A stretch of 54,344 nucleotides of DNA, taken from positions 1-54,344 of the forward strand of contig VGIQ01000004.1 of the NCBI GenBank assembly GCA_016867835.1, written 5' to 3'. Shown here piece after piece: positions 1 to 54,344 of this stretch (within the stretch, counting starts at the first letter, position 1; every line of letters starts with the position of its first letter). The position numbers and the translations under genes were made by a program. Source of the DNA: Calditrichota bacterium. Lineage in GTDB: Bacteria > Electryoneota > AABM5-125-24 > Hatepunaeales > Hatepunaeaceae. The notes beneath the pieces were generated by a model. The model saw only the letters and a program-made list of their open reading frames with translations, was not told where the DNA came from and searched no databases.

Positions 1-764
1 TCGACCCGAACGTCGATCCCATTCCCGCAGATTCTATTCAGTGGAATATTCAGGTGCGCGGCGTCATTCGAGCCTTCGAGCCTAATCTCCCCGAATTATT
101 CCTCGAGCCGCGTCAGGAAGCGACCTTCGAACTAATTCCCTTTAATGCCAACAACGACTCCATCGAGTTCTGGTGGACGCTGAACGAAGCCGACACCCTG
201 TCCACTCAGTCCACTTTGTCCATGTCGTTCCAAGACACCGGCAGGTATGTCGTGAGCGGGTATGCGCGAGAGCGGGTGAGCGAGGATGAGTGGGAGGAGG
301 ACGTGCAGGTTTGGGTTGTCAATGTCCATTCTCTAAGTGCTGGACTGGATCCCCGCCTGCGCGGAGATGACGAGGGGGAAAGCGGGGATGACGAGGGGAA
401 AAGCGGGGATGACGGGGGGGGAAGAAGGGATGACGCGCCACTCTCGCTTACGATTGCTCCGAATCCCTTCAACGATCAGGCGACGGTGACGATTGATCTT
501 GGAGGGCGGGCATTCCTGCCTGCCCTAAGGGCGGACAAGAATGTCCGCCCTCCAAGTGCGCAAGTGGGGGGTCTCTTGCCGGTCCGGCTCAGCCTCTACG
601 CGCTCGACGGCCGGGAAGTCCTTCGCCTCCACGATGGCCCTCTATCCCCCGGCACCCATCAGTTCAGATTCTTCACTTCGTTCAAAATGACTTCGGGGAT
701 CTACTTCCTGCGCTTTGGCACCCCCGGCCAGTCTATCACGAAAAAAGTGCTATTGGTCAAGTAG
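1..764 (+). CDS. Secreted protein, C-terminal part (5' end outside window), ending in a T9SS-type C-terminal sorting domain
   Basis: The frame of ORF 54..764 stays open back to nt 3. The C-terminus IAPNPFNDQATVTIDL...LSLYALDGREV...SGIYFLRFG...KKVLLVK fits the Por/T9SS CTD pattern. Acidic GDDEGxS repeats lie upstream. Confidence 0.75.
   Translation, partial: DPNVDPIPADSIQWNIQVRGVIRAFEPNLPELFLEPRQEATFELIPFNANNDSIEFWWTLNEADTLSTQSTLSMSFQDTGRYVVSGYARERVSEDEWEEDVQVWVVNVHSLSAGLDPRLRGDDEGESGDDEGKSGDDGGGRRDDAPLSLTIAPNPFNDQATVTIDLGGRAFLPALRADKNVRPPSAQVGGLLPVRLSLYALDGREVLRLHDGPLSPGTHQFRFFTSFKMTSGIYFLRFGTPGQSITKKVLLVK
363..433 (+). repeat. In-frame 21-bp tandem repeat (about 3 units, GDDEGES/GDDEGKS/GDDGGGR) containing a G8 homopolymer at 414-421
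   Basis: ggagatgacgagggggaaagc / ggggatgacgaggggaaaagc / ggggatgacgggggggg... read directly from the sequence. Confidence 0.7.
504..550. repeat. Twin-hairpin element (family R2: GGGCGGACA-loop-TGTCCGCCC) located inside the CDS
   Basis: gggcgggcattcctgcctgccc + taa + gggcggacaagaatgtccgccc. The same two-hairpin architecture occurs at 6466-6513, and related hairpins at 10293-10370. Confidence 0.75.
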
Positions 765-844
765 TTGCTCTCGTATGCAGGGAGCTGGATTTTAAAGTCC
801 TGGTCCCGAACATTGATAATGTTTAACAGGCCTTAAGCGGACTA

Positions 845-1216
845 CTACACTTCCCTATCTTCCCCGCCCGCAGGGTCGCCCGAAAGCCGGTCAGCCAAAT
901 CACCCAACAGCGGCAATCTGAACGGACGGCCATTAAACGCCGCCCATATCCCCAAAACCGCCATCACCAACACCGCCAGCCAGAGAATCTTGTAAAAGGT
1001 CGGCACGGTAACCAAGAAGAGGACGACCTCAACTGCAAAGAGGATCATCCCTTGCCGCGCATGTTCCCTAAGTTCCGGCTTTTCACGGCTCTGCGACCAT
1101 GTGTAGAGGCAGAAAACCGGCACATAGGCAAGCATCGTCTCCCAGGGAATCTCGGTCGTCTCCGGGACTGCCTCACCTTCGAGGTCGTGACGGGGGGGTC
1201 GGTCTGAATCGTCCAT
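845..1216 (-). CDS. Small integral membrane protein, DUF4870/Tic20-like
   Basis: 123 aa with two or three hydrophobic helices. The motif ...SQSREKPELREHARQGMILFAVEVVLF... resembles DUF4870-type proteins. Family assignment is by eye only. Confidence 0.55.
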   Translation of the reverse strand: MDDSDRPPRHDLEGEAVPETTEIPWETMLAYVPVFCLYTWSQSREKPELREHARQGMILFAVEVVLFLVTVPTFYKILWLAVLVMAVLGIWAAFNGRPFRLPLLGDLADRLSGDPAGGEDREV

Positions 1217-1316
1217 AGTGATGTTAATGTTAAAGCGAACTGTAGGAGGGTGATTGGCGATGGCCGACTAACAGTGCCAGCCTATGACACATTGTATCAC
1301 AATGTCGCTCACCCGA

Positions 1317-1346
1317 TTGACATTAGCATTGGCATTATCATTAGTC
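1317..1346. repeat. Hexamer-periodic tract TTGACA TTAGCA TTGGCA TTATCA TTAGTC abutting and overlapping the proS stop codon
   Basis: Five consecutive 6-nt units of the form TTNNCA. Same family as 7867-7914, 1217-1234 and 54115-54138. Confidence 0.55.
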
Positions 1347-3068
1347 TGCTTCGTCCCTCAGCATCGGGCGGCACTCTTCAAGAATCTCCTCGACTGCAAT
1401 GGCTATCGACGATGGATCGACGAAGTTCCGTGCACCGGTCCAGCGGTTTTTTAATTCAACGGTGCCGGATGCGAGGTTGCGCGGAGAGACGATTACCTGA
1501 GCCGGAGCGCCCATCAAATCGGCATCCTTCATCTTGACGCCGGCGCGGGCGTCACGGTCGTCAAGCAGCACCGCAAGACCCTCTTCTTCAAGCAGCATCT
1601 CTATATCCCCGGCTACCCGCGTGACATCGTCTTCGCCGCTTCCGAGTGGAATTATTACCGCATCGACTGGCGTAAGCGCGCTGTTCCAACGAATGCCATC
1701 GCCATCGGCCTGGCCTTCGACCGCCGCTGCAAGTATGCGTTCGATTCCGATGCCGTAACTGCCCATCACAATCGGCCGCTCGCCCCCGCTTTCGTCGAGA
1801 TAGACCGCCCCCATGGCCGAGGAATACTTCGTGCCGAGTTTGAAAATGTGCCCGAGTTCAATGGCGCGAATAAGCCTTAAGCCCTGACCGCAGACCGGGC
1901 AGCCTTCGCCTTCGCGCACTACGCGTAGATCGACATATTCGTCCGGACGGGCGTCGCGCGCCAGATCGAGGCCGGATACGTGGTGATCGGCACGGTTGGC
2001 GCCGGTGATCATCCCGACGGCATCCTCAAGCCTGAGGTCGGCATAGACCGGCATGGTCCGGTTTCCATGCGGACCGATATAGCCGACTTCGACGCCGAGC
2101 CATTCCCGGACTTCATCGGGATGAGCCGGCCGGACCAGTCCTCCAGCAGCCTTCATCAATTTCGCTTCCGAGATTTCGTCGTCGCCGGCTACGAGCGCCA
2201 TAAGCGGCCCGCTGCCGGTGGCAAAGATGAGCGTCTTGACCATCCGAGAAGGGTGAACCTGCAAATATGCTGAGACTTCATCGACGGTGCGCTGTCCCGG
2301 TGTGGCAACTTCGTTGAGGGTTCCTGCCTCCCCTTGATCGGGCTTTTCAACTACCGATGAAGCCACCTCGATATTTGCCGCATAGCCGCACGATGGACAA
2401 CGCGCAATGGTATCCTCGCCGGCGTCAGATTCTACCATAAACTCCTGCGACTGGGCTCCTCCCATAAGCCCTGACGATGCTCCGACAATGAAGTAGTCGA
2501 GTCCGGCGCGTTGAAATATGCGCTCATAAGCCTGCCGGTGCAGGTCGTAACTGCGGTCGAGGCCCTCTTCGTCGCGGTCGAGGCTATAGGAATCCTTCAT
2601 GATGAACTGGCGCATCCGGAGCATACCGCCGCGGGGGCGGGGTTCGTCCCGGAACTTGGTCTGAATCTGAAACCAAATCTGCGGCAGGTCGCGCCACGAG
2701 CGAATTTCACCCCGGGCGGTGGCGCAAACGACCTCCTCGTGCGTCGGCGCAAGGCAGTTGATGCGGCCTTTACGGTCGGTAAGGCGGAAGAGTTCTTCGC
2801 CGAAATCGGTCGCGCGACCGGTTTCATTCCAGATGTCGATCGGATTAAGCGCGGGAAAGTGGAACTCCTGCCCTCCGATCCGCTCCATTTCCTCGCGGAC
2901 GATCTGCTCGGCCTTTCGGGCCGCGCGCCAGCCGAGCGGCAAAAATGTCCATATGCCGGCCGAAAGCGGCCGGACCAGCCCGGCGCGCAGCAACAACTTG
3001 TGCGACGTAGCCACGGCGTCGGAGGGCGTTTCCTTCAGCGTCGGCGCGAAATACTGGGAACGGAGCAT
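1341..3068 (-). CDS. proS: Prolyl-tRNA synthetase, bacterial type with insertion/editing domain
   Basis: 575 aa. The N-terminus MLRSQYFAPTLKETPSDAVATSHKLLLRAGLVRPLSAGIWTFLPLG closely parallels E. coli ProS. Class II aaRS motifs and an anticodon-binding C-terminus are present. Confidence 0.95.
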   Translation of the reverse strand: MLRSQYFAPTLKETPSDAVATSHKLLLRAGLVRPLSAGIWTFLPLGWRAARKAEQIVREEMERIGGQEFHFPALNPIDIWNETGRATDFGEELFRLTDRKGRINCLAPTHEEVVCATARGEIRSWRDLPQIWFQIQTKFRDEPRPRGGMLRMRQFIMKDSYSLDRDEEGLDRSYDLHRQAYERIFQRAGLDYFIVGASSGLMGGAQSQEFMVESDAGEDTIARCPSCGYAANIEVASSVVEKPDQGEAGTLNEVATPGQRTVDEVSAYLQVHPSRMVKTLIFATGSGPLMALVAGDDEISEAKLMKAAGGLVRPAHPDEVREWLGVEVGYIGPHGNRTMPVYADLRLEDAVGMITGANRADHHVSGLDLARDARPDEYVDLRVVREGEGCPVCGQGLRLIRAIELGHIFKLGTKYSSAMGAVYLDESGGERPIVMGSYGIGIERILAAAVEGQADGDGIRWNSALTPVDAVIIPLGSGEDDVTRVAGDIEMLLEEEGLAVLLDDRDARAGVKMKDADLMGAPAQVIVSPRNLASGTVELKNRWTGARNFVDPSSIAIAVEEILEECRPMLRDEAD

Positions 3069-3186
3069 TAGAGTGGTGAGGAATCCTATGTGATGTTATC
3101 CTGCACAATTTAGGCTCTTCTTCACCATTCCGCAAGGTGTTATTGTGGCGACGTGCAGGCTGCAAAAGGGCGGTGTCGCTTCCCTG

Positions 3187-3216
3187 TTGACTCAAGTGAA
3201 CACCAGAGGGTATATT
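3187..3216 (+). promoter_or_regulatory. Putative sigma-70 promoter for the methylase-leuC-acyP operon
   Basis: TTGACT (3187-3192), 18-nt spacer, TATATT (3211-3216). ATG at 3228 implies a very short leader. Confidence 0.4.
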
Positions 3217-3227
3217 GCAGATAGGTT

Positions 3228-4175
3228 ATGGCGACCGTTTCAACCCCACATGCCGCGGCTGCAACCGGCGCACTTGCTCGAATCCCGGCATTGTCTGCAC
3301 TTCTGCCTGACTGTCTGGTCGCCGGAGACAATCTACCACTCCTGCGCCGGATGGAGCCGTCGTTTGTCGATCTGATCTATCTCGACCCGCCCTTCATGAG
3401 CGGGAGACGCTTTGGCAGCGCCTTCGATGACCGCTGGAACAAACCGGATTCGAGCGCTGCAGAGGACGGGGAGTCCGCCGCTATGCCTCTCGCGATAGGG
3501 GAACTGATCGATTGGGTCTCCCGCCGGATAAGTCGGTCGCACGGTCGCTACCTGACTTTCATCGCGATGCGGCTGGTCGAATGCCACCGGATATTGAAAC
3601 CGACGGGCAGTTTGTATCTCCACTGCGATCCGACGGCGGGAGCCTACTTGCGACTGCTCGCCGACGCGATCTTCGGACCGCTCCAGTTTCGAAACGAAAT
3701 CGTCTGGGCCTACCGGAGCGGCGGATCCACAGCGCGGCGCTTTGCCCGCAAACATGACACGATACTCTATTACGCTCGCGACGCAGAGAGGTGCTTCTTT
3801 CAAGTGCAGGTCGAAAAGTCCTATAACCGCGATCTAAAGCCCTATCGCTTTAGGGGCGTAGCCGAGTCGCAGGACGAGATCGGCTGGCACACCCTGGTCC
3901 GCATGCGGGATGTCTGGGAGATTCCGATGGTAGGTCGCACGTCAAAGGAACGAACCGGTTGGCCGACTCAAAAACCGGAGGCATTGCTCGCGCGCATTAT
4001 CGCCGCATCGTCAATGGAGGGTGATCTGGTGCTCGACCCCTTCTGTGGCAGTGGAACGACTATCGCCGTCGCCGCGCGGCTCGGTCGAAGGTGGATCGGC
4101 ATCGACCTGAACCCGGCTGCAATCGATATCGCACAATCGCGACTCAGTGCAGGCGACGCCACTCGAAGATCATAG
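3228..4175 (+). CDS. Beta-class (N6-adenine/N4-cytosine) DNA methyltransferase, no adjacent restriction gene
   Basis: LIYLDPPFMSG (motif IV, DPPF) precedes the C-terminal DPFCGSGTT (motif I), which is the PF01555-type order. The TAG stop overlaps the next gene's GTG (TAGTG). Confidence 0.85.
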   Translation: MATVSTPHAAAATGALARIPALSALLPDCLVAGDNLPLLRRMEPSFVDLIYLDPPFMSGRRFGSAFDDRWNKPDSSAAEDGESAAMPLAIGELIDWVSRRISRSHGRYLTFIAMRLVECHRILKPTGSLYLHCDPTAGAYLRLLADAIFGPLQFRNEIVWAYRSGGSTARRFARKHDTILYYARDAERCFFQVQVEKSYNRDLKPYRFRGVAESQDEIGWHTLVRMRDVWEIPMVGRTSKERTGWPTQKPEALLARIIAASSMEGDLVLDPFCGSGTTIAVAARLGRRWIGIDLNPAAIDIAQSRLSAGDATRRS

Positions 4176-5434
4176 TGCCCCACACCATCGCCGAAAGGAT
4201 CCTCGCCGCTCACTCTGGGCAGGCTGAGGTCGAGCCCGGACAACTCGTAACCGCCCGGCCCGACCGGCTGATGTCGCACGACAACGCCGCACTGGTGATC
4301 CGACACTTTCGCGAAATCGGCGTCGAGCGCGTCTTCGATCCGGCGCGTATAGTAATACCGCTCGACCACCGCGTCCCCGCCGAGTCCGAGCGCACCGCTG
4401 CGGCGCACAAAGCGATTCGCGAGTTCGTTTCCGAGCAGGGTATCGAGGCGTTCTACGACATTCGCGAAGGCATTTGTCATCAGGTGATGATCGAACGCGC
4501 CCACGCTCTGCCCGGCGAGTTGATCCTCGGCACCGACAGCCATACGACCTCCTACGGCTGCCTCGCCGCGGCTTCGACCGGCATCGGCGCAACTGAAATG
4601 GCCGCCGTCTGGGCCACCGGAGAACTCTGGCTAAGAGTGCCGACGACCATACGGGTAGAAACGAAAGGCATCTTCGGCCCTATGGTAGGTGCCAAAGACC
4701 TGGCGCTGCATCTGCTCGGGCTTTTGACTGCGCGCGGCGCCGACTACCGGTCGGTCGAATACTATGGCGAAGCCATTACTTCATTGGACGTCTCAGGTCG
4801 GTTCACGCTCTGCAACATGGCAATGGAGATGGGTGCCAAGTTTGCCATCGTCCCCTTTGACCAGCAAACGGCAGCCTATCTTGCCCGGCGGACAAAAAGC
4901 GAATTGAACGCTGTCTATGCGGATCGAGGCACCAACTATGAACGGGTCGTCGAGGTCGATTTGAGCCGCCTCGATCCGCAGGTGGCACTACCGCATCATC
5001 CGGACCGCGTGGTGCCGCTGCGAGATGCCGCCGGTCTTAGGCCCGACCAGATCGTCATCGGCTCCTGCACCAACGGGCGCATCGACGACCTCGAGATCGC
5101 GGCTCGGATCATTGGAGGAAAAACCCTCTCCCGGCACATCCGGCTCCTGATCGTCCCCGGTTCGCGAGAGGTCTATCTTGAAGCCCTTAGGCGCGGTGTC
5201 ATCGAAGCCCTCGTCGAAGCCGGTGCGGTCATTCTCAATCCCGGCTGCGGACCTTGCCTGGGAGCCCATCAGGGACTACTTGCCCCAGGCGAAAAGTGTC
5301 TTGCCACAACCAACCGCAATTTCAAGGGCCGGATGGGGAGTGGCGACGCGGAGGTCTATCTCTGCAGCCCGGCCGTAGCCGCTTCGACGGCGGTGTGCGG
5401 CGAAATCCCGTCTTCACTTGCCGACGTATGCTAA
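4175..5434 (+). CDS. leuC: Aconitase-family dehydratase large subunit (3-isopropylmalate dehydratase/homoaconitase LeuC-HacA type)
   Basis: VPHTIAERILAAHSG..., Fe-S ligand contexts GSCTNGR and NPGCGPCLG. Start set at in-frame GTG 4175, because 4091-4174 overlaps the methylase. Confidence 0.85.
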   Translation: MPHTIAERILAAHSGQAEVEPGQLVTARPDRLMSHDNAALVIRHFREIGVERVFDPARIVIPLDHRVPAESERTAAAHKAIREFVSEQGIEAFYDIREGICHQVMIERAHALPGELILGTDSHTTSYGCLAAASTGIGATEMAAVWATGELWLRVPTTIRVETKGIFGPMVGAKDLALHLLGLLTARGADYRSVEYYGEAITSLDVSGRFTLCNMAMEMGAKFAIVPFDQQTAAYLARRTKSELNAVYADRGTNYERVVEVDLSRLDPQVALPHHPDRVVPLRDAAGLRPDQIVIGSCTNGRIDDLEIAARIIGGKTLSRHIRLLIVPGSREVYLEALRRGVIEALVEAGAVILNPGCGPCLGAHQGLLAPGEKCLATTNRNFKGRMGSGDAEVYLCSPAVAASTAVCGEIPSSLADVC

Positions 5435-5709
5435 AGACCATCCGCATGGTCGCTTCCGGTCGGGTGCAGGGAGTCGGGTTTCGCGCTTTCGTCAAGGATG
5501 CTGCCGATGACTTCGGCCTGACCGGCTATGTGCAGAACCTCTTCAACGGCGAAGTCCGGGTCGTAGCGACCGGCGAGGAAGCCTTTATCAACCGCTTCAT
5601 CGACATCATCCGCCGCGGCAACGGACACTCACGAATCGAAGCACTTGAAATCGACTACCTTGATCGGACGGAAAGCAGCACCAACTTCAGCATCAAGAGG
5701 ACGGAATAG
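5428..5709 (+). CDS. acyP: Acylphosphatase
   Basis: 93 aa. MVASGRVQGVGFRAFVKDAADDFGLTGYVQNLFNGEVRVVATG is the classic acylphosphatase signature. ATG 5428 overlaps the leuC stop (ATGCTAA). Confidence 0.85.
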   Translation: MLKTIRMVASGRVQGVGFRAFVKDAADDFGLTGYVQNLFNGEVRVVATGEEAFINRFIDIIRRGNGHSRIEALEIDYLDRTESSTNFSIKRTE

Positions 5710-5732
5710 AACCAAATCACTCCCAAAAACTG

Positions 5733-6413
5733 TTGATCTTCGACGTCGATGGGACGCTTACCGACTCCGCCGGTCTAACCCGCGTCGCGCTTGAACGTGC
5801 AGCCCGTGAGATCTATGCTATCGATAACGCCACCCGCGGCATCACGGCCTATGGCCAGACCGACGTCAACATTTTTAGTGAGATTCTGGTCAATAACCGC
5901 CTCGCGGTCGAGGACTTTGAGGATCACTTCACCCGTTTCACCGGACGATATGTTACATTACTGGAGGAGATTCTCTTCGCTTCTCCCCGTCCGCGCCTCC
6001 AGCCCGGGGTGAAGGATTTGCTCCTCCGCCTGGTGCGCGAGTCGGGAATGAATATGGTTCTGGGAACCGGCAACATCGAGCCGGGGGCGCGCCTCAAACT
6101 GAAGCGGCATGGCATCGACCACTACTTTCCAACCGGCGGCTTCGGCAGCGACAGCGGCGTCCGCGCCGACCTCATCCGAATCGCCTATGAACGGGGCTGC
6201 CGGCACTTCGGGATTCCCTTTCCGCTTAAGGATGTCTGGGTGATCGGCGATACTCCCAACGATGTTGCAGCCGGACGCGCGCTCGGGTCGAAAATCCTCG
6301 CCGTCGCAACCGGGATGTACGCGCGAGCTGAACTCGAGACCTGTCAGCCGGATGCGTTGATGGATGACTTTTCGGACAACGACCGGTTCATCGATGTGAT
6401 TCGGAACGGGTAG
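5733..6413 (+). CDS. HAD-superfamily hydrolase (phosphoglycolate phosphatase-like)
   Basis: Motif I IFDVDGTLTDS, motif III/IV ...VIGDTPNDVAAG. Confidence 0.8.
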   Translation: MIFDVDGTLTDSAGLTRVALERAAREIYAIDNATRGITAYGQTDVNIFSEILVNNRLAVEDFEDHFTRFTGRYVTLLEEILFASPRPRLQPGVKDLLLRLVRESGMNMVLGTGNIEPGARLKLKRHGIDHYFPTGGFGSDSGVRADLIRIAYERGCRHFGIPFPLKDVWVIGDTPNDVAAGRALGSKILAVATGMYARAELETCQPDALMDDFSDNDRFIDVIRNG

Positions 6414-6465
6414 ACGGTGGGCATCACGACTGTTAATGGGTGCAATAATAGTGGTATTTATCAGT

Positions 6466-6513
6466 GGGACAGACATTCCTGCCTGTCCTATGGACGGACA
6501 AGAATGTCCGTCC
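6466..6513. repeat. Twin-hairpin element, family R2
   Basis: gggacagacattcctgcctgtcc + tat + ggacggacaagaatgtccgtcc. Same architecture as 504-550, with paired substitutions that keep both stems. Confidence 0.75.
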
Positions 6514-6558
6514 TACTGATACTACTATATGGCGCCCCTATTAATTATATCACGAGCC

Positions 6559-6599
6559 GCAGTATTACCTTGTTGCGTCCCCCCGCTTCGTGGGGGGAG
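6559..6599. repeat. Partial copy (one arm) of the ~138-bp R3 element
   Basis: gcagtattaccttgttgcgtccccccgcttcgtggggggag matches the first ~40 nt of 26874-27012, including the C6/G6 hairpin. Confidence 0.6.
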
Positions 6600-6627
6600 T
6601 ATTGGATATAATCCGCATCTTTTTGAT

Positions 6628-7038
6628 ATGAAGTCTCTAACCCGCTACAAGACCTTCAACACCACGCGCAAGCGCGATTACATCAACATCACTGCAGAGG
6701 TGCGGAAGGTCGTTAAGGAGTCCGGTATCGCCGAAGGTATGATCCTCGTCTCGGCGATGCACATCACGGCTGGTGTCTATGTCAACGATGCTGAAGATGG
6801 TCTCATTGCCGATATCGACGACTGGTTGGAACGCCTTGCGCCCTTTGCTGATTATCGCCATCACCGGACCGGCGAAACCAACGGCGACGCACACCTGAAA
6901 AGCCTCCTTGTTCACCATCAGGTTGTCGTCCCCATAACGAAGGGCGACCTTGACCTTGGACCTTGGCAGCAAATCTACTATGCCGAGTTCGACGGCAGGC
7001 GCCCCAAGCGCCTGATTATGAAGGTGATGGGTGAATAA
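6628..7038 (+). CDS. yjbQ: YjbQ/UPF0047 family protein (secondary thiamine-phosphate synthase-like)
   Basis: 136 aa from ATG 6628. ...ITAEV...[24 protein letters not shown]...W...L.P....YRHH......NGDAHLKS is typical of the family. Confidence 0.8.
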
Positions 7039-7768
7039 CGTCGCCCCTGCCGAGCGTATCGGAAGCGATGCGGAGTGGTACTTCATTTTTCTACCTTCGG
7101 CAGGAGGACCCGCAGAATGGACTCTTTATGACTTGCGACGATCTGAGTTCCTGCATCCCAAAGTGGTGCTGAAATCGGATCACAGAAGTCTGGTTGGGCT
7201 GGTAGAAATTGAGGGGCGCAAGTTAGTCGTCAAACGGTTTATCTTGCAGGAAACCTGGTGGTGGTTCCAGTTCACATCGATCTTTTCCTCATCACTGGGA
7301 GAAATTGCTCATCGTAATGCCTTCGCCTTGAGTAAGTTGGGTATTGCCACCCCGGTGCCGATGTTCCATATTCTTAAACGCAGAGGCCGCATGTGCACCG
7401 GTGTATGTTTGGCTTATCCTTTCATCGAGGGTCGCCCGGCAACCATGGATGATGCGCCTGCGATTGTCGAGTTTATCAAGCGTATGCACAGGGCAGATTG
7501 GATCCATCGCGATCCGCATCCGAATAACTACCTCGTTACCAGTAGGGGCTTGGTGGCGCTGGATCCACTCCGCGCCCGGCATAGCCGCAGCAGGTACCTC
7601 AAGGCTTACGATGTGATGTTGCTCGAGCACGACCTTCCCGATGCGGTGGAACTCTACGGACGAGGCGATTTGGGCATATATTATCACCTGGCGGTAGCAG
7701 GCCATAATCTTGTCCGCTCCTGGCGCGGCCTGAAAGCAGTCGCGAGGAGGATGTTTGGTTCCACTTGA
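7031..7768 (+). CDS. Protein-kinase-like fold protein (lipopolysaccharide kinase/RIO-like family)
   Basis: Catalytic-loop-like [13 protein letters not shown] and a VVKRF lysine context. 8-nt overlap with yjbQ. Confidence 0.55.
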
Positions 7769-7866
7769 GGTATGGTTACTAATTTTCACCCTGAACGAAG
7801 TGAAGGGTCTCCTCCGGACGAGATGCTTCACTGCAATCAGCATGACATTATAGGAAGTATCGGCAC

Positions 7867-7914
7867 TGATATTGGCATTAGCATTGACATTGCATTAGCA
7901 TTGACATTATCATT
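7867..7914. repeat. Hexamer-periodic tract (TNNCAT x about 8), including a perfect 17-bp tandem duplication, running into the mgtC ATG
   Basis: tgatat tggcat tagcat tgacat tgcat tagcat tgacat tatcat t|ATG. GCATTAGCATTGACATT occurs at 7875-7891 and again at 7892-7908. Confidence 0.7.
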
Positions 7915-8592
7915 ATGGAAGATCTAACCCGTATCGGAGCGCTCCTGCCGGGGATCATCGGCGGCCTTTTGACAGCGATCGTCTGTGGAGGATTGATCGG
8001 GCTTGAGCGTGGAATGCGCCGTAAGGCGGCGGGGCTGCGGGACTACATACTGGTCTGCTTCGGCGCAGCGCTCTACATGATGTCCGGCGAACTGCTCGGC
8101 ATCAGTCGCGGCGAAGGCGGCACCCCCGATCCCTCCCGCATTGCGGCGCAGATCGCGACCGCTATCGGCTTCCTCGGAGCCGGCGTCATTATCCACCGGC
8201 GCGGAGAGGTCGGTGGAATCACAACCGCAGCAGCGATCTGGGTGACCGCTGCCATAGGGATCGTCATCGGTGCGGGATATCCCCTGCTGGCGCTCATGGT
8301 AACCGGCGTCGTCCTGATGGCGTTGACTCTGCTCTACGGCGTGGAAGAGCGGTTAAGCCGCGCCCATCGCAAGTCGTTGCTCTTGAAAATCGTACTCCGC
8401 GAAGACACCGGCGAGGTCCGGGAACGGATCCAAACAGCCCTCCAGCGGCAGGGAGTGCAAATCGACGCCGTCCGCGCTGAGCGCGTTCCGAACGGCACCA
8501 AACTGACCATAACGGCGATGACCGGAGAAGATCCGAGAGCCTTGTTGGAATTGCTCTGGGTGACGCCGGGCGTCGTCGAAGTCGAACATTAG
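7915..8592 (+). CDS. mgtC: MgtC/SapB family membrane protein
   Basis: GGLIGLERGMRRKAAGLRDYILVCFGAALYM matches the MgtC N-terminal signature. An ACT-like C-terminal domain follows. Confidence 0.85.
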   Translation: MEDLTRIGALLPGIIGGLLTAIVCGGLIGLERGMRRKAAGLRDYILVCFGAALYMMSGELLGISRGEGGTPDPSRIAAQIATAIGFLGAGVIIHRRGEVGGITTAAAIWVTAAIGIVIGAGYPLLALMVTGVVLMALTLLYGVEERLSRAHRKSLLLKIVLREDTGEVRERIQTALQRQGVQIDAVRAERVPNGTKLTITAMTGEDPRALLELLWVTPGVVEVEH

Positions 8593-8596
8593 CATT

Positions 8597-8732
8597 ACTA
8601 CTTGGTGCCGTTAGTTCTTGTCTTCTCCCCCCTGCTTCGCGGGGGGAGATAAAAGGAGGGGCAATATGGGATTGCACTTCTACCCCCCTATAGTCCCCCC
8701 GCTGAGCGGGGGGACAAAACAAATGATACTGC
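8597..8732. repeat. ~138-bp structured repeat R3, copy A (inverted relative to copy B at 26874-27012)
   Basis: The reverse complement aligns end to end with 26874-27012, with about nine differences by eye. It contains the hairpins tccccccgctgagcgggggga and ctcccccctgcttcgcggggggag. Confidence 0.85.
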
Positions 8733-8788
8733 ACCCATAAATAACTTCTTCCTTAGACTCATCTTGTTGATAATAAAGGGGATCATCT

Positions 8789-10207
8789 ATGCACCGTTTT
8801 CTCTATCTTTTCGTCATTCTCGCCGCGCTCTTCCTGATCGGCGCCGACCAGAAGGAGACGCCCGCCAAAGCCGGCAGCGGCGGCTACCTGCCGGTTCTAT
8901 CCGGCGACAGCCAAGCCTGCATCGAATGTCACCGCAGTGAGAACCCCGGTATTTACCAGCAATGGGGCGCGTCGAAGCACTACGGCGCCAACGTCGGTTG
9001 CTACGAATGCCATAAGGCCGACAAGAACGACGCCGACGCTTTCGACCACAACGGCTGGATGATTTCTATCATCGTCTCCCCGGCCGACTGCGCCAAGTGT
9101 CATCAGCAGGAGGTGGCAGAGTTCTCTGCCAGCCATCACTCCCGTGCCGCCGAAATCCTCGGCTCGCTCGACAACGTTCTGGGCGAGGTCGTCGAAGGGC
9201 CGGCTGCGGCGGTCTTAGGCTGCAAGCAGTGCCACGGCTCGGAGGTGAAGGTCGTCGGCAACGGCAAACTCCACCCTGACACCTGGCCTAACACCGGAAT
9301 GGGCCGGATCAATCCCGACGGCACGAAAGGCTCCTGCACGGCTTGCCATACCCGGCACGAGTTCTCGGTCGCCCAAGCCCGCCAACCGGAAAACTGCGGC
9401 CGCTGCCACCTCGGCCCCGACCACCCTCAGAAGGAGATTTACGAGGAGTCGAAACATGGCATCGCCTACTATGCCAACATCGATCGGATGAATCTGAACA
9501 ATTCAAAGTGGGTGCTTGGCGAAGACTACACCGCGGCTCCGACCTGCGCCACTTGCCACATGTCGGCGACACCCGACCTGCCGCTGACCCACGACGTCGG
9601 CTCGCGCATCAGTTGGACGCTCCGGCCGGCTATTTCGGAGAAGGTCGATGCGCCTTACATCAAAGCCGGCAAGAAAGTCAAACCGTGGCAGGAACGGCGC
9701 GCCGATATGAAGAAAGTCTGCAGCGTCTGCCATACACCGGACTACGTCAACTCGTTCTACCACCAGTTCGACAACGTCGTCGAACTCTACAACACCAAGT
9801 TCGCCCTTCCCGGCCGCGACCTGATGGCTGCGATAACCGATGCCGGGCTGATCACCAGCGATATCCCGTTCGACGACGAAATCGAATGGACCTGGTATTT
9901 CCTCTGGCACCACGAGGGTCGTCGAGCGCGAATGGGGGCTTCGATGTTCGCTCCCGACTATACCCAGTGGCACGGCTTCTTCGAAATTGCGCACCGGTTC
10001 TACACCGAACTGATACCGCAAGCCAAAGAACTGGCGCATAAAGCCCGGGAAGCGGGGAAGATCGCGGCAGCGGATAAGGTCGAAGCGAAGGTGAAGGAGA
10101 TCCTTGCGATGCCCGACCACCAGTGGTCTATAGGGAAGATGCCGCCGGAGGAGAAAGCACGGCGTCAGAAGGCGTCGGAAGAGTTCAAGAAGCGCTACGT
10201 TCAGTAG
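8789..10207 (+). CDS. Octahaem c-type cytochrome, hydroxylamine-oxidoreductase (HAO) family-like
   Basis: N-terminal signal/anchor MHRFLYLFVILAALFLIGA. Eight CxxCH motifs (CIECH, CYECH, CAKCH, CKQCH, CTACH, CGRCH, CATCH, CSVCH). QQWGASKH and WHHEGRRARMG segments are reminiscent of HAO-family proteins. Confidence 0.8.
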   Translation: MHRFLYLFVILAALFLIGADQKETPAKAGSGGYLPVLSGDSQACIECHRSENPGIYQQWGASKHYGANVGCYECHKADKNDADAFDHNGWMISIIVSPADCAKCHQQEVAEFSASHHSRAAEILGSLDNVLGEVVEGPAAAVLGCKQCHGSEVKVVGNGKLHPDTWPNTGMGRINPDGTKGSCTACHTRHEFSVAQARQPENCGRCHLGPDHPQKEIYEESKHGIAYYANIDRMNLNNSKWVLGEDYTAAPTCATCHMSATPDLPLTHDVGSRISWTLRPAISEKVDAPYIKAGKKVKPWQERRADMKKVCSVCHTPDYVNSFYHQFDNVVELYNTKFALPGRDLMAAITDAGLITSDIPFDDEIEWTWYFLWHHEGRRARMGASMFAPDYTQWHGFFEIAHRFYTELIPQAKELAHKAREAGKIAAADKVEAKVKEILAMPDHQWSIGKMPPEEKARRQKASEEFKKRYVQ

Positions 10208-10292
10208 GAGCGAGGCGAAGGCAGTTCAACCTGCCGTTGCATTCCCGGAGGGTGGACGGGGGCGTCTGCCCGGCTAAAAGAGTTGCCTTGGA

Positions 10293-10370
10293 GGGCGGAC
10301 ATTCCTGTCCGCCCTGAGATATCCTTCAATTTCCTTGCCTCGTGGCAGGCGGACGAGGCGTCCGCCTGCC
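10293..10370. repeat. R2-related hairpins
   Basis: gggcggacattcctgtccgccc (10293-10314) and ggcaggcggacgaggcgtccgcctgcc (10344-10370). The left flank cttggagggcgg is shared with the copy at 504. Confidence 0.7.
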
Positions 10371-10497
10371 CAATCCGGACGGGCGGAATGTCGCGGGCAG
10401 TATCCCGCAATCCGTCACTTCTGTCACTCCCGTCACTTCCTTCACCAAATAAAAGGGCTGCCAGTCCTCTGTCGCTACCAGTCCCAGGAAAGAACAG

Positions 10498-10517
10498 ATC
10501 CCCGATAAATCGGGGAG
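10498..10517 (-). terminator. Possible intrinsic terminator for ychF
   Basis: The minus strand reads TCCCCGAtttaTCGGGGA followed by tctgttctttcc. Confidence 0.4.
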
Positions 10518-10536
10518 TCACCAGTTTCCTGTTGTT

Positions 10537-10620
10537 GCCAGTCCCCTGACGCCACTAGCCCTCCGTCGCTGCCAGTCCCCTGTCGCCACTAGCCCTCCGT
10601 CGCTGCCAGTCCCCTGTCGC
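10537..10620. repeat. Tandem 17/34-bp repeats directly downstream of the ychF stop
   Basis: gccagtcccctgacgcc actagccctccgtcgct gccagtcccctgtcgcc actagccctccgtcgct gccagtcccctgtcgc. Confidence 0.75.
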
Positions 10621-11703
10621 TCAGATGCCAAACCGGACATTGATGACATCGCCATCCTTTACGATGTAGTCCTTCCCTTCAAGGTGCAGTTTGGCTTGCT
10701 CCTTCAAGCGGGCGTGGCTCCCACCGGCAGCGACCAGATCGTCCCAACGGCAGACCTCGGCGCGAATAAACCCCCTTGCAATGTCGTCGTGAATGGCTCC
10801 GGCGGCGGTTACGGCGTTCGACCCGGACGGTATCGCCCACGCGGTGGTGTCCTTGTCGCCGGTGGTGAAGAAGGTGATCATGCCCATCAGGTCGAAGGTG
10901 GCGCGAATGATCCGGTCGAGCGCCGGCAGGTCGTAGCCAAGGTCAGCCATGAAGGGAGCGCGCTCCTCCGGGTCGAGTTGCGCGATCTCGGCTTCGATTT
11001 CGCCTGCCGCCGAGACCCAGCCGACCTGACGGACCAGACCGGGGAAAGCGGCTTGTAACTGCTGAAGCCGCGCGCCAGCCCCTGCTGCACCCTCCTCACC
11101 CAGATTGAGCACCACCAGAAGCGGCTTGAGGCTCAGGAAGGCATAGCCTCGCAGAGCTTTATCGTCGGTCGCGTCGAAAGCGAGTTCCCTTAACGGTCTT
11201 TCCGCCGCAAGTCCATCGCGGCAACGTTCCAACAAGTCCGCTTCCCGCCGGGACGCTTCGTCGTGCATTCTCGCGAGTCGCTCGAGGCGCTTTTCGGCGG
11301 TTGCCAGATCGGCCAGAATGAACTCCAGTTCGGTCTCCAGCAGGTCCCGCGCCGGATCGATACTCCCCGACGGATGCGGCACTCCCGCCGCAGCGAAGTC
11401 GCGCAGCACCAGCGCCAGCATCGAAACCGCCCGCAGTTCGCCGAGCAGTGCGGGAGGATAAGGCTCGGTCCGGTCGCCGGTGTGCGCCGCGCCTGGGATG
11501 TCGAGATACTCGACAGTCGCCGGGACGATCTTGCGCGACCTGGAGACGCGGGCCAGTTCGTCCCGCCGCGGATCCGGAAGTTGCGCTATGCCGTGCTGCA
11601 CTTCACGACGGCTCTGAACCGGATCCGGCAGCGGTGATCCGGTCAGGAGGGAGAAGAGCGTCGATTTGCCGGAGAGCGGCTTGCCGACGATTCCGCAACG
11701 CAT
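10621..11703 (-). CDS. ychF: YchF/Obg-family ribosome-binding ATPase
   Basis: The C-terminal half (FFTTG...AWAIPSGSNAVTAAGAIHDDIARGFIRAEV...EGKDYIVKDGDVINVRFGI) parallels E. coli YchF. The P-loop is divergent (GKPLSGKST). Confidence 0.85.
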   Translation of the reverse strand: MRCGIVGKPLSGKSTLFSLLTGSPLPDPVQSRREVQHGIAQLPDPRRDELARVSRSRKIVPATVEYLDIPGAAHTGDRTEPYPPALLGELRAVSMLALVLRDFAAAGVPHPSGSIDPARDLLETELEFILADLATAEKRLERLARMHDEASRREADLLERCRDGLAAERPLRELAFDATDDKALRGYAFLSLKPLLVVLNLGEEGAAGAGARLQQLQAAFPGLVRQVGWVSAAGEIEAEIAQLDPEERAPFMADLGYDLPALDRIIRATFDLMGMITFFTTGDKDTTAWAIPSGSNAVTAAGAIHDDIARGFIRAEVCRWDDLVAAGGSHARLKEQAKLHLEGKDYIVKDGDVINVRFGI

Positions 11704-11792
11704 ATGATGTCCTTTCGTGGCTGGCGGATGCCCTCGACCGCCAGCCCAATTCGGGGGGACGAGGGCGTCCCCTACATATTAGACGCAGTCGT

Positions 11793-11915
11793 CATTCCCG
11801 CGCAGGCGGGAATCCAAGCAAGCCAAATCAAGGATGGATCCCCGTCTTCACGGGAATGACCAAACGTCTTCATTCCCGCGCCGAGCCTGCCTCCAGCAAA
11901 GGCGCAGGCGGGACT
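11793..11915. repeat. Cluster of CATTCCCGCG...GCGGGAAT-type palindromic repeats (family R4)
   Basis: cattcccgcgcaggcgggaatcc; atccccgtcttcacgggaat; cattcccgcgccgagcctgcc...ggcgcaggcggga. Related copies lie at 27064-27134. Confidence 0.65.
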
Positions 11916-11990
11916 TGAACAGGGACGCAGCAAGCGGACAATCCAGTCCGAACTTTCTCACTTTCCCACTTGCATACTTTCCCACTTCCC

Positions 11991-12025
11991 AAAAAGCAGG
12001 GAATCCGCGCGTGACGGATTCCCTG
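11991..12025 (-). terminator. Rho-independent terminator of hup
   Basis: The minus strand reads CAGGGAATCCG-tcacgcg-CGGATTCCCTG followed by cttttt, 26 nt after the hup stop. Confidence 0.8.
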
Positions 12026-12050
12026 GCCGGCAATACGAGGGTTCGGCCGG

Positions 12051-12323
12051 TTACCGGACGCTGGAGCGGAACTCCTTGCCCGGGACGAACTTCGGCACCT
12101 TCTTCGCCGGTATTTTGATTTTGGCGCCGGTGGCCGGGTTGCGACCCGGTCGCGCCTTGCGCTTCAGGACCCCGAAACTCCCGAAGCCGACCATCGACAC
12201 TTTGTCTCCCTTGGCAACCGCGCGCATGATCGTGTCGGTGAACGCCTTCAGCATCGCTTCGGCGGTCTTCTGTGTCGCGCCCGACTTGGTCGCGATCGTT
12301 TTGACGAGATCGGTTTTGTTCAT
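12051..12323 (-). CDS. hup: HU-family nucleoid-associated DNA-binding protein
   Basis: 90 aa from ATG 12323. MNKTDLVKTIA...GDKVSMVGFGSFGVLKRKARPGRNPATGAKIKIPAKKVPKFVPGKEF is the canonical HU/IHF fold signature. Confidence 0.95.
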   Translation of the reverse strand: MNKTDLVKTIATKSGATQKTAEAMLKAFTDTIMRAVAKGDKVSMVGFGSFGVLKRKARPGRNPATGAKIKIPAKKVPKFVPGKEFRSSVR

Positions 12324-12404
12324 ACGCTTTCCAGTATAACGGACAGACCAGGGTGGCGCGGCATCGTAAGGCCCTCTTTGCCGGGGGATGCAGCACCAAA
12401 AGGC

Positions 12405-12434
12405 AATATAAGTCGAACCTTTAGGGTCTGTCAA
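12405..12434 (-). promoter_or_regulatory. Putative sigma-70 promoter of hup
   Basis: The minus strand reads TTGACA (12434-12429), 18-nt spacer, TATATT (12410-12405). Confidence 0.5.
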
Positions 12435-12492
12435 GGGCTGCGGCCTTTTCCGCGCGAAAAAAGGAGGGCTTGAAGAATCCCCATTTCCCGTC

Positions 12493-13103
12493 GCGTAGCG
12501 GCGGATTCCGATCCGCCGAACGGATGAAGGCGATTCGCGTAGCGGCGGATAGGGCGATAGTTTGTGGTGTCAGGTGTCTTCACCTGACACCCGCCGTCGG
12601 GTGGGGACACCCGACGGCACAATGAATCCGCCGAAATGATGAAGGCGATACGCGTAGCGGCGGATTCCGATCCGCCGAACGGATGAAGGCGATTCGCGTA
12701 GCGGCGGATAGGGCGATAGTTTGTGGTGTCAGGTGTCTTCACCTGACACCCGCCGTCGGGTGGGGACACCCGACGGCACAATGAATCCGCCGAAATGATG
12801 AAGGCGATACGCGTAGCGGCGGATTCCGATCCGCCGAACGGATGCGGGCGATTCGCGTAGCGGCGGATAGGGCGATAGTTTGTGGTGTCAGGTGTCTTCA
12901 CCTGACACCCGCCGTCGGGTGGGGACACCCGACAGCACAATGAATCCGCCGAAAGGATCGGGCGATTCGCGTAGCGGCGGATTCCGATCCGCCGAACGGA
13001 TGCGGGCGATTCGCGTAACGGCGGATAGGGCGATAGTTTGTGGTGTCAGGTGTCTTCACCTGACACCCGCCGTCGGGTGGGGTCACCCGACAGCACAATG
13101 AAT
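12493..13103. repeat. Tandem array of about 4 units of 159 bp, each made of three or more hairpin modules and including the twin-hairpin REP-like element
   Basis: The REP core gtggtgtcaggtgtcttcacctgacac starts at 12564, 12723, 12882 and 13040 (periods 159, 159, 158). The sequence between the cores is also repeated, with few substitutions. Confidence 0.9.
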
Positions 13104-13127
13104 TTTCGAATGAAGAACGCCAAAGGC

Positions 13128-13156
13128 TTGACTTGTGCTCCGGCTTTCCTTAACTT
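13128..13156 (+). promoter_or_regulatory. Putative sigma-70 promoter of the large T9SS cargo gene
   Basis: TTGACT, 17-nt spacer, TAACTT. A GGAG Shine-Dalgarno lies before ATG 13220. Confidence 0.35.
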
Positions 13157-13219
13157 TAGGCGCTTTCGGATCCGGATTCCACGATCATTAACGATCGAGT
13201 CCATATAGAGGGAGTACGT

Positions 13220-13519
13220 ATGCCTGCCTTCAAGCCGGCGGCTCGTGCCGCCCGGATCGCGGCAATCCTTTCCTGCCTGTTGCCGCTAACGCTTTATTCT
13301 GCAGTTGTTACCGAGGAAGGCTCGCTGCTTGAGTTCTTCTCCGGCGAGGGTGTATATCAGGGCGCCTACGACAACTGGATCAGCCACACCGTCGAAGCCG
13401 ATCAGGTCGGCTGGCCGCTCAATTTTGCCCCCCCGAACTCGACCGCGAGACCAACGGCTTCGGGACGTTTCGCCTCATCGACGACCTCCCCAGCCCGCAG
13501 CAAGTCCTCGCCGACCTAA
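13220..13519 (+). CDS. N-terminal fragment (signal peptide plus start of domain 1) of the large T9SS cargo protein; reads out of frame after the C7 tract at 13428-13434
   Basis: Signal peptide MPAFKPAARAARIAAILSCLLPLTLYSA. ...QGAYDNWISHTVEADQ matches ...ATAYDNWVSHISEGIAQ of the internal repeat in ORF 13537..16878. Homology stops at the C7 tract. Confidence 0.7.
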   Translation: MPAFKPAARAARIAAILSCLLPLTLYSAVVTEEGSLLEFFSGEGVYQGAYDNWISHTVEADQVGWPLNFAPPNSTARPTASGRFASSTTSPARSKSSPT

Positions 13520-13536
13520 ACGCCATAGCCGCGGCG

Positions 13537-16500
13537 TTGCTGGCTAATGACCCTGAAGGAGCCGACGCCATTCGCGCGAGCGCGTGGTTTGCCAACTACT
13601 TCGAGGTGATTCGTCTGACCGACGGGAACAGCGCCTACCTGATGCTGCGCGAAGTGCTTAATGACAACTACTTCGATGACAACGGCACCCCGGACGATGC
13701 GACCGATGACGTGCGCGGCAGTTTCGATCTCGGCTGGGGGCTGCTGGTAGTGAAGGTGAACGCTCTCCACCCGGCGGTCGCGGTTCAGGTCGTCCATCCA
13801 TCGACCGACTTCATCTCTCCGCACGTTGCACTCGATGCTTTTCTGACCCTCGACGCCGGAACGTTGATGGTGAGCGGCGTCTCGCGCAACGCTGCCTGGT
13901 CGGGGCAGACTTACGATTCTGACTCATCGCTCTCGGATCCGTCGCGAAACGGACGCACCGCGCTGCAGGAGTGGAATCTGGCGATGCTCAGCGCCCGCCC
14001 CGGGACGTGGTCGATTCAGGTGCATAGTTACAACGCCTACAACTCGAACGGCACCCCGGCGCACGTCGGCGTCAACTCGGTGCAACTCTCATGGGAGCGC
14101 GAGAACCGGGCAGATCCGAACCTGCCGATGATGAGTTGGGACCACAATGACCTGATCAGTTTGACGCCCGACCCGGCGGTTCCGCAGAGTGAAGCCTGGC
14201 CCTTCGCAGCGGTCGGAATCGGATCCTACTACACCGCCTACTATCCCGGCAACTACAAGTGGCGCGGCCAGACGACCATTCCCAACAACGTCGATCTGCC
14301 CGGGACCGCGTCAAACTGCCAGATGGTAGCGTCGCATGTAGGGCATCACTTCACCTATGATCTCGAGAACTGGCTCCATATGGAACTCGACGAGTTCCCC
14401 GACGTGGCTGCAGCGACCGGGATGTCCATTGCGGAGTTCTACGGCTACACCGGGCCCGGCTCGGGCGTCCCGACCTGGCGCAACTTTCAAGCCGTGGTTC
14501 ACTACTACCGCCCAATCTTTACCGCTGCCCGAGCCTGGCTCGATCAGGCGCCCGCAGTGCCGTCGCTGGTGCAGGAGAGCGCTTCATTCGACAACTTCTA
14601 TATGGGCAGCACTGCTGGAGCGACGGCTTACGATAACTGGGTGAGCCACATTTCGGAAGGGATTGCCCAAGCCGGCTACAACGACCATGGACCGGCGCAA
14701 CTCGACCGGCAGACGAACGGCTTTGGCCGTTTCGAGGTGATCAATTCCGAAATCGGCGGTGATGTCGTGCTAAAGGTGTTGAAGGAGGCATCCCGGCGGC
14801 TCGTGACCGGCGATGAAGCAGGAGTGCGGTATCTGCTGCGCAACGCCGGACTCGGCACGAGGTATCAGTTGGTGCGTCTCACGGATGGCGATGCGACCTA
14901 CCTGATCCTGCGTGAAGTCCTGAATAACAACTATTTCGACGACAACGGCACGGAGACGGCCGCAGACGATGTTCAGGGCAGTTTCGACCTCGGCTGGGGA
15001 CTGTTTGCCGTTCGTCTCGACGCCCCCCGGGCGCAGATCATTATCGAAGCGCCGCATCCATGTGACGACTACGTCTCGCCGGCGCTGGCGCTCGACGCCT
15101 TTCACACCCTTGGCGCCGGAGTCCTGATGGTCAATGGCGCCGGCCGCGAGGTTGCCTGGACGGGAGTGACTCCCTACACCAATTCCAAGTCGCTTTCCGA
15201 TCCGACCCGCAACGGGCGCACCTGGTTCAATGTGATGCACCAGGCGGCGGTCGATCTGCTCGATCAGGAGTTGACGATTCAGGTGCATAGTTACGACAGC
15301 GACGGACATCCCAACAGCCGCTGTGGAGAAATCTCCGCCGCCGACGACTACTATCCCAATGCGCCGCTGATGGATGCCGGGACGCACTTCGATCTGGTCA
15401 GTTTGACGCCGCTCTACCCGGTCCCGGCTAATTCGATCGGCGCCGGCAATCATGCTGCCGTCCGGGTCGATGATTACTACGGCGTCTATTACGGCGGCGG
15501 ATACCGCTGGAACAACGACAACAACATCGTCATCTCGAACTACATCGAGCAGCCCGGATTCGGCTCCAATCAACAGATGCTCTACTCCCATGCCGGACAC
15601 AACGCCCAGAGCGACCCGGAAAACTGGCTCCACTTCGAACTCGACGAGTTCCCCAACGTCATCACCGAGAACATTATCTCGTTCTATGGCGGCGCGGATG
15701 CGGTTCCTACCTTTGCTGACTTCACAAACGAGGTGCAGTTCTTTCATCCGATCTTCGACGCCTTGGAGCGCTACTTCCAGGGCCCCGGAGAGCAAGTGTT
15801 AACGATTGCGCCATCATCCGAGCAGACGATCATCGGCACCCGGCAGGGGAGTCTTGCCGAGGTCTCAGCAAGCGACAACGGCTATGAGGTCCTGACCGAA
15901 GTCGTCTCGGGCGGCCAGCCTGCTCGGCGGTATAGTTACCTCGAGCACATCTGGACCTTCAGTTTGACCGGCTATGACCTCAGTCTGGCAGTCGAAGCGT
16001 TCCATAACAGCAACAACGAGAACGACCACTTTGTCTTCGCCGGGTCGTTCGACGGGCAGAACTATACCGAACTGCTGACCGTGACCAAGGTTGCAGATGA
16101 CAACACACCCCAGGTGGTTGCCATCAACGGCTCCGCAACGGGCAGTTTCTACCTCCGGGTGCGCGACACCGACCGAACGCAAGGCCGCACCGGGCTTGAC
16201 CGCCTCTCGGTCGATCATCTCGCGCTCACTTACACCGTCGGTGAGGCACCGGCAGATCAGTATATGGCTGTGGCAGGGATTGCGCTATCGTCAAGAGTTG
16301 TGAAGCGCAATACGACGGTAACGGGCATTGTTACCATTCAGTCCGAGAACGACAACCCGGTGCCGGGAGCAGTCGTCTCGGCGCGCTGGAGCGGCATCTA
16401 TTCGGCCAACGTCAACGGCACGACGGATGGCAACGGGCAGGTGTCGTTTGTAACGCCCCAGATCCGGGACGCCAGTGGCGATATCGTCCTGACCGTGCTC

Positions 16501-16878
16501 GACGTCGTCAAGGAGGGACTGACCTACGATCCCAACCTGAATGCCGTCTCGAGCGCAACCTTGCGGGTCGGCAATCAGGGCGGCAGCATCGCTACAGGTC
16601 CGGACATGCCGCAGGTTTATGCCATCGGCAGCGCCTTCCCGAACCCGTTCAATGCGAGTGTGAACTTGCAAGTTGCGCTGCCTGAGGCGGCTCTCTTCCA
16701 CCTTGCGCTCTACGACATGCAGGGAAGAAGGGTAGCGACGCTGCTCGAGGGGGTTCGACCGGCCGGGTGGCACCGGGCGGTCTGGACGGCAGGAACGTCC
16801 CCGGCGGGGAACTATGTGGTGGTGCTGCGGGCAGGTGAACGCATCCGTGCCACGCAGGTCATTACCTTGACGAAGTAG
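13537..16878 (+). CDS. Large secreted protein: two tandem ~390-aa hydrolase-like domains, beta-sandwich domain, Ig-like domain, T9SS C-terminal sorting domain (this frame is open from 13333)
   Basis: Internal duplication (RLTDGNSAYLMLREVLNDNYFDDNGT.../RLTDGDATYLILREVLNNNYFDDNGT...; HPSTDFISP...IQVHSYN / HPCDDYVSP...IQVHSYD). The C-terminus AFPNPFNASVNLQV...LALYDMQGRRVATL...GNYVVVLRAG...ITLTK is a T9SS CTD. Confidence 0.85.
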   Translation: MLANDPEGADAIRASAWFANYFEVIRLTDGNSAYLMLREVLNDNYFDDNGTPDDATDDVRGSFDLGWGLLVVKVNALHPAVAVQVVHPSTDFISPHVALDAFLTLDAGTLMVSGVSRNAAWSGQTYDSDSSLSDPSRNGRTALQEWNLAMLSARPGTWSIQVHSYNAYNSNGTPAHVGVNSVQLSWERENRADPNLPMMSWDHNDLISLTPDPAVPQSEAWPFAAVGIGSYYTAYYPGNYKWRGQTTIPNNVDLPGTASNCQMVASHVGHHFTYDLENWLHMELDEFPDVAAATGMSIAEFYGYTGPGSGVPTWRNFQAVVHYYRPIFTAARAWLDQAPAVPSLVQESASFDNFYMGSTAGATAYDNWVSHISEGIAQAGYNDHGPAQLDRQTNGFGRFEVINSEIGGDVVLKVLKEASRRLVTGDEAGVRYLLRNAGLGTRYQLVRLTDGDATYLILREVLNNNYFDDNGTETAADDVQGSFDLGWGLFAVRLDAPRAQIIIEAPHPCDDYVSPALALDAFHTLGAGVLMVNGAGREVAWTGVTPYTNSKSLSDPTRNGRTWFNVMHQAAVDLLDQELTIQVHSYDSDGHPNSRCGEISAADDYYPNAPLMDAGTHFDLVSLTPLYPVPANSIGAGNHAAVRVDDYYGVYYGGGYRWNNDNNIVISNYIEQPGFGSNQQMLYSHAGHNAQSDPENWLHFELDEFPNVITENIISFYGGADAVPTFADFTNEVQFFHPIFDALERYFQGPGEQVLTIAPSSEQTIIGTRQGSLAEVSASDNGYEVLTEVVSGGQPARRYSYLEHIWTFSLTGYDLSLAVEAFHNSNNENDHFVFAGSFDGQNYTELLTVTKVADDNTPQVVAINGSATGSFYLRVRDTDRTQGRTGLDRLSVDHLALTYTVGEAPADQYMAVAGIALSSRVVKRNTTVTGIVTIQSENDNPVPGAVVSARWSGIYSANVNGTTDGNGQVSFVTPQIRDASGDIVLTVLDVVKEGLTYDPNLNAVSSATLRVGNQGGSIATGPDMPQVYAIGSAFPNPFNASVNLQVALPEAALFHLALYDMQGRRVATLLEGVRPAGWHRAVWTAGTSPAGNYVVVLRAGERIRATQVITLTK

Positions 16879-16903
16879 TAGGGGGAACCCTAATCAATGC
16901 GAT

Positions 16904-16940
16904 CGCCCCGCTGGAATGACCTTCCGGCGGGGCGCTTTGC
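16904..16940 (+). terminator. Probable intrinsic terminator after the T9SS cargo gene
   Basis: 13-bp stem CGCCCCGCTGGAA-tgacc-TTCCGGCGGGGCG (one G.U pair) followed by cttt. Confidence 0.55.
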
Positions 16941-17028
16941 ATTAGGCGGAGTTTCGCGGTCAACTGCCCTTCGGTGACCGCGGCCTAACTCTGCTTATTC
17001 TCATCAACACCGATATCAGCGGTCATCA

Positions 17029-18162
17029 CTATGAGGAACGCAGTGACAAAGCAATCTGGACCTTACCCCCCACCCTCGGCGTAAAGTGATGGCAGGCCGA
17101 AAGATTCCACTGCGGCACCAGCCCGGTAATCCGCTCCCAGACCCCTTCTGCGAGGTCGCTGAAGACCTTCGCCTGAGCCGATCCGGGGGCGGCTTCCACC
17201 ACCGGACGTCCCTCATCCCCGGTCTTCCGGAAGACTGGATCGAGCGGTATCTCCCCAAGAAAGTCAACCCCCAGCGTCGCTGCCGTCTCGGCGCCGCCGC
17301 CCGCCGAAAAGACGTCCGTCCGCTCACCGCAATGCGGGCAAACGAAGTAGGACATATTTTCCAATATCCCCAAGACCGGGATGTTGACCTTGCGAAACAT
17401 CTGCAATCCGCGCCTCGCGTCGATCAGCGCCACATCGGACGGCGTGGTCACAATCACCGCGCCATCGACCGGCACCTGCTGCGCCAGCGTCAACTGCGCG
17501 TCGCCGGTGCCGGGCGGCAGATCGACCACCAGACAGTCCAGAGTCCCCCAATCGACATCGTGCAGAAACTGATCGATAGCCTTCATCACCATCGGCCCGC
17601 GCCAGATCATCGGCGCGTCTGAGGGAATAAAGAAACCGATCGATATCACCTTCAGGCCAAAGGCTTCCGCCGGCCGGATACGCTGATTGGGCGAGGGCGG
17701 AACGCCGTGCACACCGAGCATCGTTGGAGCCGAAGGTCCGTAAATGTCGGCGTCGAGCAGCCCCACACCCAAGCCCATCCGGCTTAGTGCCAGCGCGAGG
17801 TTGACGGCAACGGTCGACTTGCCGACGCCGCCTTTGCCGGAAGCGACCGCAACGATCAACTTGACGCCCTCCAGTCGCGCCTGACCGGCCCAGGGATCGT
17901 CCGGAGCGGTCGGGTTGGCTCGCTCGGAGCCATCGGGAAGCACCTCCACGACTTCGGTGATGTCGGGCGCTTCTTTGCGTATAGCGGCTACAATGCCGCG
18001 TTTAAGGGTGACCGTCGAAGACGGGCAGCCCTGGCAATGCCCTTGAAGGCGGACAAAGACCTTACGGTCCCGGACGTCGAGCAGTTCGACGTCGCCGCCG
18101 TCGGACCTGAGCGCCGGGCGTATCGCCGCCAGCGCTGCTTCGACCTGATGATGTAATGACAT
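17029..18162 (-). CDS. apbC: Fe-S cluster carrier ATPase Mrp/ApbC/NBP35 fused to an N-terminal Nfu/NifU-C-terminal-like domain
   Basis: N-terminus ...IRPALRSDGGDVELLDVRDRKVFVRLQGHCQGCPSSTVTLK (Nfu CxxC motif), then VAVASGKGGVGKSTVAVNLALAL and a CPHCG motif (Mrp family). Confidence 0.85.
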   Translation of the reverse strand: MSLHHQVEAALAAIRPALRSDGGDVELLDVRDRKVFVRLQGHCQGCPSSTVTLKRGIVAAIRKEAPDITEVVEVLPDGSERANPTAPDDPWAGQARLEGVKLIVAVASGKGGVGKSTVAVNLALALSRMGLGVGLLDADIYGPSAPTMLGVHGVPPSPNQRIRPAEAFGLKVISIGFFIPSDAPMIWRGPMVMKAIDQFLHDVDWGTLDCLVVDLPPGTGDAQLTLAQQVPVDGAVIVTTPSDVALIDARRGLQMFRKVNIPVLGILENMSYFVCPHCGERTDVFSAGGGAETAATLGVDFLGEIPLDPVFRKTGDEGRPVVEAAPGSAQAKVFSDLAEGVWERITGLVPQWNLSACHHFTPRVGGKVQIALSLRSS

Positions 18163-18268
18163 TAGACCTTTGGGGACAGATTCTCTTCAAGAATATACGC
18201 CGCCAACCACCGCCCATAAGCCTTCCTACCTGCTCCCACCCAGCGACTTAACGACTCAACGACTCATC

Positions 18269-18284
18269 TGGCACACCCCTTGCC
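18269..18284 (+). promoter_or_regulatory. Sigma-54 (RpoN) -24/-12 promoter upstream of flhA
   Basis: TGGCAC-accccTTGCc matches the consensus TGGCAC-N5-TTGCW with the correct GG-N10-GC spacing, 64 nt upstream of the flhA ATG. Confidence 0.6.
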
Positions 18285-18347
18285 TTTCTATCCGCTGGAC
18301 GACTCCCAACAGGCAAATTTTGCCTGCAAAGTCGCTTGCTTCCACTT

Positions 18348-20417
18348 ATGAAACCGCACCATCTGCATAATCCGTTCATCGAACGGCTGACCGAGCGCAG
18401 CGACGTCATTATCGCGGTTGCTGTCGTCGGGATCCTGATCCTGATGATCTTCCCGATCCCGACGCCGCTGCTCGATGTGCTGCTGGCATTTGGCATTGCC
18501 GTCGCGCTGCTGGTTCTGTTGATGGCAATGTATGCCACCGAGCCGCTCGAGTTCTCGGTCTTCCCGGGGCTGCTTCTGGTTCTGACGCTTCTGCGATTAG
18601 GGCTGAACGTTGCCTCGACACGGCTCATCCTGGCGGATGGATTTGCCGGTCATGTGATCGAAGCCTTCGGCGGATTCGTGGTGAAGGGTAATTATGTCGT
18701 CGGGTTGATCATCTTCCTGATACTGGTGGTGATCAATTTCGTCGTCATTACCAAAGGCTCGGGACGCATCGCCGAAGTTGCCGCGCGCTTTACCCTCGAT
18801 GCGATGCCGGGCAAGCAAATGGCCATCGATGCCGACCTGAACAACGGCATCATCGACGAAAAAGAAGCCCGCGAACGGCGCGATAAGATCGCCCGCGAAG
18901 CCGATTTTTACGGCGCTATGGACGGCGCAGCCAAGTTCGTTCGGGGAGATGCCGTCGCCGGGCTTCTGATTACACTGGTCAACATCGTCGGCGGACTAAT
19001 CATCGGCGTCGTCCAAAAGGGCATGCCGCTCATCGAGGCGGTGCAGAAGTATACCCTCCTCACCATCGGCGACGGACTGGTCACGCAAGTTCCGGCGCTT
19101 ATCGTCTCGACAGCCGCCGGCGTCCTCGTCAGCCGCGCGGCTTCAGAATCGAACCTGGGCCGGGACATCACCGGGCAGTTGCTGAGCCAGCCGCGAGCCA
19201 TTGCCATCGCCTCGGGGGTGCTCGGCTTCTTCGCCCTGATGCCGGGACTGCCGACGGTGCCGTTCCTGATTCTGGCCGGATCGACCGGCTACCTGGCGGT
19301 GATGACGAAGCGCGGTGCCCTGCTCGCCGAACGCCATGCTGCCGAAGCCCCCAAGACGAGCCGTCCCGAAGAAAAAATCACCGACTTCCTCCACGTCGAT
19401 CCCCTCGAACTCGAGATCGGCTACGGCTTGATCCCGCTTGTCGATAAAGAGCAGGATGGCGATCTGGTCAATCGCATCGGCGTCATCCGTAAGCAGCAAG
19501 CCCTCGAGACCGGCATTGTCATTCCGCCGATCCGCATTCGCGACAACCTGCAACTGAAAGCAAGCGACTACCTGCTGAAGGTGCGCGGCAACGAAGTCGC
19601 CCGCGGCGAACTTCGCGTCGGCAATCTTCTCGCTCTAAATCCCGGCGGCGCCGCCGGCAAGGTCAAGGGCATCGCCACCCGTGAACCTACCTTCGGCCTG
19701 CCCGCCCTCTGGATCGCCGAGGCGGAGCGCGAAAGCGCCGAAAATTATGGCTGGACCGTCGTCGAGCCGGCGGCCGTCCTGGCTACTCACATCGTCGAGA
19801 TTCTGAAGCGGAATGCTCACAAGATTCTCTCCCGCGAGGAAGCCAAGAAACTGCTCGACAACCTGAAAGCAACCTCCCCGTCAGTTGTCGAGGAGTTGAT
19901 TCCGAACTTGCTTACGCTCGGGACGGTGCACAAAATACTGCAGAAACTATTGAAGGAAGGGGTGCCGATCCGCGACCTCGCGATCATCCTCGAGACCCTC
20001 TCCGACTGGGCTCCGCATACCAAGGACGCCGATTTGCTGACCGAATATGTCCGCTACGCCCTCGCGCCGACCATCACCGAGCGGTTTTCCGATGAGGATG
20101 GCAAGATCTACGCCATTACCCTCGACCCGACGCTCGAGAGCCAGATCGCCGAGGAATTGCAGCGGTCACAAAATCGCGGACTCGGCGGACTGGCTCTCTC
20201 GCCGATGCTGATCAATAGCATCTACCGGCAGTTGATCCGGTTGACCGAAGAAATGACGAGCCAGGGCCGGCGTCCCATTGTGGTCTGCTCACCGACGGTC
20301 CGGGCCGCCTTCCACCGCCTTCTTGAGCCGGTGATGCCGCACGTGGCGGTAATCTCTTACGGTGAATTACTCGTCAATACGCCGGTCGAATCGACCGGAA
20401 TGGTGTCGCCCGAATGA
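18348..20417 (+). CDS. flhA: Flagellar type III export gate protein FlhA
   Basis: ARFTLDAMPGKQMAIDADLNNG...EADFYGAMDGAAKFVRGDAVAG is the FHIPEP signature. ATG 18348 is preferred over the upstream TTG 18336. Confidence 0.95.
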   Translation: MKPHHLHNPFIERLTERSDVIIAVAVVGILILMIFPIPTPLLDVLLAFGIAVALLVLLMAMYATEPLEFSVFPGLLLVLTLLRLGLNVASTRLILADGFAGHVIEAFGGFVVKGNYVVGLIIFLILVVINFVVITKGSGRIAEVAARFTLDAMPGKQMAIDADLNNGIIDEKEARERRDKIAREADFYGAMDGAAKFVRGDAVAGLLITLVNIVGGLIIGVVQKGMPLIEAVQKYTLLTIGDGLVTQVPALIVSTAAGVLVSRAASESNLGRDITGQLLSQPRAIAIASGVLGFFALMPGLPTVPFLILAGSTGYLAVMTKRGALLAERHAAEAPKTSRPEEKITDFLHVDPLELEIGYGLIPLVDKEQDGDLVNRIGVIRKQQALETGIVIPPIRIRDNLQLKASDYLLKVRGNEVARGELRVGNLLALNPGGAAGKVKGIATREPTFGLPALWIAEAERESAENYGWTVVEPAAVLATHIVEILKRNAHKILSREEAKKLLDNLKATSPSVVEELIPNLLTLGTVHKILQKLLKEGVPIRDLAIILETLSDWAPHTKDADLLTEYVRYALAPTITERFSDEDGKIYAITLDPTLESQIAEELQRSQNRGLGGLALSPMLINSIYRQLIRLTEEMTSQGRRPIVVCSPTVRAAFHRLLEPVMPHVAVISYGELLVNTPVESTGMVSPE

Positions 20418-21619
20418 ACGTCCGCAGGTTTGAAGCCGCCTCAGTGAGCGAAGCGCTCGCCGCCGTGAAAAAAGAGTTCGGCGACGAAGCCGTGATCCTT
20501 CGGACGCGGTCGGTCCGCAAGGATGGGTGGCTCCCCTTCCGGACCCGCCAGATGATAGAAGTTACCGCCGCTTCACCCGACCGGGCGCCGGTCCCGGGTC
20601 TGATGGAGTCGGCTCCCCGCGACGAGGCCATAGATAAGGCCCGTCAACTGTTGACCCAGCGCTCCGCCGCGAACGGAGCGATGGAACTGAAGGAAGACAT
20701 TTCCGAACTGAAGGAGCATATCCGCATGCTGGCTGAACAGATTCGTCTGGAACGCGCGCCATCACTCCCGCCGACGCTCGATCGCGCGCTGCTGAACTTG
20801 AGCCGGTCGGGGCTCGAACGTTCGATTGCAGGGGGGATCGCATCGCACCTTTGTCAACTCTATCCGGGTGAGACGCTGGAGAAGTCGGAATTCGTCGAGC
20901 GGGAACTGCGCGACGCCGTTGCCGGGATGATCAAACTGCGCCGTCCGCCGCTGAAATCACCCGGCAGGGCGCGCATCGTTGCCATCGTCGGGCCTACCGG
21001 TGTCGGCAAGACAACGACCCTTGCCAAGTTGGTAACCAGTTACCGGTTCTGGGGGAAGTGTGACACCGCGCTCGTTTCGGCGGACACCTACCGCGTCGCC
21101 GCGCTCGAGCAACTGAAGACCTTTGCTTCGATTGCCGGCCTGCCTATGGAGACGGCTTATCAACCCGGAGCTATGAAGAGCGCCATCGGACGGCATAAGC
21201 ACCGCGACGCCATCTTCATCGATACCGCCGGTCGCTCGACCGCCGACCCCGACCGGATCGAAGAACTGGCGACTTTTCTCGAAGCCGGAGGCGTCGATGA
21301 AGTGCTCCTTTGTCTGGCCGTCTCAACCCGCCTTGAGGATCAACTGGCGATCATCGGACGTTATGCCCTGCTCAAACCGACCGGGATCATCTTCACCAAA
21401 CTCGCCGAGACCCGCGCGCCGGGAGCCATCGTCAATGTCGGTGCGCAGACTGAATTGCCGGTGACCTTTATCACCTGCGGGCAAAATGTCCCCGACGACG
21501 ACATCCTGATGGCCGATCCGCGCCGAATTGCCGAGGTGGTTCTGCACCCCGAGTCGATGGAACAACTTCTGAAAAGCCGCTTTTCGCCTTGGATCGGCAA
21601 CCCTGGAGCCGATGCGTGA
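20414..21619 (+). CDS. flhF: Flagellar SRP-type GTPase FlhF
   Basis: IVGPTGVGKTTTLAKL, DTYRVAALEQLK, IDTAGRS. 4-nt overlap with flhA. Confidence 0.9.
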   Translation: MNVRRFEAASVSEALAAVKKEFGDEAVILRTRSVRKDGWLPFRTRQMIEVTAASPDRAPVPGLMESAPRDEAIDKARQLLTQRSAANGAMELKEDISELKEHIRMLAEQIRLERAPSLPPTLDRALLNLSRSGLERSIAGGIASHLCQLYPGETLEKSEFVERELRDAVAGMIKLRRPPLKSPGRARIVAIVGPTGVGKTTTLAKLVTSYRFWGKCDTALVSADTYRVAALEQLKTFASIAGLPMETAYQPGAMKSAIGRHKHRDAIFIDTAGRSTADPDRIEELATFLEAGGVDEVLLCLAVSTRLEDQLAIIGRYALLKPTGIIFTKLAETRAPGAIVNVGAQTELPVTFITCGQNVPDDDILMADPRRIAEVVLHPESMEQLLKSRFSPWIGNPGADA

Positions 21620-22491
21620 ATGCCGACCAGGCAGCCGCCCTGCGTAGCCGCGCAGCCGAGTCGCGAGCCGTCGAACGGGCTTCGCGCAGTGCTCTACGTC
21701 TCACGGTGACCAGCGGAAAGGGCGGCGTCGGAAAGTCGAATTTTGCGCTAAATGCAGCGATTGCGCTCGCCGCGCTCGACCGTCGGGTGTTGCTCGTCGA
21801 TGCCGATGCCAACCTCGCCAACCTCGATCTGCTGATCGGCGTCAATCCCAAGCACAACTTGGGCGACGTCTTTCGCGGGCGAGCCGGTCTGAACGACGTC
21901 CTGATCGACGGCCCCGGCGGATTGAAAATCCTCCCCGGAGCCTCGGGCGACCTCGAACTGCTCGATCACGACGCCGAAATCGAACAGCGCCTTTCGGAAG
22001 GCTTTCGCACGCTCGACCGCTCGTTCGACGTGATCCTGATCGACACCGGAGCCGGACTTTCGCCGGAGATCGTATCCTATGCCGCTGCTGCCGACGACAC
22101 CGTGATCGTTACCCATGCCGAGCCGACCGCGACCGCCGATGCCTATGCGATGATCAAGGTGATCTCGCAGCGCAACCCAAACGCACGCATTCACATCCTG
22201 GTCAATATGGTGCGCAGTCAGACCGAAGCCGAAGACCTCTTCGACCGGCTCAGTCTGGTGGTGCAGAACTTCCTTCAGTTTCCGCTTGAGTTCCTCGGTT
22301 TCATACCGAACGACCCTCAGGTGCGTATAGCGGTGGCTGCCCAGCGTCCGTTTTCAGTCCTCTTTCCTAATTCACCGGCCGCCATAGCCGTGCGGATGAT
22401 GGTGCGCAAACTGCTGCGGATGCCGTGGACCGGCGGAACCCCGGAACGGGAGTCGCTCTGGTCCAGAGTCTTCGGTGGCAGGACGCAATAA
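21616..22491 (+). CDS. flhG: MinD/ParA-type ATPase FlhG (FleN/YlxH)
   Basis: SGKGGVGKSNFALNAAIALA deviant Walker A. N-terminal DQAAALR resembles the FlhF-activating DQAxxLR motif. GTG 21616 overlaps the flhF stop (GTGA); an upstream TTG at 21589 is also possible. Confidence 0.85.
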   Translation: MNADQAAALRSRAAESRAVERASRSALRLTVTSGKGGVGKSNFALNAAIALAALDRRVLLVDADANLANLDLLIGVNPKHNLGDVFRGRAGLNDVLIDGPGGLKILPGASGDLELLDHDAEIEQRLSEGFRTLDRSFDVILIDTGAGLSPEIVSYAAAADDTVIVTHAEPTATADAYAMIKVISQRNPNARIHILVNMVRSQTEAEDLFDRLSLVVQNFLQFPLEFLGFIPNDPQVRIAVAAQRPFSVLFPNSPAAIAVRMMVRKLLRMPWTGGTPERESLWSRVFGGRTQ

Positions 22492-22554
22492 AAATGGAGG
22501 GCAGGAGTCCATCCGCCCAAGAAGACGGCATAAGTCAGATACAGTTAGAGTCAT

Positions 22555-22872
22555 ATGGAAAGATCCACTATAACTAATTTCAGCGTGCTAAGCCGTCAGG
22601 TTGCTGCGATGCTTGCCGTCGTCGTCTTTCTGGGACGCCTCTGGCGTGATGCCGGTCCGCTCGACGCGCTATTTGCCGCTGCGGTCGTCTATCTCGCCCT
22701 CTCGACGACCGGGCTCCTGATACGCGGCATCCTGATACGCCTGGTTGACGATCGCGCGTCGTCAAAGTCCGGGGTTGAACAACCCGCGCCCTCGCCCGCT
22801 GAAGCGCCACCGACGCCCCCCCCAACGCTCGACAACCCTCTGGCTGCTTTTGACCTCGGAGTTCGGGGGTGA
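22555..22872 (+). CDS. Hypothetical small membrane protein between flhG and fliA
   Basis: 105 aa with two hydrophobic helices and a Pro-rich tail. Its stop overlaps the fliA GTG (GTGA), suggesting translational coupling. Contains a C8 tract at 22816-22823. Confidence 0.5.
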   Translation: MERSTITNFSVLSRQVAAMLAVVVFLGRLWRDAGPLDALFAAAVVYLALSTTGLLIRGILIRLVDDRASSKSGVEQPAPSPAEAPPTPPPTLDNPLAAFDLGVRG

Positions 22873-23669
22873 GCGCGCTGGCGTCGCAACTCTATCGCCC
22901 CCCGGTCGAGCCGGACGGCGATGTAACCCGCCTCTGGGAGACCTATATCGTGCAGCGCGACGGGCTGCTGCGCGAGCGCTTGCTCGTCCATTACATCCCG
23001 CTGGTAAAACAGGTCGCCGGAAGGATGAAGGTCGGGCTGCCCGGTTCGGTTGCCTACGACGACGTCGTCAGCGCCGGCCTTATGGGCCTTTTGAATTGCA
23101 TCGACGCCTTCGAACCGGGGCGTGGTTTTAAATTCGAGACCTTCGCCCTGCCGCGCATCCGGGGAGCGATCCTCGACGGTCTGCGCGAAATCGATTATTT
23201 GCCGCGTTCAACCCGCCGCAAGGTGAAAATGCTCGACGCGGCAACCGAGAAACTGACCGCCGACTTGGGAAGACCGCCCGATGACCGGGAGGTCGCCGAG
23301 GAACTCGGACTGGAAGGCGAAGACTATACCCGATTCATGGAGTCGGCAGGAGACTTTCCTGTCGTGTCGCTCGACGCACCGATCGCCGGCGAAGAAGGCG
23401 AAACCGGGTCCCTAAATGACCTCATCCCCGACGACGAAGCCGATCCCCACGCCCGCCTCGAGGAAAAGGACGCTCAAAATTGCGCACTTCGCCTCATTGA
23501 TGAACTTCCGGAGGTTGACCGGGCAGTTATCGCCTTATATTACTATGAAGAACTGACCCTTCGGGAGATCGGCCTCGTCCTCGGCGTCAGCGAATCGCGC
23601 GTCTCGCAAATCCATTCCCGCATCCTTTCGACGTTGCGAGGAAGACTGCGCAATCTGCTGGAGAAATGA
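22869..23669 (+). CDS. fliA: Flagellar sigma factor FliA (sigma-28)
   Basis: Sigma-70 family regions 2-4. YYYEELTLREIGLVLGVSESRVSQIHSRIL is a region 4.2 HTH. Sits directly after flhF-flhG. Confidence 0.9.
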   Translation: MSALASQLYRPPVEPDGDVTRLWETYIVQRDGLLRERLLVHYIPLVKQVAGRMKVGLPGSVAYDDVVSAGLMGLLNCIDAFEPGRGFKFETFALPRIRGAILDGLREIDYLPRSTRRKVKMLDAATEKLTADLGRPPDDREVAEELGLEGEDYTRFMESAGDFPVVSLDAPIAGEEGETGSLNDLIPDDEADPHARLEEKDAQNCALRLIDELPEVDRAVIALYYYEELTLREIGLVLGVSESRVSQIHSRILSTLRGRLRNLLEK

Positions 23670-23672
23670 GAG

Positions 23673-23897
23673 ATGGACGGACTTACCCCCGCACCGGTGA
23701 TAATCCATCCCCCGTTGGTCACCCATCAAACACCCCGTCAGCGCGAGGAGCGTCGCCGGAGTGCACCGGATAATACGCCGGAGGCTGAGGAAGACGAGGA
23801 AGCGGATTCGGATGGTGAACCCGATACGTCCTTGTCGCTTGACGCCTCCCCATCCGGAAACCAATCGTTGGGGAAACATGTCGATATCCAGATTTAG
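23673..23897 (+). CDS. Hypothetical small acidic protein (coding status uncertain)
   Basis: 74 aa ORF starting 4 nt after the fliA stop. Low-complexity acidic centre (EAEEDEEADSDGE). Third-position GC is lower than in neighbouring genes. Confidence 0.3.
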   Translation: MDGLTPAPVIIHPPLVTHQTPRQREERRRSAPDNTPEAEEDEEADSDGEPDTSLSLDASPSGNQSLGKHVDIQI

Positions 23898-23953
23898 GCG
23901 CGCATTAGAGTCCCGGCAATGCGCGAAGGTCGAGGTCCATCATTCCAAAGGTA

Positions 23954-24856
23954 GTGCCCGTGGACGATAAGGCGCGTCTCGAACGGATGCGCCAGATCAC
24001 CCAGCGCGTCAACAACATACCAACTCTTCCGGCGGTGATGATGAAGGTCATCCATATGGTCGATGACCCGAAGACAACCGCCGCTGCACTTTCCGAGTTC
24101 ATCGGCCGCGATCAAGCACTTACCGCCAAGATCCTGAAACTTGCCAACTCCGCTTTCTACGGCTTCCCGCAAAAGATCGGCACCATCAACCTGGCCATCG
24201 TCGTCCTCGGATTCGAATCGGTTAAAGACCTCGGCCTCTCGGCTTCGGTAGTCGAAGCCTTCGACGAAAAGGAATATGGCGACGTCTTCGATCTGCACCG
24301 TTTTTGGGTTCACTCGGTCGCAGTAGCTGCGGGCTGCAAGATCCTGACACGCCATGTCCGGGTCAGCATTGCCGGAGAAATCTTCGTCGCCGGACTGCTT
24401 CACGACCTGGGTAAACTGATCCTTTGCCGCTTCCTGACCGACGACTATCGCAAGGTGGTTGCTGAGGCGTCCGGGCGCAAGGAAGAGATCTACCAGATCG
24501 AACTTGAGCAACTCGGCTTCAGCCACGCCGACGTCGGCGGCTGGCTCGCAGAGCAATGGAACCTGCCGCAACATCAGACGAGCGCAATCTACTACCATCC
24601 CTACCCTTGGCTCTCCTACCGCGAGCCAAACCTTGCGATGGTGGTCAATCTCGCCAATCTCCTTGCCTACAAGTCCGGCTATGAGCCGTTCGAGTATGCC
24701 GCCCCCCCGCAACTCCATCCCAAGGTGATTTCCTACCTGAAATTGAAGAAGACCGAGGCCGGCGAGGTTGACTGGGAGCATTATCAGACCAGTCTGAACG
24801 AGGAGATGGAGCGCGCCAAGGGCTTTCTCTCACTGCTGCGTCAAGGTGGTGCGTGA
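23954..24856 (+). CDS. HDOD-domain signalling protein
   Basis: IPTLPAVMMKVIHMVDDPKTTAAALSEFIGRDQALTAKILKLANSAFYG...AGLLHDLGKL. Confidence 0.85.
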   Translation: MPVDDKARLERMRQITQRVNNIPTLPAVMMKVIHMVDDPKTTAAALSEFIGRDQALTAKILKLANSAFYGFPQKIGTINLAIVVLGFESVKDLGLSASVVEAFDEKEYGDVFDLHRFWVHSVAVAAGCKILTRHVRVSIAGEIFVAGLLHDLGKLILCRFLTDDYRKVVAEASGRKEEIYQIELEQLGFSHADVGGWLAEQWNLPQHQTSAIYYHPYPWLSYREPNLAMVVNLANLLAYKSGYEPFEYAAPPQLHPKVISYLKLKKTEAGEVDWEHYQTSLNEEMERAKGFLSLLRQGGA

Positions 24857-26222
24857 ATCCGGCATAACGCTGCCGGCTGCCTTTCTCCTGTTTCCTATTT
24901 TCTTTGCCGCGCAGCCCCTCCCCGCAGCCTCACTGCTGAAGGTCGATCGCGGCTTACACGACGCCTTCGAACTGCTCGTCCTGCACTGTGACAGTGCCGC
25001 TGCATTCGACCTCGTCTATGACCGCGTCTCAGGTGAGGTCGAGATCGCCTTCAAAGATGGCGTGGTCTCGACTGAGGCTGCCGCTCAACTGACCGGGTTC
25101 AAGCCCGGCAGCGCCCTGCAATCGGCTTCGGTCGATGCCGGGTCGGGCTACATCCGCCTCAAGGTCGCCGGGACGGTATTTCTGCGCGAATACTACGTCG
25201 GCGGGCCGCCGGCGTTGATCCTCGACCTCTCGCGCCTGTCGGACGAAGCCGAACAGGTCGGCTCCCTGCCCTTCGAACTCAACCGGTCGGACTACCTCAA
25301 ACGTGGAGGTGAAGCCGAGCGCTCGGGGCGGCTCGAGGAGGCGCTTGCTTACGTCACCCGGGTGCAAGGCTCCAGTCCGTCCGATGTCGGGCTAACCCAT
25401 CGCGCCGGGGTGATTGAACAGCGGCTGGGCCGGTGGGCCGATGCACTCGAGACCTTTGGCCGCTCCGCCGGGACGACCGAACTGGCCGCCGATGCTCATG
25501 CCCGGAGGACGATGATCTACTTTGCAATGGGCGATCCGGCTGCGGCGACGCGCGAATGGTCGCATTACTTCCACCGCATCCGTCCCGAGCCGGTGCCAAC
25601 AGTCGAAGTCGCTGCCTCCCGGCCGGAGCCTGCAAATGTAAATCCCTCCCCGCTTCTTCGCCAGACCGAAGCGACCGCCCGCACCAAACGCGTTCTCGCC
25701 GACTTTATCCCGCCTCGCCTGCTTGATTTGGGTCCGACCGGGCATCTCGTTCTGGGTTGGGGATTGCTCCTTGCGGGAGTCGGTGCAATCCTGCTCTTGG
25801 CCTTCGGACAGCGCCGCTCGCCGTGGGACGAGGTTGTCGAACCGGAAGGTCCGCCTACCCGCCGCGAATCTTCTGACCACATCCCCAATTCCACCTATCG
25901 CACCTCGTCTATACCGACCACCCGTCAGGAGCAGCCGCCCCCGGTCGCCGCGAGCATCCTGGCAAACTACGTCTCATCTTCGGGCCGGACGGCACCGATT
26001 AATCCCGCCACCCGACGCGACCCCCCCGCTGCGACAGTGCATCGCATTCCCTCAGACCGGATACTTGAACTGCGGCGGGAGGGGGTCGATGAGTGGGATA
26101 TCGCAAGGCAACTTGGAATCGGCCGCGACGAGGTCTCGATGGTATTGAACCTTGCCCGGATAAGGAGAACGTTGAGCGATGATCGAAGGACCTTAACTGA
26201 AGTGCCGACCACTGACAACTGA
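24846..26222 (+). CDS. Hypothetical single-pass membrane protein: beta-rich N-domain, TPR-like region, TM helix, Pro-rich linker, C-terminal HTH-like motif
   Basis: Signal/anchor ITLPAAFLLFPIFFAAQPLPAA, TM HLVLGWGLLLAGVGAILLLAF, C-terminus ILELRREGVDEWDIARQLGIGRDEVSMVLNLAR. No family recognised. Confidence 0.6.
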   Translation: MVRESGITLPAAFLLFPIFFAAQPLPAASLLKVDRGLHDAFELLVLHCDSAAAFDLVYDRVSGEVEIAFKDGVVSTEAAAQLTGFKPGSALQSASVDAGSGYIRLKVAGTVFLREYYVGGPPALILDLSRLSDEAEQVGSLPFELNRSDYLKRGGEAERSGRLEEALAYVTRVQGSSPSDVGLTHRAGVIEQRLGRWADALETFGRSAGTTELAADAHARRTMIYFAMGDPAAATREWSHYFHRIRPEPVPTVEVAASRPEPANVNPSPLLRQTEATARTKRVLADFIPPRLLDLGPTGHLVLGWGLLLAGVGAILLLAFGQRRSPWDEVVEPEGPPTRRESSDHIPNSTYRTSSIPTTRQEQPPPVAASILANYVSSSGRTAPINPATRRDPPAATVHRIPSDRILELRREGVDEWDIARQLGIGRDEVSMVLNLARIRRTLSDDRRTLTEVPTTDN

Positions 26223-26262
26223 CCATTACATACGTCTGGGTCGTCAGGCTGCACTGGGGACA

Positions 26263-26847
26263 ATGGCAACCGGCTTCGCCCACGATCTCCGCAACGAACT
26301 GGCGGTCATCGCCGGAAACGCCCAGTTGCTGCTCCTAAGGGTGCACAAAGTCGAGCCCGAGGACCTTGCCCGACGGCTTGCGCTCATCATGGAGCACGTC
26401 GAGCGGATCGAAGCATCCCTCGACCAACTCTATGCCTTTAGACATAACGGATCTGATGCGCAGCCGTCTTACAAGCCCGGCGATATGATCTCTACCGCGC
26501 TCAATGTCGTCCAGAAGGCACACCCGGAGTGCGAAATTGTAATGGATGTTCCGACCGTTGACCTGCCGGAATTGGGGGTCGAGCCGGCGCTGCTGCTCTT
26601 TCTTTTGACGGAATTCCTTCACCTATGTGTCCGGGAGGCAAATGGCAAGGTGGAGCTGTCGGTAGCGAGGCAGGCTGATTGCTTTCAGGTTGAGGCAAGA
26701 AACGTTTACCGTGAATTCCCGGGAAGCGAATTCGACTGGTTGAAAGAGGTGGCGCAGTCGGTCGGGATCACGTTGCAGAGGATCCGAGACGGTGAGGTGA
26801 TGACCAGGCGAATCATAGTTCCCCTCGCAAATAAAACAGATGAGTAA
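26263..26847 (+). CDS. Soluble histidine-kinase-like protein with an H-box but a degenerate ATP-binding domain
   Basis: H-box FAHDLRNELAVIAGNAQLL. The C-terminal half lacks recognisable G1 (DxGxG) and G2 (GxGxGL) boxes. Confidence 0.55.
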   Translation: MATGFAHDLRNELAVIAGNAQLLLLRVHKVEPEDLARRLALIMEHVERIEASLDQLYAFRHNGSDAQPSYKPGDMISTALNVVQKAHPECEIVMDVPTVDLPELGVEPALLLFLLTEFLHLCVREANGKVELSVARQADCFQVEARNVYREFPGSEFDWLKEVAQSVGITLQRIRDGEVMTRRIIVPLANKTDE

Positions 26848-26873
26848 TGGTTGTTATATTCATATTGATGAGC

Positions 26874-27012
26874 GCAGTATCATCTTGTTTCGTCCCCCCG
26901 CTCAGCGGGGGGACTACAGGGGGGTAGAAGTGCAACCCCATATTGCCCCCCCTTTTATTCCCCCCCGCGGAGCAGGGGGGAGAAGACAAGAACTAACTGC
27001 ACCAAGTAGTAG
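26874..27012. repeat. ~138-bp structured repeat R3, copy B
   Basis: Aligns with the reverse complement of 8597-8732. Hairpins tccccccgctcagcgggggga and tcccccccgcggagcagggggga. Confidence 0.85.
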
Positions 27013-27063
27013 CATCGTCAGGTTAAACTAAATCTGTCTTGTAATAATAAATGACCTTTGAAT

Positions 27064-27134
27064 GTCGTTCCCGCGAAGGCGGGAACCCAGACCAGCGCGA
27101 CTTGTCAGGATGCCCGTTTGCGCGGGCAAGACGC
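27064..27134. repeat. R4-family palindromic repeats
   Basis: gtcgttcccgcgaaggcgggaaccc and tgcccgtttgcgcgggca. Confidence 0.6.
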
Positions 27135-27220
27135 AACTATAATCGCACTGACTTATTCAAGCCATGTTAGGACACGACACATCATCCGGCACAAATCGAA
27201 ACGACAGGCTGCCAGACTGC

Positions 27221-29656
27221 TCACCCGGTTCCCCGTCCCGTAAGCCAGCCCCAAAGGGTCGGCTTTCTCCAGTCAACTTCCCGCCATTCTCCCCCCGCCG
27301 CTTCGAAGAGTAATGCACCGGTTTCGGCAGTCTGACGCACCTCCACCCCTCTCGCTCTAAGACGCGCAAGCACTTTCCGACTAACGGAATACTTCCCGCC
27401 TTCGTCCCGTCCGGCTTGTTGGATCACTGCCAACCTTGGCGCGACCGCCGCAAGAAACTCGTCTGATGTCGAGGTTGCTGAGCCGTGATGAGACACCTTC
27501 AAGAGTCCAGCCTCAATATCGAGACCGCTTTGAAGCAGGGCGCGCTCGCCGCGAGCCTCAATGTCGCCAAGGGTTATGAGGCGAAGCCTGCCATATTCTC
27601 CCGTATCGATGCTCAAATGGAGGCCCAGCGATCCGTCGTTGTCGTCCCACCCGGCAATATTCTGTGGCGGAGCGACGACCTTTAGTTCGCAGTTGTCGTC
27701 AAGACCGGCTATATCTATCCCGCGCTCTGCATACTGCCAGCCTATGCCGCGGCGCCGTCCCAACCTCTCTATCCTCCGCCAGGTCTTCGAAGAAGACACC
27801 GCCTCCGGCATCAGAATCGTCGCGACCGATACTTGCTTTATCACTGCTCGCGCTCCGCCGATATGATCGGCGTCAAGGTGACTGAAGACCAGGAGATCGA
27901 GGCGCTCGATGGCACGACTTCGCAGATAGGAGGCGACCGGTCCCGGCGACCGGCTCGGCGATTCCGGCCCGCAATCGACCAGAATTCGACGCCCTGCCGG
28001 TGTCTGCCAGAGTTGAGCGTCGCCGTGACCGACATCGAAGAACCATACCCGGAAGTTGGACGACCCGGCAAAGAACTGATCCGCAACGACAATCGAAGTT
28101 ATCATAAGCAGCGTTATTATCCAGCGCTGCATTGCACGCTCTTTAGCGATAATTGGCCACAAGATCATAATCATCATTACAGCAACTGCCAGCGGCGTCA
28201 GGTGCATAGTCCAGACTGGAGCGCCCGAGGCGAAGAGTTCGCAGAGCAACTGCCACAGTGCCAGCACTCCATTGGCGCCTTCAGCCAAAAGCCGTCCGAG
28301 TGGCAGGTAGATCAGGCTTCCGAAGATCGCCGCCCACATACCCGTAAAGGCGAAGCCAAGCAGCGGCACTGCGACGAGGTTATAGAGCGGTGCGCCGACC
28401 GGCACCGCACCGAAATGATGCGAAAGTAGAGGTGACGTGAATAGACTCGCCGCCAGCGATATCCCCAATGCCGACCAGACCCATAAAGCGAATCCACGCG
28501 GACGTTGCGACATCGTGGAAAGACCCAGCCAGCGATTATGAATCAGCAGAATGCCGGCGGTTGCAGCAAACGAGAGTTGCGTTCCGGTGTCGAAGAGTTC
28601 ACCCGGACGCAGGATCAGGAGGAACATGCCGGCTGCGCCTAACGCGTTCAAGGTAGGTGTCCATCGTTTCAAGATGATCCCACCGACAAGAAAGGATGCC
28701 ATCAGTCCGGCGCGCAGCGTCGAACCGCGATCGGGAATAAGCCAGAGATAAATCCATAGGAAGAGCAATGCCAAAGCGCCCCGCCGTGCCGGTGGCAACC
28801 GCAGCAGCCCTCCGGTCAAGTAAAAGATCGCCGTCATGAACCCAACATGGAGGCCCGACAAAGCGAGAAGATGCGACAAACCGGTATCCTGCAGGTCGCG
28901 CGTCAACGCTGGATCCAAATGGCTTCGGTAGCCAATCAGGAGGCTCTTCCAGAGCGCTTTATGCGGCTCACCAAGGTCGCTTGAGAGTCTATGGATGCCG
29001 TTCTGTAGGTCATAGCGCAGGCGAGCCAAGCGATCTGGTGCCTTAATGGAAATCGAGTCTGAAGACGTCTTCCTAAGACGCCCATTCATCAGCCCGATAA
29101 AGCCATGCCGGGTTCGATATGACGCCAGTTCAAAGTCGCCTGGATTGCGCCGCGAAGGGTGGGATGATAATGTTCCGCTTACTGAGAGACGCTCGCCTAA
29201 CTTCGGAGCCTCTTTCAGGCCGGACAGGTGGAGCCAGACCTTGCGATCTGATAGCGCTTCCGCTTTCGGTGATGATGAAACGTCAACGATCCGCGCCGGG
29301 AACGAATAGCCTCTTGAACGCTGAACCGGCTGATCGAGTACTTCAACTTGTGCAATTAGCCGAACCGGGCGAAAGTTGCGCTCCATCGGAACGGCTTTGA
29401 TCGAGGCAGCGCCCGCTGCGACGAGACCGATTAGCGCAAAGCCGGTTGCGGTGGAAGCGCCTCTTGGCAGGCGAGAAGCGAACCAGGAGAGGATGAGGAA
29501 CGATGCAGCAAGGCAGGCGAGGGTAGGGAATCCAATGTCGATCCAGTAGCCTGCGGCGATCCCCAAGGCGAGGAAGACTGCGGCTTTAACGGCAGGCAGG
29601 ACGATCAGCGGTGGAAGCAGGCGGGTGGGATGGGTTTCCCGAGTATCAAGTATCAA
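27221..29656 (-). CDS. comEC: DNA-uptake channel protein ComEC/Rec2 with C-terminal metallo-beta-lactamase domain
   Basis: 811 aa, polytopic competence domain, then FFDVGHGDAQLW...SHLDADHIGG...VSHHGS. The only upstream in-frame start (TTG 29656) lies inside a heptamer array, so the start is uncertain. Confidence 0.9.
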   Translation of the reverse strand: MILDTRETHPTRLLPPLIVLPAVKAAVFLALGIAAGYWIDIGFPTLACLAASFLILSWFASRLPRGASTATGFALIGLVAAGAASIKAVPMERNFRPVRLIAQVEVLDQPVQRSRGYSFPARIVDVSSSPKAEALSDRKVWLHLSGLKEAPKLGERLSVSGTLSSHPSRRNPGDFELASYRTRHGFIGLMNGRLRKTSSDSISIKAPDRLARLRYDLQNGIHRLSSDLGEPHKALWKSLLIGYRSHLDPALTRDLQDTGLSHLLALSGLHVGFMTAIFYLTGGLLRLPPARRGALALLFLWIYLWLIPDRGSTLRAGLMASFLVGGIILKRWTPTLNALGAAGMFLLILRPGELFDTGTQLSFAATAGILLIHNRWLGLSTMSQRPRGFALWVWSALGISLAASLFTSPLLSHHFGAVPVGAPLYNLVAVPLLGFAFTGMWAAIFGSLIYLPLGRLLAEGANGVLALWQLLCELFASGAPVWTMHLTPLAVAVMMIMILWPIIAKERAMQRWIITLLMITSIVVADQFFAGSSNFRVWFFDVGHGDAQLWQTPAGRRILVDCGPESPSRSPGPVASYLRSRAIERLDLLVFSHLDADHIGGARAVIKQVSVATILMPEAVSSSKTWRRIERLGRRRGIGWQYAERGIDIAGLDDNCELKVVAPPQNIAGWDDNDGSLGLHLSIDTGEYGRLRLITLGDIEARGERALLQSGLDIEAGLLKVSHHGSATSTSDEFLAAVAPRLAVIQQAGRDEGGKYSVSRKVLARLRARGVEVRQTAETGALLFEAAGGEWREVDWRKPTLWGWLTGRGTG

Positions 29657-29699
29657 GTATCAAGTGTCAAGTATCAAGTAACAAGTGTCAAGAAGCAAG
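29644..29699. repeat. Heptanucleotide tandem array (TATCAAG-like x 8)
   Basis: tatcaag tatcaag tatcaag tgtcaag tatcaag taacaag tgtcaag aagcaag. Confidence 0.9.
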
Positions 29700-29751
29700 A
29701 TTGATAAAGTGTTGCTATTCACTTCTTCGTTGCTTTGTGGTGTCTGTCGTT

Positions 29752-31095
29752 TTAGTTCTTTCCCACCACCAGCGTCATGCCCTCAAGGCGCCGTATCTTC
29801 ACTTCGGAACCCGATTCGATCACCGCCGGATCTTCCGGTCCTTCCCAGACCGCCTTCCAGTATTCTCCTTCGACGAGCACCATGCCCTCCGGTGTAAAGG
29901 GCGAAATCACCTTCGCCGTCGCCCCGACGAGCGCTTCCTGACCGGTCGAGACTTTGCGCGCCTGGGCGCGTATCCCCAGCGCGATGGCAAAGAGGAAGAA
30001 GAGCACCGTGAAGAGCACCGCGGGGATGATCACCCCGATCGAGACCCTAATCGCAGGGACGGCAGGATCGAAGAGCATCAGCGAACCGAGGAAGAGGCTG
30101 ACCGCCCCACCGACGGTCAGAACGCCGTAACTGGCCACCTTGATCTCCAGTAAAAGCAATATGATGCCGAAGATGATGAGGAGCACGCCGACGGCGTTGA
30201 CCGGCAGCGCCTGGAAGGCAAAGAAGGCAAGAAGTAGCCCCAGCCCACCGAGAACTCCCGGCAGCACAGCTCCGGGGTTGTAGAACTCGAACAGAATGCC
30301 GTAAATGCCTATCATCATAAAGATATAGGCAATGTTGGGATCGCTGATGCGGTTGAAGAACCGCTCGCGCCAGGTCATTTCAATGGTGCGGATGGTCACC
30401 GAGTCGACAACAAGCGTCCTGGTAGACGACTTCAGTTGCACTTCACGGCCGTCGATGGCCTTGAGAAGCGAATCTACGGACGGTGCCATAAGGTCTATAA
30501 CGCCGTTGGTGAGGGCATCGATGGCGGTGATGGCGGCGCTCTCGCGGACTGCCTTCTCGGCCCATTCGACGTTGCGGCCCCGGGTCTGAGCGATAGACCG
30601 GATAAGCGCTGCGGCGTCGTTGGTCGCCTTGTCGCTCATGATGCGGCTGTTCGAGGTGTCGGGGGCACCTCCGCCGGGCAGACCTCCGCCCCCGATCGAG
30701 ACGGGATGCGCAGCACCGATGTTGGTCCCCGGCGCCATCGCTGCTATGTGCGCAGCGAGGGTTATAAAGACTCCCGCCGAACCGGCTCGCGCGCCGTCGG
30801 GCGCCACATAGACGATCACCGGAACCTCGGCGGCAAGAAAGCGCTGCACGATCTGACGGGTCGCTTCGAGCAATCCGCCCGGGGTGTCGAGTTCGATTAG
30901 GAGCGCATCCGCGCGTTCGCGTTCGGCACGGTCAACGGCGTCGATGACGAACTTCGCCGATACCGGGTTGATGACGCCCTGCACCTCGATCCGGTGCACC
31001 TCGGCGGCATCAACTTGCGATGCGCCAACGGCCAGAATGAGCGCCAGGAGTAATGTTGGACGCTTCACAAATAGCCCGTAATTCGCATCATTCAC
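29752..31095 (-). CDS. nfeD: NfeD-family membrane-bound ClpP-class serine protease
   Basis: Signal peptide, IELDTPGGLLEATRQIV, central TM bundle, C-terminal OB-like NfeD domain (VLVEGEYWKAV...). Confidence 0.85.
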   Translation of the reverse strand: MNDANYGLFVKRPTLLLALILAVGASQVDAAEVHRIEVQGVINPVSAKFVIDAVDRAERERADALLIELDTPGGLLEATRQIVQRFLAAEVPVIVYVAPDGARAGSAGVFITLAAHIAAMAPGTNIGAAHPVSIGGGGLPGGGAPDTSNSRIMSDKATNDAAALIRSIAQTRGRNVEWAEKAVRESAAITAIDALTNGVIDLMAPSVDSLLKAIDGREVQLKSSTRTLVVDSVTIRTIEMTWRERFFNRISDPNIAYIFMMIGIYGILFEFYNPGAVLPGVLGGLGLLLAFFAFQALPVNAVGVLLIIFGIILLLLEIKVASYGVLTVGGAVSLFLGSLMLFDPAVPAIRVSIGVIIPAVLFTVLFFLFAIALGIRAQARKVSTGQEALVGATAKVISPFTPEGMVLVEGEYWKAVWEGPEDPAVIESGSEVKIRRLEGMTLVVGKN

Positions 31096-31104
31096 ATATC
31101 CAAT

Positions 31105-31125
31105 CTTGTCACTTGATACTTGATA
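31105..31125. repeat. Heptanucleotide array (CTTGATA-like x 3), inverted relative to 29644-29699
   Basis: cttgtca cttgata cttgata, between the nfeD start and the OMP stop. Confidence 0.8.
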
Positions 31126-31127
31126 CC

Positions 31128-32660
31128 TCAGAACTGCGACGTCAGCGTTACCTTGACGCCCTTAAGCGGGTTGACGTTTCGGCACAAACCTCCCGAACAG
31201 CGGATGCCGCCCCGCTCATAGCCATAAAAGAGCCGCAACTGGTGATTTTCGACGGCGGTAATAGCCAGCTCTGCCGACGGCCAGTAACCGTCCGCGCCCC
31301 AGAACTTCCGGTTGGCTTCACTATTGAGCCGCACCCCGCTGATGTCGTAAATATCCCCCGACCGCTCGCATAAGAATGTAATGGTGCCGAGTCGCGGTTT
31401 GGAGACCGAAAACGACACCAGGGCGTCCCGGAACTGCCGGTCGCCATAGAGCCAGTTGCCGCTCGGATCCTGCCCTTGAAAGACCTCATGCAGCATCACA
31501 TTCCAGAGGTGCTGAAACTCGGTAGTAAAGGCGATGTCATGCATCCAGCGATGCTCATAATGCGCGCCGCCGCCATAGCGATGCCAGAACGAGGTCTGTT
31601 CCTTATATCCGGCCAGCACAGCATACCGGTCCCCGCCGGGCAGACTCCGCTCGGCTTTCGACCAGAGGCTCCAGTAAGGTCCGAGATAGTCCCGATAGGA
31701 CGGCAGCATCGTCAGGACGTTCTGCCGCGACACTTGGTCGTAGTTGATCTTGACCGACCAGTCGAACGGAAGCGCGAGGTTAATATCGGTCTGAAGGCCG
31801 ACTTCGTTGTCGTAGTAGGGTGTATGCGGGTAGCGGTCGAAGACGTTGAAGGTAACCTCCGGCTGCACCGGCGGCGGATACTGCAACGCCGGCGTAAAGT
31901 AGGGCGGCAGGCGGTAGTTCTTGTAGTCGATCACGGCGCCCCAACCGGTGCCATAGAGTTCGAGCGCGCTGTAGAAGCCGTGTGAAAACCGGCCGCCAAC
32001 AGGATCGAAACTATCCGCGACATAGACGACGTAGGCCTGTCCAAAGTCGAAGGGGTAATTGACCTCGTAGCCGCGTCGATCGAAGGCCGTATGACGGGGA
32101 CCTTCGTCGAAGTGCAGAATAGAAGTCCCCAGCCGGAGCCCAAAGGGCAGCCGGTAGCCTAAGTTCAAGCCTTCGGCCGACTCCTGCGCCACGCCGCTGG
32201 TGTCGATTTCGCCACCGCGAAAGATCGCGCCCTCGAAGTCCTCGTAGGCGCCTTCGACGAGAACTCCCTGCAGACCGGTGTCGTAGTTGATCTCCCGCAC
32301 CTCAGTCATTCCCATGATAAGGCCGCGCCCCCAGTTGCGGTAGAAGTCGCCGCCCCGGATGGTCAGATAGTCGCCGCGATACTCGAGGTATTTTTTATCG
32401 ATAGCGCGAAAGCCCGATTGCTCGACGCCGAACTCCGAGGGGTGGAGGAATCTCTGACGCAAATGAAGCCGAAAGGCTTCGTGAGTGGCGTCGATCTCGA
32501 GGTCATTCTCAAAATACCCCCAGTTGCCGGCCGGCTTTAGTATGTCGCCGGTGCCGCGTCGGGCGTAGCGCAGTTCGTTCTGTCCGGAGATGCCTCCGGC
32601 CAGAATTTCTCCGGTGGTGCCTAACAGAATTGCCAGTGCCAGGATGCCGGGTCGTTTCAC
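31128..32660 (-). CDS. Outer-membrane beta-barrel protein, unknown family
   Basis: Signal peptide MKRPGILALAILLGTTGEILA, Tyr/Gly-rich alternating strands, C-terminal ...VKVTLTSQF (terminal Phe, an OMP signature). Confidence 0.7.
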   Translation of the reverse strand: MKRPGILALAILLGTTGEILAGGISGQNELRYARRGTGDILKPAGNWGYFENDLEIDATHEAFRLHLRQRFLHPSEFGVEQSGFRAIDKKYLEYRGDYLTIRGGDFYRNWGRGLIMGMTEVREINYDTGLQGVLVEGAYEDFEGAIFRGGEIDTSGVAQESAEGLNLGYRLPFGLRLGTSILHFDEGPRHTAFDRRGYEVNYPFDFGQAYVVYVADSFDPVGGRFSHGFYSALELYGTGWGAVIDYKNYRLPPYFTPALQYPPPVQPEVTFNVFDRYPHTPYYDNEVGLQTDINLALPFDWSVKINYDQVSRQNVLTMLPSYRDYLGPYWSLWSKAERSLPGGDRYAVLAGYKEQTSFWHRYGGGAHYEHRWMHDIAFTTEFQHLWNVMLHEVFQGQDPSGNWLYGDRQFRDALVSFSVSKPRLGTITFLCERSGDIYDISGVRLNSEANRKFWGADGYWPSAELAITAVENHQLRLFYGYERGGIRCSGGLCRNVNPLKGVKVTLTSQF

Positions 32661-33208
32661 TCGTCAGCCGCCGATGGCGTCGATTCACCTGCCGGTTCCG
32701 TTACTGAAGGCTCCTTGCCGAAATAGGCGGCGACTGCGGCTTCCAGTTTCTTTTCGTCACCCGGGACATAACCGACATGACTGTAAAGGATCTCCCCCGA
32801 AGGCGCAATCAATGCGGTGAAGGGCATCGTCGTCCCTCCAAAAAGGCGGCGCACCTCCATCGTCTCGTCGAGCAGGACGAGGAAGTTGTCCCACCCTTCG
32901 GCCTTGATCAGCGGCTTCACCTTCGACCGGCTCTTGGTGTTATCGACCGAAACCGCGACGACCCGCAGTCCATCCTTGCGGTAGGCTTGCTCGATCTTCT
33001 CGATCATCGGCAGTTCCTCAAGACAGGGCTTGCACCAAGTCGCCCAGAAGTCGAGCAGGATGGGACCCTCCTTCAGCAGTTTCGATAGTTTATGGGTCTT
33101 GCCATCGACATCCTTTAGGCTGAAGTCGGGCGCCTTGTCGGCAGCAAATGCTGCGGTACCGGCAAGGGCGGTGGTGAATAGTGCTATGATGAAGCGGCGA
33201 AGGGGCAT
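32657..33208 (-). CDS. Periplasmic thiol:disulfide oxidoreductase, TlpA/ResA/redoxin family
   Basis: Signal peptide from ATG 33208 (MPLRRFIIALFTTALAGTAAFA). Active site FWATWCKPC. Its stop overlaps the OMP GTG (GTGA). Confidence 0.85.
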   Translation of the reverse strand: MPLRRFIIALFTTALAGTAAFAADKAPDFSLKDVDGKTHKLSKLLKEGPILLDFWATWCKPCLEELPMIEKIEQAYRKDGLRVVAVSVDNTKSRSKVKPLIKAEGWDNFLVLLDETMEVRRLFGGTTMPFTALIAPSGEILYSHVGYVPGDEKKLEAAVAAYFGKEPSVTEPAGESTPSAADE

Positions 33209-33282
33209 GGGACTCCTCAAGAGTGGTCGGGCAGGCAAACCTTGCCAGCGCTGGTAACTAATCAAAATAACTCCATTTGTGG

Positions 33283-33317
33283 CGCAAAAGCAAAGGGGAG
33301 CGGCATCGCCGCTCCCC
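33283..33317 (-). terminator. Rho-independent terminator closing the BMC-aldolase operon
   Basis: The minus strand reads GGGGAGCGGC-gat-GCCGCTCCCC followed by tttgcttttg, about 45 nt after the aldolase stop. Confidence 0.7.
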
Positions 33318-33362
33318 CTCGCACCCTGAATAGCGCATCGGGCGATGCGCATAGTGCCACTT

Positions 33363-34157
33363 TTACATGCGCCCCTCCTCGATGATTCTTCGCACTAAAG
33401 GCGCCAACCGTTCGATGTCGGCGTCAACGATGCTCTCAAGCGGCGAACGCGGCTTAAGAGCGGGTGTATAGCGGCCGGATATCGTGAAGCGTGGCTTGGC
33501 CGGCTTCGCGGCTCCTGACCGGTAACGTTCGAGCGAGGACTGCACCTGCGCCATTTCTTGAGGCGACAGCGGTCGCACCGGCCCGAGCAAACGCGCCGAG
33601 TGGGTCACCCGGGCGGCGAACTCAAGCCGTTCCAACTTGTGATAGGCTTCCCAAAGCGTCGTGCCGACCGTAAGCGAACCGTGCCGGTCGAGGATGACGG
33701 CATCATGCTTGCCGATCGCTTCTTTGATCACGTCCGCTCCTTCCGGTGAAGCGGGGGCGGCAAATAACGTCGTCGGGATTGAGCCGAGCGACATCACCAC
33801 TTCGGGCAGGAGCGCGTCGGCGAGCGACTCTCCGGCAAGGGTGAAAGCGACTGCATAGGGCGGGTGGGCGTGAATCGCCGCCAGGACGTCGGGCCTCAGG
33901 CGATAGGCAGCCAGATGCAGGAGCACTTCACTGGAGACCCGCCCCCCCCGGATGGTGTTGCCAAACTCGTCGCATATGACGAGGTCGCGATCGGTCAAAT
34001 CGCCTTTGCAGATGCCGGAGCGGGTCACCAGAAAGCGTCCCCGCCCCAGCCGCACCGAAAGGTTGCCGTCGGTCGCGACGACGAAATTCTTCTCATACAT
34101 CCGTTTGCCGACCGCGATCACTTCGCGTCGGGCGGAAGATTCGGAAATCGGCGTCAT
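33363..34157 (-). CDS. Class II (Zn) aldolase/adducin-family enzyme (fuculose/rhamnulose-1-phosphate aldolase-like) with a ~50-aa C-terminal extension
   Basis: ATDGNLSVRL, SSEVLLHLAAY, AIHAHPPYA (HxH), ILDRHGSLTVG. Tail ...PRSPLESIVDADIERLAPLVRRIIEEGRM. ATG 34157 is preferred over TTG 34190. Confidence 0.85.
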   Translation of the reverse strand: MTPISESSARREVIAVGKRMYEKNFVVATDGNLSVRLGRGRFLVTRSGICKGDLTDRDLVICDEFGNTIRGGRVSSEVLLHLAAYRLRPDVLAAIHAHPPYAVAFTLAGESLADALLPEVVMSLGSIPTTLFAAPASPEGADVIKEAIGKHDAVILDRHGSLTVGTTLWEAYHKLERLEFAARVTHSARLLGPVRPLSPQEMAQVQSSLERYRSGAAKPAKPRFTISGRYTPALKPRSPLESIVDADIERLAPLVRRIIEEGRM

Positions 34158-34244
34158 GGGTTGCCAGGCTCCGTGCCTTGTTTGCCGCAATTCATTGCGG
34201 CATTAGCCTCGATGAATCGAAGCATACCATTGTAATGCAAGAAA

Positions 34245-34511
34245 TTACTCAAGATCGATCCTATCGACGATGGCGACGGCGACGGCATCGACCGGCCGGT
34301 TAGCCGTGGCATCGATGGTCTGGGTGGAGGGACCATTGGCAATCAGGACGAGGTCTCCCTGCCCGGCGCCGACGCTGTCCGCCGCAACGAGATGTCGTCC
34401 GGTCGGCTCGAGCGCCAGGTCGAGTTCCTGCACGGCGAGCAACACCAGCCCCGTCAAAGCGGGGTTCTTGTGTGACGCAGCGACCGTGCCGGAGACCAGG
34501 CCGATGATCAC
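34245..34511 (-). CDS. Bacterial microcompartment vertex protein BMC-P (EutN/CcmL family)
   Basis: 88 aa. MIIGLVSGTVAASHKNP...LLAVQELD...VAADSVGAGQGDLVLIANG...RPVDAVAVAIVD parallels EutN/CcmL. The GTG start overlaps the BMC-H stop (GTGA). Confidence 0.85.
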   Translation of the reverse strand: MIIGLVSGTVAASHKNPALTGLVLLAVQELDLALEPTGRHLVAADSVGAGQGDLVLIANGPSTQTIDATANRPVDAVAVAIVDRIDLE

Positions 34512-34819
34512 TCTTCGGCGCTCCGGGTGAGCGACAACTGCCCCCGGCTGAGAGCCGCTTCGACGTCCTCATGTGGCCGGGGTATGACGTGAGCCGCAAC
34601 CAACGGCCCCACCTTTTCGGCAGACTGGCCGGCCGCTTCGACGGCCGCCTTGACCGATGCGACGTCGCCACGCACGACGACGGTGATGAACCCGCCGCCG
34701 GTCGGCACGAGTCCGCTGATATCAACCCGCGCGGCTTTGACCATCGCGTCCGCGGCTTCGATGGCTGCGGCGTAGGAGCGGGTCTCGATTATCCCGAGGG
34801 CGGAACTTCCCCCTTTCAT
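34508..34819 (-). CDS. Bacterial microcompartment hexamer shell protein BMC-H (PduA/EutM/CcmK family)
   Basis: 103 aa from ATG 34819. ALGIIETRSYAAAIEAADAMVKAARVDISG...GGGFITVVVRGDVASVKAAVEAAG...VAAHVIPRPHEDVE is a canonical PF00936 sequence. Confidence 0.9.
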   Translation of the reverse strand: MKGGSSALGIIETRSYAAAIEAADAMVKAARVDISGLVPTGGGFITVVVRGDVASVKAAVEAAGQSAEKVGPLVAAHVIPRPHEDVEAALSRGQLSLTRSAEE

Positions 34820-34919
34820 AACGCTATCCAGTTGATGGTGAATGTCTGATTCGTCACGAGCGAGCCTCTGCCGGTGCCCGCGACCAGTATTCTCCGGTGC
34901 GGAGCGACGGGCACGGGCA

Positions 34920-35762
34920 TCAGAATTGTTTTTCGATGACCGCACGCTCAACCTGATTCTGCAGTTCGGTCGTCCGCTTCGGATCGCGCAGCGCGACCAG
35001 GGTCCAGAGCGTATCGACGATCGCCACCTGGGCGACGCGCGAAGCGACTGCCTCGGCTCGAAACTTTGTCTCCGATGAAGCCGTGTAGAGGACGATGTCG
35101 GCGGTGCGCGTAACCGGCGAGCGCGAGAAGTTCGTCACCGCGATCGTCGTAGCACCGCGCTTGCGCGCCAGTTCAAGGGTATAGACCGTGTCGCGCGTGT
35201 TGCCCGAATGGGTGATCGCCAGAACTACATCCTCGGGCGACGAGAGTCCGACCGCCATCGCCTGCAGGTGGCTGTCGGTATGAGCCGAGCAGGAAAGTCC
35301 GAGGCGCAGGAACTTATTATAGGCGTCGAGGGTGTTCGGTCCCGAAGTGCCGACGCCGACAAAATAGATGTGCCGCGCTTTGCCAAGCGCTGCGACCGCC
35401 TTCTGAATGCTGAGCGGATCGAGCACCTGCAGCGTGTCATTCATCGCTGCGATATGCCCGCCGAAGACCTTGCGCATCACAACCGCCGGAGGATCCTCCG
35501 GTGCGATAGACTCGTGAATGCTGCGGATGGGCGCGATCACTTCGCGCGCCAAATGCAGTTTCAAGTCCTGAAAGCCGATCAGACCCAACTTGCGGGCGAA
35601 GCGGACCACGGTCGCTTCGCTGACCCCGCTTTCGGAAGCCACATCGGCGACCGAGCGATAGATCAGTTCCGACGGCCGCTCGCGGATGTAAAGCGCGAGA
35701 CGGGCATCGGCGCCCTTCAGGTTGGGCTCCATAAGTCGGATGCGGGTGATGATACTGGACAT
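34920..35762 (-). CDS. MurR/RpiR-family transcriptional regulator (HTH + SIS sugar-phosphate-binding domain)
   Basis: N-terminal HTH_6-like ...YRSVADVASESGVSEATVVRFARKLGLIGFQDLK. SIS domain IYFVGVGTSG...ITHSGNTRDT. Confidence 0.85.
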   Translation of the reverse strand: MSSIITRIRLMEPNLKGADARLALYIRERPSELIYRSVADVASESGVSEATVVRFARKLGLIGFQDLKLHLAREVIAPIRSIHESIAPEDPPAVVMRKVFGGHIAAMNDTLQVLDPLSIQKAVAALGKARHIYFVGVGTSGPNTLDAYNKFLRLGLSCSAHTDSHLQAMAVGLSSPEDVVLAITHSGNTRDTVYTLELARKRGATTIAVTNFSRSPVTRTADIVLYTASSETKFRAEAVASRVAQVAIVDTLWTLVALRDPKRTTELQNQVERAVIEKQF

Positions 35763-35807
35763 TGTGATGATCTACGGTTAATGTGCTTACCGGTGAAACT
35801 TTGCTAC

Positions 35808-35836
35808 ATAATACAAGCGCACAATAGGTTTGTCAA
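35808..35836 (-). promoter_or_regulatory. Near-consensus sigma-70 promoter of the rpiR-BMC-aldolase unit
   Basis: The minus strand reads TTGACA (35836-35831), 17-nt spacer, TATTAT (35813-35808), in an AT-rich intergenic region about 45 nt upstream of the rpiR ATG. Confidence 0.6.
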
Positions 35837-35861
35837 GAGAAAAATGTAATAATGTTTCACT

Positions 35862-35903
35862 TTTCAAAAATAATAATGAAATAGCGCGCCTTTCAAGCGC
35901 GAT
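35862..35903 (-). terminator. Possible intrinsic terminator after the ABC ATPase gene
   Basis: The minus strand reads CGCGC-ttgaaag-GCGCG followed by ctatttcattattattttt. The stem is short. Confidence 0.4.
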
Positions 35904-35952
35904 CAAACCGACTTAAGAGGTTGTTCTGTGTAGGATTAGGGAAAGTGGCAGG

Positions 35953-36633
35953 TCAGGCGGAGACGATCCGACCGTCGAGCATCGAGACGATCCGGTCGGC
36001 TGTCGAAGCGAGATAGGGGTCGTGAGTAACCATTGCGACCGTCCGGCCCGAGCGGGACAGTTCACGCAGGATGCTCATCACCTCTTCACCGGTTGCGCGG
36101 TCGAGGTTGCCGGTCGGTTCGTCGGCGAGCAGCAAAGCCGGCTCACCGGTAAGCGCCCGCGCGATGGCTACGCGCTGCCGTTCGCCGCCGGAAAGTTGGT
36201 TGGGATAATGGTGCGAGCGGCCTTCGAGGCCGACCCGGGCCAGCGCGTCATGCGCCGCCTGATCGGGATCGCCGAACGCCCCGCGCCGGTAGGTGAAGGG
36301 CATCCGCACATTGCGCAGTGCGGTAGCCCGCGGAAGCAGGTTGAAGTTTTGAAAAATGAATCCAATGGTCCGATTGCGAAGGTCCGACCGTTCGTCGTCG
36401 TCGGCATCGCTCACGTCCCGACCTGCCAGTTCAAATCGGCCCTCGTCCGGATGATCGAGCAGCCCGATGATATTCATTAGCGTCGTCTTGCCTGAACCGG
36501 AAGGACCCATAATCGCAACAAACTCCCCCCGCTCGATGGAGAGGTCGATGTCGCGCAAGGCATAGACTTCCGAACTGCCCATCAGGTAGCGCTTGTTTAC
36601 GCCGGTGAGACGGATGAGCGGCAGTTCGCTCAC
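35953..36633 (-). CDS. ABC transporter ATP-binding protein, MacB/LolD/FtsE-like
   Basis: Walker [10 protein letters not shown], signature [15 protein letters not shown], Walker [13 protein letters not shown]. Confidence 0.9.
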
Positions 36634-38072
36634 GGAGCGCTCCGGAGCGCTTCGCCAACGGCAAACTCCAGTTCGCCCAGGGCAATGTGGTAGTTGCCGG
36701 TCGTTTCTATCAACTCCCCTTCTGCGCGCTCGTAACTGACCTGCGCCAGATTGACATCGATCAGTGTCGCAGCCCCGAGTCGGTAACGTTCCTGCTCGAA
36801 AGCGAGCGTCTCGCGCGCCAGACGGACATTGCCTTCGGCCGCTCGAAACTGCTCGTAGAGCGCTTGAAGGCGTTCGAAGGCGGCGGTTACCTCAAGGTGA
36901 ATGCGCCGTTCATGTTCGCTCATGTCGAGGCGGGTCTGGTGCAGTCTGACGCGCGCCTCCTCCAGCCGTAGGCCGCGGGTGAAGCGGTCGAATATCTGCC
37001 ATGAAGCAGTAAGTCCAACCGAGGTGAACCGGTTGCGCGGGGTGAGCCGCCACCCGACGTCGAGGCCCGACTGCTCGCTGCGGTTATGAGTCAGGTTGAG
37101 TGCGACCAGGGGCAGATAATCGCCCTTTGCTGAGCGGAGATCGTTGCCTTCTATCTTCATTTGTAACTCAGCCGCCCGGCGGTCGTCGCGGCCGGCAAGG
37201 GCACTCGAGACCAGGTCTTCAAGCGGCCTGCTGAAGGGTGTCGGCGAGGGCAGTCCGGCAAGTTGAATCTCTTGATCGAGAGGCAGTCCAAGCGTCAATC
37301 GCAGGTCATCGAGCGCCCGCCGCCAGACGTAACCGGCTTGGAGACTGTCGCTGCGCGCCCGACCGAGATCGACCTCGGCTTGCAGCACATCCCGCCTCGT
37401 AACCGATCCGATGCTAAGCCGGGTGCTTGCCAAGTCGAGGAGGAGAGTCCGCATTTCCACCGTCCGTCTGGCCAGAATTAGCCGCTGCGATGCATTTACC
37501 GCAGTGCAGTAGTCGCGCGTAGTCTGAAGACGCACCCGGTGCAACAGCCGATGCTGCTGAGCCTCCCGCAAATCGTTGGCATAAAGGCTATTCCGATAGG
37601 AGTTGAAGTTCCGTCCGCCGTCGAAGAGGATCTCCTCGGCGCGGATGAAGATGCCCGAACTGCGACGACTTCCTTCAGGAACCGGCACTACGCGAATATA
37701 AGGCTCAGGCGACATCCGGACATAACCGGCGCTATCGACATAGGTGCTGTAGAGCGAGTCGATACGGGGAAAGGTAGCAACCGAGCCGTCGGGATTGAGA
37801 TAGGTGGGGCTGTAGAAGCGTGACTGGTCGGCGGTGTAACCGACCGTTAGGGTCGGCAGAAAGCGCCCCAGCGCAGCCCGGACTCCCGGCCCGGAGAGGC
37901 GATCCTCGAGAGCCGATTTGGCCAGATCGGGATTGCCAGACTGGGCAGCCATAAGGCACTCTTCGAGGGTCATCTGTCGTGGCGGGGATGGAATAGCTGG
38001 ACGTGATGCCAATATCCCCGTCAATATCAGGGAGATTAGAAAGAAGCGCAGGGTCGCTGGTCGCCTAATCAT
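36630..38072 (-). CDS. TolC-family outer-membrane efflux protein
   Basis: Signal peptide MIRRPATLRFFLISLILTGILA from ATG 38072 (TTG 38093 is also in frame). Two OEP repeats with coiled-coil segments. Confidence 0.8.
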   Translation of the reverse strand: MIRRPATLRFFLISLILTGILASRPAIPSPPRQMTLEECLMAAQSGNPDLAKSALEDRLSGPGVRAALGRFLPTLTVGYTADQSRFYSPTYLNPDGSVATFPRIDSLYSTYVDSAGYVRMSPEPYIRVVPVPEGSRRSSGIFIRAEEILFDGGRNFNSYRNSLYANDLREAQQHRLLHRVRLQTTRDYCTAVNASQRLILARRTVEMRTLLLDLASTRLSIGSVTRRDVLQAEVDLGRARSDSLQAGYVWRRALDDLRLTLGLPLDQEIQLAGLPSPTPFSRPLEDLVSSALAGRDDRRAAELQMKIEGNDLRSAKGDYLPLVALNLTHNRSEQSGLDVGWRLTPRNRFTSVGLTASWQIFDRFTRGLRLEEARVRLHQTRLDMSEHERRIHLEVTAAFERLQALYEQFRAAEGNVRLARETLAFEQERYRLGAATLIDVNLAQVSYERAEGELIETTGNYHIALGELEFAVGEALRSAP

Positions 38073-38961
38073 ATTCCTTATATAGATAGTCAATTGCCGG
38101 ACTCATCGAGTCGAGCCGAAGCCGGGTGGTGGCTATCGCCAGACGGCTCCGGTCTATCCCTGCGAAGGCGTGTCCAGACCGGACAGCAGCCACCAGCGCG
38201 GTCCCGCTGCCGCAGAACGGATCCAGGACGACGCCACCCGGCGGCGATGACGAGGTGACGATGCGCTCGAGGAGCGCGAGCGGCTTCTGCGTCGGATAGC
38301 CGGTTCGCTCCCGAGCCATATTGTTGAGCGTTGAAATTAGCCAGTAGTCGGGGATCTTTTTGACCTGCCCTTTCATTCGCTGCGACGATGCAGGCATCAA
38401 GGGCGGCGAAAAGTAGTGCTGCCCCGGCTGACGCGCATACCAATAGATCTCGTCGTGCTTGCGCGGCCAGTGCCGGGCTGAACTGCCGCCCAATCCGTAG
38501 CACCAAACTATGCTGCTGAGGTGCGCATCGACCCCCAAGAGTCCATCAAGCAACAGCCTGGCAATTCCGGAGGCGCGCTGATCGCAGTGGAAATAGAGCG
38601 AACCGGTTAACTTCAGAATTCGTCGGAGTTCGACCAGCCGCGGCGCCAGCATGACGGCATAGGCGAGCAACCCCGACTCGCCATAGACTTCGCGCAGCGC
38701 CTTCAATATCCCGGCGAGGGTCTTCGACCCTCCGACCTGAATCTCCTTGTAAGCCTTTTTCGCCTCGTCTTCCCAGCGCCAGATGTCAGAGTAGGCGGTC
38801 CCGGAGGCGCTCTCCCTGGTGCGATACTGCTTCTGCGACCCAAAGGGCGGATCGAGGTAGATCAGGTCGATCGACTGGTCGGCAAATTCGCGCCGCAATA
38901 CCGGGAGGTTGTCCCCGAAATAGAGCCTGTTCAAGGCTAATGCCGGGCTTGAAACAGTCAT
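38065..38961 (-). CDS. Beta-class (N6-adenine/N4-cytosine) DNA methyltransferase, paralog of 3228-4175, no adjacent restriction gene
   Basis: LIYLDPPFGSQ ... TGSLYFHCD ... TGYPTQKP ... DPFCGSGTA. Collinear with the first methylase. Overlaps both flanking genes. Confidence 0.85.
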   Translation of the reverse strand: MTVSSPALALNRLYFGDNLPVLRREFADQSIDLIYLDPPFGSQKQYRTRESASGTAYSDIWRWEDEAKKAYKEIQVGGSKTLAGILKALREVYGESGLLAYAVMLAPRLVELRRILKLTGSLYFHCDQRASGIARLLLDGLLGVDAHLSSIVWCYGLGGSSARHWPRKHDEIYWYARQPGQHYFSPPLMPASSQRMKGQVKKIPDYWLISTLNNMARERTGYPTQKPLALLERIVTSSSPPGGVVLDPFCGSGTALVAAVRSGHAFAGIDRSRLAIATTRLRLDSMSPAIDYLYKEYD

Positions 38962-39731
38962 CCCTTCGGTCCCGTGAGCATTGCATTAAGGACGGCAAAG
39001 CAGACGAAAAGCGTCCCCACTGCCGAGACCGCCCGATGGAGAGTGACCCCGAAGATTCTACTGGAGCCGAGACTGATGAGCCAGACCTGCCATATTAGAA
39101 ACGCATCGACAGCCATTGCCACGCGCGCAAAGTAGTTCGCCTGCCAGGCGTCGGGCATCAGAGCCGCCGGATTGGTCGGGAGAATCCACTCGGGATTGAG
39201 CAACTGAAGAGGAATGTGTAGGGCGAGAGGAATCGCTGCAACAAGCCCGGTCCACGAAGCGAGCCCAAAAAGTTCGGGATAGGGCACCCGCTGCTTGAAG
39301 ACGATCCTTCCGATCAGAGATAGCGCCAGCGCCAGACCGGCGGCACCGGCGACGATCATTATGGGGGCTTCAACGATCACATAGACCGGAGCAGTCGCAG
39401 CCATTCGCTCGGTCATCCGGGCTGCTTCATCCTCCGTGATGTTTCTCTCCTGTGCCAGGCCGGTGCGAAACTCGGGGCTCGTAATCCGGGTGCGCAGTTC
39501 CGGTAACTGCACGAACTTCAGACCGGCGAGGGCAACCGCTACAACCAGGAGCGGCACCCAGAACCCATCCTGCCAACCCTTTATGGTGAAGAACCGCTGC
39601 GGCGCCATCAAGACCATTATTAGTCGCGATACGGCACCGGAGCGCGCGTTTTCGAGCCCCGCTTCGTCCAATGTGTCGTCGGGAGACGTTTCCGGCTCTT
39701 CCAAACGCGTCGATTTATCACTCACCGCCAT
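38958..39731 (-). CDS. Polytopic membrane protein, Yip1-domain-like
   Basis: Acidic N-terminus followed by five hydrophobic helices. Family assignment is tentative. Confidence 0.5.
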   Translation of the reverse strand: MAVSDKSTRLEEPETSPDDTLDEAGLENARSGAVSRLIMVLMAPQRFFTIKGWQDGFWVPLLVVAVALAGLKFVQLPELRTRITSPEFRTGLAQERNITEDEAARMTERMAATAPVYVIVEAPIMIVAGAAGLALALSLIGRIVFKQRVPYPELFGLASWTGLVAAIPLALHIPLQLLNPEWILPTNPAALMPDAWQANYFARVAMAVDAFLIWQVWLISLGSSRIFGVTLHRAVSAVGTLFVCFAVLNAMLTGPKG

Positions 39732-41262
39732 TCTCCGGTTTCGGGAAGGCGAAGTCGCGAGTGATCGACCGCCGCACCCGGGCGCGCTGCCGTTTCTCTT
39801 CGAGGAGACGTTCCGCGTTATCCCTCAGCACCTCATCCTTGATCTTCAATAGATACTCCTTCGCGGCGTCATATTCGTAGGGGATCACACCATCGAGGAT
39901 GGCATCCTCGATCCGGCCCTTGAAGACGCCGATCAACGGTCCGGCCGGGAGATCGCAGAGAACCATGATCTCCTCTCCGCGCACCGGCGACTGAAAGTTG
40001 CGCATCCGGTCGCGCGCAGCAACATCCCCCATCCGGTCAGCCATTTCGTTGAAGTTAGTCAGATACCGTTCGACGAGCCGCGGATTGGCGGTGGTAATGT
40101 CCGCACGGCAAAGGACCAGTTGTTCGTCGAGGATATCCGCGGCATCGACCATCAGTCGCCGGATAGCGCTGTCGGTCACGCCCTCGTCGGTCAGGTTGAC
40201 CGGCCTCATATGGAGCCGCACCAGTTTGGTCAGACGCAAACTTTCGTCATTGCCGATGCAGAGCCGTCGCGCGATCTGTTCGACTATCCGCGCCCCGACG
40301 ACTTCATGGCCATGAAAGGTCCAGCCGATCTGCGGTTCGAAGCGCTTGGTGCGCGGCTTGCCGACGTCGTGCAGAAGCCCGGCCAGACGGACGATCGGGT
40401 CGGGCGATGTGTTGACGACGTTCTGCATCACTTTGAGCGAGTGGATGAGGACGTCCTTATGGTGATGCCGCCCTACCTGCTCCACCCCCGACATCTTCAT
40501 CACTTCGGGGACAAGGCGCGTCATAAATCCGGTCTCGATCATAAGTTGCATCGCGCGAACCGGATCGCGCCCGGCAAGCATCTTCAGGAACTCGTCTCCG
40601 ATCCTTTCCGACGCGACGATGCCGATCCGGTCGGCGCACTGCTTGATACCGGTCAGGGTCTCGGGTGCAATGCCGAAATCGAGTTCAGCGGCAAAGCGAA
40701 TGGCGCGCAGCATCCTTAGAGGGTCGTCGCGAAAAGTCGTCTCCGGCTCGAGCGGCGTCCGTAAAATGCGCCGCTCAAGGTCGCCCAGACCGTCGAAGCG
40801 GTCTATCAACTCGCCTTGATGCGGTCCGGTCAGGCCATAAGCGAGCGCGTTGACCGTGAAGTCGCGGCGGGCGAGGTCTTCCTCGATGGTAGCACTGCTG
40901 ACGGTAGCCGGCTTGCGGGAGTCGGCCTGATAACTTTCGCGGCGCGCCGAGGCGAACTCAATCTTACCCTCCGGCAACTGCAGGAGCGCGGTTTGAAACC
41001 TGGCATAGAGCGCGATCTTGCCGGCTCCGTGCGATTTGCCGGCCCTTCGAGCCAGTTCAAGCGCGTCGCCAACCACTGCCAGGTCAAGGTCGCTCGCGCC
41101 ACGCCCCAGCAGCAGGTCACGAAGCGATCCTCCGACGAGGTAGAGTTCGCAGTTTAGCGCCCGGGCTGAGGCAATCACGGCGGGTGGTATAAGTGATTCT
41201 ATAGCCGCCAGCAGTGCGGCACGGTTATAAATGTCCGCTTCATCACTACTAACCGCAGGCAA
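39718..41262 (-). CDS. cca: tRNA nucleotidyltransferase (CCA-adding)/poly(A) polymerase family with HD domain
   Basis: LYLVGGSLRDLLLGRGASDLDLAV head domain. HD motif HHKDVLIHSLKV...LLHDVGKP. Confidence 0.85.
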   Translation of the reverse strand: MPAVSSDEADIYNRAALLAAIESLIPPAVIASARALNCELYLVGGSLRDLLLGRGASDLDLAVVGDALELARRAGKSHGAGKIALYARFQTALLQLPEGKIEFASARRESYQADSRKPATVSSATIEEDLARRDFTVNALAYGLTGPHQGELIDRFDGLGDLERRILRTPLEPETTFRDDPLRMLRAIRFAAELDFGIAPETLTGIKQCADRIGIVASERIGDEFLKMLAGRDPVRAMQLMIETGFMTRLVPEVMKMSGVEQVGRHHHKDVLIHSLKVMQNVVNTSPDPIVRLAGLLHDVGKPRTKRFEPQIGWTFHGHEVVGARIVEQIARRLCIGNDESLRLTKLVRLHMRPVNLTDEGVTDSAIRRLMVDAADILDEQLVLCRADITTANPRLVERYLTNFNEMADRMGDVAARDRMRNFQSPVRGEEIMVLCDLPAGPLIGVFKGRIEDAILDGVIPYEYDAAKEYLLKIKDEVLRDNAERLLEEKRQRARVRRSITRDFAFPKPENGGE

Positions 41263-41313
41263 TGTCGGATGATTTATCAGTGAAGTAGTTATGGCTATTC
41301 GGTCGGATTGGAT

Positions 41314-42354
41314 TCACTCGAAGTGCTCCTCCGCCTCGGCTTGTATCGAACGGAGGTTCTTCAAATCCTTCGCCTTGCGGTCGCGGACAGACTTCGAAAG
41401 CGGCAACGCCAGGGCTTCCGAAGCAGCACGTTGCGCATCAGCCCACTTGCCCTGCTTCGAATAGGCAGTAGCGATGGAATTCAGGCAACTCACCTCATTC
41501 AAGTGGTTATTACGCGCCTGACGGCGAACCGAAGTGAGGATACGGTTATAAATGGCGAGGGTTGAGTCCCAGTCTTCCATCCTGCGCCGGGCTGCACCGC
41601 GCGCCCAGAGGAAGGCGCGGTTTTCGGGATAACGATCGAGGAGGCTCGCGGCGATGGAATCGGCTCTATGATAATCGCCCTTATCGATGGCAATCCAAGC
41701 CAGCGAAGACTGCGCCGCCAGATCGGTCAGTACGCCTTCCCGCGCGCCTCGTTCGAGCATTGCTATTCCGTCTTGACGGCGGTCGGCTACCAGTCCGAGT
41801 GAGCGTAAGATGCCGCTGTATTTGCTCTTAAAGTAGTAGTAATTGCCCAGCCCGACACAGGCATCGGCGCAGGATGGATCGCGGGCCAGCGCAGTCTCGA
41901 GGTGCGTGGCGGCGCGCGACCCGGCAAGTATGGCATCGATGTTGCGTCCACCGCGCAAAGCAACTAACAATCGAAAGCCCTCGGCGGTGCCGAGGTAGAA
42001 CCAGTTGGAGCCGGCCGAATCACCGGCCGCGATGCGCCGTAGAGCAATCGTCGTTACGCTGTCGCAAGCGGCGAAGAGGGCAGCCCGTTCGCTCGAATCC
42101 TCGAAATCTATACTGCGGTTGTTATAAATGATAGCCCTAAGGAGCCAGCCGCCGGGGTGGTCCGGAGTGGCTTCGACAAGACTGTCGGCGAGCGCGAGTG
42201 CGCGGTCATACTCCTCGCGGGTTACGTAGTCGAGGTATCTGCGGGCGATGTCGGTCGGCAAGCCGGTTCCGTTGCCGTAGGTGTAGGCAAGCCATCCCGA
42301 AAAGGATAGGAGAAGCGCCGCCGCCAAAGGTCTCCAACCACGATAATCGATCAC
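41314..42354 (-). CDS. TPR-repeat protein with N-terminal membrane anchor
   Basis: Start set at GTG 42354, which overlaps the upstream stop (GTGA). Anchor PLAAALLLSFSGWLAY. Multiple TPR-like helices. Confidence 0.6.
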   Translation of the reverse strand: MIDYRGWRPLAAALLLSFSGWLAYTYGNGTGLPTDIARRYLDYVTREEYDRALALADSLVEATPDHPGGWLLRAIIYNNRSIDFEDSSERAALFAACDSVTTIALRRIAAGDSAGSNWFYLGTAEGFRLLVALRGGRNIDAILAGSRAATHLETALARDPSCADACVGLGNYYYFKSKYSGILRSLGLVADRRQDGIAMLERGAREGVLTDLAAQSSLAWIAIDKGDYHRADSIAASLLDRYPENRAFLWARGAARRRMEDWDSTLAIYNRILTSVRRQARNNHLNEVSCLNSIATAYSKQGKWADAQRAASEALALPLSKSVRDRKAKDLKNLRSIQAEAEEHFE

Positions 42355-43133
42355 CGGCGGTCGAGGAGTCCGGTGGCGTCGCCTTCGAGACGGGGTGAGT
42401 TTGCCGGGATGCCGGAGACTATCCGCACCGGCCCAACTTCCCGGGCATACCAAACGGCCCGCCGGCGGGTCTGGGAACTGCCGTCGGAATAGGTGTCGGT
42501 CCATATCGTTTCCACGCCCGGAGCCGCTTCGAATCTCCCGCCCGGGACGGCAATCTCCACAGAGGCGAGGAGTTTCTGCTGCTGCTCGACCGAAGCCTGA
42601 AAACGCTCCTCACCACCTGCCGAATAAACCCGGAAACGATACGAACTGCGGGCAATCCGGCCCGTCTCAAGACGCGCCGGAAAGACCAGACGGGGCGGAT
42701 CAAACGCCGTGCAGTCGCCACCGGCAGATATGCGATAGAGGTGCTTCAAGCCTTCGGCGTCCCAGACATAAGCCGAACGCGAAGCCTCGGTAAGCGCGAA
42801 CATCCGGGTGGTGTCGGCAACAGTAACAATGGAAAGGCTCGCTTCGGATCGTTCACCGGTTACGGTCATCGATCCGCTCCATTGGTCGCCGCGAGCGTTG
42901 TGCCATTCATAAATCCAGCGTCCTGATCGCTCGAGTGGAAAGTAGTCTTGCAACTGGACCACACCGCCACCTGCCGAGGCCGCCGGCTCGTCCTTGCGGC
43001 AGCCGGAAGAGAGGCCGATCAGGATGGGCAAACCCCACACTGGAAGGATGGTGAGAATGAGCCTCAAGGCGCGGCCAAGGGCGCTTGCCCGGAGATGGGC
43101 ACAATGTCTGGAACCTGACACTGGCATAGTCAT
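42351..43133 (-). CDS. Hypothetical lipoprotein
   Basis: Lipobox ...LPILIGLSSGC. No family recognised. Start uncertain (43163, 43133 or 43127). Confidence 0.55.
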   Translation of the reverse strand: MTMPVSGSRHCAHLRASALGRALRLILTILPVWGLPILIGLSSGCRKDEPAASAGGGVVQLQDYFPLERSGRWIYEWHNARGDQWSGSMTVTGERSEASLSIVTVADTTRMFALTEASRSAYVWDAEGLKHLYRISAGGDCTAFDPPRLVFPARLETGRIARSSYRFRVYSAGGEERFQASVEQQQKLLASVEIAVPGGRFEAAPGVETIWTDTYSDGSSQTRRRAVWYAREVGPVRIVSGIPANSPRLEGDATGLLDRR

Positions 43134-43185
43134 CCAATATAATGCGCAATTACCCTCCGGCAAATGGCTTGCCCTTACCTTTGCA

Positions 43186-43950
43186 ATGCGTTATCTTCAA
43201 GATGTGAGCACCACTCCGGCGCATCTTGAAGCAGGGAGGCCGGCCCGTTCGGGACAGTTGATACTCGAGCGGCGCAGGCGGCTTTTGGATAAGATGGTGC
43301 CGGAATGGGCAGCATCGCGGGTTTTACTCGATCTGGGCTGCGGCAACGGGGCTCAGACTCGACTCCTGTCCGGACCCGGACGCACCCTTGTCGGTATCGA
43401 CAGCGCCCGGATCGGCGATCTCGAAGAGATTCCCGACCGATCTGCATTCGTCTATGTCCGCGGCAGCGCGGGGGATTTGCCGCTGCGCAATGAAGCGCTC
43501 GACGGCGCGGTCTCGTTCGAGGTACTCGAGCATGTGCCCGATGACCGTGCTGCTGTGCTGGAGGTGGCGCGAACGCTAAAGCCGGGCGGGTTCTTTCTTT
43601 TCACGGTGCCTAACAAATGGTGGGTATTCGAGTCGCACGGAGCGGTGGTGCCGGGACTTAACTTCCTGCCTTGGAACCGTATACCGTTCGTCTCTTACCT
43701 GCCAGGCCACTTGCACGAGCGGATTGCCCGGGCTCGTATCTATACGCTGCGTCGAGCGCTCGAACTGGCTCGAAGCAGCGGACTTGAGCCGCTTGCGAGC
43801 GGCTATATCACGGCTCCACTCGACGTTCTCCCTAAAGGCCTCTTGCGCCGCATCCTGCGCAGCACCATCTTTAGAAACGATACGACTGCACTGCCAGTTT
43901 TGGCGGTGAACCTCTATGTCCTGGCGGCTAAGCCACTTCAGCCGGATTAA
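43186..43950 (+). CDS. Class I SAM-dependent methyltransferase
   Basis: VLLDLGCGNGAQT (motif I) and ALDGAVSFEVLEHVPD. ATG 43186 is chosen to avoid overlap with the divergent gene. Confidence 0.8.
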   Translation: MRYLQDVSTTPAHLEAGRPARSGQLILERRRRLLDKMVPEWAASRVLLDLGCGNGAQTRLLSGPGRTLVGIDSARIGDLEEIPDRSAFVYVRGSAGDLPLRNEALDGAVSFEVLEHVPDDRAAVLEVARTLKPGGFFLFTVPNKWWVFESHGAVVPGLNFLPWNRIPFVSYLPGHLHERIARARIYTLRRALELARSSGLEPLASGYITAPLDVLPKGLLRRILRSTIFRNDTTALPVLAVNLYVLAAKPLQPD

Positions 43951-43952
43951 GT

Positions 43953-44140
43953 CATTGGATGTGGTGTCAGGTGTCCTCACCTGACACATACCGTCGGGTG
44001 GGGACACCCGACGGCACAATTACCTCTATATTAAGGCACTGGATGTGGTGTCAGGTGTCCTCACCTGACACATACCGTCGGGTGGGGACACCCGACGGCA
44101 CAATAAACGGGACATTGTAACGCCGCCATCCTGACGGCAC
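43953..44140 (+). repeat. Two tandem twin-hairpin REP-like elements plus a 36-nt conserved tail
   Basis: cattggatGTGGTGTCAGGTGtcctCACCTGACACataCCGTCGGGTGgggaCACCCGACGGcacaat at 43953-44020 and 44038-44104. Tail aaacgggacattgtaacgccgccatcctgacggcaca. Confidence 0.9.
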
Positions 44141-44156
44141 ACGAATCAGAACCTCT

Positions 44157-45284
44157 ATGTCCGCATCTTCTACCGTTCGCCCCAGCATCCTCGCCGTCGA
44201 TGACGAACGCGCCAATCTCAATCTGCTGCGGCGCACCTTTCACCGCGAATACGACCTCCATCTGGCCGAGAACGGCCCCGCCGGCATCGAGTTTCTGAAA
44301 CGCTATCCCATCGACATGATCATCTGCGACCAGCGTATGCCGGGAATGACCGGCGTGCAGATGCTGGTCGAGAGTTTAAAGATTTCTCCCTATGCCATTC
44401 GTATCATCCTGACCGCCTATTCCGACGTCCGCGACATTATCGAAAGCATCAACGAGGGGCGAATCTATCGTTACATTCTTAAGCCCTGGTCGCCCGACGA
44501 ACTGCGGGTGACGGTCGCCAAGGCATTCCAGCATTACCGTCTCGAAAATGAAAACCGCGATCTGGTGGTGCAGTTGCGGGCATCGCTTGAGGAGTTAAAG
44601 GCAGCGCAGGAGGAGTTGGTTCGACAAGAGCGCCTTTCGACCATCGGCCGAATGGCGTCGAGCATCATCCACGATTTGAAACTGCCGATGACCAACATTC
44701 GAGCCGGCGCGTCGCTCCTGGCGGGAGACCGCCTCGAACCGGCGCGGCGCAAGGAGTTCAGCGACATCATTCTGCGCGAAGTGGACCGGCTCACACTTAT
44801 GACCCGGGAGATCCTCGACTTTTCGCGCGGCGAGATGTCACTGGTTCGCGAGGAATTCGACCTCGGCGCGCTGCTGGCCGAGATTGCCGAAGACCTGCGG
44901 CGCGACTTCGACGACGCCGCTCTGACCCTGGTGCGCGATTGGGATGAGTTAGGTGTCATCGACGGCGACCGCAACCGTCTTCGCAGGGTCTTCCTTAACC
45001 TGGCGCTCAATGCCCGCGACGCTATGCACGAGGGCGGCCGGTTGACGATCCACGCCGGGCGCGACAGTAGAAATTTCCTCCTGCGCTTCCTTGACACCGG
45101 ACCCGGCTTCCCGAAGGAGATCCTCGACCGGATCTTCGAACCGTTCGTAACTCACGGCAAACATAACGGCACCGGACTTGGCATGACCATTGCCCGGAAG
45201 ATCGTCGAAGCGCACGACGGGACGATCCGGGCCGTCAATCCAAAGGGCGGAGGGGCATTAGTCGAGATAGAGTTGCCGGCTTGA
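44157..45284 (+). CDS. Hybrid two-component protein: N-terminal receiver + HisKA + HATPase
   Basis: ILAVDDERANL...MIICDQRMPGMTG...KPW (REC); IIHDLKLPMTNI (H-box); DTGPGFP...GTGLGMTIARKIVEAHDG. Confidence 0.85.
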   Translation: MSASSTVRPSILAVDDERANLNLLRRTFHREYDLHLAENGPAGIEFLKRYPIDMIICDQRMPGMTGVQMLVESLKISPYAIRIILTAYSDVRDIIESINEGRIYRYILKPWSPDELRVTVAKAFQHYRLENENRDLVVQLRASLEELKAAQEELVRQERLSTIGRMASSIIHDLKLPMTNIRAGASLLAGDRLEPARRKEFSDIILREVDRLTLMTREILDFSRGEMSLVREEFDLGALLAEIAEDLRRDFDDAALTLVRDWDELGVIDGDRNRLRRVFLNLALNARDAMHEGGRLTIHAGRDSRNFLLRFLDTGPGFPKEILDRIFEPFVTHGKHNGTGLGMTIARKIVEAHDGTIRAVNPKGGGALVEIELPA

Positions 45285-45348
45285 ATGTGCTCAAGGACTC
45301 AACCTCATGACGCAATATAGGCTGATTAGACTGGAGAGAATCACTAAA

Positions 45349-45408
45349 GTGGTGTCAGGTGTCCTCACCTGACACATACCGTCGGGTGGGGACACCCACC
45401 GGCACAAT
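45349..45408 (+). repeat. Twin-hairpin REP-like element overlapping the 5' end of cheW
   Basis: gtggtgtcaggtgtcctcacctgacacataccgtcgggtggggacacccaccggcacaat. Confidence 0.9.
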
Positions 45409-45883
45409 AAATAGAGTCTTCGACAAGGACGGCCAGCCCAGTCTGAAAGGGATCATTGCGGGGGAAGCGGTCATTCTGCCGCTCGCGGGAGTTGTTGCGG
45501 TGCAGCGGGTCGGCCGGATCGTCGCGCTGCCGGGATCGCCGCCCTGGCTTCCCGGGCTGATCTATTTTCGCGGCGGCATCGAAGCCGCTATAGACGCCGG
45601 GCGCCTCTGGGGACAGGGCAGTTTTCAGCCCGGCGACTCAGCGCGTGCCGTCCTGATCGAAGATAGCGGGCTAAGGGGGGTGTTGCTCTTCGATGACCTT
45701 CAAGAGTTGCTCGATATCGCTGCGCTTCCCTTTGCAGGCGGTGAACTGGCATCCCTGCCGCATCCTCCCGGCACCGCCGGAAGGCTGGTGACGAATCCGG
45801 CTGAGGATCATCCCCCGACCGCGCTGCTCCTGTCGTCCACGCAGTTGTTGCAAGGGCTTATGATGGGAAGAAAAGGAATATAG
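45359..45883 (+). CDS. cheW: CheW-like coupling protein
   Basis: ...EAVILPLAGVVAVQRVGRIVALPGSPPWLPGLIYFRGGIEAAIDAGRLWG...VLIEDSGLRGVLLFDDLQELL is a CheW-domain pattern. The only canonical in-frame starts (GTG 45359, GTG 45386) lie inside the REP element. Confidence 0.7.
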   Translation: MSSPDTYRRVGTPTGTINRVFDKDGQPSLKGIIAGEAVILPLAGVVAVQRVGRIVALPGSPPWLPGLIYFRGGIEAAIDAGRLWGQGSFQPGDSARAVLIEDSGLRGVLLFDDLQELLDIAALPFAGGELASLPHPPGTAGRLVTNPAEDHPPTALLLSSTQLLQGLMMGRKGI

Positions 45884-45886
45884 AAT

Positions 45887-46064
45887 CATTGGATGTGGTG
45901 TCAGGTGTCCACACCTGACACCTGCCGTCGGGTGGGGATACCCAACGGCACAATAAACGGGACATTGTGACGCCGCCATCCTGACGGCACAGGAAATCAT
46001 TGGATGTGGTGTCAGGTGTCCACACCTGACGCCTACCGTCGGGTGTGGCACCCGACGGCACAAT
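45887..46064 (+). repeat. Two twin-hairpin REP-like elements separated by the conserved tail
   Basis: Copies at 45887-45954 and 45997-46064. Tail aaacgggacattgtgacgccgccatcctgacggcaca at 45955-45991. Confidence 0.9.
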
Positions 46065-46092
46065 AACCTTATTCTTGCCGGAGGAAACACCC

Positions 46093-47301
46093 GTGAGCCG
46101 TTGGCTGCGGATCGGCCTGACCGACAAACTCTATATCCCGTTCGTAGGGATCCTCGTCCTCTCGGTAGCGGTTACGATAACCTCCACGCTCTACGTCCTG
46201 CGCACATCCGATGGCGAACATTCCACTCTGCAAGTGGCATTTGCCATTCTCGCCAGCGGTCTCTCGACCATTGTTGTCGGAGCCTTCGTCTATAGCCTCG
46301 TGCTTCGGCGTGTCCTCTTGAGCCGCATCCGATCGGCTATCGACGCCGCGCAGTCCATCGCCGGGCGCGACTTGACACGGCGGCTCGACGAACAGGGCGG
46401 CGACGAACTATCCGTCCTGGCCGCAGCCTTCAACACCATGACCGACAACCTGCGCGATCTGACACGAGCCTTGCAGCGAGTCTCAGGTGAAATGGAGGGA
46501 CGAGCCAAGGGCATCCTCGACACGGTCGAGCATCAGGCGTCGCTCTCAATCCGGCAATCGGAGGAGGTCTCACGACTCACCGGGACGATGTCGGAACTGG
46601 CGCTCTCAACACGCGAAATCGCCGGGTCGTCAACCCATGTCGTGCAGATAGCCGCCCAAACCCGTCGCGACTCCGAGCAAGGTGTCGCTGCCACCGACGA
46701 AAGCCGGACCCGAATGGACGAGATTTCGTCGGTCAATCGAGATCGCGCCGGTCAGATCGACGACTTGAAACGGCGCGCCTATCAGGTCGGAGAGGTGATG
46801 GAGTTCATCGAGCAGATCGCCGACCAGACTAAACTCATCGCCTTCAATGCCTCGATCGAAGCTGCCGGCGCCGGCGAAATGGGACGCCGGTTCGAGGTGG
46901 TGGCGCGTGAAATCCGCCGCCTGGCTGAGAATGTCGCCGAGTCTGCCGGCCAGATCCGTTCCCGCATCCTCGACATCCAGACCTCGAGTGAAAAGTTGGA
47001 CGAGATATCACAGGTTGAGTCGGAGAAGGTGCGGCTCGGGGCAGATGCCGCGCTCAATACGGTCTCGGTGTTGCACCGCATCCGGGAAGGCTCGGGCCGA
47101 ACCACTGCACTGGTGGAAGAAATATCGGGGGCTATCAATCGTCATGACAGCGCGTCCGGGCAACTGGTAGCAGCCTTGCAGGACATCGACCAGCAAGCCT
47201 CAGCGCTGCGCGACGGCTTGCAGTCGCTCAGCGACATCGCCTCCTCTATGCGCACCCTCGCGTCAAACCTGCACAACCTGACGGCTGGAGTCAGACTTTA
47301 G
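46093..47301 (+). CDS. Methyl-accepting chemotaxis protein (two TM helices, HAMP, signalling domain)
   Basis: GGAGGA RBS at 46080-46085 before GTG 46093. HAMP IAGRDLTRRLDEQGGDELSVLAAAFNTM. Hairpin tip IADQTKLIAFNASIEAAGAGEMGRRFEVVAREIRRLAE. Confidence 0.9.
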   Translation: MSRWLRIGLTDKLYIPFVGILVLSVAVTITSTLYVLRTSDGEHSTLQVAFAILASGLSTIVVGAFVYSLVLRRVLLSRIRSAIDAAQSIAGRDLTRRLDEQGGDELSVLAAAFNTMTDNLRDLTRALQRVSGEMEGRAKGILDTVEHQASLSIRQSEEVSRLTGTMSELALSTREIAGSSTHVVQIAAQTRRDSEQGVAATDESRTRMDEISSVNRDRAGQIDDLKRRAYQVGEVMEFIEQIADQTKLIAFNASIEAAGAGEMGRRFEVVAREIRRLAENVAESAGQIRSRILDIQTSSEKLDEISQVESEKVRLGADAALNTVSVLHRIREGSGRTTALVEEISGAINRHDSASGQLVAALQDIDQQASALRDGLQSLSDIASSMRTLASNLHNLTAGVRL

Positions 47302-47325
47302 TGCTTGTTGCAGGCAGAGCATAGT

Positions 47326-49104
47326 ATGGCCAAGGTTGACCTGAGCCGGTTTGCCGGACGATTCCGTCAGGAGACTCGCGACAACCTCACCGATTTCGAC
47401 AAGGCGATGCTAAGCCTTGAACGCCATTCGGACGGCGGCGAGTCATTCGACGAGGCAATGCGGGAGTTGATGCGCCTCACCCACGCTATCAAAGGCGGCG
47501 CCAGAATGATCGGCTTCACGGCGGTCAATCGCCTGACCCACAGCCTCGAAGAGTTCCTCATATCGCTGCGAAAGCAAGGACGTGCCGGGCCGGGCGAGAT
47601 AGATTTGATCGCCGAGTCGCGGAGTGCCATCGACCGGCTCCTCTTCGAGCGCGCTGAGGAGAGCCCAGATCTTCCCGACTGGACTTTAGTCCTGTTTGAA
47701 CGGTTGGCCGGCAACTCGGGTCCTGAACGGAAGACGCTCACCTCTGGCGCGGATGACACCAGCACAGGAATTGCGCCTGAGGGGCCGGGCCGTCCGCCGG
47801 AGGCAGCGGTCCCCATCGCCACTTCATCCCGTCGCGTCGATGAGAGCACCGTGCGGGTCGATATCGACGCCCTCGATGACATTCTACTTTACGGTCGGGA
47901 ACTCTCCGAGTCGCTAGACGGCCTTCGTCAGTCTCAATCTCAGATCGAACGGCTCAGCCGACGGATCGAGGACGAAGGGGTGCTACAGCCCGACCGATTG
48001 GCGCACGAATTGTCGAGGATTGCCATCGGCCTGCGCGAGAGAATCGCCGATGTCGATCGTGCGATGCGTCAGATAGATTCCGGCGCGGTTGAACTTAGGA
48101 TGCGGCCGCTTAGCGAACTGCTGGAGGTGATCCCTCTTCAGGCACGGGAACTGGCACGGGCGCTCGGCAAGGAGGTCGAAGTCGAGTTCACCGGCGAATC
48201 GGTGCGGCTCGACGGGAGGATTGTCGAATTGCTGCGCGAACCGCTCCTGCACATCGTCCGCAACGCCCTCGACCACGGGATCGAGCCGCCCGACGAACGT
48301 GAGAAGGCAGGCAAACCGCGACGCGGGCAGTTGACTGTAGGCGGCTTCGAGATTGCCGGTTGGGCGCGGCTGGTGATTGCCGACGATGGCGGCGGACTCA
48401 ACCTCGACCAGATTCTAAAGCGAGCCATCGAACTGGGGATCGCTGCGCGCGATGCTCTGCTTTCGCCGGGTGATGTTCGCGGGCTTCTCTTCGACGAGCG
48501 CTTCACCTCACGGCGGGTAGCGTCGGATGTATCAGGACGGGGTGTAGGACTGGCTGCAGTGCGGCGTCGGATAAAAGAACTGCGCGGAGATGTGTCAATA
48601 GACGGTTCGCCCGGACTCGGAACACGCATCGTCCTCCAGGTGCCGACTTCGCTCTCGAGCCAGCGCGCGCTCATCGTAGCGCTGCGCGGACTGGGCGATG
48701 CACCAGATGACTTGCGCTACTTCGGCCTGCCGACCGCGCTCGTCCGTGAGACGACCCGTCATGGTATCGCGGCTCTCGAGGAAGCCGATTCTTCGGGGCC
48801 CTCCTTTATGCTCCATCCGCCGGTATCGCTTGCTGCGCTGCTCGAAGGCACCCCGCTGCCGGCGCGGGCACACGAAGCCTATCATCTGATCTGCACCGAT
48901 GGGCTTAACAGCGGCACCCTGGCAGTGCATAAGATTATCGCCGAGACCGAGATGATCGTCCACCCATTGCCGGAGATTGCCCGCGGTGCAGAATTGATCG
49001 CCGGTGCTGCAGCGCTCGGGAACGATGAGATGCTGCTCCTCTTGAATGTGCCAAAGTTGCTGGCGGCACTCACGGCAACGGGCCAGGTGCCTTCAGCGGC
49101 GTAA
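47326..49104 (+). CDS. cheA: Chemotaxis histidine kinase CheA
   Basis: Hpt LMRLTHAIKGGARMIG; dimerisation VRVDIDALDDILLYGREL; HATPase HIVRNALDHGIE...DDGGGL...GRGVGLAAV; C-terminal CheW-like domain. Confidence 0.9.
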   Translation: MAKVDLSRFAGRFRQETRDNLTDFDKAMLSLERHSDGGESFDEAMRELMRLTHAIKGGARMIGFTAVNRLTHSLEEFLISLRKQGRAGPGEIDLIAESRSAIDRLLFERAEESPDLPDWTLVLFERLAGNSGPERKTLTSGADDTSTGIAPEGPGRPPEAAVPIATSSRRVDESTVRVDIDALDDILLYGRELSESLDGLRQSQSQIERLSRRIEDEGVLQPDRLAHELSRIAIGLRERIADVDRAMRQIDSGAVELRMRPLSELLEVIPLQARELARALGKEVEVEFTGESVRLDGRIVELLREPLLHIVRNALDHGIEPPDEREKAGKPRRGQLTVGGFEIAGWARLVIADDGGGLNLDQILKRAIELGIAARDALLSPGDVRGLLFDERFTSRRVASDVSGRGVGLAAVRRRIKELRGDVSIDGSPGLGTRIVLQVPTSLSSQRALIVALRGLGDAPDDLRYFGLPTALVRETTRHGIAALEEADSSGPSFMLHPPVSLAALLEGTPLPARAHEAYHLICTDGLNSGTLAVHKIIAETEMIVHPLPEIARGAELIAGAAALGNDEMLLLLNVPKLLAALTATGQVPSAA

Positions 49105-49182
49105 ACTGATTTATCCGGGGCGGGATGATCCCGCCCGGACGGCTTGTATGCCAACTCCCCAGGCTCTAATAATGATTGCCTT

Positions 49183-50985
49183 ATGACCTCTGATGGGCCG
49201 CTCATTCTGGTGGCCGACGACAGCCCGACTGTGACCGGCATCCTCGGTTTCCTCTTCAGCGAGCAGGGCTGGCGGGTTACGACCGCGGCGGACGGTGTCG
49301 AAGCGGTCCTGCGGTTCTACGAAGCGCCACCGGACCTGGTAGTGCTCGACATCGAGATGCCCCGCATGGACGGGTATCAGGTCTGCCGCCTGCTGAAGGA
49401 AGATCCCGAAGCGAAACGGGTGCCGGTGGTGATCCTCACTTCGCGCGACATGCAGAGCGACCGTTTTCGGGGGCTCTCGGCCGGAGCGGACGCCTACGTC
49501 GTCAAGGACCTCGAAGACGACAACCTGTTGGTTACAATTCGAGATCGACTTTCGGCGCAAACTGCGACCTCGCCTATCCCGCCGCGACGGGTGAGCGAAG
49601 GCGAGATCCTCCGCACCGTCAACCGAATGCTTGACCAGCGCCTCTTTATTATGACCGTTACCGGGGAACTGGAACGACTCGGGGCAAAGGTCGCCGACTT
49701 CGAAGACTTGATACAACAGGTGGTGCAACTTTACTCGCGCGTCTTCGAATTTGTCGTCGGCGGAGTCTGCATTAGGGACGGCGATGCGCCGGCGCACTAT
49801 CTTGTCAGCGATCTGGAAGCTGGCTCGGCGGTGTTGGACGACCTTAGCCGGTGGCTCGTCAGCGAAGCAGGCTTGACGGGCGAGCCGTCGAGCATCCGCA
49901 TCTTTCCTCACGAACGGACGCCGCGCCTTGCCGACGGCGATCCCGCATATCGAATGGCCTGGCCGATAGCATCTCACGGAAAGACTATCGGCGCCTTCGG
50001 TATGGCTTCGACCTCACCGCTCAAGTTTGAGTCTGAAGGACGCTATCTTCACGAGCAGTTCCTTGCCCGCGCGGCAATCGTCATCCAGAACGCGCTCCTG
50101 ATGAAGCAGTTGGGCGAGCGCAACCAGGCTCTTGCCAATGCTCTGGCTAAGTTGAAGGAAGCGCAGAGCCAATTGGTGCAGTCTGAGAAGATGGCATCGC
50201 TCGGTCAGATGCTCGCCGGCCTGGTGCATGAGATCAACAACCCGCTCAATTTCATTGCCGGCAATATCGAAATCCTCGACGAATCTTACGGTGGGATGCT
50301 GAAGTTGATCGACGCCCAAGCCGTGTCGCAGGACAATGCAGAACGCGAAGCGGGTGCTTTAACTTACGGTGAAGTCGATCTCGAATTCATTCGAGAGGAC
50401 CTCCCGTCCCTTATTGCCGATGTTCGGGAGGGCGTCGTCCGGGCGCGCCAGATTGTGCAGGATCTCTGGACCTTTACGGCGCAAGATCGAGGCGACGAAC
50501 AGCTCTCGGATCTGGCAACGATCCTCCACTCGACGGTCAATGTCCTGCGCCATCGCTGGGAGCCAGTCGCGGAGGTAAAGGAGTCCTATGCCGCATTGCC
50601 GACCTATCTCTGCAACAGCGGGCAGATCGGGCAGACCGCGCTCAATCTGCTCACTAACGCTATTCAGGCGGTGATCGATCGACCGAAGTCAGTCGCCACG
50701 GGCAAGGGTCGGATCGAAGTCGGGCTGAAGCATGAAGGAGATTTCGTCCTGATAGAGGTCTCCGACGACGGGATCGGCATTCCGGAAGAAAACCTGGGCC
50801 TGGTCTTTGAGCCCTTCTTCACCACCCGCGACGTCGGCAGCGGTATGGGACTGGGACTCTCGATTGCGCATGGCATCGTCGCCCGACACGACGGCCGGAT
50901 AGGGATCGTCAGCCAGCCCGGGAAGGGGACGACCGTTCGGATCACTCTTCCGGCATCGAGGTTGACCCAAGACCACACCGTTTAG
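49183..50985 (+). CDS. Hybrid two-component protein: N-terminal receiver + central sensory (GAF-like) region + HisKA + HATPase
   Basis: LILVADDSPTV...LVVLDIEMPRMDGYQVC...ILTSRD (REC); LVHEINNPLNFI (H-box); SDDGIGIP...GSGMGLGLSIAHGIVARHDG. Confidence 0.85.
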   Translation: MTSDGPLILVADDSPTVTGILGFLFSEQGWRVTTAADGVEAVLRFYEAPPDLVVLDIEMPRMDGYQVCRLLKEDPEAKRVPVVILTSRDMQSDRFRGLSAGADAYVVKDLEDDNLLVTIRDRLSAQTATSPIPPRRVSEGEILRTVNRMLDQRLFIMTVTGELERLGAKVADFEDLIQQVVQLYSRVFEFVVGGVCIRDGDAPAHYLVSDLEAGSAVLDDLSRWLVSEAGLTGEPSSIRIFPHERTPRLADGDPAYRMAWPIASHGKTIGAFGMASTSPLKFESEGRYLHEQFLARAAIVIQNALLMKQLGERNQALANALAKLKEAQSQLVQSEKMASLGQMLAGLVHEINNPLNFIAGNIEILDESYGGMLKLIDAQAVSQDNAEREAGALTYGEVDLEFIREDLPSLIADVREGVVRARQIVQDLWTFTAQDRGDEQLSDLATILHSTVNVLRHRWEPVAEVKESYAALPTYLCNSGQIGQTALNLLTNAIQAVIDRPKSVATGKGRIEVGLKHEGDFVLIEVSDDGIGIPEENLGLVFEPFFTTRDVGSGMGLGLSIAHGIVARHDGRIGIVSQPGKGTTVRITLPASRLTQDHTV

Positions 50986-50995
50986 ACTACAAGAT

Positions 50996-51388
50996 TTGAT
51001 AGTGACCAACAAGCAGCGCATCCTCATCGCGGATGACGATCCCGCCTTGATCAGCATCCTGACGCATCTCCTGGAGTCCGAAAACTACGAGGTTATAAGC
51101 GCTTCGGACGGCGTCGCAGCCCTCGAAGCCGCGCGCCGGACCATGCCCGATCTGGTGATCCTCGATCTCATGATGCCGCGCCTCGACGGGTTCGGCGTCC
51201 TAATGAAACTCTACGGCGATGAGCCGCGCCTCCGCGCGCCGGCCATAATGCTGACCGCGCAGAGCGGACGCGACTATCGGGACGTGGCGGCGTCGCTCGG
51301 AGCGATTACGTTCGTCGAGAAGCCGTTCGACAACGAACGTCTGCTCGACATCGTCCGGAAAACCCTGGCAATCAAACCTCGGTCGTAA
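50996..51388 (+). CDS. Single-domain response regulator (CheY-like)
   Basis: RILIADDDPALISIL...DLVILDLMMPRLDGFGV...MLTAQ...FVEKPF. Start at TTG 50996 or GTG 51002. Confidence 0.85.
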   Translation: MIVTNKQRILIADDDPALISILTHLLESENYEVISASDGVAALEAARRTMPDLVILDLMMPRLDGFGVLMKLYGDEPRLRAPAIMLTAQSGRDYRDVAASLGAITFVEKPFDNERLLDIVRKTLAIKPRS

Positions 51389-51389
51389 G

Positions 51390-52964
51390 ATGGATGAAGA
51401 GGATAAACGGCTCGGCGAGATCCTTGTTCGGCAGAATGTCGTGGCCCGAACCGACCTTCAAGCGGCAACGCGCGAGAGTCGCAAGCGCGGAATTTCGCTG
51501 CGCGGCGCACTTGTAGGGCTCGACATCTGCCTTGAAGATCACATCAACTGGGCGGTCAGCCGGGAGTTGGGGATCCCGTTTGTGCTGGTCACGCAGGAGA
51601 TGGTCGATCGGGATCTTCTGCAGCGCTATCCGCCGAATTTGCTCCGGTCGTCGCAGGCGATACCGCTGCCCGATGCCATGGGCGGGGTGACGATTGTGAT
51701 GGCTGATCCGTTTGACGACGAGTCGTTCGACCTCCTGGCGGCGGTAACGACCGGCGACGTCCGGCGGGCGGTCGGGCCGGCAGCGCGCATTCAATACGCG
51801 CTCGAATTACTGCCTGAGCCGGAGGAGCGGCAGTTGATCTCGGAGACTGCGTCGCATGACGCCTCCGGCGTGGCGACGGTCTATGCCTTGCTGGTCGAGG
51901 CTTACCGGACTGGCGCGCGTCGCATCCTGATCCGTCCTTCAGGCGATGGCGCTGAAGCCGCCTTCCGGCTCGAGCGCGGCTGGGTCATCCGCAAGGCCTG
52001 GTCGAAGGAGCAATTCCTGCCGATCTGGACGCGATTCCGGGTAATGGCTGGCTTGTCGGTTGAAATGAACGGGACACGTGAGAGCGCAGTGCTCAATGCC
52101 CGTATCGAGTCCGTCCGGGTCCGGATTGAGTTCGCTTTCCTAAGGGAAAACAGTGCCGAGAGTCTGGCGCTCGACCTCTATCCTTATCAGCCCGCAAGGA
52201 CTTTGGTAGAATTTCAAGCCTTGACCGTATCGCATCGCAAGGCATTGGAGGGGCTCTTTCGCCCCCGCCGACAGACTGGAATAGTGATCGTCAATGCATT
52301 CGATGAGTTTCAGCGCCAACGGATGCTCTACGCGATAGTGAGCCTCCTGGCGCCGCGCAAACTCGATATGCTCGCAATCGAGCCACGGGTCCGTTTTGAG
52401 CATCAACTGGTCCGGCGTCTCGAAGCCGGACCGGAGGGTGAGAGTCTGGAATGGTTTCTAAAGCAGCCGTTTGACACCGGTATTGTGCCAACGGCATCGG
52501 TTACGTCGGCGCGGCGGCTCTTCGAAACCGCCGGTGACCGGTTGATCCTGCTCGGGCTTGATTTTCTGCAAACCCATCTGGCACTGGAGGCGCTGCGTGA
52601 GTCGGTCGGGAGCGGTGCGCTGCTGGCCGACCGGCTGCGTGTCATCTGGACGGGCCGCCGCGTGGCGCTCGCCTGCGGAACCTGCGGGGGCACGATCTCG
52701 CCGCGACGCGGACAGGCGGTCTCAGGCCTTTGCGAAGGATGCAATGGCTACGGAACGGACCGTTACGACGACCTCTTCGAGATCCTCGTGGTGGACGACA
52801 ACTGCCGAAAGATGTTTGCCGGAAACAGCTTATCCACCATTGAGGAGGATTCTGTTAAGCCGATCCTGACCGGCGCTTCGATCCGGTCGCTGCTTGAGGC
52901 CGGCATATCCGCAGGGCGTATATTCGATCCAGGAGAGGCAAAGACTGTCAGGAAAAGTCATTAG
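51390..52964 (+). CDS. PilB/GspE-like protein with a T2SSE_N (MshEN-like) N-domain and a degenerate ATPase core that lacks a Walker A
   Basis: N-terminus KRLGEILVRQNVVARTDLQAA...LGIPFV...AIPLPDAMGGVTIVMADPFD. Collinear with PilB through ...ARRILIRPSGDGAEAAFRLERG..., but GIVIVNAFDEFQRQRMLY replaces GxxLVTGPTGSGKTTTLY. Tetracysteine CGTCGG...CEGCNGYG is retained. Confidence 0.7.
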   Translation: MDEEDKRLGEILVRQNVVARTDLQAATRESRKRGISLRGALVGLDICLEDHINWAVSRELGIPFVLVTQEMVDRDLLQRYPPNLLRSSQAIPLPDAMGGVTIVMADPFDDESFDLLAAVTTGDVRRAVGPAARIQYALELLPEPEERQLISETASHDASGVATVYALLVEAYRTGARRILIRPSGDGAEAAFRLERGWVIRKAWSKEQFLPIWTRFRVMAGLSVEMNGTRESAVLNARIESVRVRIEFAFLRENSAESLALDLYPYQPARTLVEFQALTVSHRKALEGLFRPRRQTGIVIVNAFDEFQRQRMLYAIVSLLAPRKLDMLAIEPRVRFEHQLVRRLEAGPEGESLEWFLKQPFDTGIVPTASVTSARRLFETAGDRLILLGLDFLQTHLALEALRESVGSGALLADRLRVIWTGRRVALACGTCGGTISPRRGQAVSGLCEGCNGYGTDRYDDLFEILVVDDNCRKMFAGNSLSTIEEDSVKPILTGASIRSLLEAGISAGRIFDPGEAKTVRKSH

Positions 52965-52987
52965 GCAACGAGACACCACTTTCATTG

Positions 52988-54172
52988 ATGGATAAAGCAC
53001 ACTTGCCGGGTGAGATCACTTCGCCGGCATCGCCACTGGTTGGCATCCTCGACTTCGCCTGCGAGTTGGGGGCTTCGGACATTCACCTCTGCGCCGGAGC
53101 ACCGCTAATGATTAGGCTGCACGGCGATCTGGTGAAGATGAGCGACTACGCCGATGGACTCGGGGAAGACTTCACGCCGGCCGATATCGAAACACTGCTC
53201 GCGGGGATCATGTCGAGCGATTTGCAACGGCACTTCAGCACCTCGTCGGAACTTGACTTTTCGATCAATCTGACGGCCGGCGACCGCTGCCGGGCCAACC
53301 TCTTCCGCAATATCTTCGGCGCATCGGCGGTCTTTCGGATCGTTCCCTCGAAAATCCCCGAACTTGAGAAGTTAGGCGTCCCGGCGGTGATGCAGCAGGT
53401 GGTCATGCGGTCGAAAGGGCTGGTGCTCGTAACCGGCCCGACCGGATCGGGAAAGTCAACGACACTTGCGGCGCTGATCGACTTCATCAACCGCAAGACG
53501 CCGAAGCACATCATCACTATCGAAGACCCGGTGGAGTTCGTCCATCCCCCCAAGCAGTCGCTCATCAACCAGCGCGAGATCGGCAAGAGTGCGTCGAACT
53601 TTATGGAGGCGCTGCGCGGAGCGCTGAGGGAAGACCCCGATGTGATTCTGATCGGCGAGATGCGCGACCTCGACACAATACAGATGGCGATCACTGCAGC
53701 GGAGACCGGCCACCTCGTCTTCGGAACGCTCCACACAATGTCGGCAGCCAAAACGGTCGATCGGGTGATCGGCGAGTTCCCGGCCGACCGGCAAAATCAG
53801 GTTCGGATGCAACTCGCGGAATCACTATCGGCGGTCATATCGCAAATTCTCCTCCCACGCGGCGACCAGCCGGGCCGGGTGGCGGCCTTCGAGGTGCTTA
53901 TCTCGACGCCGGCGGTGCACAACCTGATCCGCGAAAACAAGACCTATCAGATCAGCACCGTGATCCAGACCGGAACGCACCTCGGCATGATCGGAATGGA
54001 CCAGTCGCTAATGTTGTTGGTGAATGCCGGGCTGGTGGCGCCAGCCGAAGCGCGAAAGTATGCCGGAGAGCCGAAGATGTTTCCCGACCGGGCGCCTCGG
54101 GCAAAAACGCATACTAATGTTAATGCTAATGCCGATGACAACATGCGGGCTGGCGCAGATGCAAGCGACTAA
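52988..54172 (+). CDS. pilT: Type IV pilus retraction ATPase PilT
   Basis: ASDIHL..., LVLVTGPTGSGKSTTLAALIDFIN, ITIEDPVEF, LIGEMRDLDTI, AAETGHLVFGTLHT. Has a C-terminal ~35-aa extension. An upstream in-frame TTG at 52985 is also possible. Confidence 0.9.
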   Translation: MDKAHLPGEITSPASPLVGILDFACELGASDIHLCAGAPLMIRLHGDLVKMSDYADGLGEDFTPADIETLLAGIMSSDLQRHFSTSSELDFSINLTAGDRCRANLFRNIFGASAVFRIVPSKIPELEKLGVPAVMQQVVMRSKGLVLVTGPTGSGKSTTLAALIDFINRKTPKHIITIEDPVEFVHPPKQSLINQREIGKSASNFMEALRGALREDPDVILIGEMRDLDTIQMAITAAETGHLVFGTLHTMSAAKTVDRVIGEFPADRQNQVRMQLAESLSAVISQILLPRGDQPGRVAAFEVLISTPAVHNLIRENKTYQISTVIQTGTHLGMIGMDQSLMLLVNAGLVAPAEARKYAGEPKMFPDRAPRAKTHTNVNANADDNMRAGADASD

Positions 54173-54225
54173 TGATCGATGTCCAATGCAAGACCTTTCC
54201 CATCATTCCAGGTGGCCAGCGCGTT

Positions 54226-54260
54226 CCAAAATCCCAAATCCAAAATCCAATATCCAAGAT
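54226..54260. repeat. Heptanucleotide tandem repeat (CCAAAAT-like x 5)
   Basis: ccaaaat cccaaat ccaaaat ccaatat ccaagat. Confidence 0.75.
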
Positions 54261-54261
54261 T

Positions 54262-54344
54262 ATTGTGCCGTCGGGTGTCCTCACCCGATGGTCTGTGTCA
54301 GGTGAAGACACCTGACACCACAACTAGTCATTGTGCCGTCGGGT
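54262..54344 (-). repeat. Twin-hairpin REP-like element in inverted orientation, plus the start of a second copy at the window edge
   Basis: attgtgccgtcgggtgtcctcacccgatggtctgtgtcaggtgaagacacctgacaccac is the reverse complement of the family consensus. cattgtgccgtcgggt restarts at 54329. Confidence 0.85.

Follow-up and report, generated by a model that had tools for sequence, protein, structure and literature searches.

Between two divergently transcribed genes of an uncultured lake bacterium lies an array of 159-bp units, which is probably a BIME-like cluster of repetitive extragenic palindromes (REPs), that is, repeated DNA and not a gene. Each unit is built around a pair of adjacent hairpins, H1 and H2. 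Copies of this H1/H2 dimer are dispersed over intergenic sites of the window (the whole stretch of DNA analyzed, an entire contig of 54,344 bp), where they are clustered with various linkers. The array is an ordinary kind of repeat, and nothing about it indicates a new RNA class, RNA gene or system.

Anatomy and setting of the array

Tandem Repeats Finder placed the array at 12492-13103 with a period of 159, 3.9 copies, 97% matches, no indels and a score of 1133, in agreement with the about four head-to-tail units of a preliminary description made from the sequence. Four copies were also recovered by a repeat search. The units at 12492-12650 and 12651-12809 are 100% identical over 159 bases, and because of this identity the last round of amplification appears to be recent. 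Elsewhere the units vary, with both substitution pairs listed in the preliminary description present (gatgaagg/gatgcggg and cgacggcac/cgacagcac). The array and its neighbors comprise the following features.

12492-13103, plus strand: tandem array of 3.9 units, period 159 bp, the last unit 158 bp
12495-12518, plus strand (also 12654-12677, 12813-12836 and 12971-12994): small hairpin 'a', with a GTAG tag, an 8-bp stem CGGCGGAT/ATCCGCCG and the loop TCCG
12539-12633, plus strand (also 12698-12792 and 12857-12951): split hairpin 'b', its TCCG loop replaced by a 75-nt block
12567-12590, plus strand (also 12726-12749, 12885-12908 and 13043-13066): hairpin H1, GTGTCAGGTG-tctt-CACCTGACAC, preceded by tGTGG
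12594-12617, plus strand (also 12753-12776, 12912-12935 and 13070-13093): hairpin H2, CCGTCGGGTG-ggga-CACCCGACGG, followed by CACAAT
12051-12326, minus strand: gene for an HU/IHF-family DNA-binding protein of 91 aa (Pfam Bac_DNA_binding)
12405-12434, minus strand: promoter-like site of the HU/IHF-family gene, TTGACA-18-TATATT (11/12), 58 bp from the left edge of the array
12025-11997, minus strand: terminator-like hairpin past the HU/IHF-family gene
13220-16878, plus strand: gene for a large secreted protein with a T9SS type A sorting domain (TIGR04183)

The two core hairpins are 24 nt each, with 10-bp stems and 4-nt loops, and are separated by three bases. The twin-hairpin core noted in the preliminary description held up in pattern searches, as H1 (GTGTCAGGTG/CACCTGACAC) has 10 matches in the window and H2 (CCGTCGGGTG/CACCCGACGG) has 9, with 0.00 expected for each. 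One mismatch is found in each of the H2 copies at 12912-12935 and 13070-13093, and across nine distinct copies of the dimer 96.7% of stem cells are paired. Conservation extends from (T)GTGG to GGCACAAT-n-A, a block of ~62-70 nt. The tag of H1 is always (T/A)GTGG; that of H2, read on the other strand, is GTGC and departs from GT[AG]G. In both hairpins the last tag base doubles as the first stem pair. Read on the other strand H2 opens TGTG-CCGTCGGGTG, like the TGTG-GTGTCAGGTG of H1, so that the tags align. Three stem positions distinguish H1 from the reverse complement of H2, and at each of them the other arm carries the compensating change. H1 and H2 are diverged inverted copies of one palindrome, with short GTG(G/C) tags facing outward. 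Because the tags align and the stem differences are compensated, the pair joins a REP to an inverted REP that belongs to a different subtype, an arrangement that PMC3733652 calls a head-to-head heterodimer. Membership of H2 in the CGTC super-family of REPs was rejected, as its CGTC is paired in the stem and it is without the A-T first pairs described there.

The rest of the unit is an 88-bp linker made of two 44-bp sub-repeats, each consisting of ATCCGCCG, 20 nt, GTAG and CGGCGGAT. The preliminary description had placed a GGCGGAT-tccg-ATCCGCC hairpin and a duplicated GCGTAGCGGCGGAT motif in each unit; we recovered 4 matches to the former (0.65 expected by chance, at <=2 mismatches) and 8 to the latter within the array. 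Small hairpin 'a' has the form of a GTAG-type REP, with an unpaired canonical GTAG, an 8-bp stem and a 4-nt loop. In split hairpin 'b', GTAG plus CGGCGGAT (12539-12550) is followed by the block (12551-12625), which holds in order 16 nt, H1, CCG, H2 and CACAATGA, and then by the 3' arm ATCCGCCG (12626-12633). The last split hairpin, at 13015-13102, has GTAA and is without the 3' arm. The unit length follows from this layout (44 + 44 + 71 = 44 + (44 - 4 + 75) = 159), and in the predicted fold the arms of the split hairpin pair around the dimer. One can thus see the array as a head-to-tail row of eight small hairpins, with a dimer in the loop of every other one. Within the 54-kb window the GTAG linker hairpin occurs in the array only. 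Its unitig depth is 2.5x that of the flank for a segment present twice, leaving little room for copies with the same flanks elsewhere. The linker hairpin is a candidate REP, with a status that rests on one locus.

At its left edge the array grades into decayed unit-like sequence, GAATCCCC...CGCGTAGC, and at its right edge into CACAATGAAT-tttc-GAATGAAGAACGCC, as expected if amplification carried flanking DNA along. The two genes around it are those proposed in the preliminary description, which had put the repeat between a hup promoter and a T9SS cargo gene. The hup-like product matches both HU and IHF NCBIfam models, all under their equivalog cut-offs. Neither it nor the product of the contig's last gene had an identical protein on record. 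In the rightward product the T9SS sorting domain is at the C-terminal end (TIGR04183, 25.9 bits against a cut-off of 23); its gene is split in the window by a frameshift at a C7 run (13428-13434) and has its start codon 116 bp from the right edge of the array.

The array region is non-coding, as the preliminary description had held. Its further statement that a length of 159 = 3 x 53 keeps an antisense reading frame open did not stand: that frame (12431-12940) is not open across the whole array because the last unit, at 158 bp, is one base short. The antisense frame had no homologue but itself among 5.8 billion predicted proteins, and no further arrays were found with it as bait. The frame break and the lack of homologues together rule out a coding repeat. 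A CRISPR array, also dismissed in the preliminary description, is ruled out since the whole 159-bp period is repeated with no unique segment to serve as a spacer. One unit compared with plasmids and phages by blastn gave no match. A simple scan of both strands found no sigma-70-like promoter and no terminator-like site in the units. Intrinsic terminators were ruled out, the units having no T run, and a Bacteroidetes-type TAnnTTTG promoter per unit was rejected, as the sequence GATAGTTTG is one base short. A retron or other RNA linked to a reverse transcriptase was likewise rejected, with no reverse transcriptase among the neighboring genes scanned.

Junctions, copy number and dispersed copies

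The copy number comes from a short-read metagenome assembly, in which two units identical over 159 bp are beyond what short reads can count, and the contig itself terminates in a repeat cluster. Both circumstances would suit an assembly artefact, in which a repeat truly single at this site was expanded or its copies were mis-joined. The region is present in eleven lake-water metagenome runs, however, and independently assembled Logan unitigs from four runs hold the left edge (to 12520) and the right edge (from 13053). The unit-to-unit junctions at 12594-12680, 12753-12814 and 12904-12996 are spanned by Logan unitigs of separate runs. With both edges and the junctions found in independent unitigs from at least four runs, the head-to-tail arrangement is real. 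Short Logan contigs carrying the YchF gene stop at the array.

Read depth also argues against an artefact. In run X1 (flank depth ~12) the segment common to all four units, with 4 copies in the window, has 4.8x the flank depth, and a junction segment with 2 copies has 2.8x. The junction at 12904-12996, with 1 copy in the window, is at 1.5x flank in X1 against 2.5x in X2 (unitigs only). These depths are 1.2-2.5 times the prediction from four units. Relative to single-copy flanks, unitigs specific to the array are 2.5-4.8 times as deep. Four units are therefore a lower bound and the assembly has under-counted rather than over-counted them; the array likely has about five. An assembly artefact, which the preliminary description had named as grounds for dismissing the array, is exceedingly unlikely.

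A covariance model of the dimer, built from the nine distinct copies and run without filters over the window, found ten full copies (88-102 bits) plus one cut by the contig end, and the family has no others there. Four of them are in the array and seven, counting the cut copy, are elsewhere. Together the copies occupy 6 loci in 54 kb, with one locus inverted. Those outside the array are as follows.

43950-44113, plus strand: tandem pair of H1/H2 dimers at a period of 84, joined by a different linker
45338-45417, plus strand: single H1/H2 dimer in the gap between the hybrid kinase and CheW genes, its H2 stem damaged
45884-46073, plus strand: two H1/H2 dimers 111 bp apart in the gap between the CheW and MCP genes, beginning directly past the CheW stop codon
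54253-54344, minus strand: H1/H2 dimer in the opposite orientation (full copy 54253-54332) and the start of a second

The pair at 43950-44113 starts at a methyltransferase stop codon, upstream of the hybrid kinase/receiver gene. Next comes AAACGGGACATTGTRACGCCGCCATCCTGACGGCACASGAA, a linker motif of 46 nt that includes a decayed H2 arm. It is found again at 45953-45998, and its presence at two loci makes the structure a mosaic. The contig-end cluster follows a type II/IV secretion ATPase gene. Its dimers are joined by the short linker CACAATGA-CTAG-TTGTGG with a period of about 68, and the contig breaks inside it. The unitig with the CTAG junction has 2.7x (X1) and 4.2x (X2) the flank depth, which implies several more copies of that junction. 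Further linkers are 26 nt (44015-44040) and, in run X4 only, 23 nt. The cluster period accordingly differs by locus: 159 (x3.9) in the array, 84 (x1.9), 111 (x2) and about 68 at the contig end. The H1-H2-linker-H1-H2 order is constant in all clusters. Variants of loop and spacer are uniform inside a locus and different among loci, being TCTT/CCG in the array, TCCT/ATA at 43.9-45.4 kb and TCCA/CTG-CTA at 45.9 kb.

Every dimer copy falls outside the genes that a domain search identified. Of the four non-array loci, three begin 0-64 nt past the upstream stop codon in a row of same-strand genes, and most of the dispersed dimers share the orientation of the surrounding genes. Unitigs show more loci with other flanks, including at least one H2 standing alone beside unique sequence; loose ends with a lone H2 are at 12752 (X1) and 44075 (both runs). 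The unitig depth of H2 is 244 against 12 for the single-copy flank in X1 and 152 against 9.5 in X2. At about 20 times the flank, this implies tens of copies per genome, about half of them in this contig.

We looked for traces of how the core moves and for its presence in other genomes. None of the 23 window ORFs scanned matched a RAYT or other Y1 transposase in Pfam or NCBIfam, and no direct repeat that could be a target-site duplication flanks the core at any of the six loci. The exact twin-hairpin pattern is absent from both GTDB representative genomes and JGI metagenome contigs (0 matches each), and neither collection includes the lineage itself. By YchF, the nearest relatives are at 55% identity (GTDB) and about 44% full-length (JGI). 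The best GTDB relative has hup adjoining ychF with no repeat upstream of hup, though it is too distant to weigh much. The dimer covariance model found nothing in 48 loci of YchF relatives, which are too distant for a test of conservation, nor did a loose pattern of the core in 54 relatives' loci.

Other REP-like families were seen in the window, among them another set of twin hairpins with the same architecture and a CGTC-tagged textbook palindrome at 11790-11817.

Origin of the array and alternative readings

The BIME-like reading would account for the array as follows. The mobile core would be the ~62-70-nt head-to-head dimer with its GTG(G/C) tags outward, which may have spread to several intergenic sites through single-stranded DNA, moved by a REP-associated Y1 (HUH) transposase as in E. 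coli REPs and BIMEs. At the array locus a dimer would have been placed in the loop of the small GTAG-tagged hairpin, itself repeated every 44 bp. The resulting 159-bp composite may then have been copied head to tail by replication slippage or by unequal recombination between repeats. Loop insertion followed by amplification seems the most economical history, as one way of reading the layout. The likely effect would be that 0.6 kb of palindrome-rich DNA separates the divergent promoters; this spacer could extrude hairpins or cruciforms, and nucleoid proteins or gyrase may bind to it. The number of units in the array probably varies between strains. A locally amplified REP cluster was one of the candidate roles in the preliminary description, and it is the one favored by a core that is palindromic, intergenic, dispersed in both orientations and present in tandem with varied linkers.

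A multi-copy structured RNA, also proposed there, would have the 159-nt unit form a closed multi-branch structure. The units would be made as individual small RNAs, or together as a long structured 5' leader belonging to the T9SS-tailed gene or to an alternative hup transcript. Consistent with this, a unit plus the start of the next folds to a four-way junction closed by a 10-bp stem, GGCGGAUUC/GAAUCCGCC (-92.2 kcal/mol, z = -6.8 against shuffles), and the dimers oriented like their surrounding genes are probably transcribed. However, the opposite strand folds equally well (z = -7.1), as does single-stranded DNA (z = -8.2), because any set of inverted repeats must do so. No Rfam family reached its gathering score across the window, and a search of 12300-13300 at E up to 10 gave only chance-level matches (E 0.29 to 8.5), such as Rhizobiales-2 (21 bits, cut-off 40), CRISPR-DR29 (19 bits) and a plant miRNA. 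Covariation among the copies, a check suggested in the preliminary description, gave 0 pairs changed on both sides in the nine distinct copies. Where a copy departs from the pattern, a single mismatch disrupts the H2 stem, on either strand, and the copies are too alike to inform on RNA structure. The outer stem and linker are missing from every other copy of the core, the units contain neither a promoter-like nor a terminator-like site, and no RNA sequencing run was found to contain the region. A structured RNA is thus quite improbable. In a bolder version the unit, bounded by GGCGGATTC/GAATCCGCC, would be a functional four-way-junction module, as RNA or extruded single-stranded DNA, serving as a sink or sensor for HU/IHF, with its copy number tuning both hup and the secreted-protein gene; we regard this as highly improbable.

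The array could, in addition to its REP identity, have been co-opted as a protein-binding or topological element, a platform for an HU/IHF-family protein or gyrase that insulates the two divergent promoters or tunes them by copy number. Divergent transcription generates negative supercoiling, which favors hairpin extrusion, and the array is close to both the hup -35 hexamer and the downstream start codon. In E. coli, REPs and BIMEs reportedly act as topological insulators and are bound by IHF, gyrase and DNA polymerase I (PMC3333891), and by this analogy a similar role here is plausible. The proximity of hup may nonetheless be coincidence, as other copies are in an unrelated chemosensory operon, and the nearest relative keeps hup-ychF without the repeat. 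Such a role is unlikely. A MITE moved by a DDE transposase, with the array a tandem duplication around it, would fit the low copy number, the failure to see a RAYT, and a dimer that is, as a whole, an imperfect palindrome of ~65 nt whose ends are related (ATTG..TGTG at the left, CACAAT at the right). Against it, each half is a complete hairpin, at least one unitig has H2 without H1 beside unique sequence, and the six loci show no target-site duplication. Tandem clusters with varied linkers are moreover typical of REPs and BIMEs, and no transposase is among the ORFs scanned. A MITE is very unlikely.

The BIME-like reading has its own difficulties. The copy number is low and half of the copies are in one contig, no RAYT was found in the 23 ORFs, the tags overlap the first stem pair, H2 carries GTGC, and the stems are perfect. 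The array is also between divergent genes. REPs usually sit shortly past stop codons in rows of same-strand genes, with divergent gaps the least common position (PMC3733652).

Comparison with known repeats

Like REPs, which are GC-rich palindromes of 20-40 nt with a short loop, H1 and H2 are short-looped palindromes of 24 nt with dispersed extragenic copies in both orientations. REPs usually number more than 100 copies per genome (PMC2817692), against about 20 here by unitig depth; families of 20-100 units or fewer have been accepted as REPs (PMC3733652). Like BIMEs, the clusters have regularly spaced REPs of alternating orientation joined by linkers, and their tandem copies are uniform per locus and variable among loci.

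The closest parallels in E. coli are BIME-2 and atypical BIMEs. A BIME-2 consists of a REP, an inverted REP, a short linker and flanking sequences, in multiple tandem copies conserved per locus, and its copy number varies between E. coli strains (Ton-Hoang et al., PMC3333891). The REP-associated Y1 transposase cleaves and joins such DNA in vitro and has been proposed to assemble the tandem copies (PMC3333891). Both in E. coli and here inverted pairs of two REP subtypes are found in tandem with linkers at extragenic sites, with near-identical copies per locus, linkers and numbers that differ among loci, and mosaic linker motifs. There is no sequence relation between them. The 10-bp stems here are perfect, whereas the E. 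coli enzyme requires a stem mismatch in the REP (PMC3333891). The tag is GTG(G/C) rather than GTAG, and the copies number tens rather than hundreds. The pair here has a 3-nt spacer and the 88-bp linker itself holds two hairpins. No cognate transposase was seen among the 23 window ORFs.

Several likenesses are found with the GTAG-tagged REP families (Di Nocera, De Gregorio and Rocco 2013, PMC3733652). These include heterodimers in head-to-head orientation whose partners are 1-5 bp apart, clusters in which dimers and their flanking DNA are repeated in tandem, a GTGG tag variant in Opitutus terrae, and several families per genome. Thermomicrobium roseum REPs are inserted in small GC-rich palindromes, and one family there occurs in blocks at few loci. 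Unlike those families, H2 carries GTGC, and the H1/H2 stems and loops match none of the consensus features compared. The host is also far from the species listed (YchF <=55% to GTDB representatives).

As in the RAYT-moved REPINs of Pseudomonas, the spreading unit appears as a doublet of inverted REPs, with singlets that look like remnants. In REPINs the spaced REPs pair into one long hairpin, whereas here each REP is a full palindrome. Because the halves are alike at only 22-24 of 38 positions and each is a full palindrome, H1 and H2 should fold separately, and in the predicted folds, both RNA and DNA, they remain separate hairpins. The array was accordingly not classed as a REPIN. BOX elements of Streptococcus pneumoniae and the MIRU-type repeats of mycobacteria are also modular and intergenic, with an internal module that varies in tandem number between strains. 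They differ from the array in sequence and architecture and are without a core of tagged palindrome dimers.

With at least four REP/BIME-type families in one 54-kb contig, from an uncultured lake bacterium without a close relative in the collections searched (YchF 55% at best, in GTDB), the known range of these repeats is extended. The array is a tidy case of nesting, in which one palindromic repeat sits in the loop of a second and the composite was amplified, and it could serve as a variable-number strain marker for this population. Such clusters break short-read assemblies, as at the end of this contig, and their unit numbers are under-counted. The amplification of a composite unit, considered unusual in the preliminary description, is what BIME-2 displays: tandem REP pairs with linkers, uniform per locus and variable between strains (PMC3333891). 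Every structural feature of the array has a published precedent.

Further hairpin families in the window

Besides the first family, the H1/H2 dimer of two head-to-head REP hairpins, the window carries further hairpin families, two of which are these.

498-551, 6461-6514 and 10287-10318: second twin-hairpin family
6558-6601, 8607-8650 and 26873-26916: third repeat family

The second family, GGGCGGGCA-ttcc-TGCCTGCCC-taa-GGGCGGACA-agaa-TGTCCGCCC, has an architecture like that of the first, with 9-bp stems, 4-nt loops and a 3-nt spacer, and is scored weakly by the first-family covariance model (25 and 21 bits). At 10287-10318 one hairpin stands alone. The third family is a hairpin, TCCCCCCGC-ttcg-(G)TGGGGGGA, whose 5' flank (CGCAGTAT..CTTGTT) is conserved.

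The T9SS reading frames

The second-family copy at 498-551 lies in frame within an ORF on the plus strand (54-764), inside the T9SS sorting domain of that ORF. The sequence there, NPFNDQATVTIDL-[GGRAFLPALRADKNVRPP...]-VRLSLYALDGREV, has the look of a REP inserted within a gene. The acidic GDDEG linker of the same ORF is coded by a 21-bp tandem repeat (361-435).

The T9SS-tailed gene beside the 159-bp tandem array is broken by a run of seven C (13428-13434) into 13220-13519 and 13537-16878. In the Logan contigs of X1 and X2, independent assemblies of two lake-water metagenome runs, this run is eight C long at full depth, and the gene regains a single reading frame. Either the contig has a homopolymer error here, or the seven-C run is a strain or phase variant.

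Short tandem repeats and relatives of the lineage

Three other short tandem repeats were recorded.

10536-10620: 34-bp repeat, 2.5 copies, 98% matches
29642-29704: AGTATCA-type heptamer, about seven times, alternatively scored with a 21-bp period
54225-54257: heptamer TCCAAAA, 4.7 copies

The 34-bp repeat directly follows the stop codon of ychF, which is on the minus strand, and the AGTATCA-type heptamers fall between two large minus-strand ORFs or at their ends. The TCCAAAA heptamers adjoin the REP cluster that lies in inverted orientation where the contig ends. In a unitig of another locus, H1 has a similar TTGGGATTTGGATT stretch beside it.

Using YchF as the marker protein, we found no close relative of the lineage among GTDB representatives and JGI contigs. 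The best match, at 55%, was one GTDB representative, which keeps the hup-ychF adjacency. Acidobacteriota, Latescibacterota and Gemmatimonadota MAGs followed at 40-51%, and the JGI contigs gave nothing better than the 55% of the GTDB representatives.

A CGTC-tagged palindrome

One further repeat carries a CGTC tag.

11790-11880: site of the palindrome CGTC-ATTCCCGC-gcag-GCGGGAAT-CCA

Partial copies adjoin it. Unitig depth at this site is 275-1010 versus about 12 in the flanks, so the repeat is common to many lake genomes. With an 8-bp stem whose first pair is A-T, a 4-nt loop and a 3-nt tail, the palindrome is a textbook fit to the CGTC-tagged form in the REP families of Di Nocera, De Gregorio and Rocco (2013; PMC3733652).

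Follow-up and report, generated by a model that had tools for sequence, protein, structure and literature searches.

A conserved four-gene unit encoding a regulator, two shell proteins and a tagged aldolase is probably a reduced microcompartment operon

The window, by which we mean the whole 54 kb stretch of DNA that was analysed, carried a four-gene unit that is probably a working but cut-down microcompartment (BMC) operon. The genes encode an RpiR regulator, one hexameric shell protein (BMC-H), one pentameric shell protein (BMC-P) and a class II aldolase. It is a genuine variant, in reduced form, of a kind of compartment already known. New here, and read from sequence comparison, are the conservation of the four-gene unit, the C-terminal tail of the aldolase as a putative encapsulation peptide (EP) and an HO-like locus as the parent.

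All four genes were recovered by ORF check and Pfam domains on the minus strand where the earlier note had placed them (Table 1). The GTGA overlap, the near-consensus sigma-70 promoter and the strong intrinsic terminator described there were also found. The overlap joins the BMC-H stop codon to the GTG start of BMC-P, which points to translational coupling. The terminator hairpin (33317-33295, followed by a T-rich tail) folded with -33 kcal/mol and z = -4.2, and 0 of 200 shuffles were equally stable. It was seen in the sequence itself, was missing from the terminator scan output and lies between the aldolase stop codon and the likely tlpA start at 33208.

Table 1. Features of the four-gene unit and its flanks, with positions in the window.
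Feature	Position	Strand	Basis or remark
RpiR/MurR-family regulator (HTH_6 + SIS), 280 aa	34920-35762	minus	ORF and Pfam
BMC-H hexamer shell protein, 103 aa	34508-34819	minus	ORF and Pfam
BMC-P pentamer (vertex) protein, 88 aa	34245-34511	minus	ORF and Pfam
Class II FucA-like aldolase, whole ORF	33363-34157	minus	ORF and Pfam
Aldolase core (residues 1-212) and linker (residues 213-245)	33423-34157	minus	alignment and model
Aldolase C-terminal amphipathic helix (ADIERLAPLVRRIIEEGRM) and stop codon, putative encapsulation peptide	33363-33422	minus	
Sigma-70-type promoter TTGACA-17-TATTAT	35808-35836	minus	11/12 consensus positions
Operator-like motif TGTAGCAAAGTTTCA, abutting the -10 element	35794-35808	minus	motif match
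Upstream operator-like motif TGTAATAATGTTTCA, candidate RpiR site	35845-35859	plus	motif match
Intrinsic terminator: 10-bp GC stem, 3-nt loop, TTTGCTTTTG tail	33283-33317	minus	folding
GC-rich spacer RpiR/BMC-H, 100 bp	34820-34919	minus	where fuller loci carry BMC-Tdp

The neighbours were as previously described, with a tlpA-like redoxin, a DUF6029 outer-membrane protein (OMP), nfeD and comEC on one side. On the other lie an ABC ATPase and a protein resembling OEP/TolC. The earlier statement that no other shell genes or BMC core enzymes lie within 20 kb held across the whole window. Pfam scans of 50 ORFs detected only the four genes of the unit. Six-frame tblastn of the 54 kb at E<1e-3 with BMC-H, BMC-P, BMC-T, AldDH and PduS queries returned only genes of the unit, including a single BMC-P and no BMC-T. 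A CoA-acylating AldDH (PF00171) was found neither in the window nor, among relatives, in flanks of about 10 kb in each direction. The spacers between RpiR and BMC-H and between BMC-P and the aldolase (87 bp) are too short to inform on remnants of deleted genes. The former ranged from 44 to 220 bp across relatives, and no conserved element, internal promoter or terminator was found in it among the relatives compared.

In standard metabolosome logic, aldehyde-producing and aldehyde-consuming steps are enclosed together. The unit may be the core piece of a fragmented microcompartment, with an EP-tagged AldDH and probably BMC-T, more BMC-P, PduS and PduT at other genome sites, since biochemical logic demands that the aldehyde be consumed inside the shell. 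The chance of this falls somewhat short of even. The window held no partner gene, and in five more lineages of the clade the flanks, about 10 kb each way, showed neither AldDH nor further shell genes. A regulator, promoter and terminator of its own, and two losses of the unit as a block, likewise argue against fragmentation.

Both shell proteins were readily assigned. BMC-H matched PF00936 at 3.2e-27 and was of the basal type (AMVKAAR, PTGGGF pore, IPRPH), with the facet-interface motifs K-A-A-x and PRPH present. BMC-P matched PF03319 at 2.5e-23 over its full length (positions 1-83 of 83). Identities to clade orthologues were 64-79% for BMC-H and 58-70% for BMC-P, with dN/dS values of 0.03-0.12 and 0.07-0.24, respectively. 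Across all four genes, dN/dS was 0.03-0.24, indicating purifying selection, and the values are rough because dS was saturated in most comparisons. When the window BMC-H was searched in genome contigs, the matches listed were BMC-H of other phyla with 52-67% identity, and the window lineage was not among them.

It is improbable that the shell genes are leftovers of a decaying system that forms no compartments, with the aldolase as a plain cytosolic enzyme. No ORF is broken, and for BMC-H and BMC-P dN/dS stays well below 1 across sequences 14 GC points apart. Promoter, operator and GTGA coupling are kept, and the aldolase tail is conserved like the active site. Decay would account for PRLH in place of the PRPH interface motif in two relatives (L001 and L004), for the loss of a Cys motif from the window aldolase and for the stepwise reduction in the lineage from a full locus to four genes and to the aldolase alone.

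The regulator combined an N-terminal HTH_6 domain (1.4e-19) with a C-terminal SIS domain (2.4e-22) and stayed below every NCBIfam equivalog cut-off. SIS domains bind sugar phosphates. Counterparts in 15 further clusters (P0244-P0258) were 87-69% identical to it. Upstream of RpiR, CTTGACAA-N17-TATAAT was present in L012, L001, L004, L097 and L014. With at most two mismatches, TGTAGYARARTTTCA matched three times in the window against 0.16 matches expected, and two of these matches flank the RpiR promoter. The upstream one repeats, in inverted orientation, the motif that lies downstream of the -10 element. Exact matches to the operator-like motif occupied the corresponding position upstream of RpiR in L004, L012, L097 and L005/L006. 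Promoter and operator were kept across sequences of 34-60% GC.

The aldolase matched PF00596 at 2.4e-46. Invariant among 15 sequences were H96-x-H98, H159, S75-S76-E77, G31-N32 and S47-G48, which supply the metal ligands His-x-His and a third His, the catalytic Glu and the phosphate-binding Gly-Asn, Ser-Gly and Ser-Ser of a class II FucA-type enzyme. Sequence matches in the PDB were FucA and YgbL (1e-22 to 1e-15), and the top Foldseek matches of the structure model were FucA with a TM-score of about 0.78 on the target. The best NCBIfam score was at most 114 bits, against cut-offs of at least 137 for all listed models; those of the models for aldolases, decarboxylases and epimerases were 200-400. 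No equivalog cut-off that would specify L-fuculose-phosphate aldolase function was reached.

Beyond the core, the aldolase continues into a poorly conserved linker with pLDDT below 50 and then into the C-terminal tail. The structure model placed a helix at residues 248-260, after the disordered linker. Conservation was 0.84 in the tail versus 0.45 in the linker, the tail was as conserved as the catalytic core, and its hydrophobic moment of 0.79 was the top value in the protein. This amphipathic helix is likely an encapsulation peptide. Overlooked by the earlier note, the tail is the strongest evidence for the aldolase as cargo. The first 20 matches included 14 other tagged aldolases of full length from the clade, and all 14 keep a CxxCG motif in the linker that was missing from the window aldolase.

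The possibility raised earlier that no relative conserves the arrangement falls, as many relatives carry the same four genes. The unit was found in at least 16 RpiR clusters (at least 69% identity) of an FCB-group, Calditrichota-like clade, a placement read from ProRS and the RpiR annotation. The four genes lie together at loci L001-L004, L012, L095-L098, L176-L183 and L185. Most units share one chromosomal slot, OEP-ABC / unit / tlpA-(DUF6029)-nfeD-comEC-RNaseHII. A search of metagenome contigs, based on an alignment of tagged aldolases and generic core motifs, yielded at least 80 loci on contigs not linked to genomes. L165, a contig with a tagged aldolase, was considered as a second locus of the organism carrying L012, both being from metagenome Ga0194125, and was rejected because the GC contents differ (61% vs 51%).

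Reduced forms were also detected. In two sublineages, L008/L009 and L010/L011, the aldolase occupied the same slot without RpiR, BMC-H, BMC-P and the C-terminal extension. In a neighbour-joining tree without support values, the L008/L009 aldolase (P0017) was nested within the tagged clade. The coincident loss of shell and cargo tag supports, by comparison among lineages, a role of the C-terminal helix as the targeting signal. Retention of the aldolase after this joint loss shows that it works in that lineage with neither a shell nor an AldDH close by. In L141 and L146, reduction was partial and a single BMC-P was left. L013, on a contig of 1.47 Mb, had a tagged aldolase and, in the 10 kb flanking it in each direction, no shell gene, which would fit a fragmented compartment. 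In the neighbour-joining tree, its aldolase was close to that of L014, and both were near the window clade, after short untagged forms.

These losses also bear on whether the four genes could be the whole BMC system of the organism, with the aldolase as sole cargo and the aldehyde handled in the cytosol. The shell might then keep a promiscuous aldolase apart from the aldehydes and DHAP of the cytosol, or it might stabilise the enzyme. Such autonomy is possible but clearly less than an even prospect. It is favoured by a self-contained operon without partner genes nearby in at least six lineages, by the joint loss of regulator, shell genes and tag with retention of the aldolase, and by the partial reduction to a single BMC-P. 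Its selective benefit is not evident, and the accessible parts of the 2021 catalogue contain no type made of a signature aldolase and shell proteins alone. No description of an aldolase-only BMC locus was found in the literature.

The closest fuller loci were L014 (SDBU01003551.1) and L184, with the order RpiR-BMC-Tdp-BMC-H-BMC-P-AldDH-(PduS)-BMC-Ts-BMC-P-BMC-P-aldolase. At least 13 further metagenome contigs ran from BMC-H through AldDH to the aldolase, and ten of the 13 listed showed the full order Tdp-H-P-AldDH-(PduS)-Ts-P-P-aldolase. With L014 and L184, the window shares the promoter architecture and an orthologous RpiR (52% identity over the full 280 aa to L014, 51% to L184). Also shared are a basal BMC-H overlapping the first BMC-P, which in L014 is the best match of the window BMC-P, and an aldolase in last position with C-terminal linker and amphipathic helix. 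The aldolase core was 54% identical to that of L014. BMC-Tdp, AldDH, PduS and BMC-Ts are absent from the window, which has one BMC-P where these loci have three. Relative to the ten-gene locus, the trimer genes and the block from AldDH to the pentamer genes are thus missing. By this comparison, the window unit is a descendant of the widespread ten-gene locus, reduced by gene loss. The designation HO-like (cf. HO type II, Sutter et al. 2021) is by gene content against the accessible catalogue text and not by the catalogue HMMs.

The earlier note had chosen the PVM type as the frame of comparison, for which the RpiR-controlled HO-like locus proved the better match. PTAC, acetate kinase and lactaldehyde reductase, the markers of the PVM type, were absent from the gene tables of L014 and L184. 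Like the window, the PVM, PVM-like and GRM5 fucose/rhamnose compartments have a class II aldolase as the aldehyde-generating signature enzyme. The accompanying AldDH, PduL-type PTAC, acetate kinase, lactaldehyde reductase and several shell paralogs were not found in the window, which has a single BMC-H paralog. Its aldolase was 30-38% identical to GRM5/PVM-like aldolases of Clostridia and far from them in the tree. That the unit is a satellite of a PVM-type fucose/rhamnose compartment, as the shared PF00596 signature aldolase with its FucA-like fold might suggest, is very improbable. BMC-Tdp, a BMC-P triplet, PduS/PduT and RpiR occur in the nearest fuller loci, where tblastn with RpiR, shell-protein, AldDH and PduS queries turned up nothing else, and PVM membership was rejected on this gene content together with the identity and tree position of the aldolase.

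The label of satellite did not stand either. According to the definition as available (Axen 2014; Sutter et al. 2021), a satellite has BMC-H only or BMC-P only, so that a locus with both counts as main. Aldolase satellites are described, in the parts of the source at hand, for HO type I (two BMC-P), MIC3 (BMC-P triplet) and MUF2 (BMC-H) (PMC8217296, Supplementary Data 2). Like the window, these have a PF00596 aldolase, often with a C-terminal EP, next to a few shell genes and at a distance from the AldDH. They differ in having one shell class and a known main locus, whereas the window has BMC-H, BMC-P and its own regulator. Dispersal of this kind, as far as the accessible text documents it for HO type I, MIC3, MUF2, ACI, whose AldDH lies on a satellite, and FRAG types, which have up to six sites (PMC8217296), supports the reading as a fragmented compartment. 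So does the same source's statement that Calditrichaeota are where FRAG3, one of the FRAG types with scattered genes, is commonest (PMC8217296, Supplementary Data 2). The BMC-P triplet is a FRAG-type trait, and the window itself has one BMC-P. MIC4, there reported in Calditrichaeota, combines a PF00596 aldolase with AldDH, PTAC, acetate kinase and PduS/PduT (PMC8217296). FRAG3 and MIC4 thus belong to the same broad taxon as the window, and MIC4 shares the aldolase family, but the window lacks the other MIC4 enzymes. A paper on Electryoneota MAGs reported no BMC in that phylum (PMC9324843).

As a cut-down operon, the unit would work as follows. RpiR would repress transcription until a sugar phosphate binds the SIS domain. 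BMC-H and BMC-P would then assemble into small closed shells, and the aldolase would be drawn in via its C-terminal helix as encapsulation peptide. Inside the shell, it would cleave a ketose-1-phosphate-type substrate to a triose phosphate and an aldehyde. This locus has no gene for the aldehyde-removing step, and the balance tips slightly towards its supply from elsewhere in the genome. Under standard metabolosome logic, a shell holding only the aldehyde-producing enzyme has no obvious benefit. That so few parts may suffice is suggested by recombinant cmcC and cmcD of Klebsiella GRM2, a single BMC-H together with a single BMC-P, which formed small closed particles and took up a single signature enzyme (PMC6971018); this also favours autonomy. 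Hexamer and pentamer, one protein of each, make up both parts lists. The GRM2 shells were laboratory constructs from a larger locus, whereas the window unit is a natural conserved operon.

If autonomous, the unit would be the smallest natural microcompartment operon known to us. It would represent a natural, conserved minimal organelle in which a hexamer protein and a pentamer protein, one of each, enclose a single aldolase, and would break the rule of joint enclosure. With it would come an evolutionary series from a ten-gene locus to four genes and to a bare aldolase. It would then be asked what a lone-aldolase shell achieves, be it gating of the substrate, shielding of the cytosol from a promiscuous enzyme or stabilisation. 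Even with partner genes elsewhere, the clade offers a rare natural example of an organelle reduced step by step within one chromosomal slot. The assignment of a dedicated RpiR and a candidate operator to an uncharacterised, widespread aldolase/AldDH compartment type provides a handle for finding its substrate.

The four-gene unit that the earlier note placed at 33283-35836, comprising an RpiR regulator, BMC-H, BMC-P and a class II aldolase, was recovered from ORFs and Pfam searches, with all four proteins scoring far over the curated cut-offs. The stop of BMC-H and the GTG start of BMC-P share the sequence GTGA. The near-consensus promoter and the strong intrinsic terminator described there also held up. 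The terminator hairpin was not listed by the terminator scan, yet it was recognised by folding. It is intergenic, with the aldolase stop on one side and on the other the likely start of tlpA, placed at 33208 from relatives and from Logan gene calls, which give 183 aa. The longest tlpA-like ORF in the window (32657-33352, 231 aa, start 33352) overruns this terminator.

Features of the four-gene unit and its control regions (window positions)
Feature	Position	Strand	Basis and details
RpiR	34920-35762	minus	ORF, 280 aa
BMC-H	34508-34819	minus	ORF, 103 aa
BMC-P	34245-34511	minus	ORF, 88 aa, GTG start
Class II aldolase	33363-34157	minus	ORF, 264 aa
Aldolase linker, residues 213-245	33423-33521	minus	variable between relatives
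Promoter TTGACA-17-TATTAT	35836-35808	minus	11/12 consensus positions matched
TGTAGYARARTTTCA-like motif, two inverted copies flanking the promoter	35794-35808 and 35845-35859		sequence match
Terminator, hairpin with T-rich tail	33317-33295	minus	fold -33 kcal/mol, z = -4.2

In Pfam scans, 50 ORFs from all parts of the window yielded no further shell gene, aldehyde dehydrogenase (AldDH), phosphotransacylase, alcohol dehydrogenase, acetate kinase or PduS. Six-frame tblastn of the window with shell, AldDH and PduS queries likewise gave no match beyond the unit, in agreement with the earlier statement that other shell genes and BMC core enzymes are missing nearby. Around the unit, the window encodes housekeeping, envelope, flagellar and chemotaxis functions. 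Upstream of the flagellar gene cluster flhA-flhF-flhG-fliA (18336-23669), a plus-strand ORF of 1113 aa (13537-16878) had no Pfam match at 1e-5.

Synteny in related genomes, a point raised in the earlier note, was found across many relatives. The four genes occurred in identical order in the loci L001-L004, L012, L095-L098, L176-L183 and L185. One copy is carried by contig CAYHEC010000004.1 of assembly GCA_964355675.1. Most copies occupied the slot PolyA polymerase-Yip1-N6 methylase-OEP-ABC / unit / tlpA-(DUF6029)-nfeD-comEC-RNase HII; the L012 lineage had a different flank upstream of the unit. Two N6/N4 DNA methyltransferase genes were present in the window (3228-4175 and 38065-38961) with no obvious restriction partner, and the second belongs to the conserved flank. 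The RpiR search returned at least 16 clusters at 69-100% identity, and the next matches had 54% or less. GC content ranged from 46% to 60% among the clade sequences compared, so the clade must be old. The BMC-H of L001 (9345-9653) and L004 (9391-9699) carried IPRLH in place of the canonical inter-hexamer motif IPRPH. The unit is real, conserved and well delimited. All four genes showed dN/dS values of 0.03-0.24, with dS saturated in most pairs, and a non-functional relic was considered improbable.

The window prolyl-tRNA synthetase shared 68% identity with the copy of a Calditrichota MAG and 65% with the enzyme from Candidatus Hatepunaea meridiana (Electryoneota, FCB group). The nearest relative's RpiR (87% identity) was MBM3325679.1 in GenBank, also from a Calditrichota MAG, and the flanks of relatives encoded T9SS-type Por_Secre_tail proteins. 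The host was therefore placed in the FCB group and described as Calditrichota-like. Multihaem cytochrome c genes were present in the window (8789-10207) and near the unit in L004 (17113-20795) and the related locus L008 (18665-20681), hinting at an anaerobic or metal-respiring lifestyle of the clade.

Fuller loci headed by RpiR were found in more distant sequences. L014 (= L099, SDBU01003551.1) had the order RpiR-BMC-Tdp-BMC-H-BMC-P-AldDH-PduS-BMC-Ts-BMC-P-BMC-P-aldolase, BMC-Tdp and BMC-Ts being trimer shell proteins. Compared with the window, RpiR identity was 52% over the full 280 residues, and the aldolase cores were 54% identical. BMC-H and the first BMC-P overlap as in the window, and this first pentamer was the best match within L014 to the window BMC-P. 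L184, on a 296 kb FCB-type contig, had the L014 order without PduS, with 51% RpiR identity to the window. At least 13 further metagenome contigs carried genes from BMC-H through AldDH to the aldolase, at least 10 of them in the full order Tdp-H-P-AldDH-(PduS)-Ts-P-P-aldolase. Compared with these loci, the window unit corresponds to a fuller locus minus BMC-Tdp and minus the block from AldDH to BMC-P. At the level of sequence, this comparison showed descent of the unit from a larger locus. The fucose/rhamnose (PVM) frame of the earlier note was a misfit, the nearest fuller loci being of this RpiR-headed type. Based on gene content set against the text of the BMC catalogue, the unit belongs, in reduced form, to a compartment type already known and does not make a new kind of system. 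Among the matches listed, the shell and AldDH core without an adjoining aldolase was present in Kofleriaceae, Krumholzibacteriota, Neomarinimicrobiota, Acidobacteriota and others. L141 (4797-10672) and L146 (4662-10675) had the order Tdp-H-P-AldDH-PduS-Ts-aldolase with one BMC-P. They represent an intermediate shell reduction in another lineage, so partial reduction occurs outside the clade too.

A second kind of arrangement with a single BMC-H plus a single BMC-P was present in the Chloroflexota/Anaerolineae MAG loci L053 (6426-10686), L042 (9108-10815) and L050. L053 comprised RpiB (PF02502, with an N-terminal extension), a DeoC-type aldolase (PF01791), an AAC(3)-like acetyltransferase (PF02522), BMC-H and BMC-P. 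The acetyltransferase-BMC-H-BMC-P core was common to L053 and L042; in L050, BMC-H and BMC-P were the only genes identified. Within 10 kb either side, none of the three loci had an AldDH. Their BMC-H were 63-67% identical to that of the window, the closest outside the clade among the matches listed.

In the aldolase, the metal ligands H96, H98 and H159, E77 and the phosphate-binding motifs were invariant. PDB sequence and fold searches returned FucA, YgbL/OtnC, 5-deoxyribulose-1-P aldolase and AraD at similar levels, and no NCBIfam equivalog cut-off was approached. The protein is a class II aldolase-family enzyme acting on some sugar phosphate, and a phosphosugar inducer fits the RpiR/SIS regulator. 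The C-terminal end, ...ADLERLAPLIKRVIEEGRM, was as conserved (0.84) as the catalytic core (0.81), and the linker reached 0.45. The top six 14-residue windows for hydrophobic moment were all within this tail. The AlphaFold model showed a FucA-like core, disorder at 217-246 and a helix at 248-260. A CPxCGGPxH-like Cys/His motif was present in the linker of all 14 other full-length tagged clade aldolases among the best 20 matches; in the window it is lost (PRFTISGRYT) and the terminal helix is kept. The aldolases of fuller BMC loci, Clostridia GRM5/PVM-like loci among them, likewise end in a Cys motif and, after it, an amphipathic helix, so the extension is an old trait of BMC-associated aldolases. 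The Cys motif there has the form CxxCGxCG. C-terminal encapsulation peptides on PF00596 aldolases are described for ACI, MUF2 and MUF3 in the part of the catalogue consulted (PMC8217296). The aldolase is tagged as cargo by this putative encapsulation peptide.

Shell-less relatives carried the aldolase alone in the equivalent slot (L008/L009, 226 aa; L010/L011, 215 aa), with 69% and 62% identity to the window core. RpiR, BMC-H, BMC-P and the aldolase C-terminal extension were absent from the slot. Ga0247841_10000816 belongs to the bin of one shell-less relative. A neighbour-joining tree built on the core domain nested the aldolase of L008 (P0017) within the tagged clade, with the L010 group adjoining that clade and L014 and L013 next further out. 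The simplest reading is that shell genes and tag disappeared jointly, on two occasions or more. No other available evidence speaks as strongly for the tail serving the shell. The L013 aldolase (10001-10771; ENA ERZ21862375 contig_1, 1.47 Mb) had a CxxCGACG motif and terminal helix, with no shell, AldDH or RpiR homologue within 10 kb either side.

Upstream of RpiR, CTTGACAA-N17-TATAATGTAGCA.AATTTCA was kept in all clade lineages compared and recognisable even in the distant L014 (34% GC). The promoter and the GTAGCA.AATTTCA motif were conserved from 34% to 60% GC (window 35763-35952; L001, L004, L012, L097 and L014). The TGTAGYARARTTTCA-like motif matched three times in the window, where 0.16 matches were expected, and relatives carried exact copies at the equivalent place. 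Its inverted copies look like a candidate RpiR operator pair. L012 had a second full ATGTAGCAAAATTTCA copy about 125 bp upstream of the start codon. RpiR would repress at the two operator-like motifs until a sugar phosphate releases it. BMC-H and BMC-P would then form small closed shells, which the aldolase would enter via its terminal helix. In recombinant GRM2, a single BMC-H plus a single BMC-P formed small closed particles, into which one signature enzyme was taken up (PMC6971018).

An autonomous compartment enclosing the aldolase only is a tentative reading. By the usual metabolosome logic, a shell around just the aldehyde-producing step makes little sense, and it is quite possible that the compartment is fragmented, with a partner AldDH or extra shell genes elsewhere in the genome. 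Scattered loci are common in these phyla; the catalogue sections consulted give FRAG types, AldDH on ACI satellites and aldolase satellites in HO type I, MIC3 and MUF2 (PMC8217296). The tagged L013 aldolase also lies far from any shell gene. However, the unit comes with a regulator and boundaries of its own, its surroundings contain no partner gene in at least six lineages, and it was lost as a block with the aldolase retained. The unit is of interest as a possible natural minimal compartment and for its stepwise reduction series.
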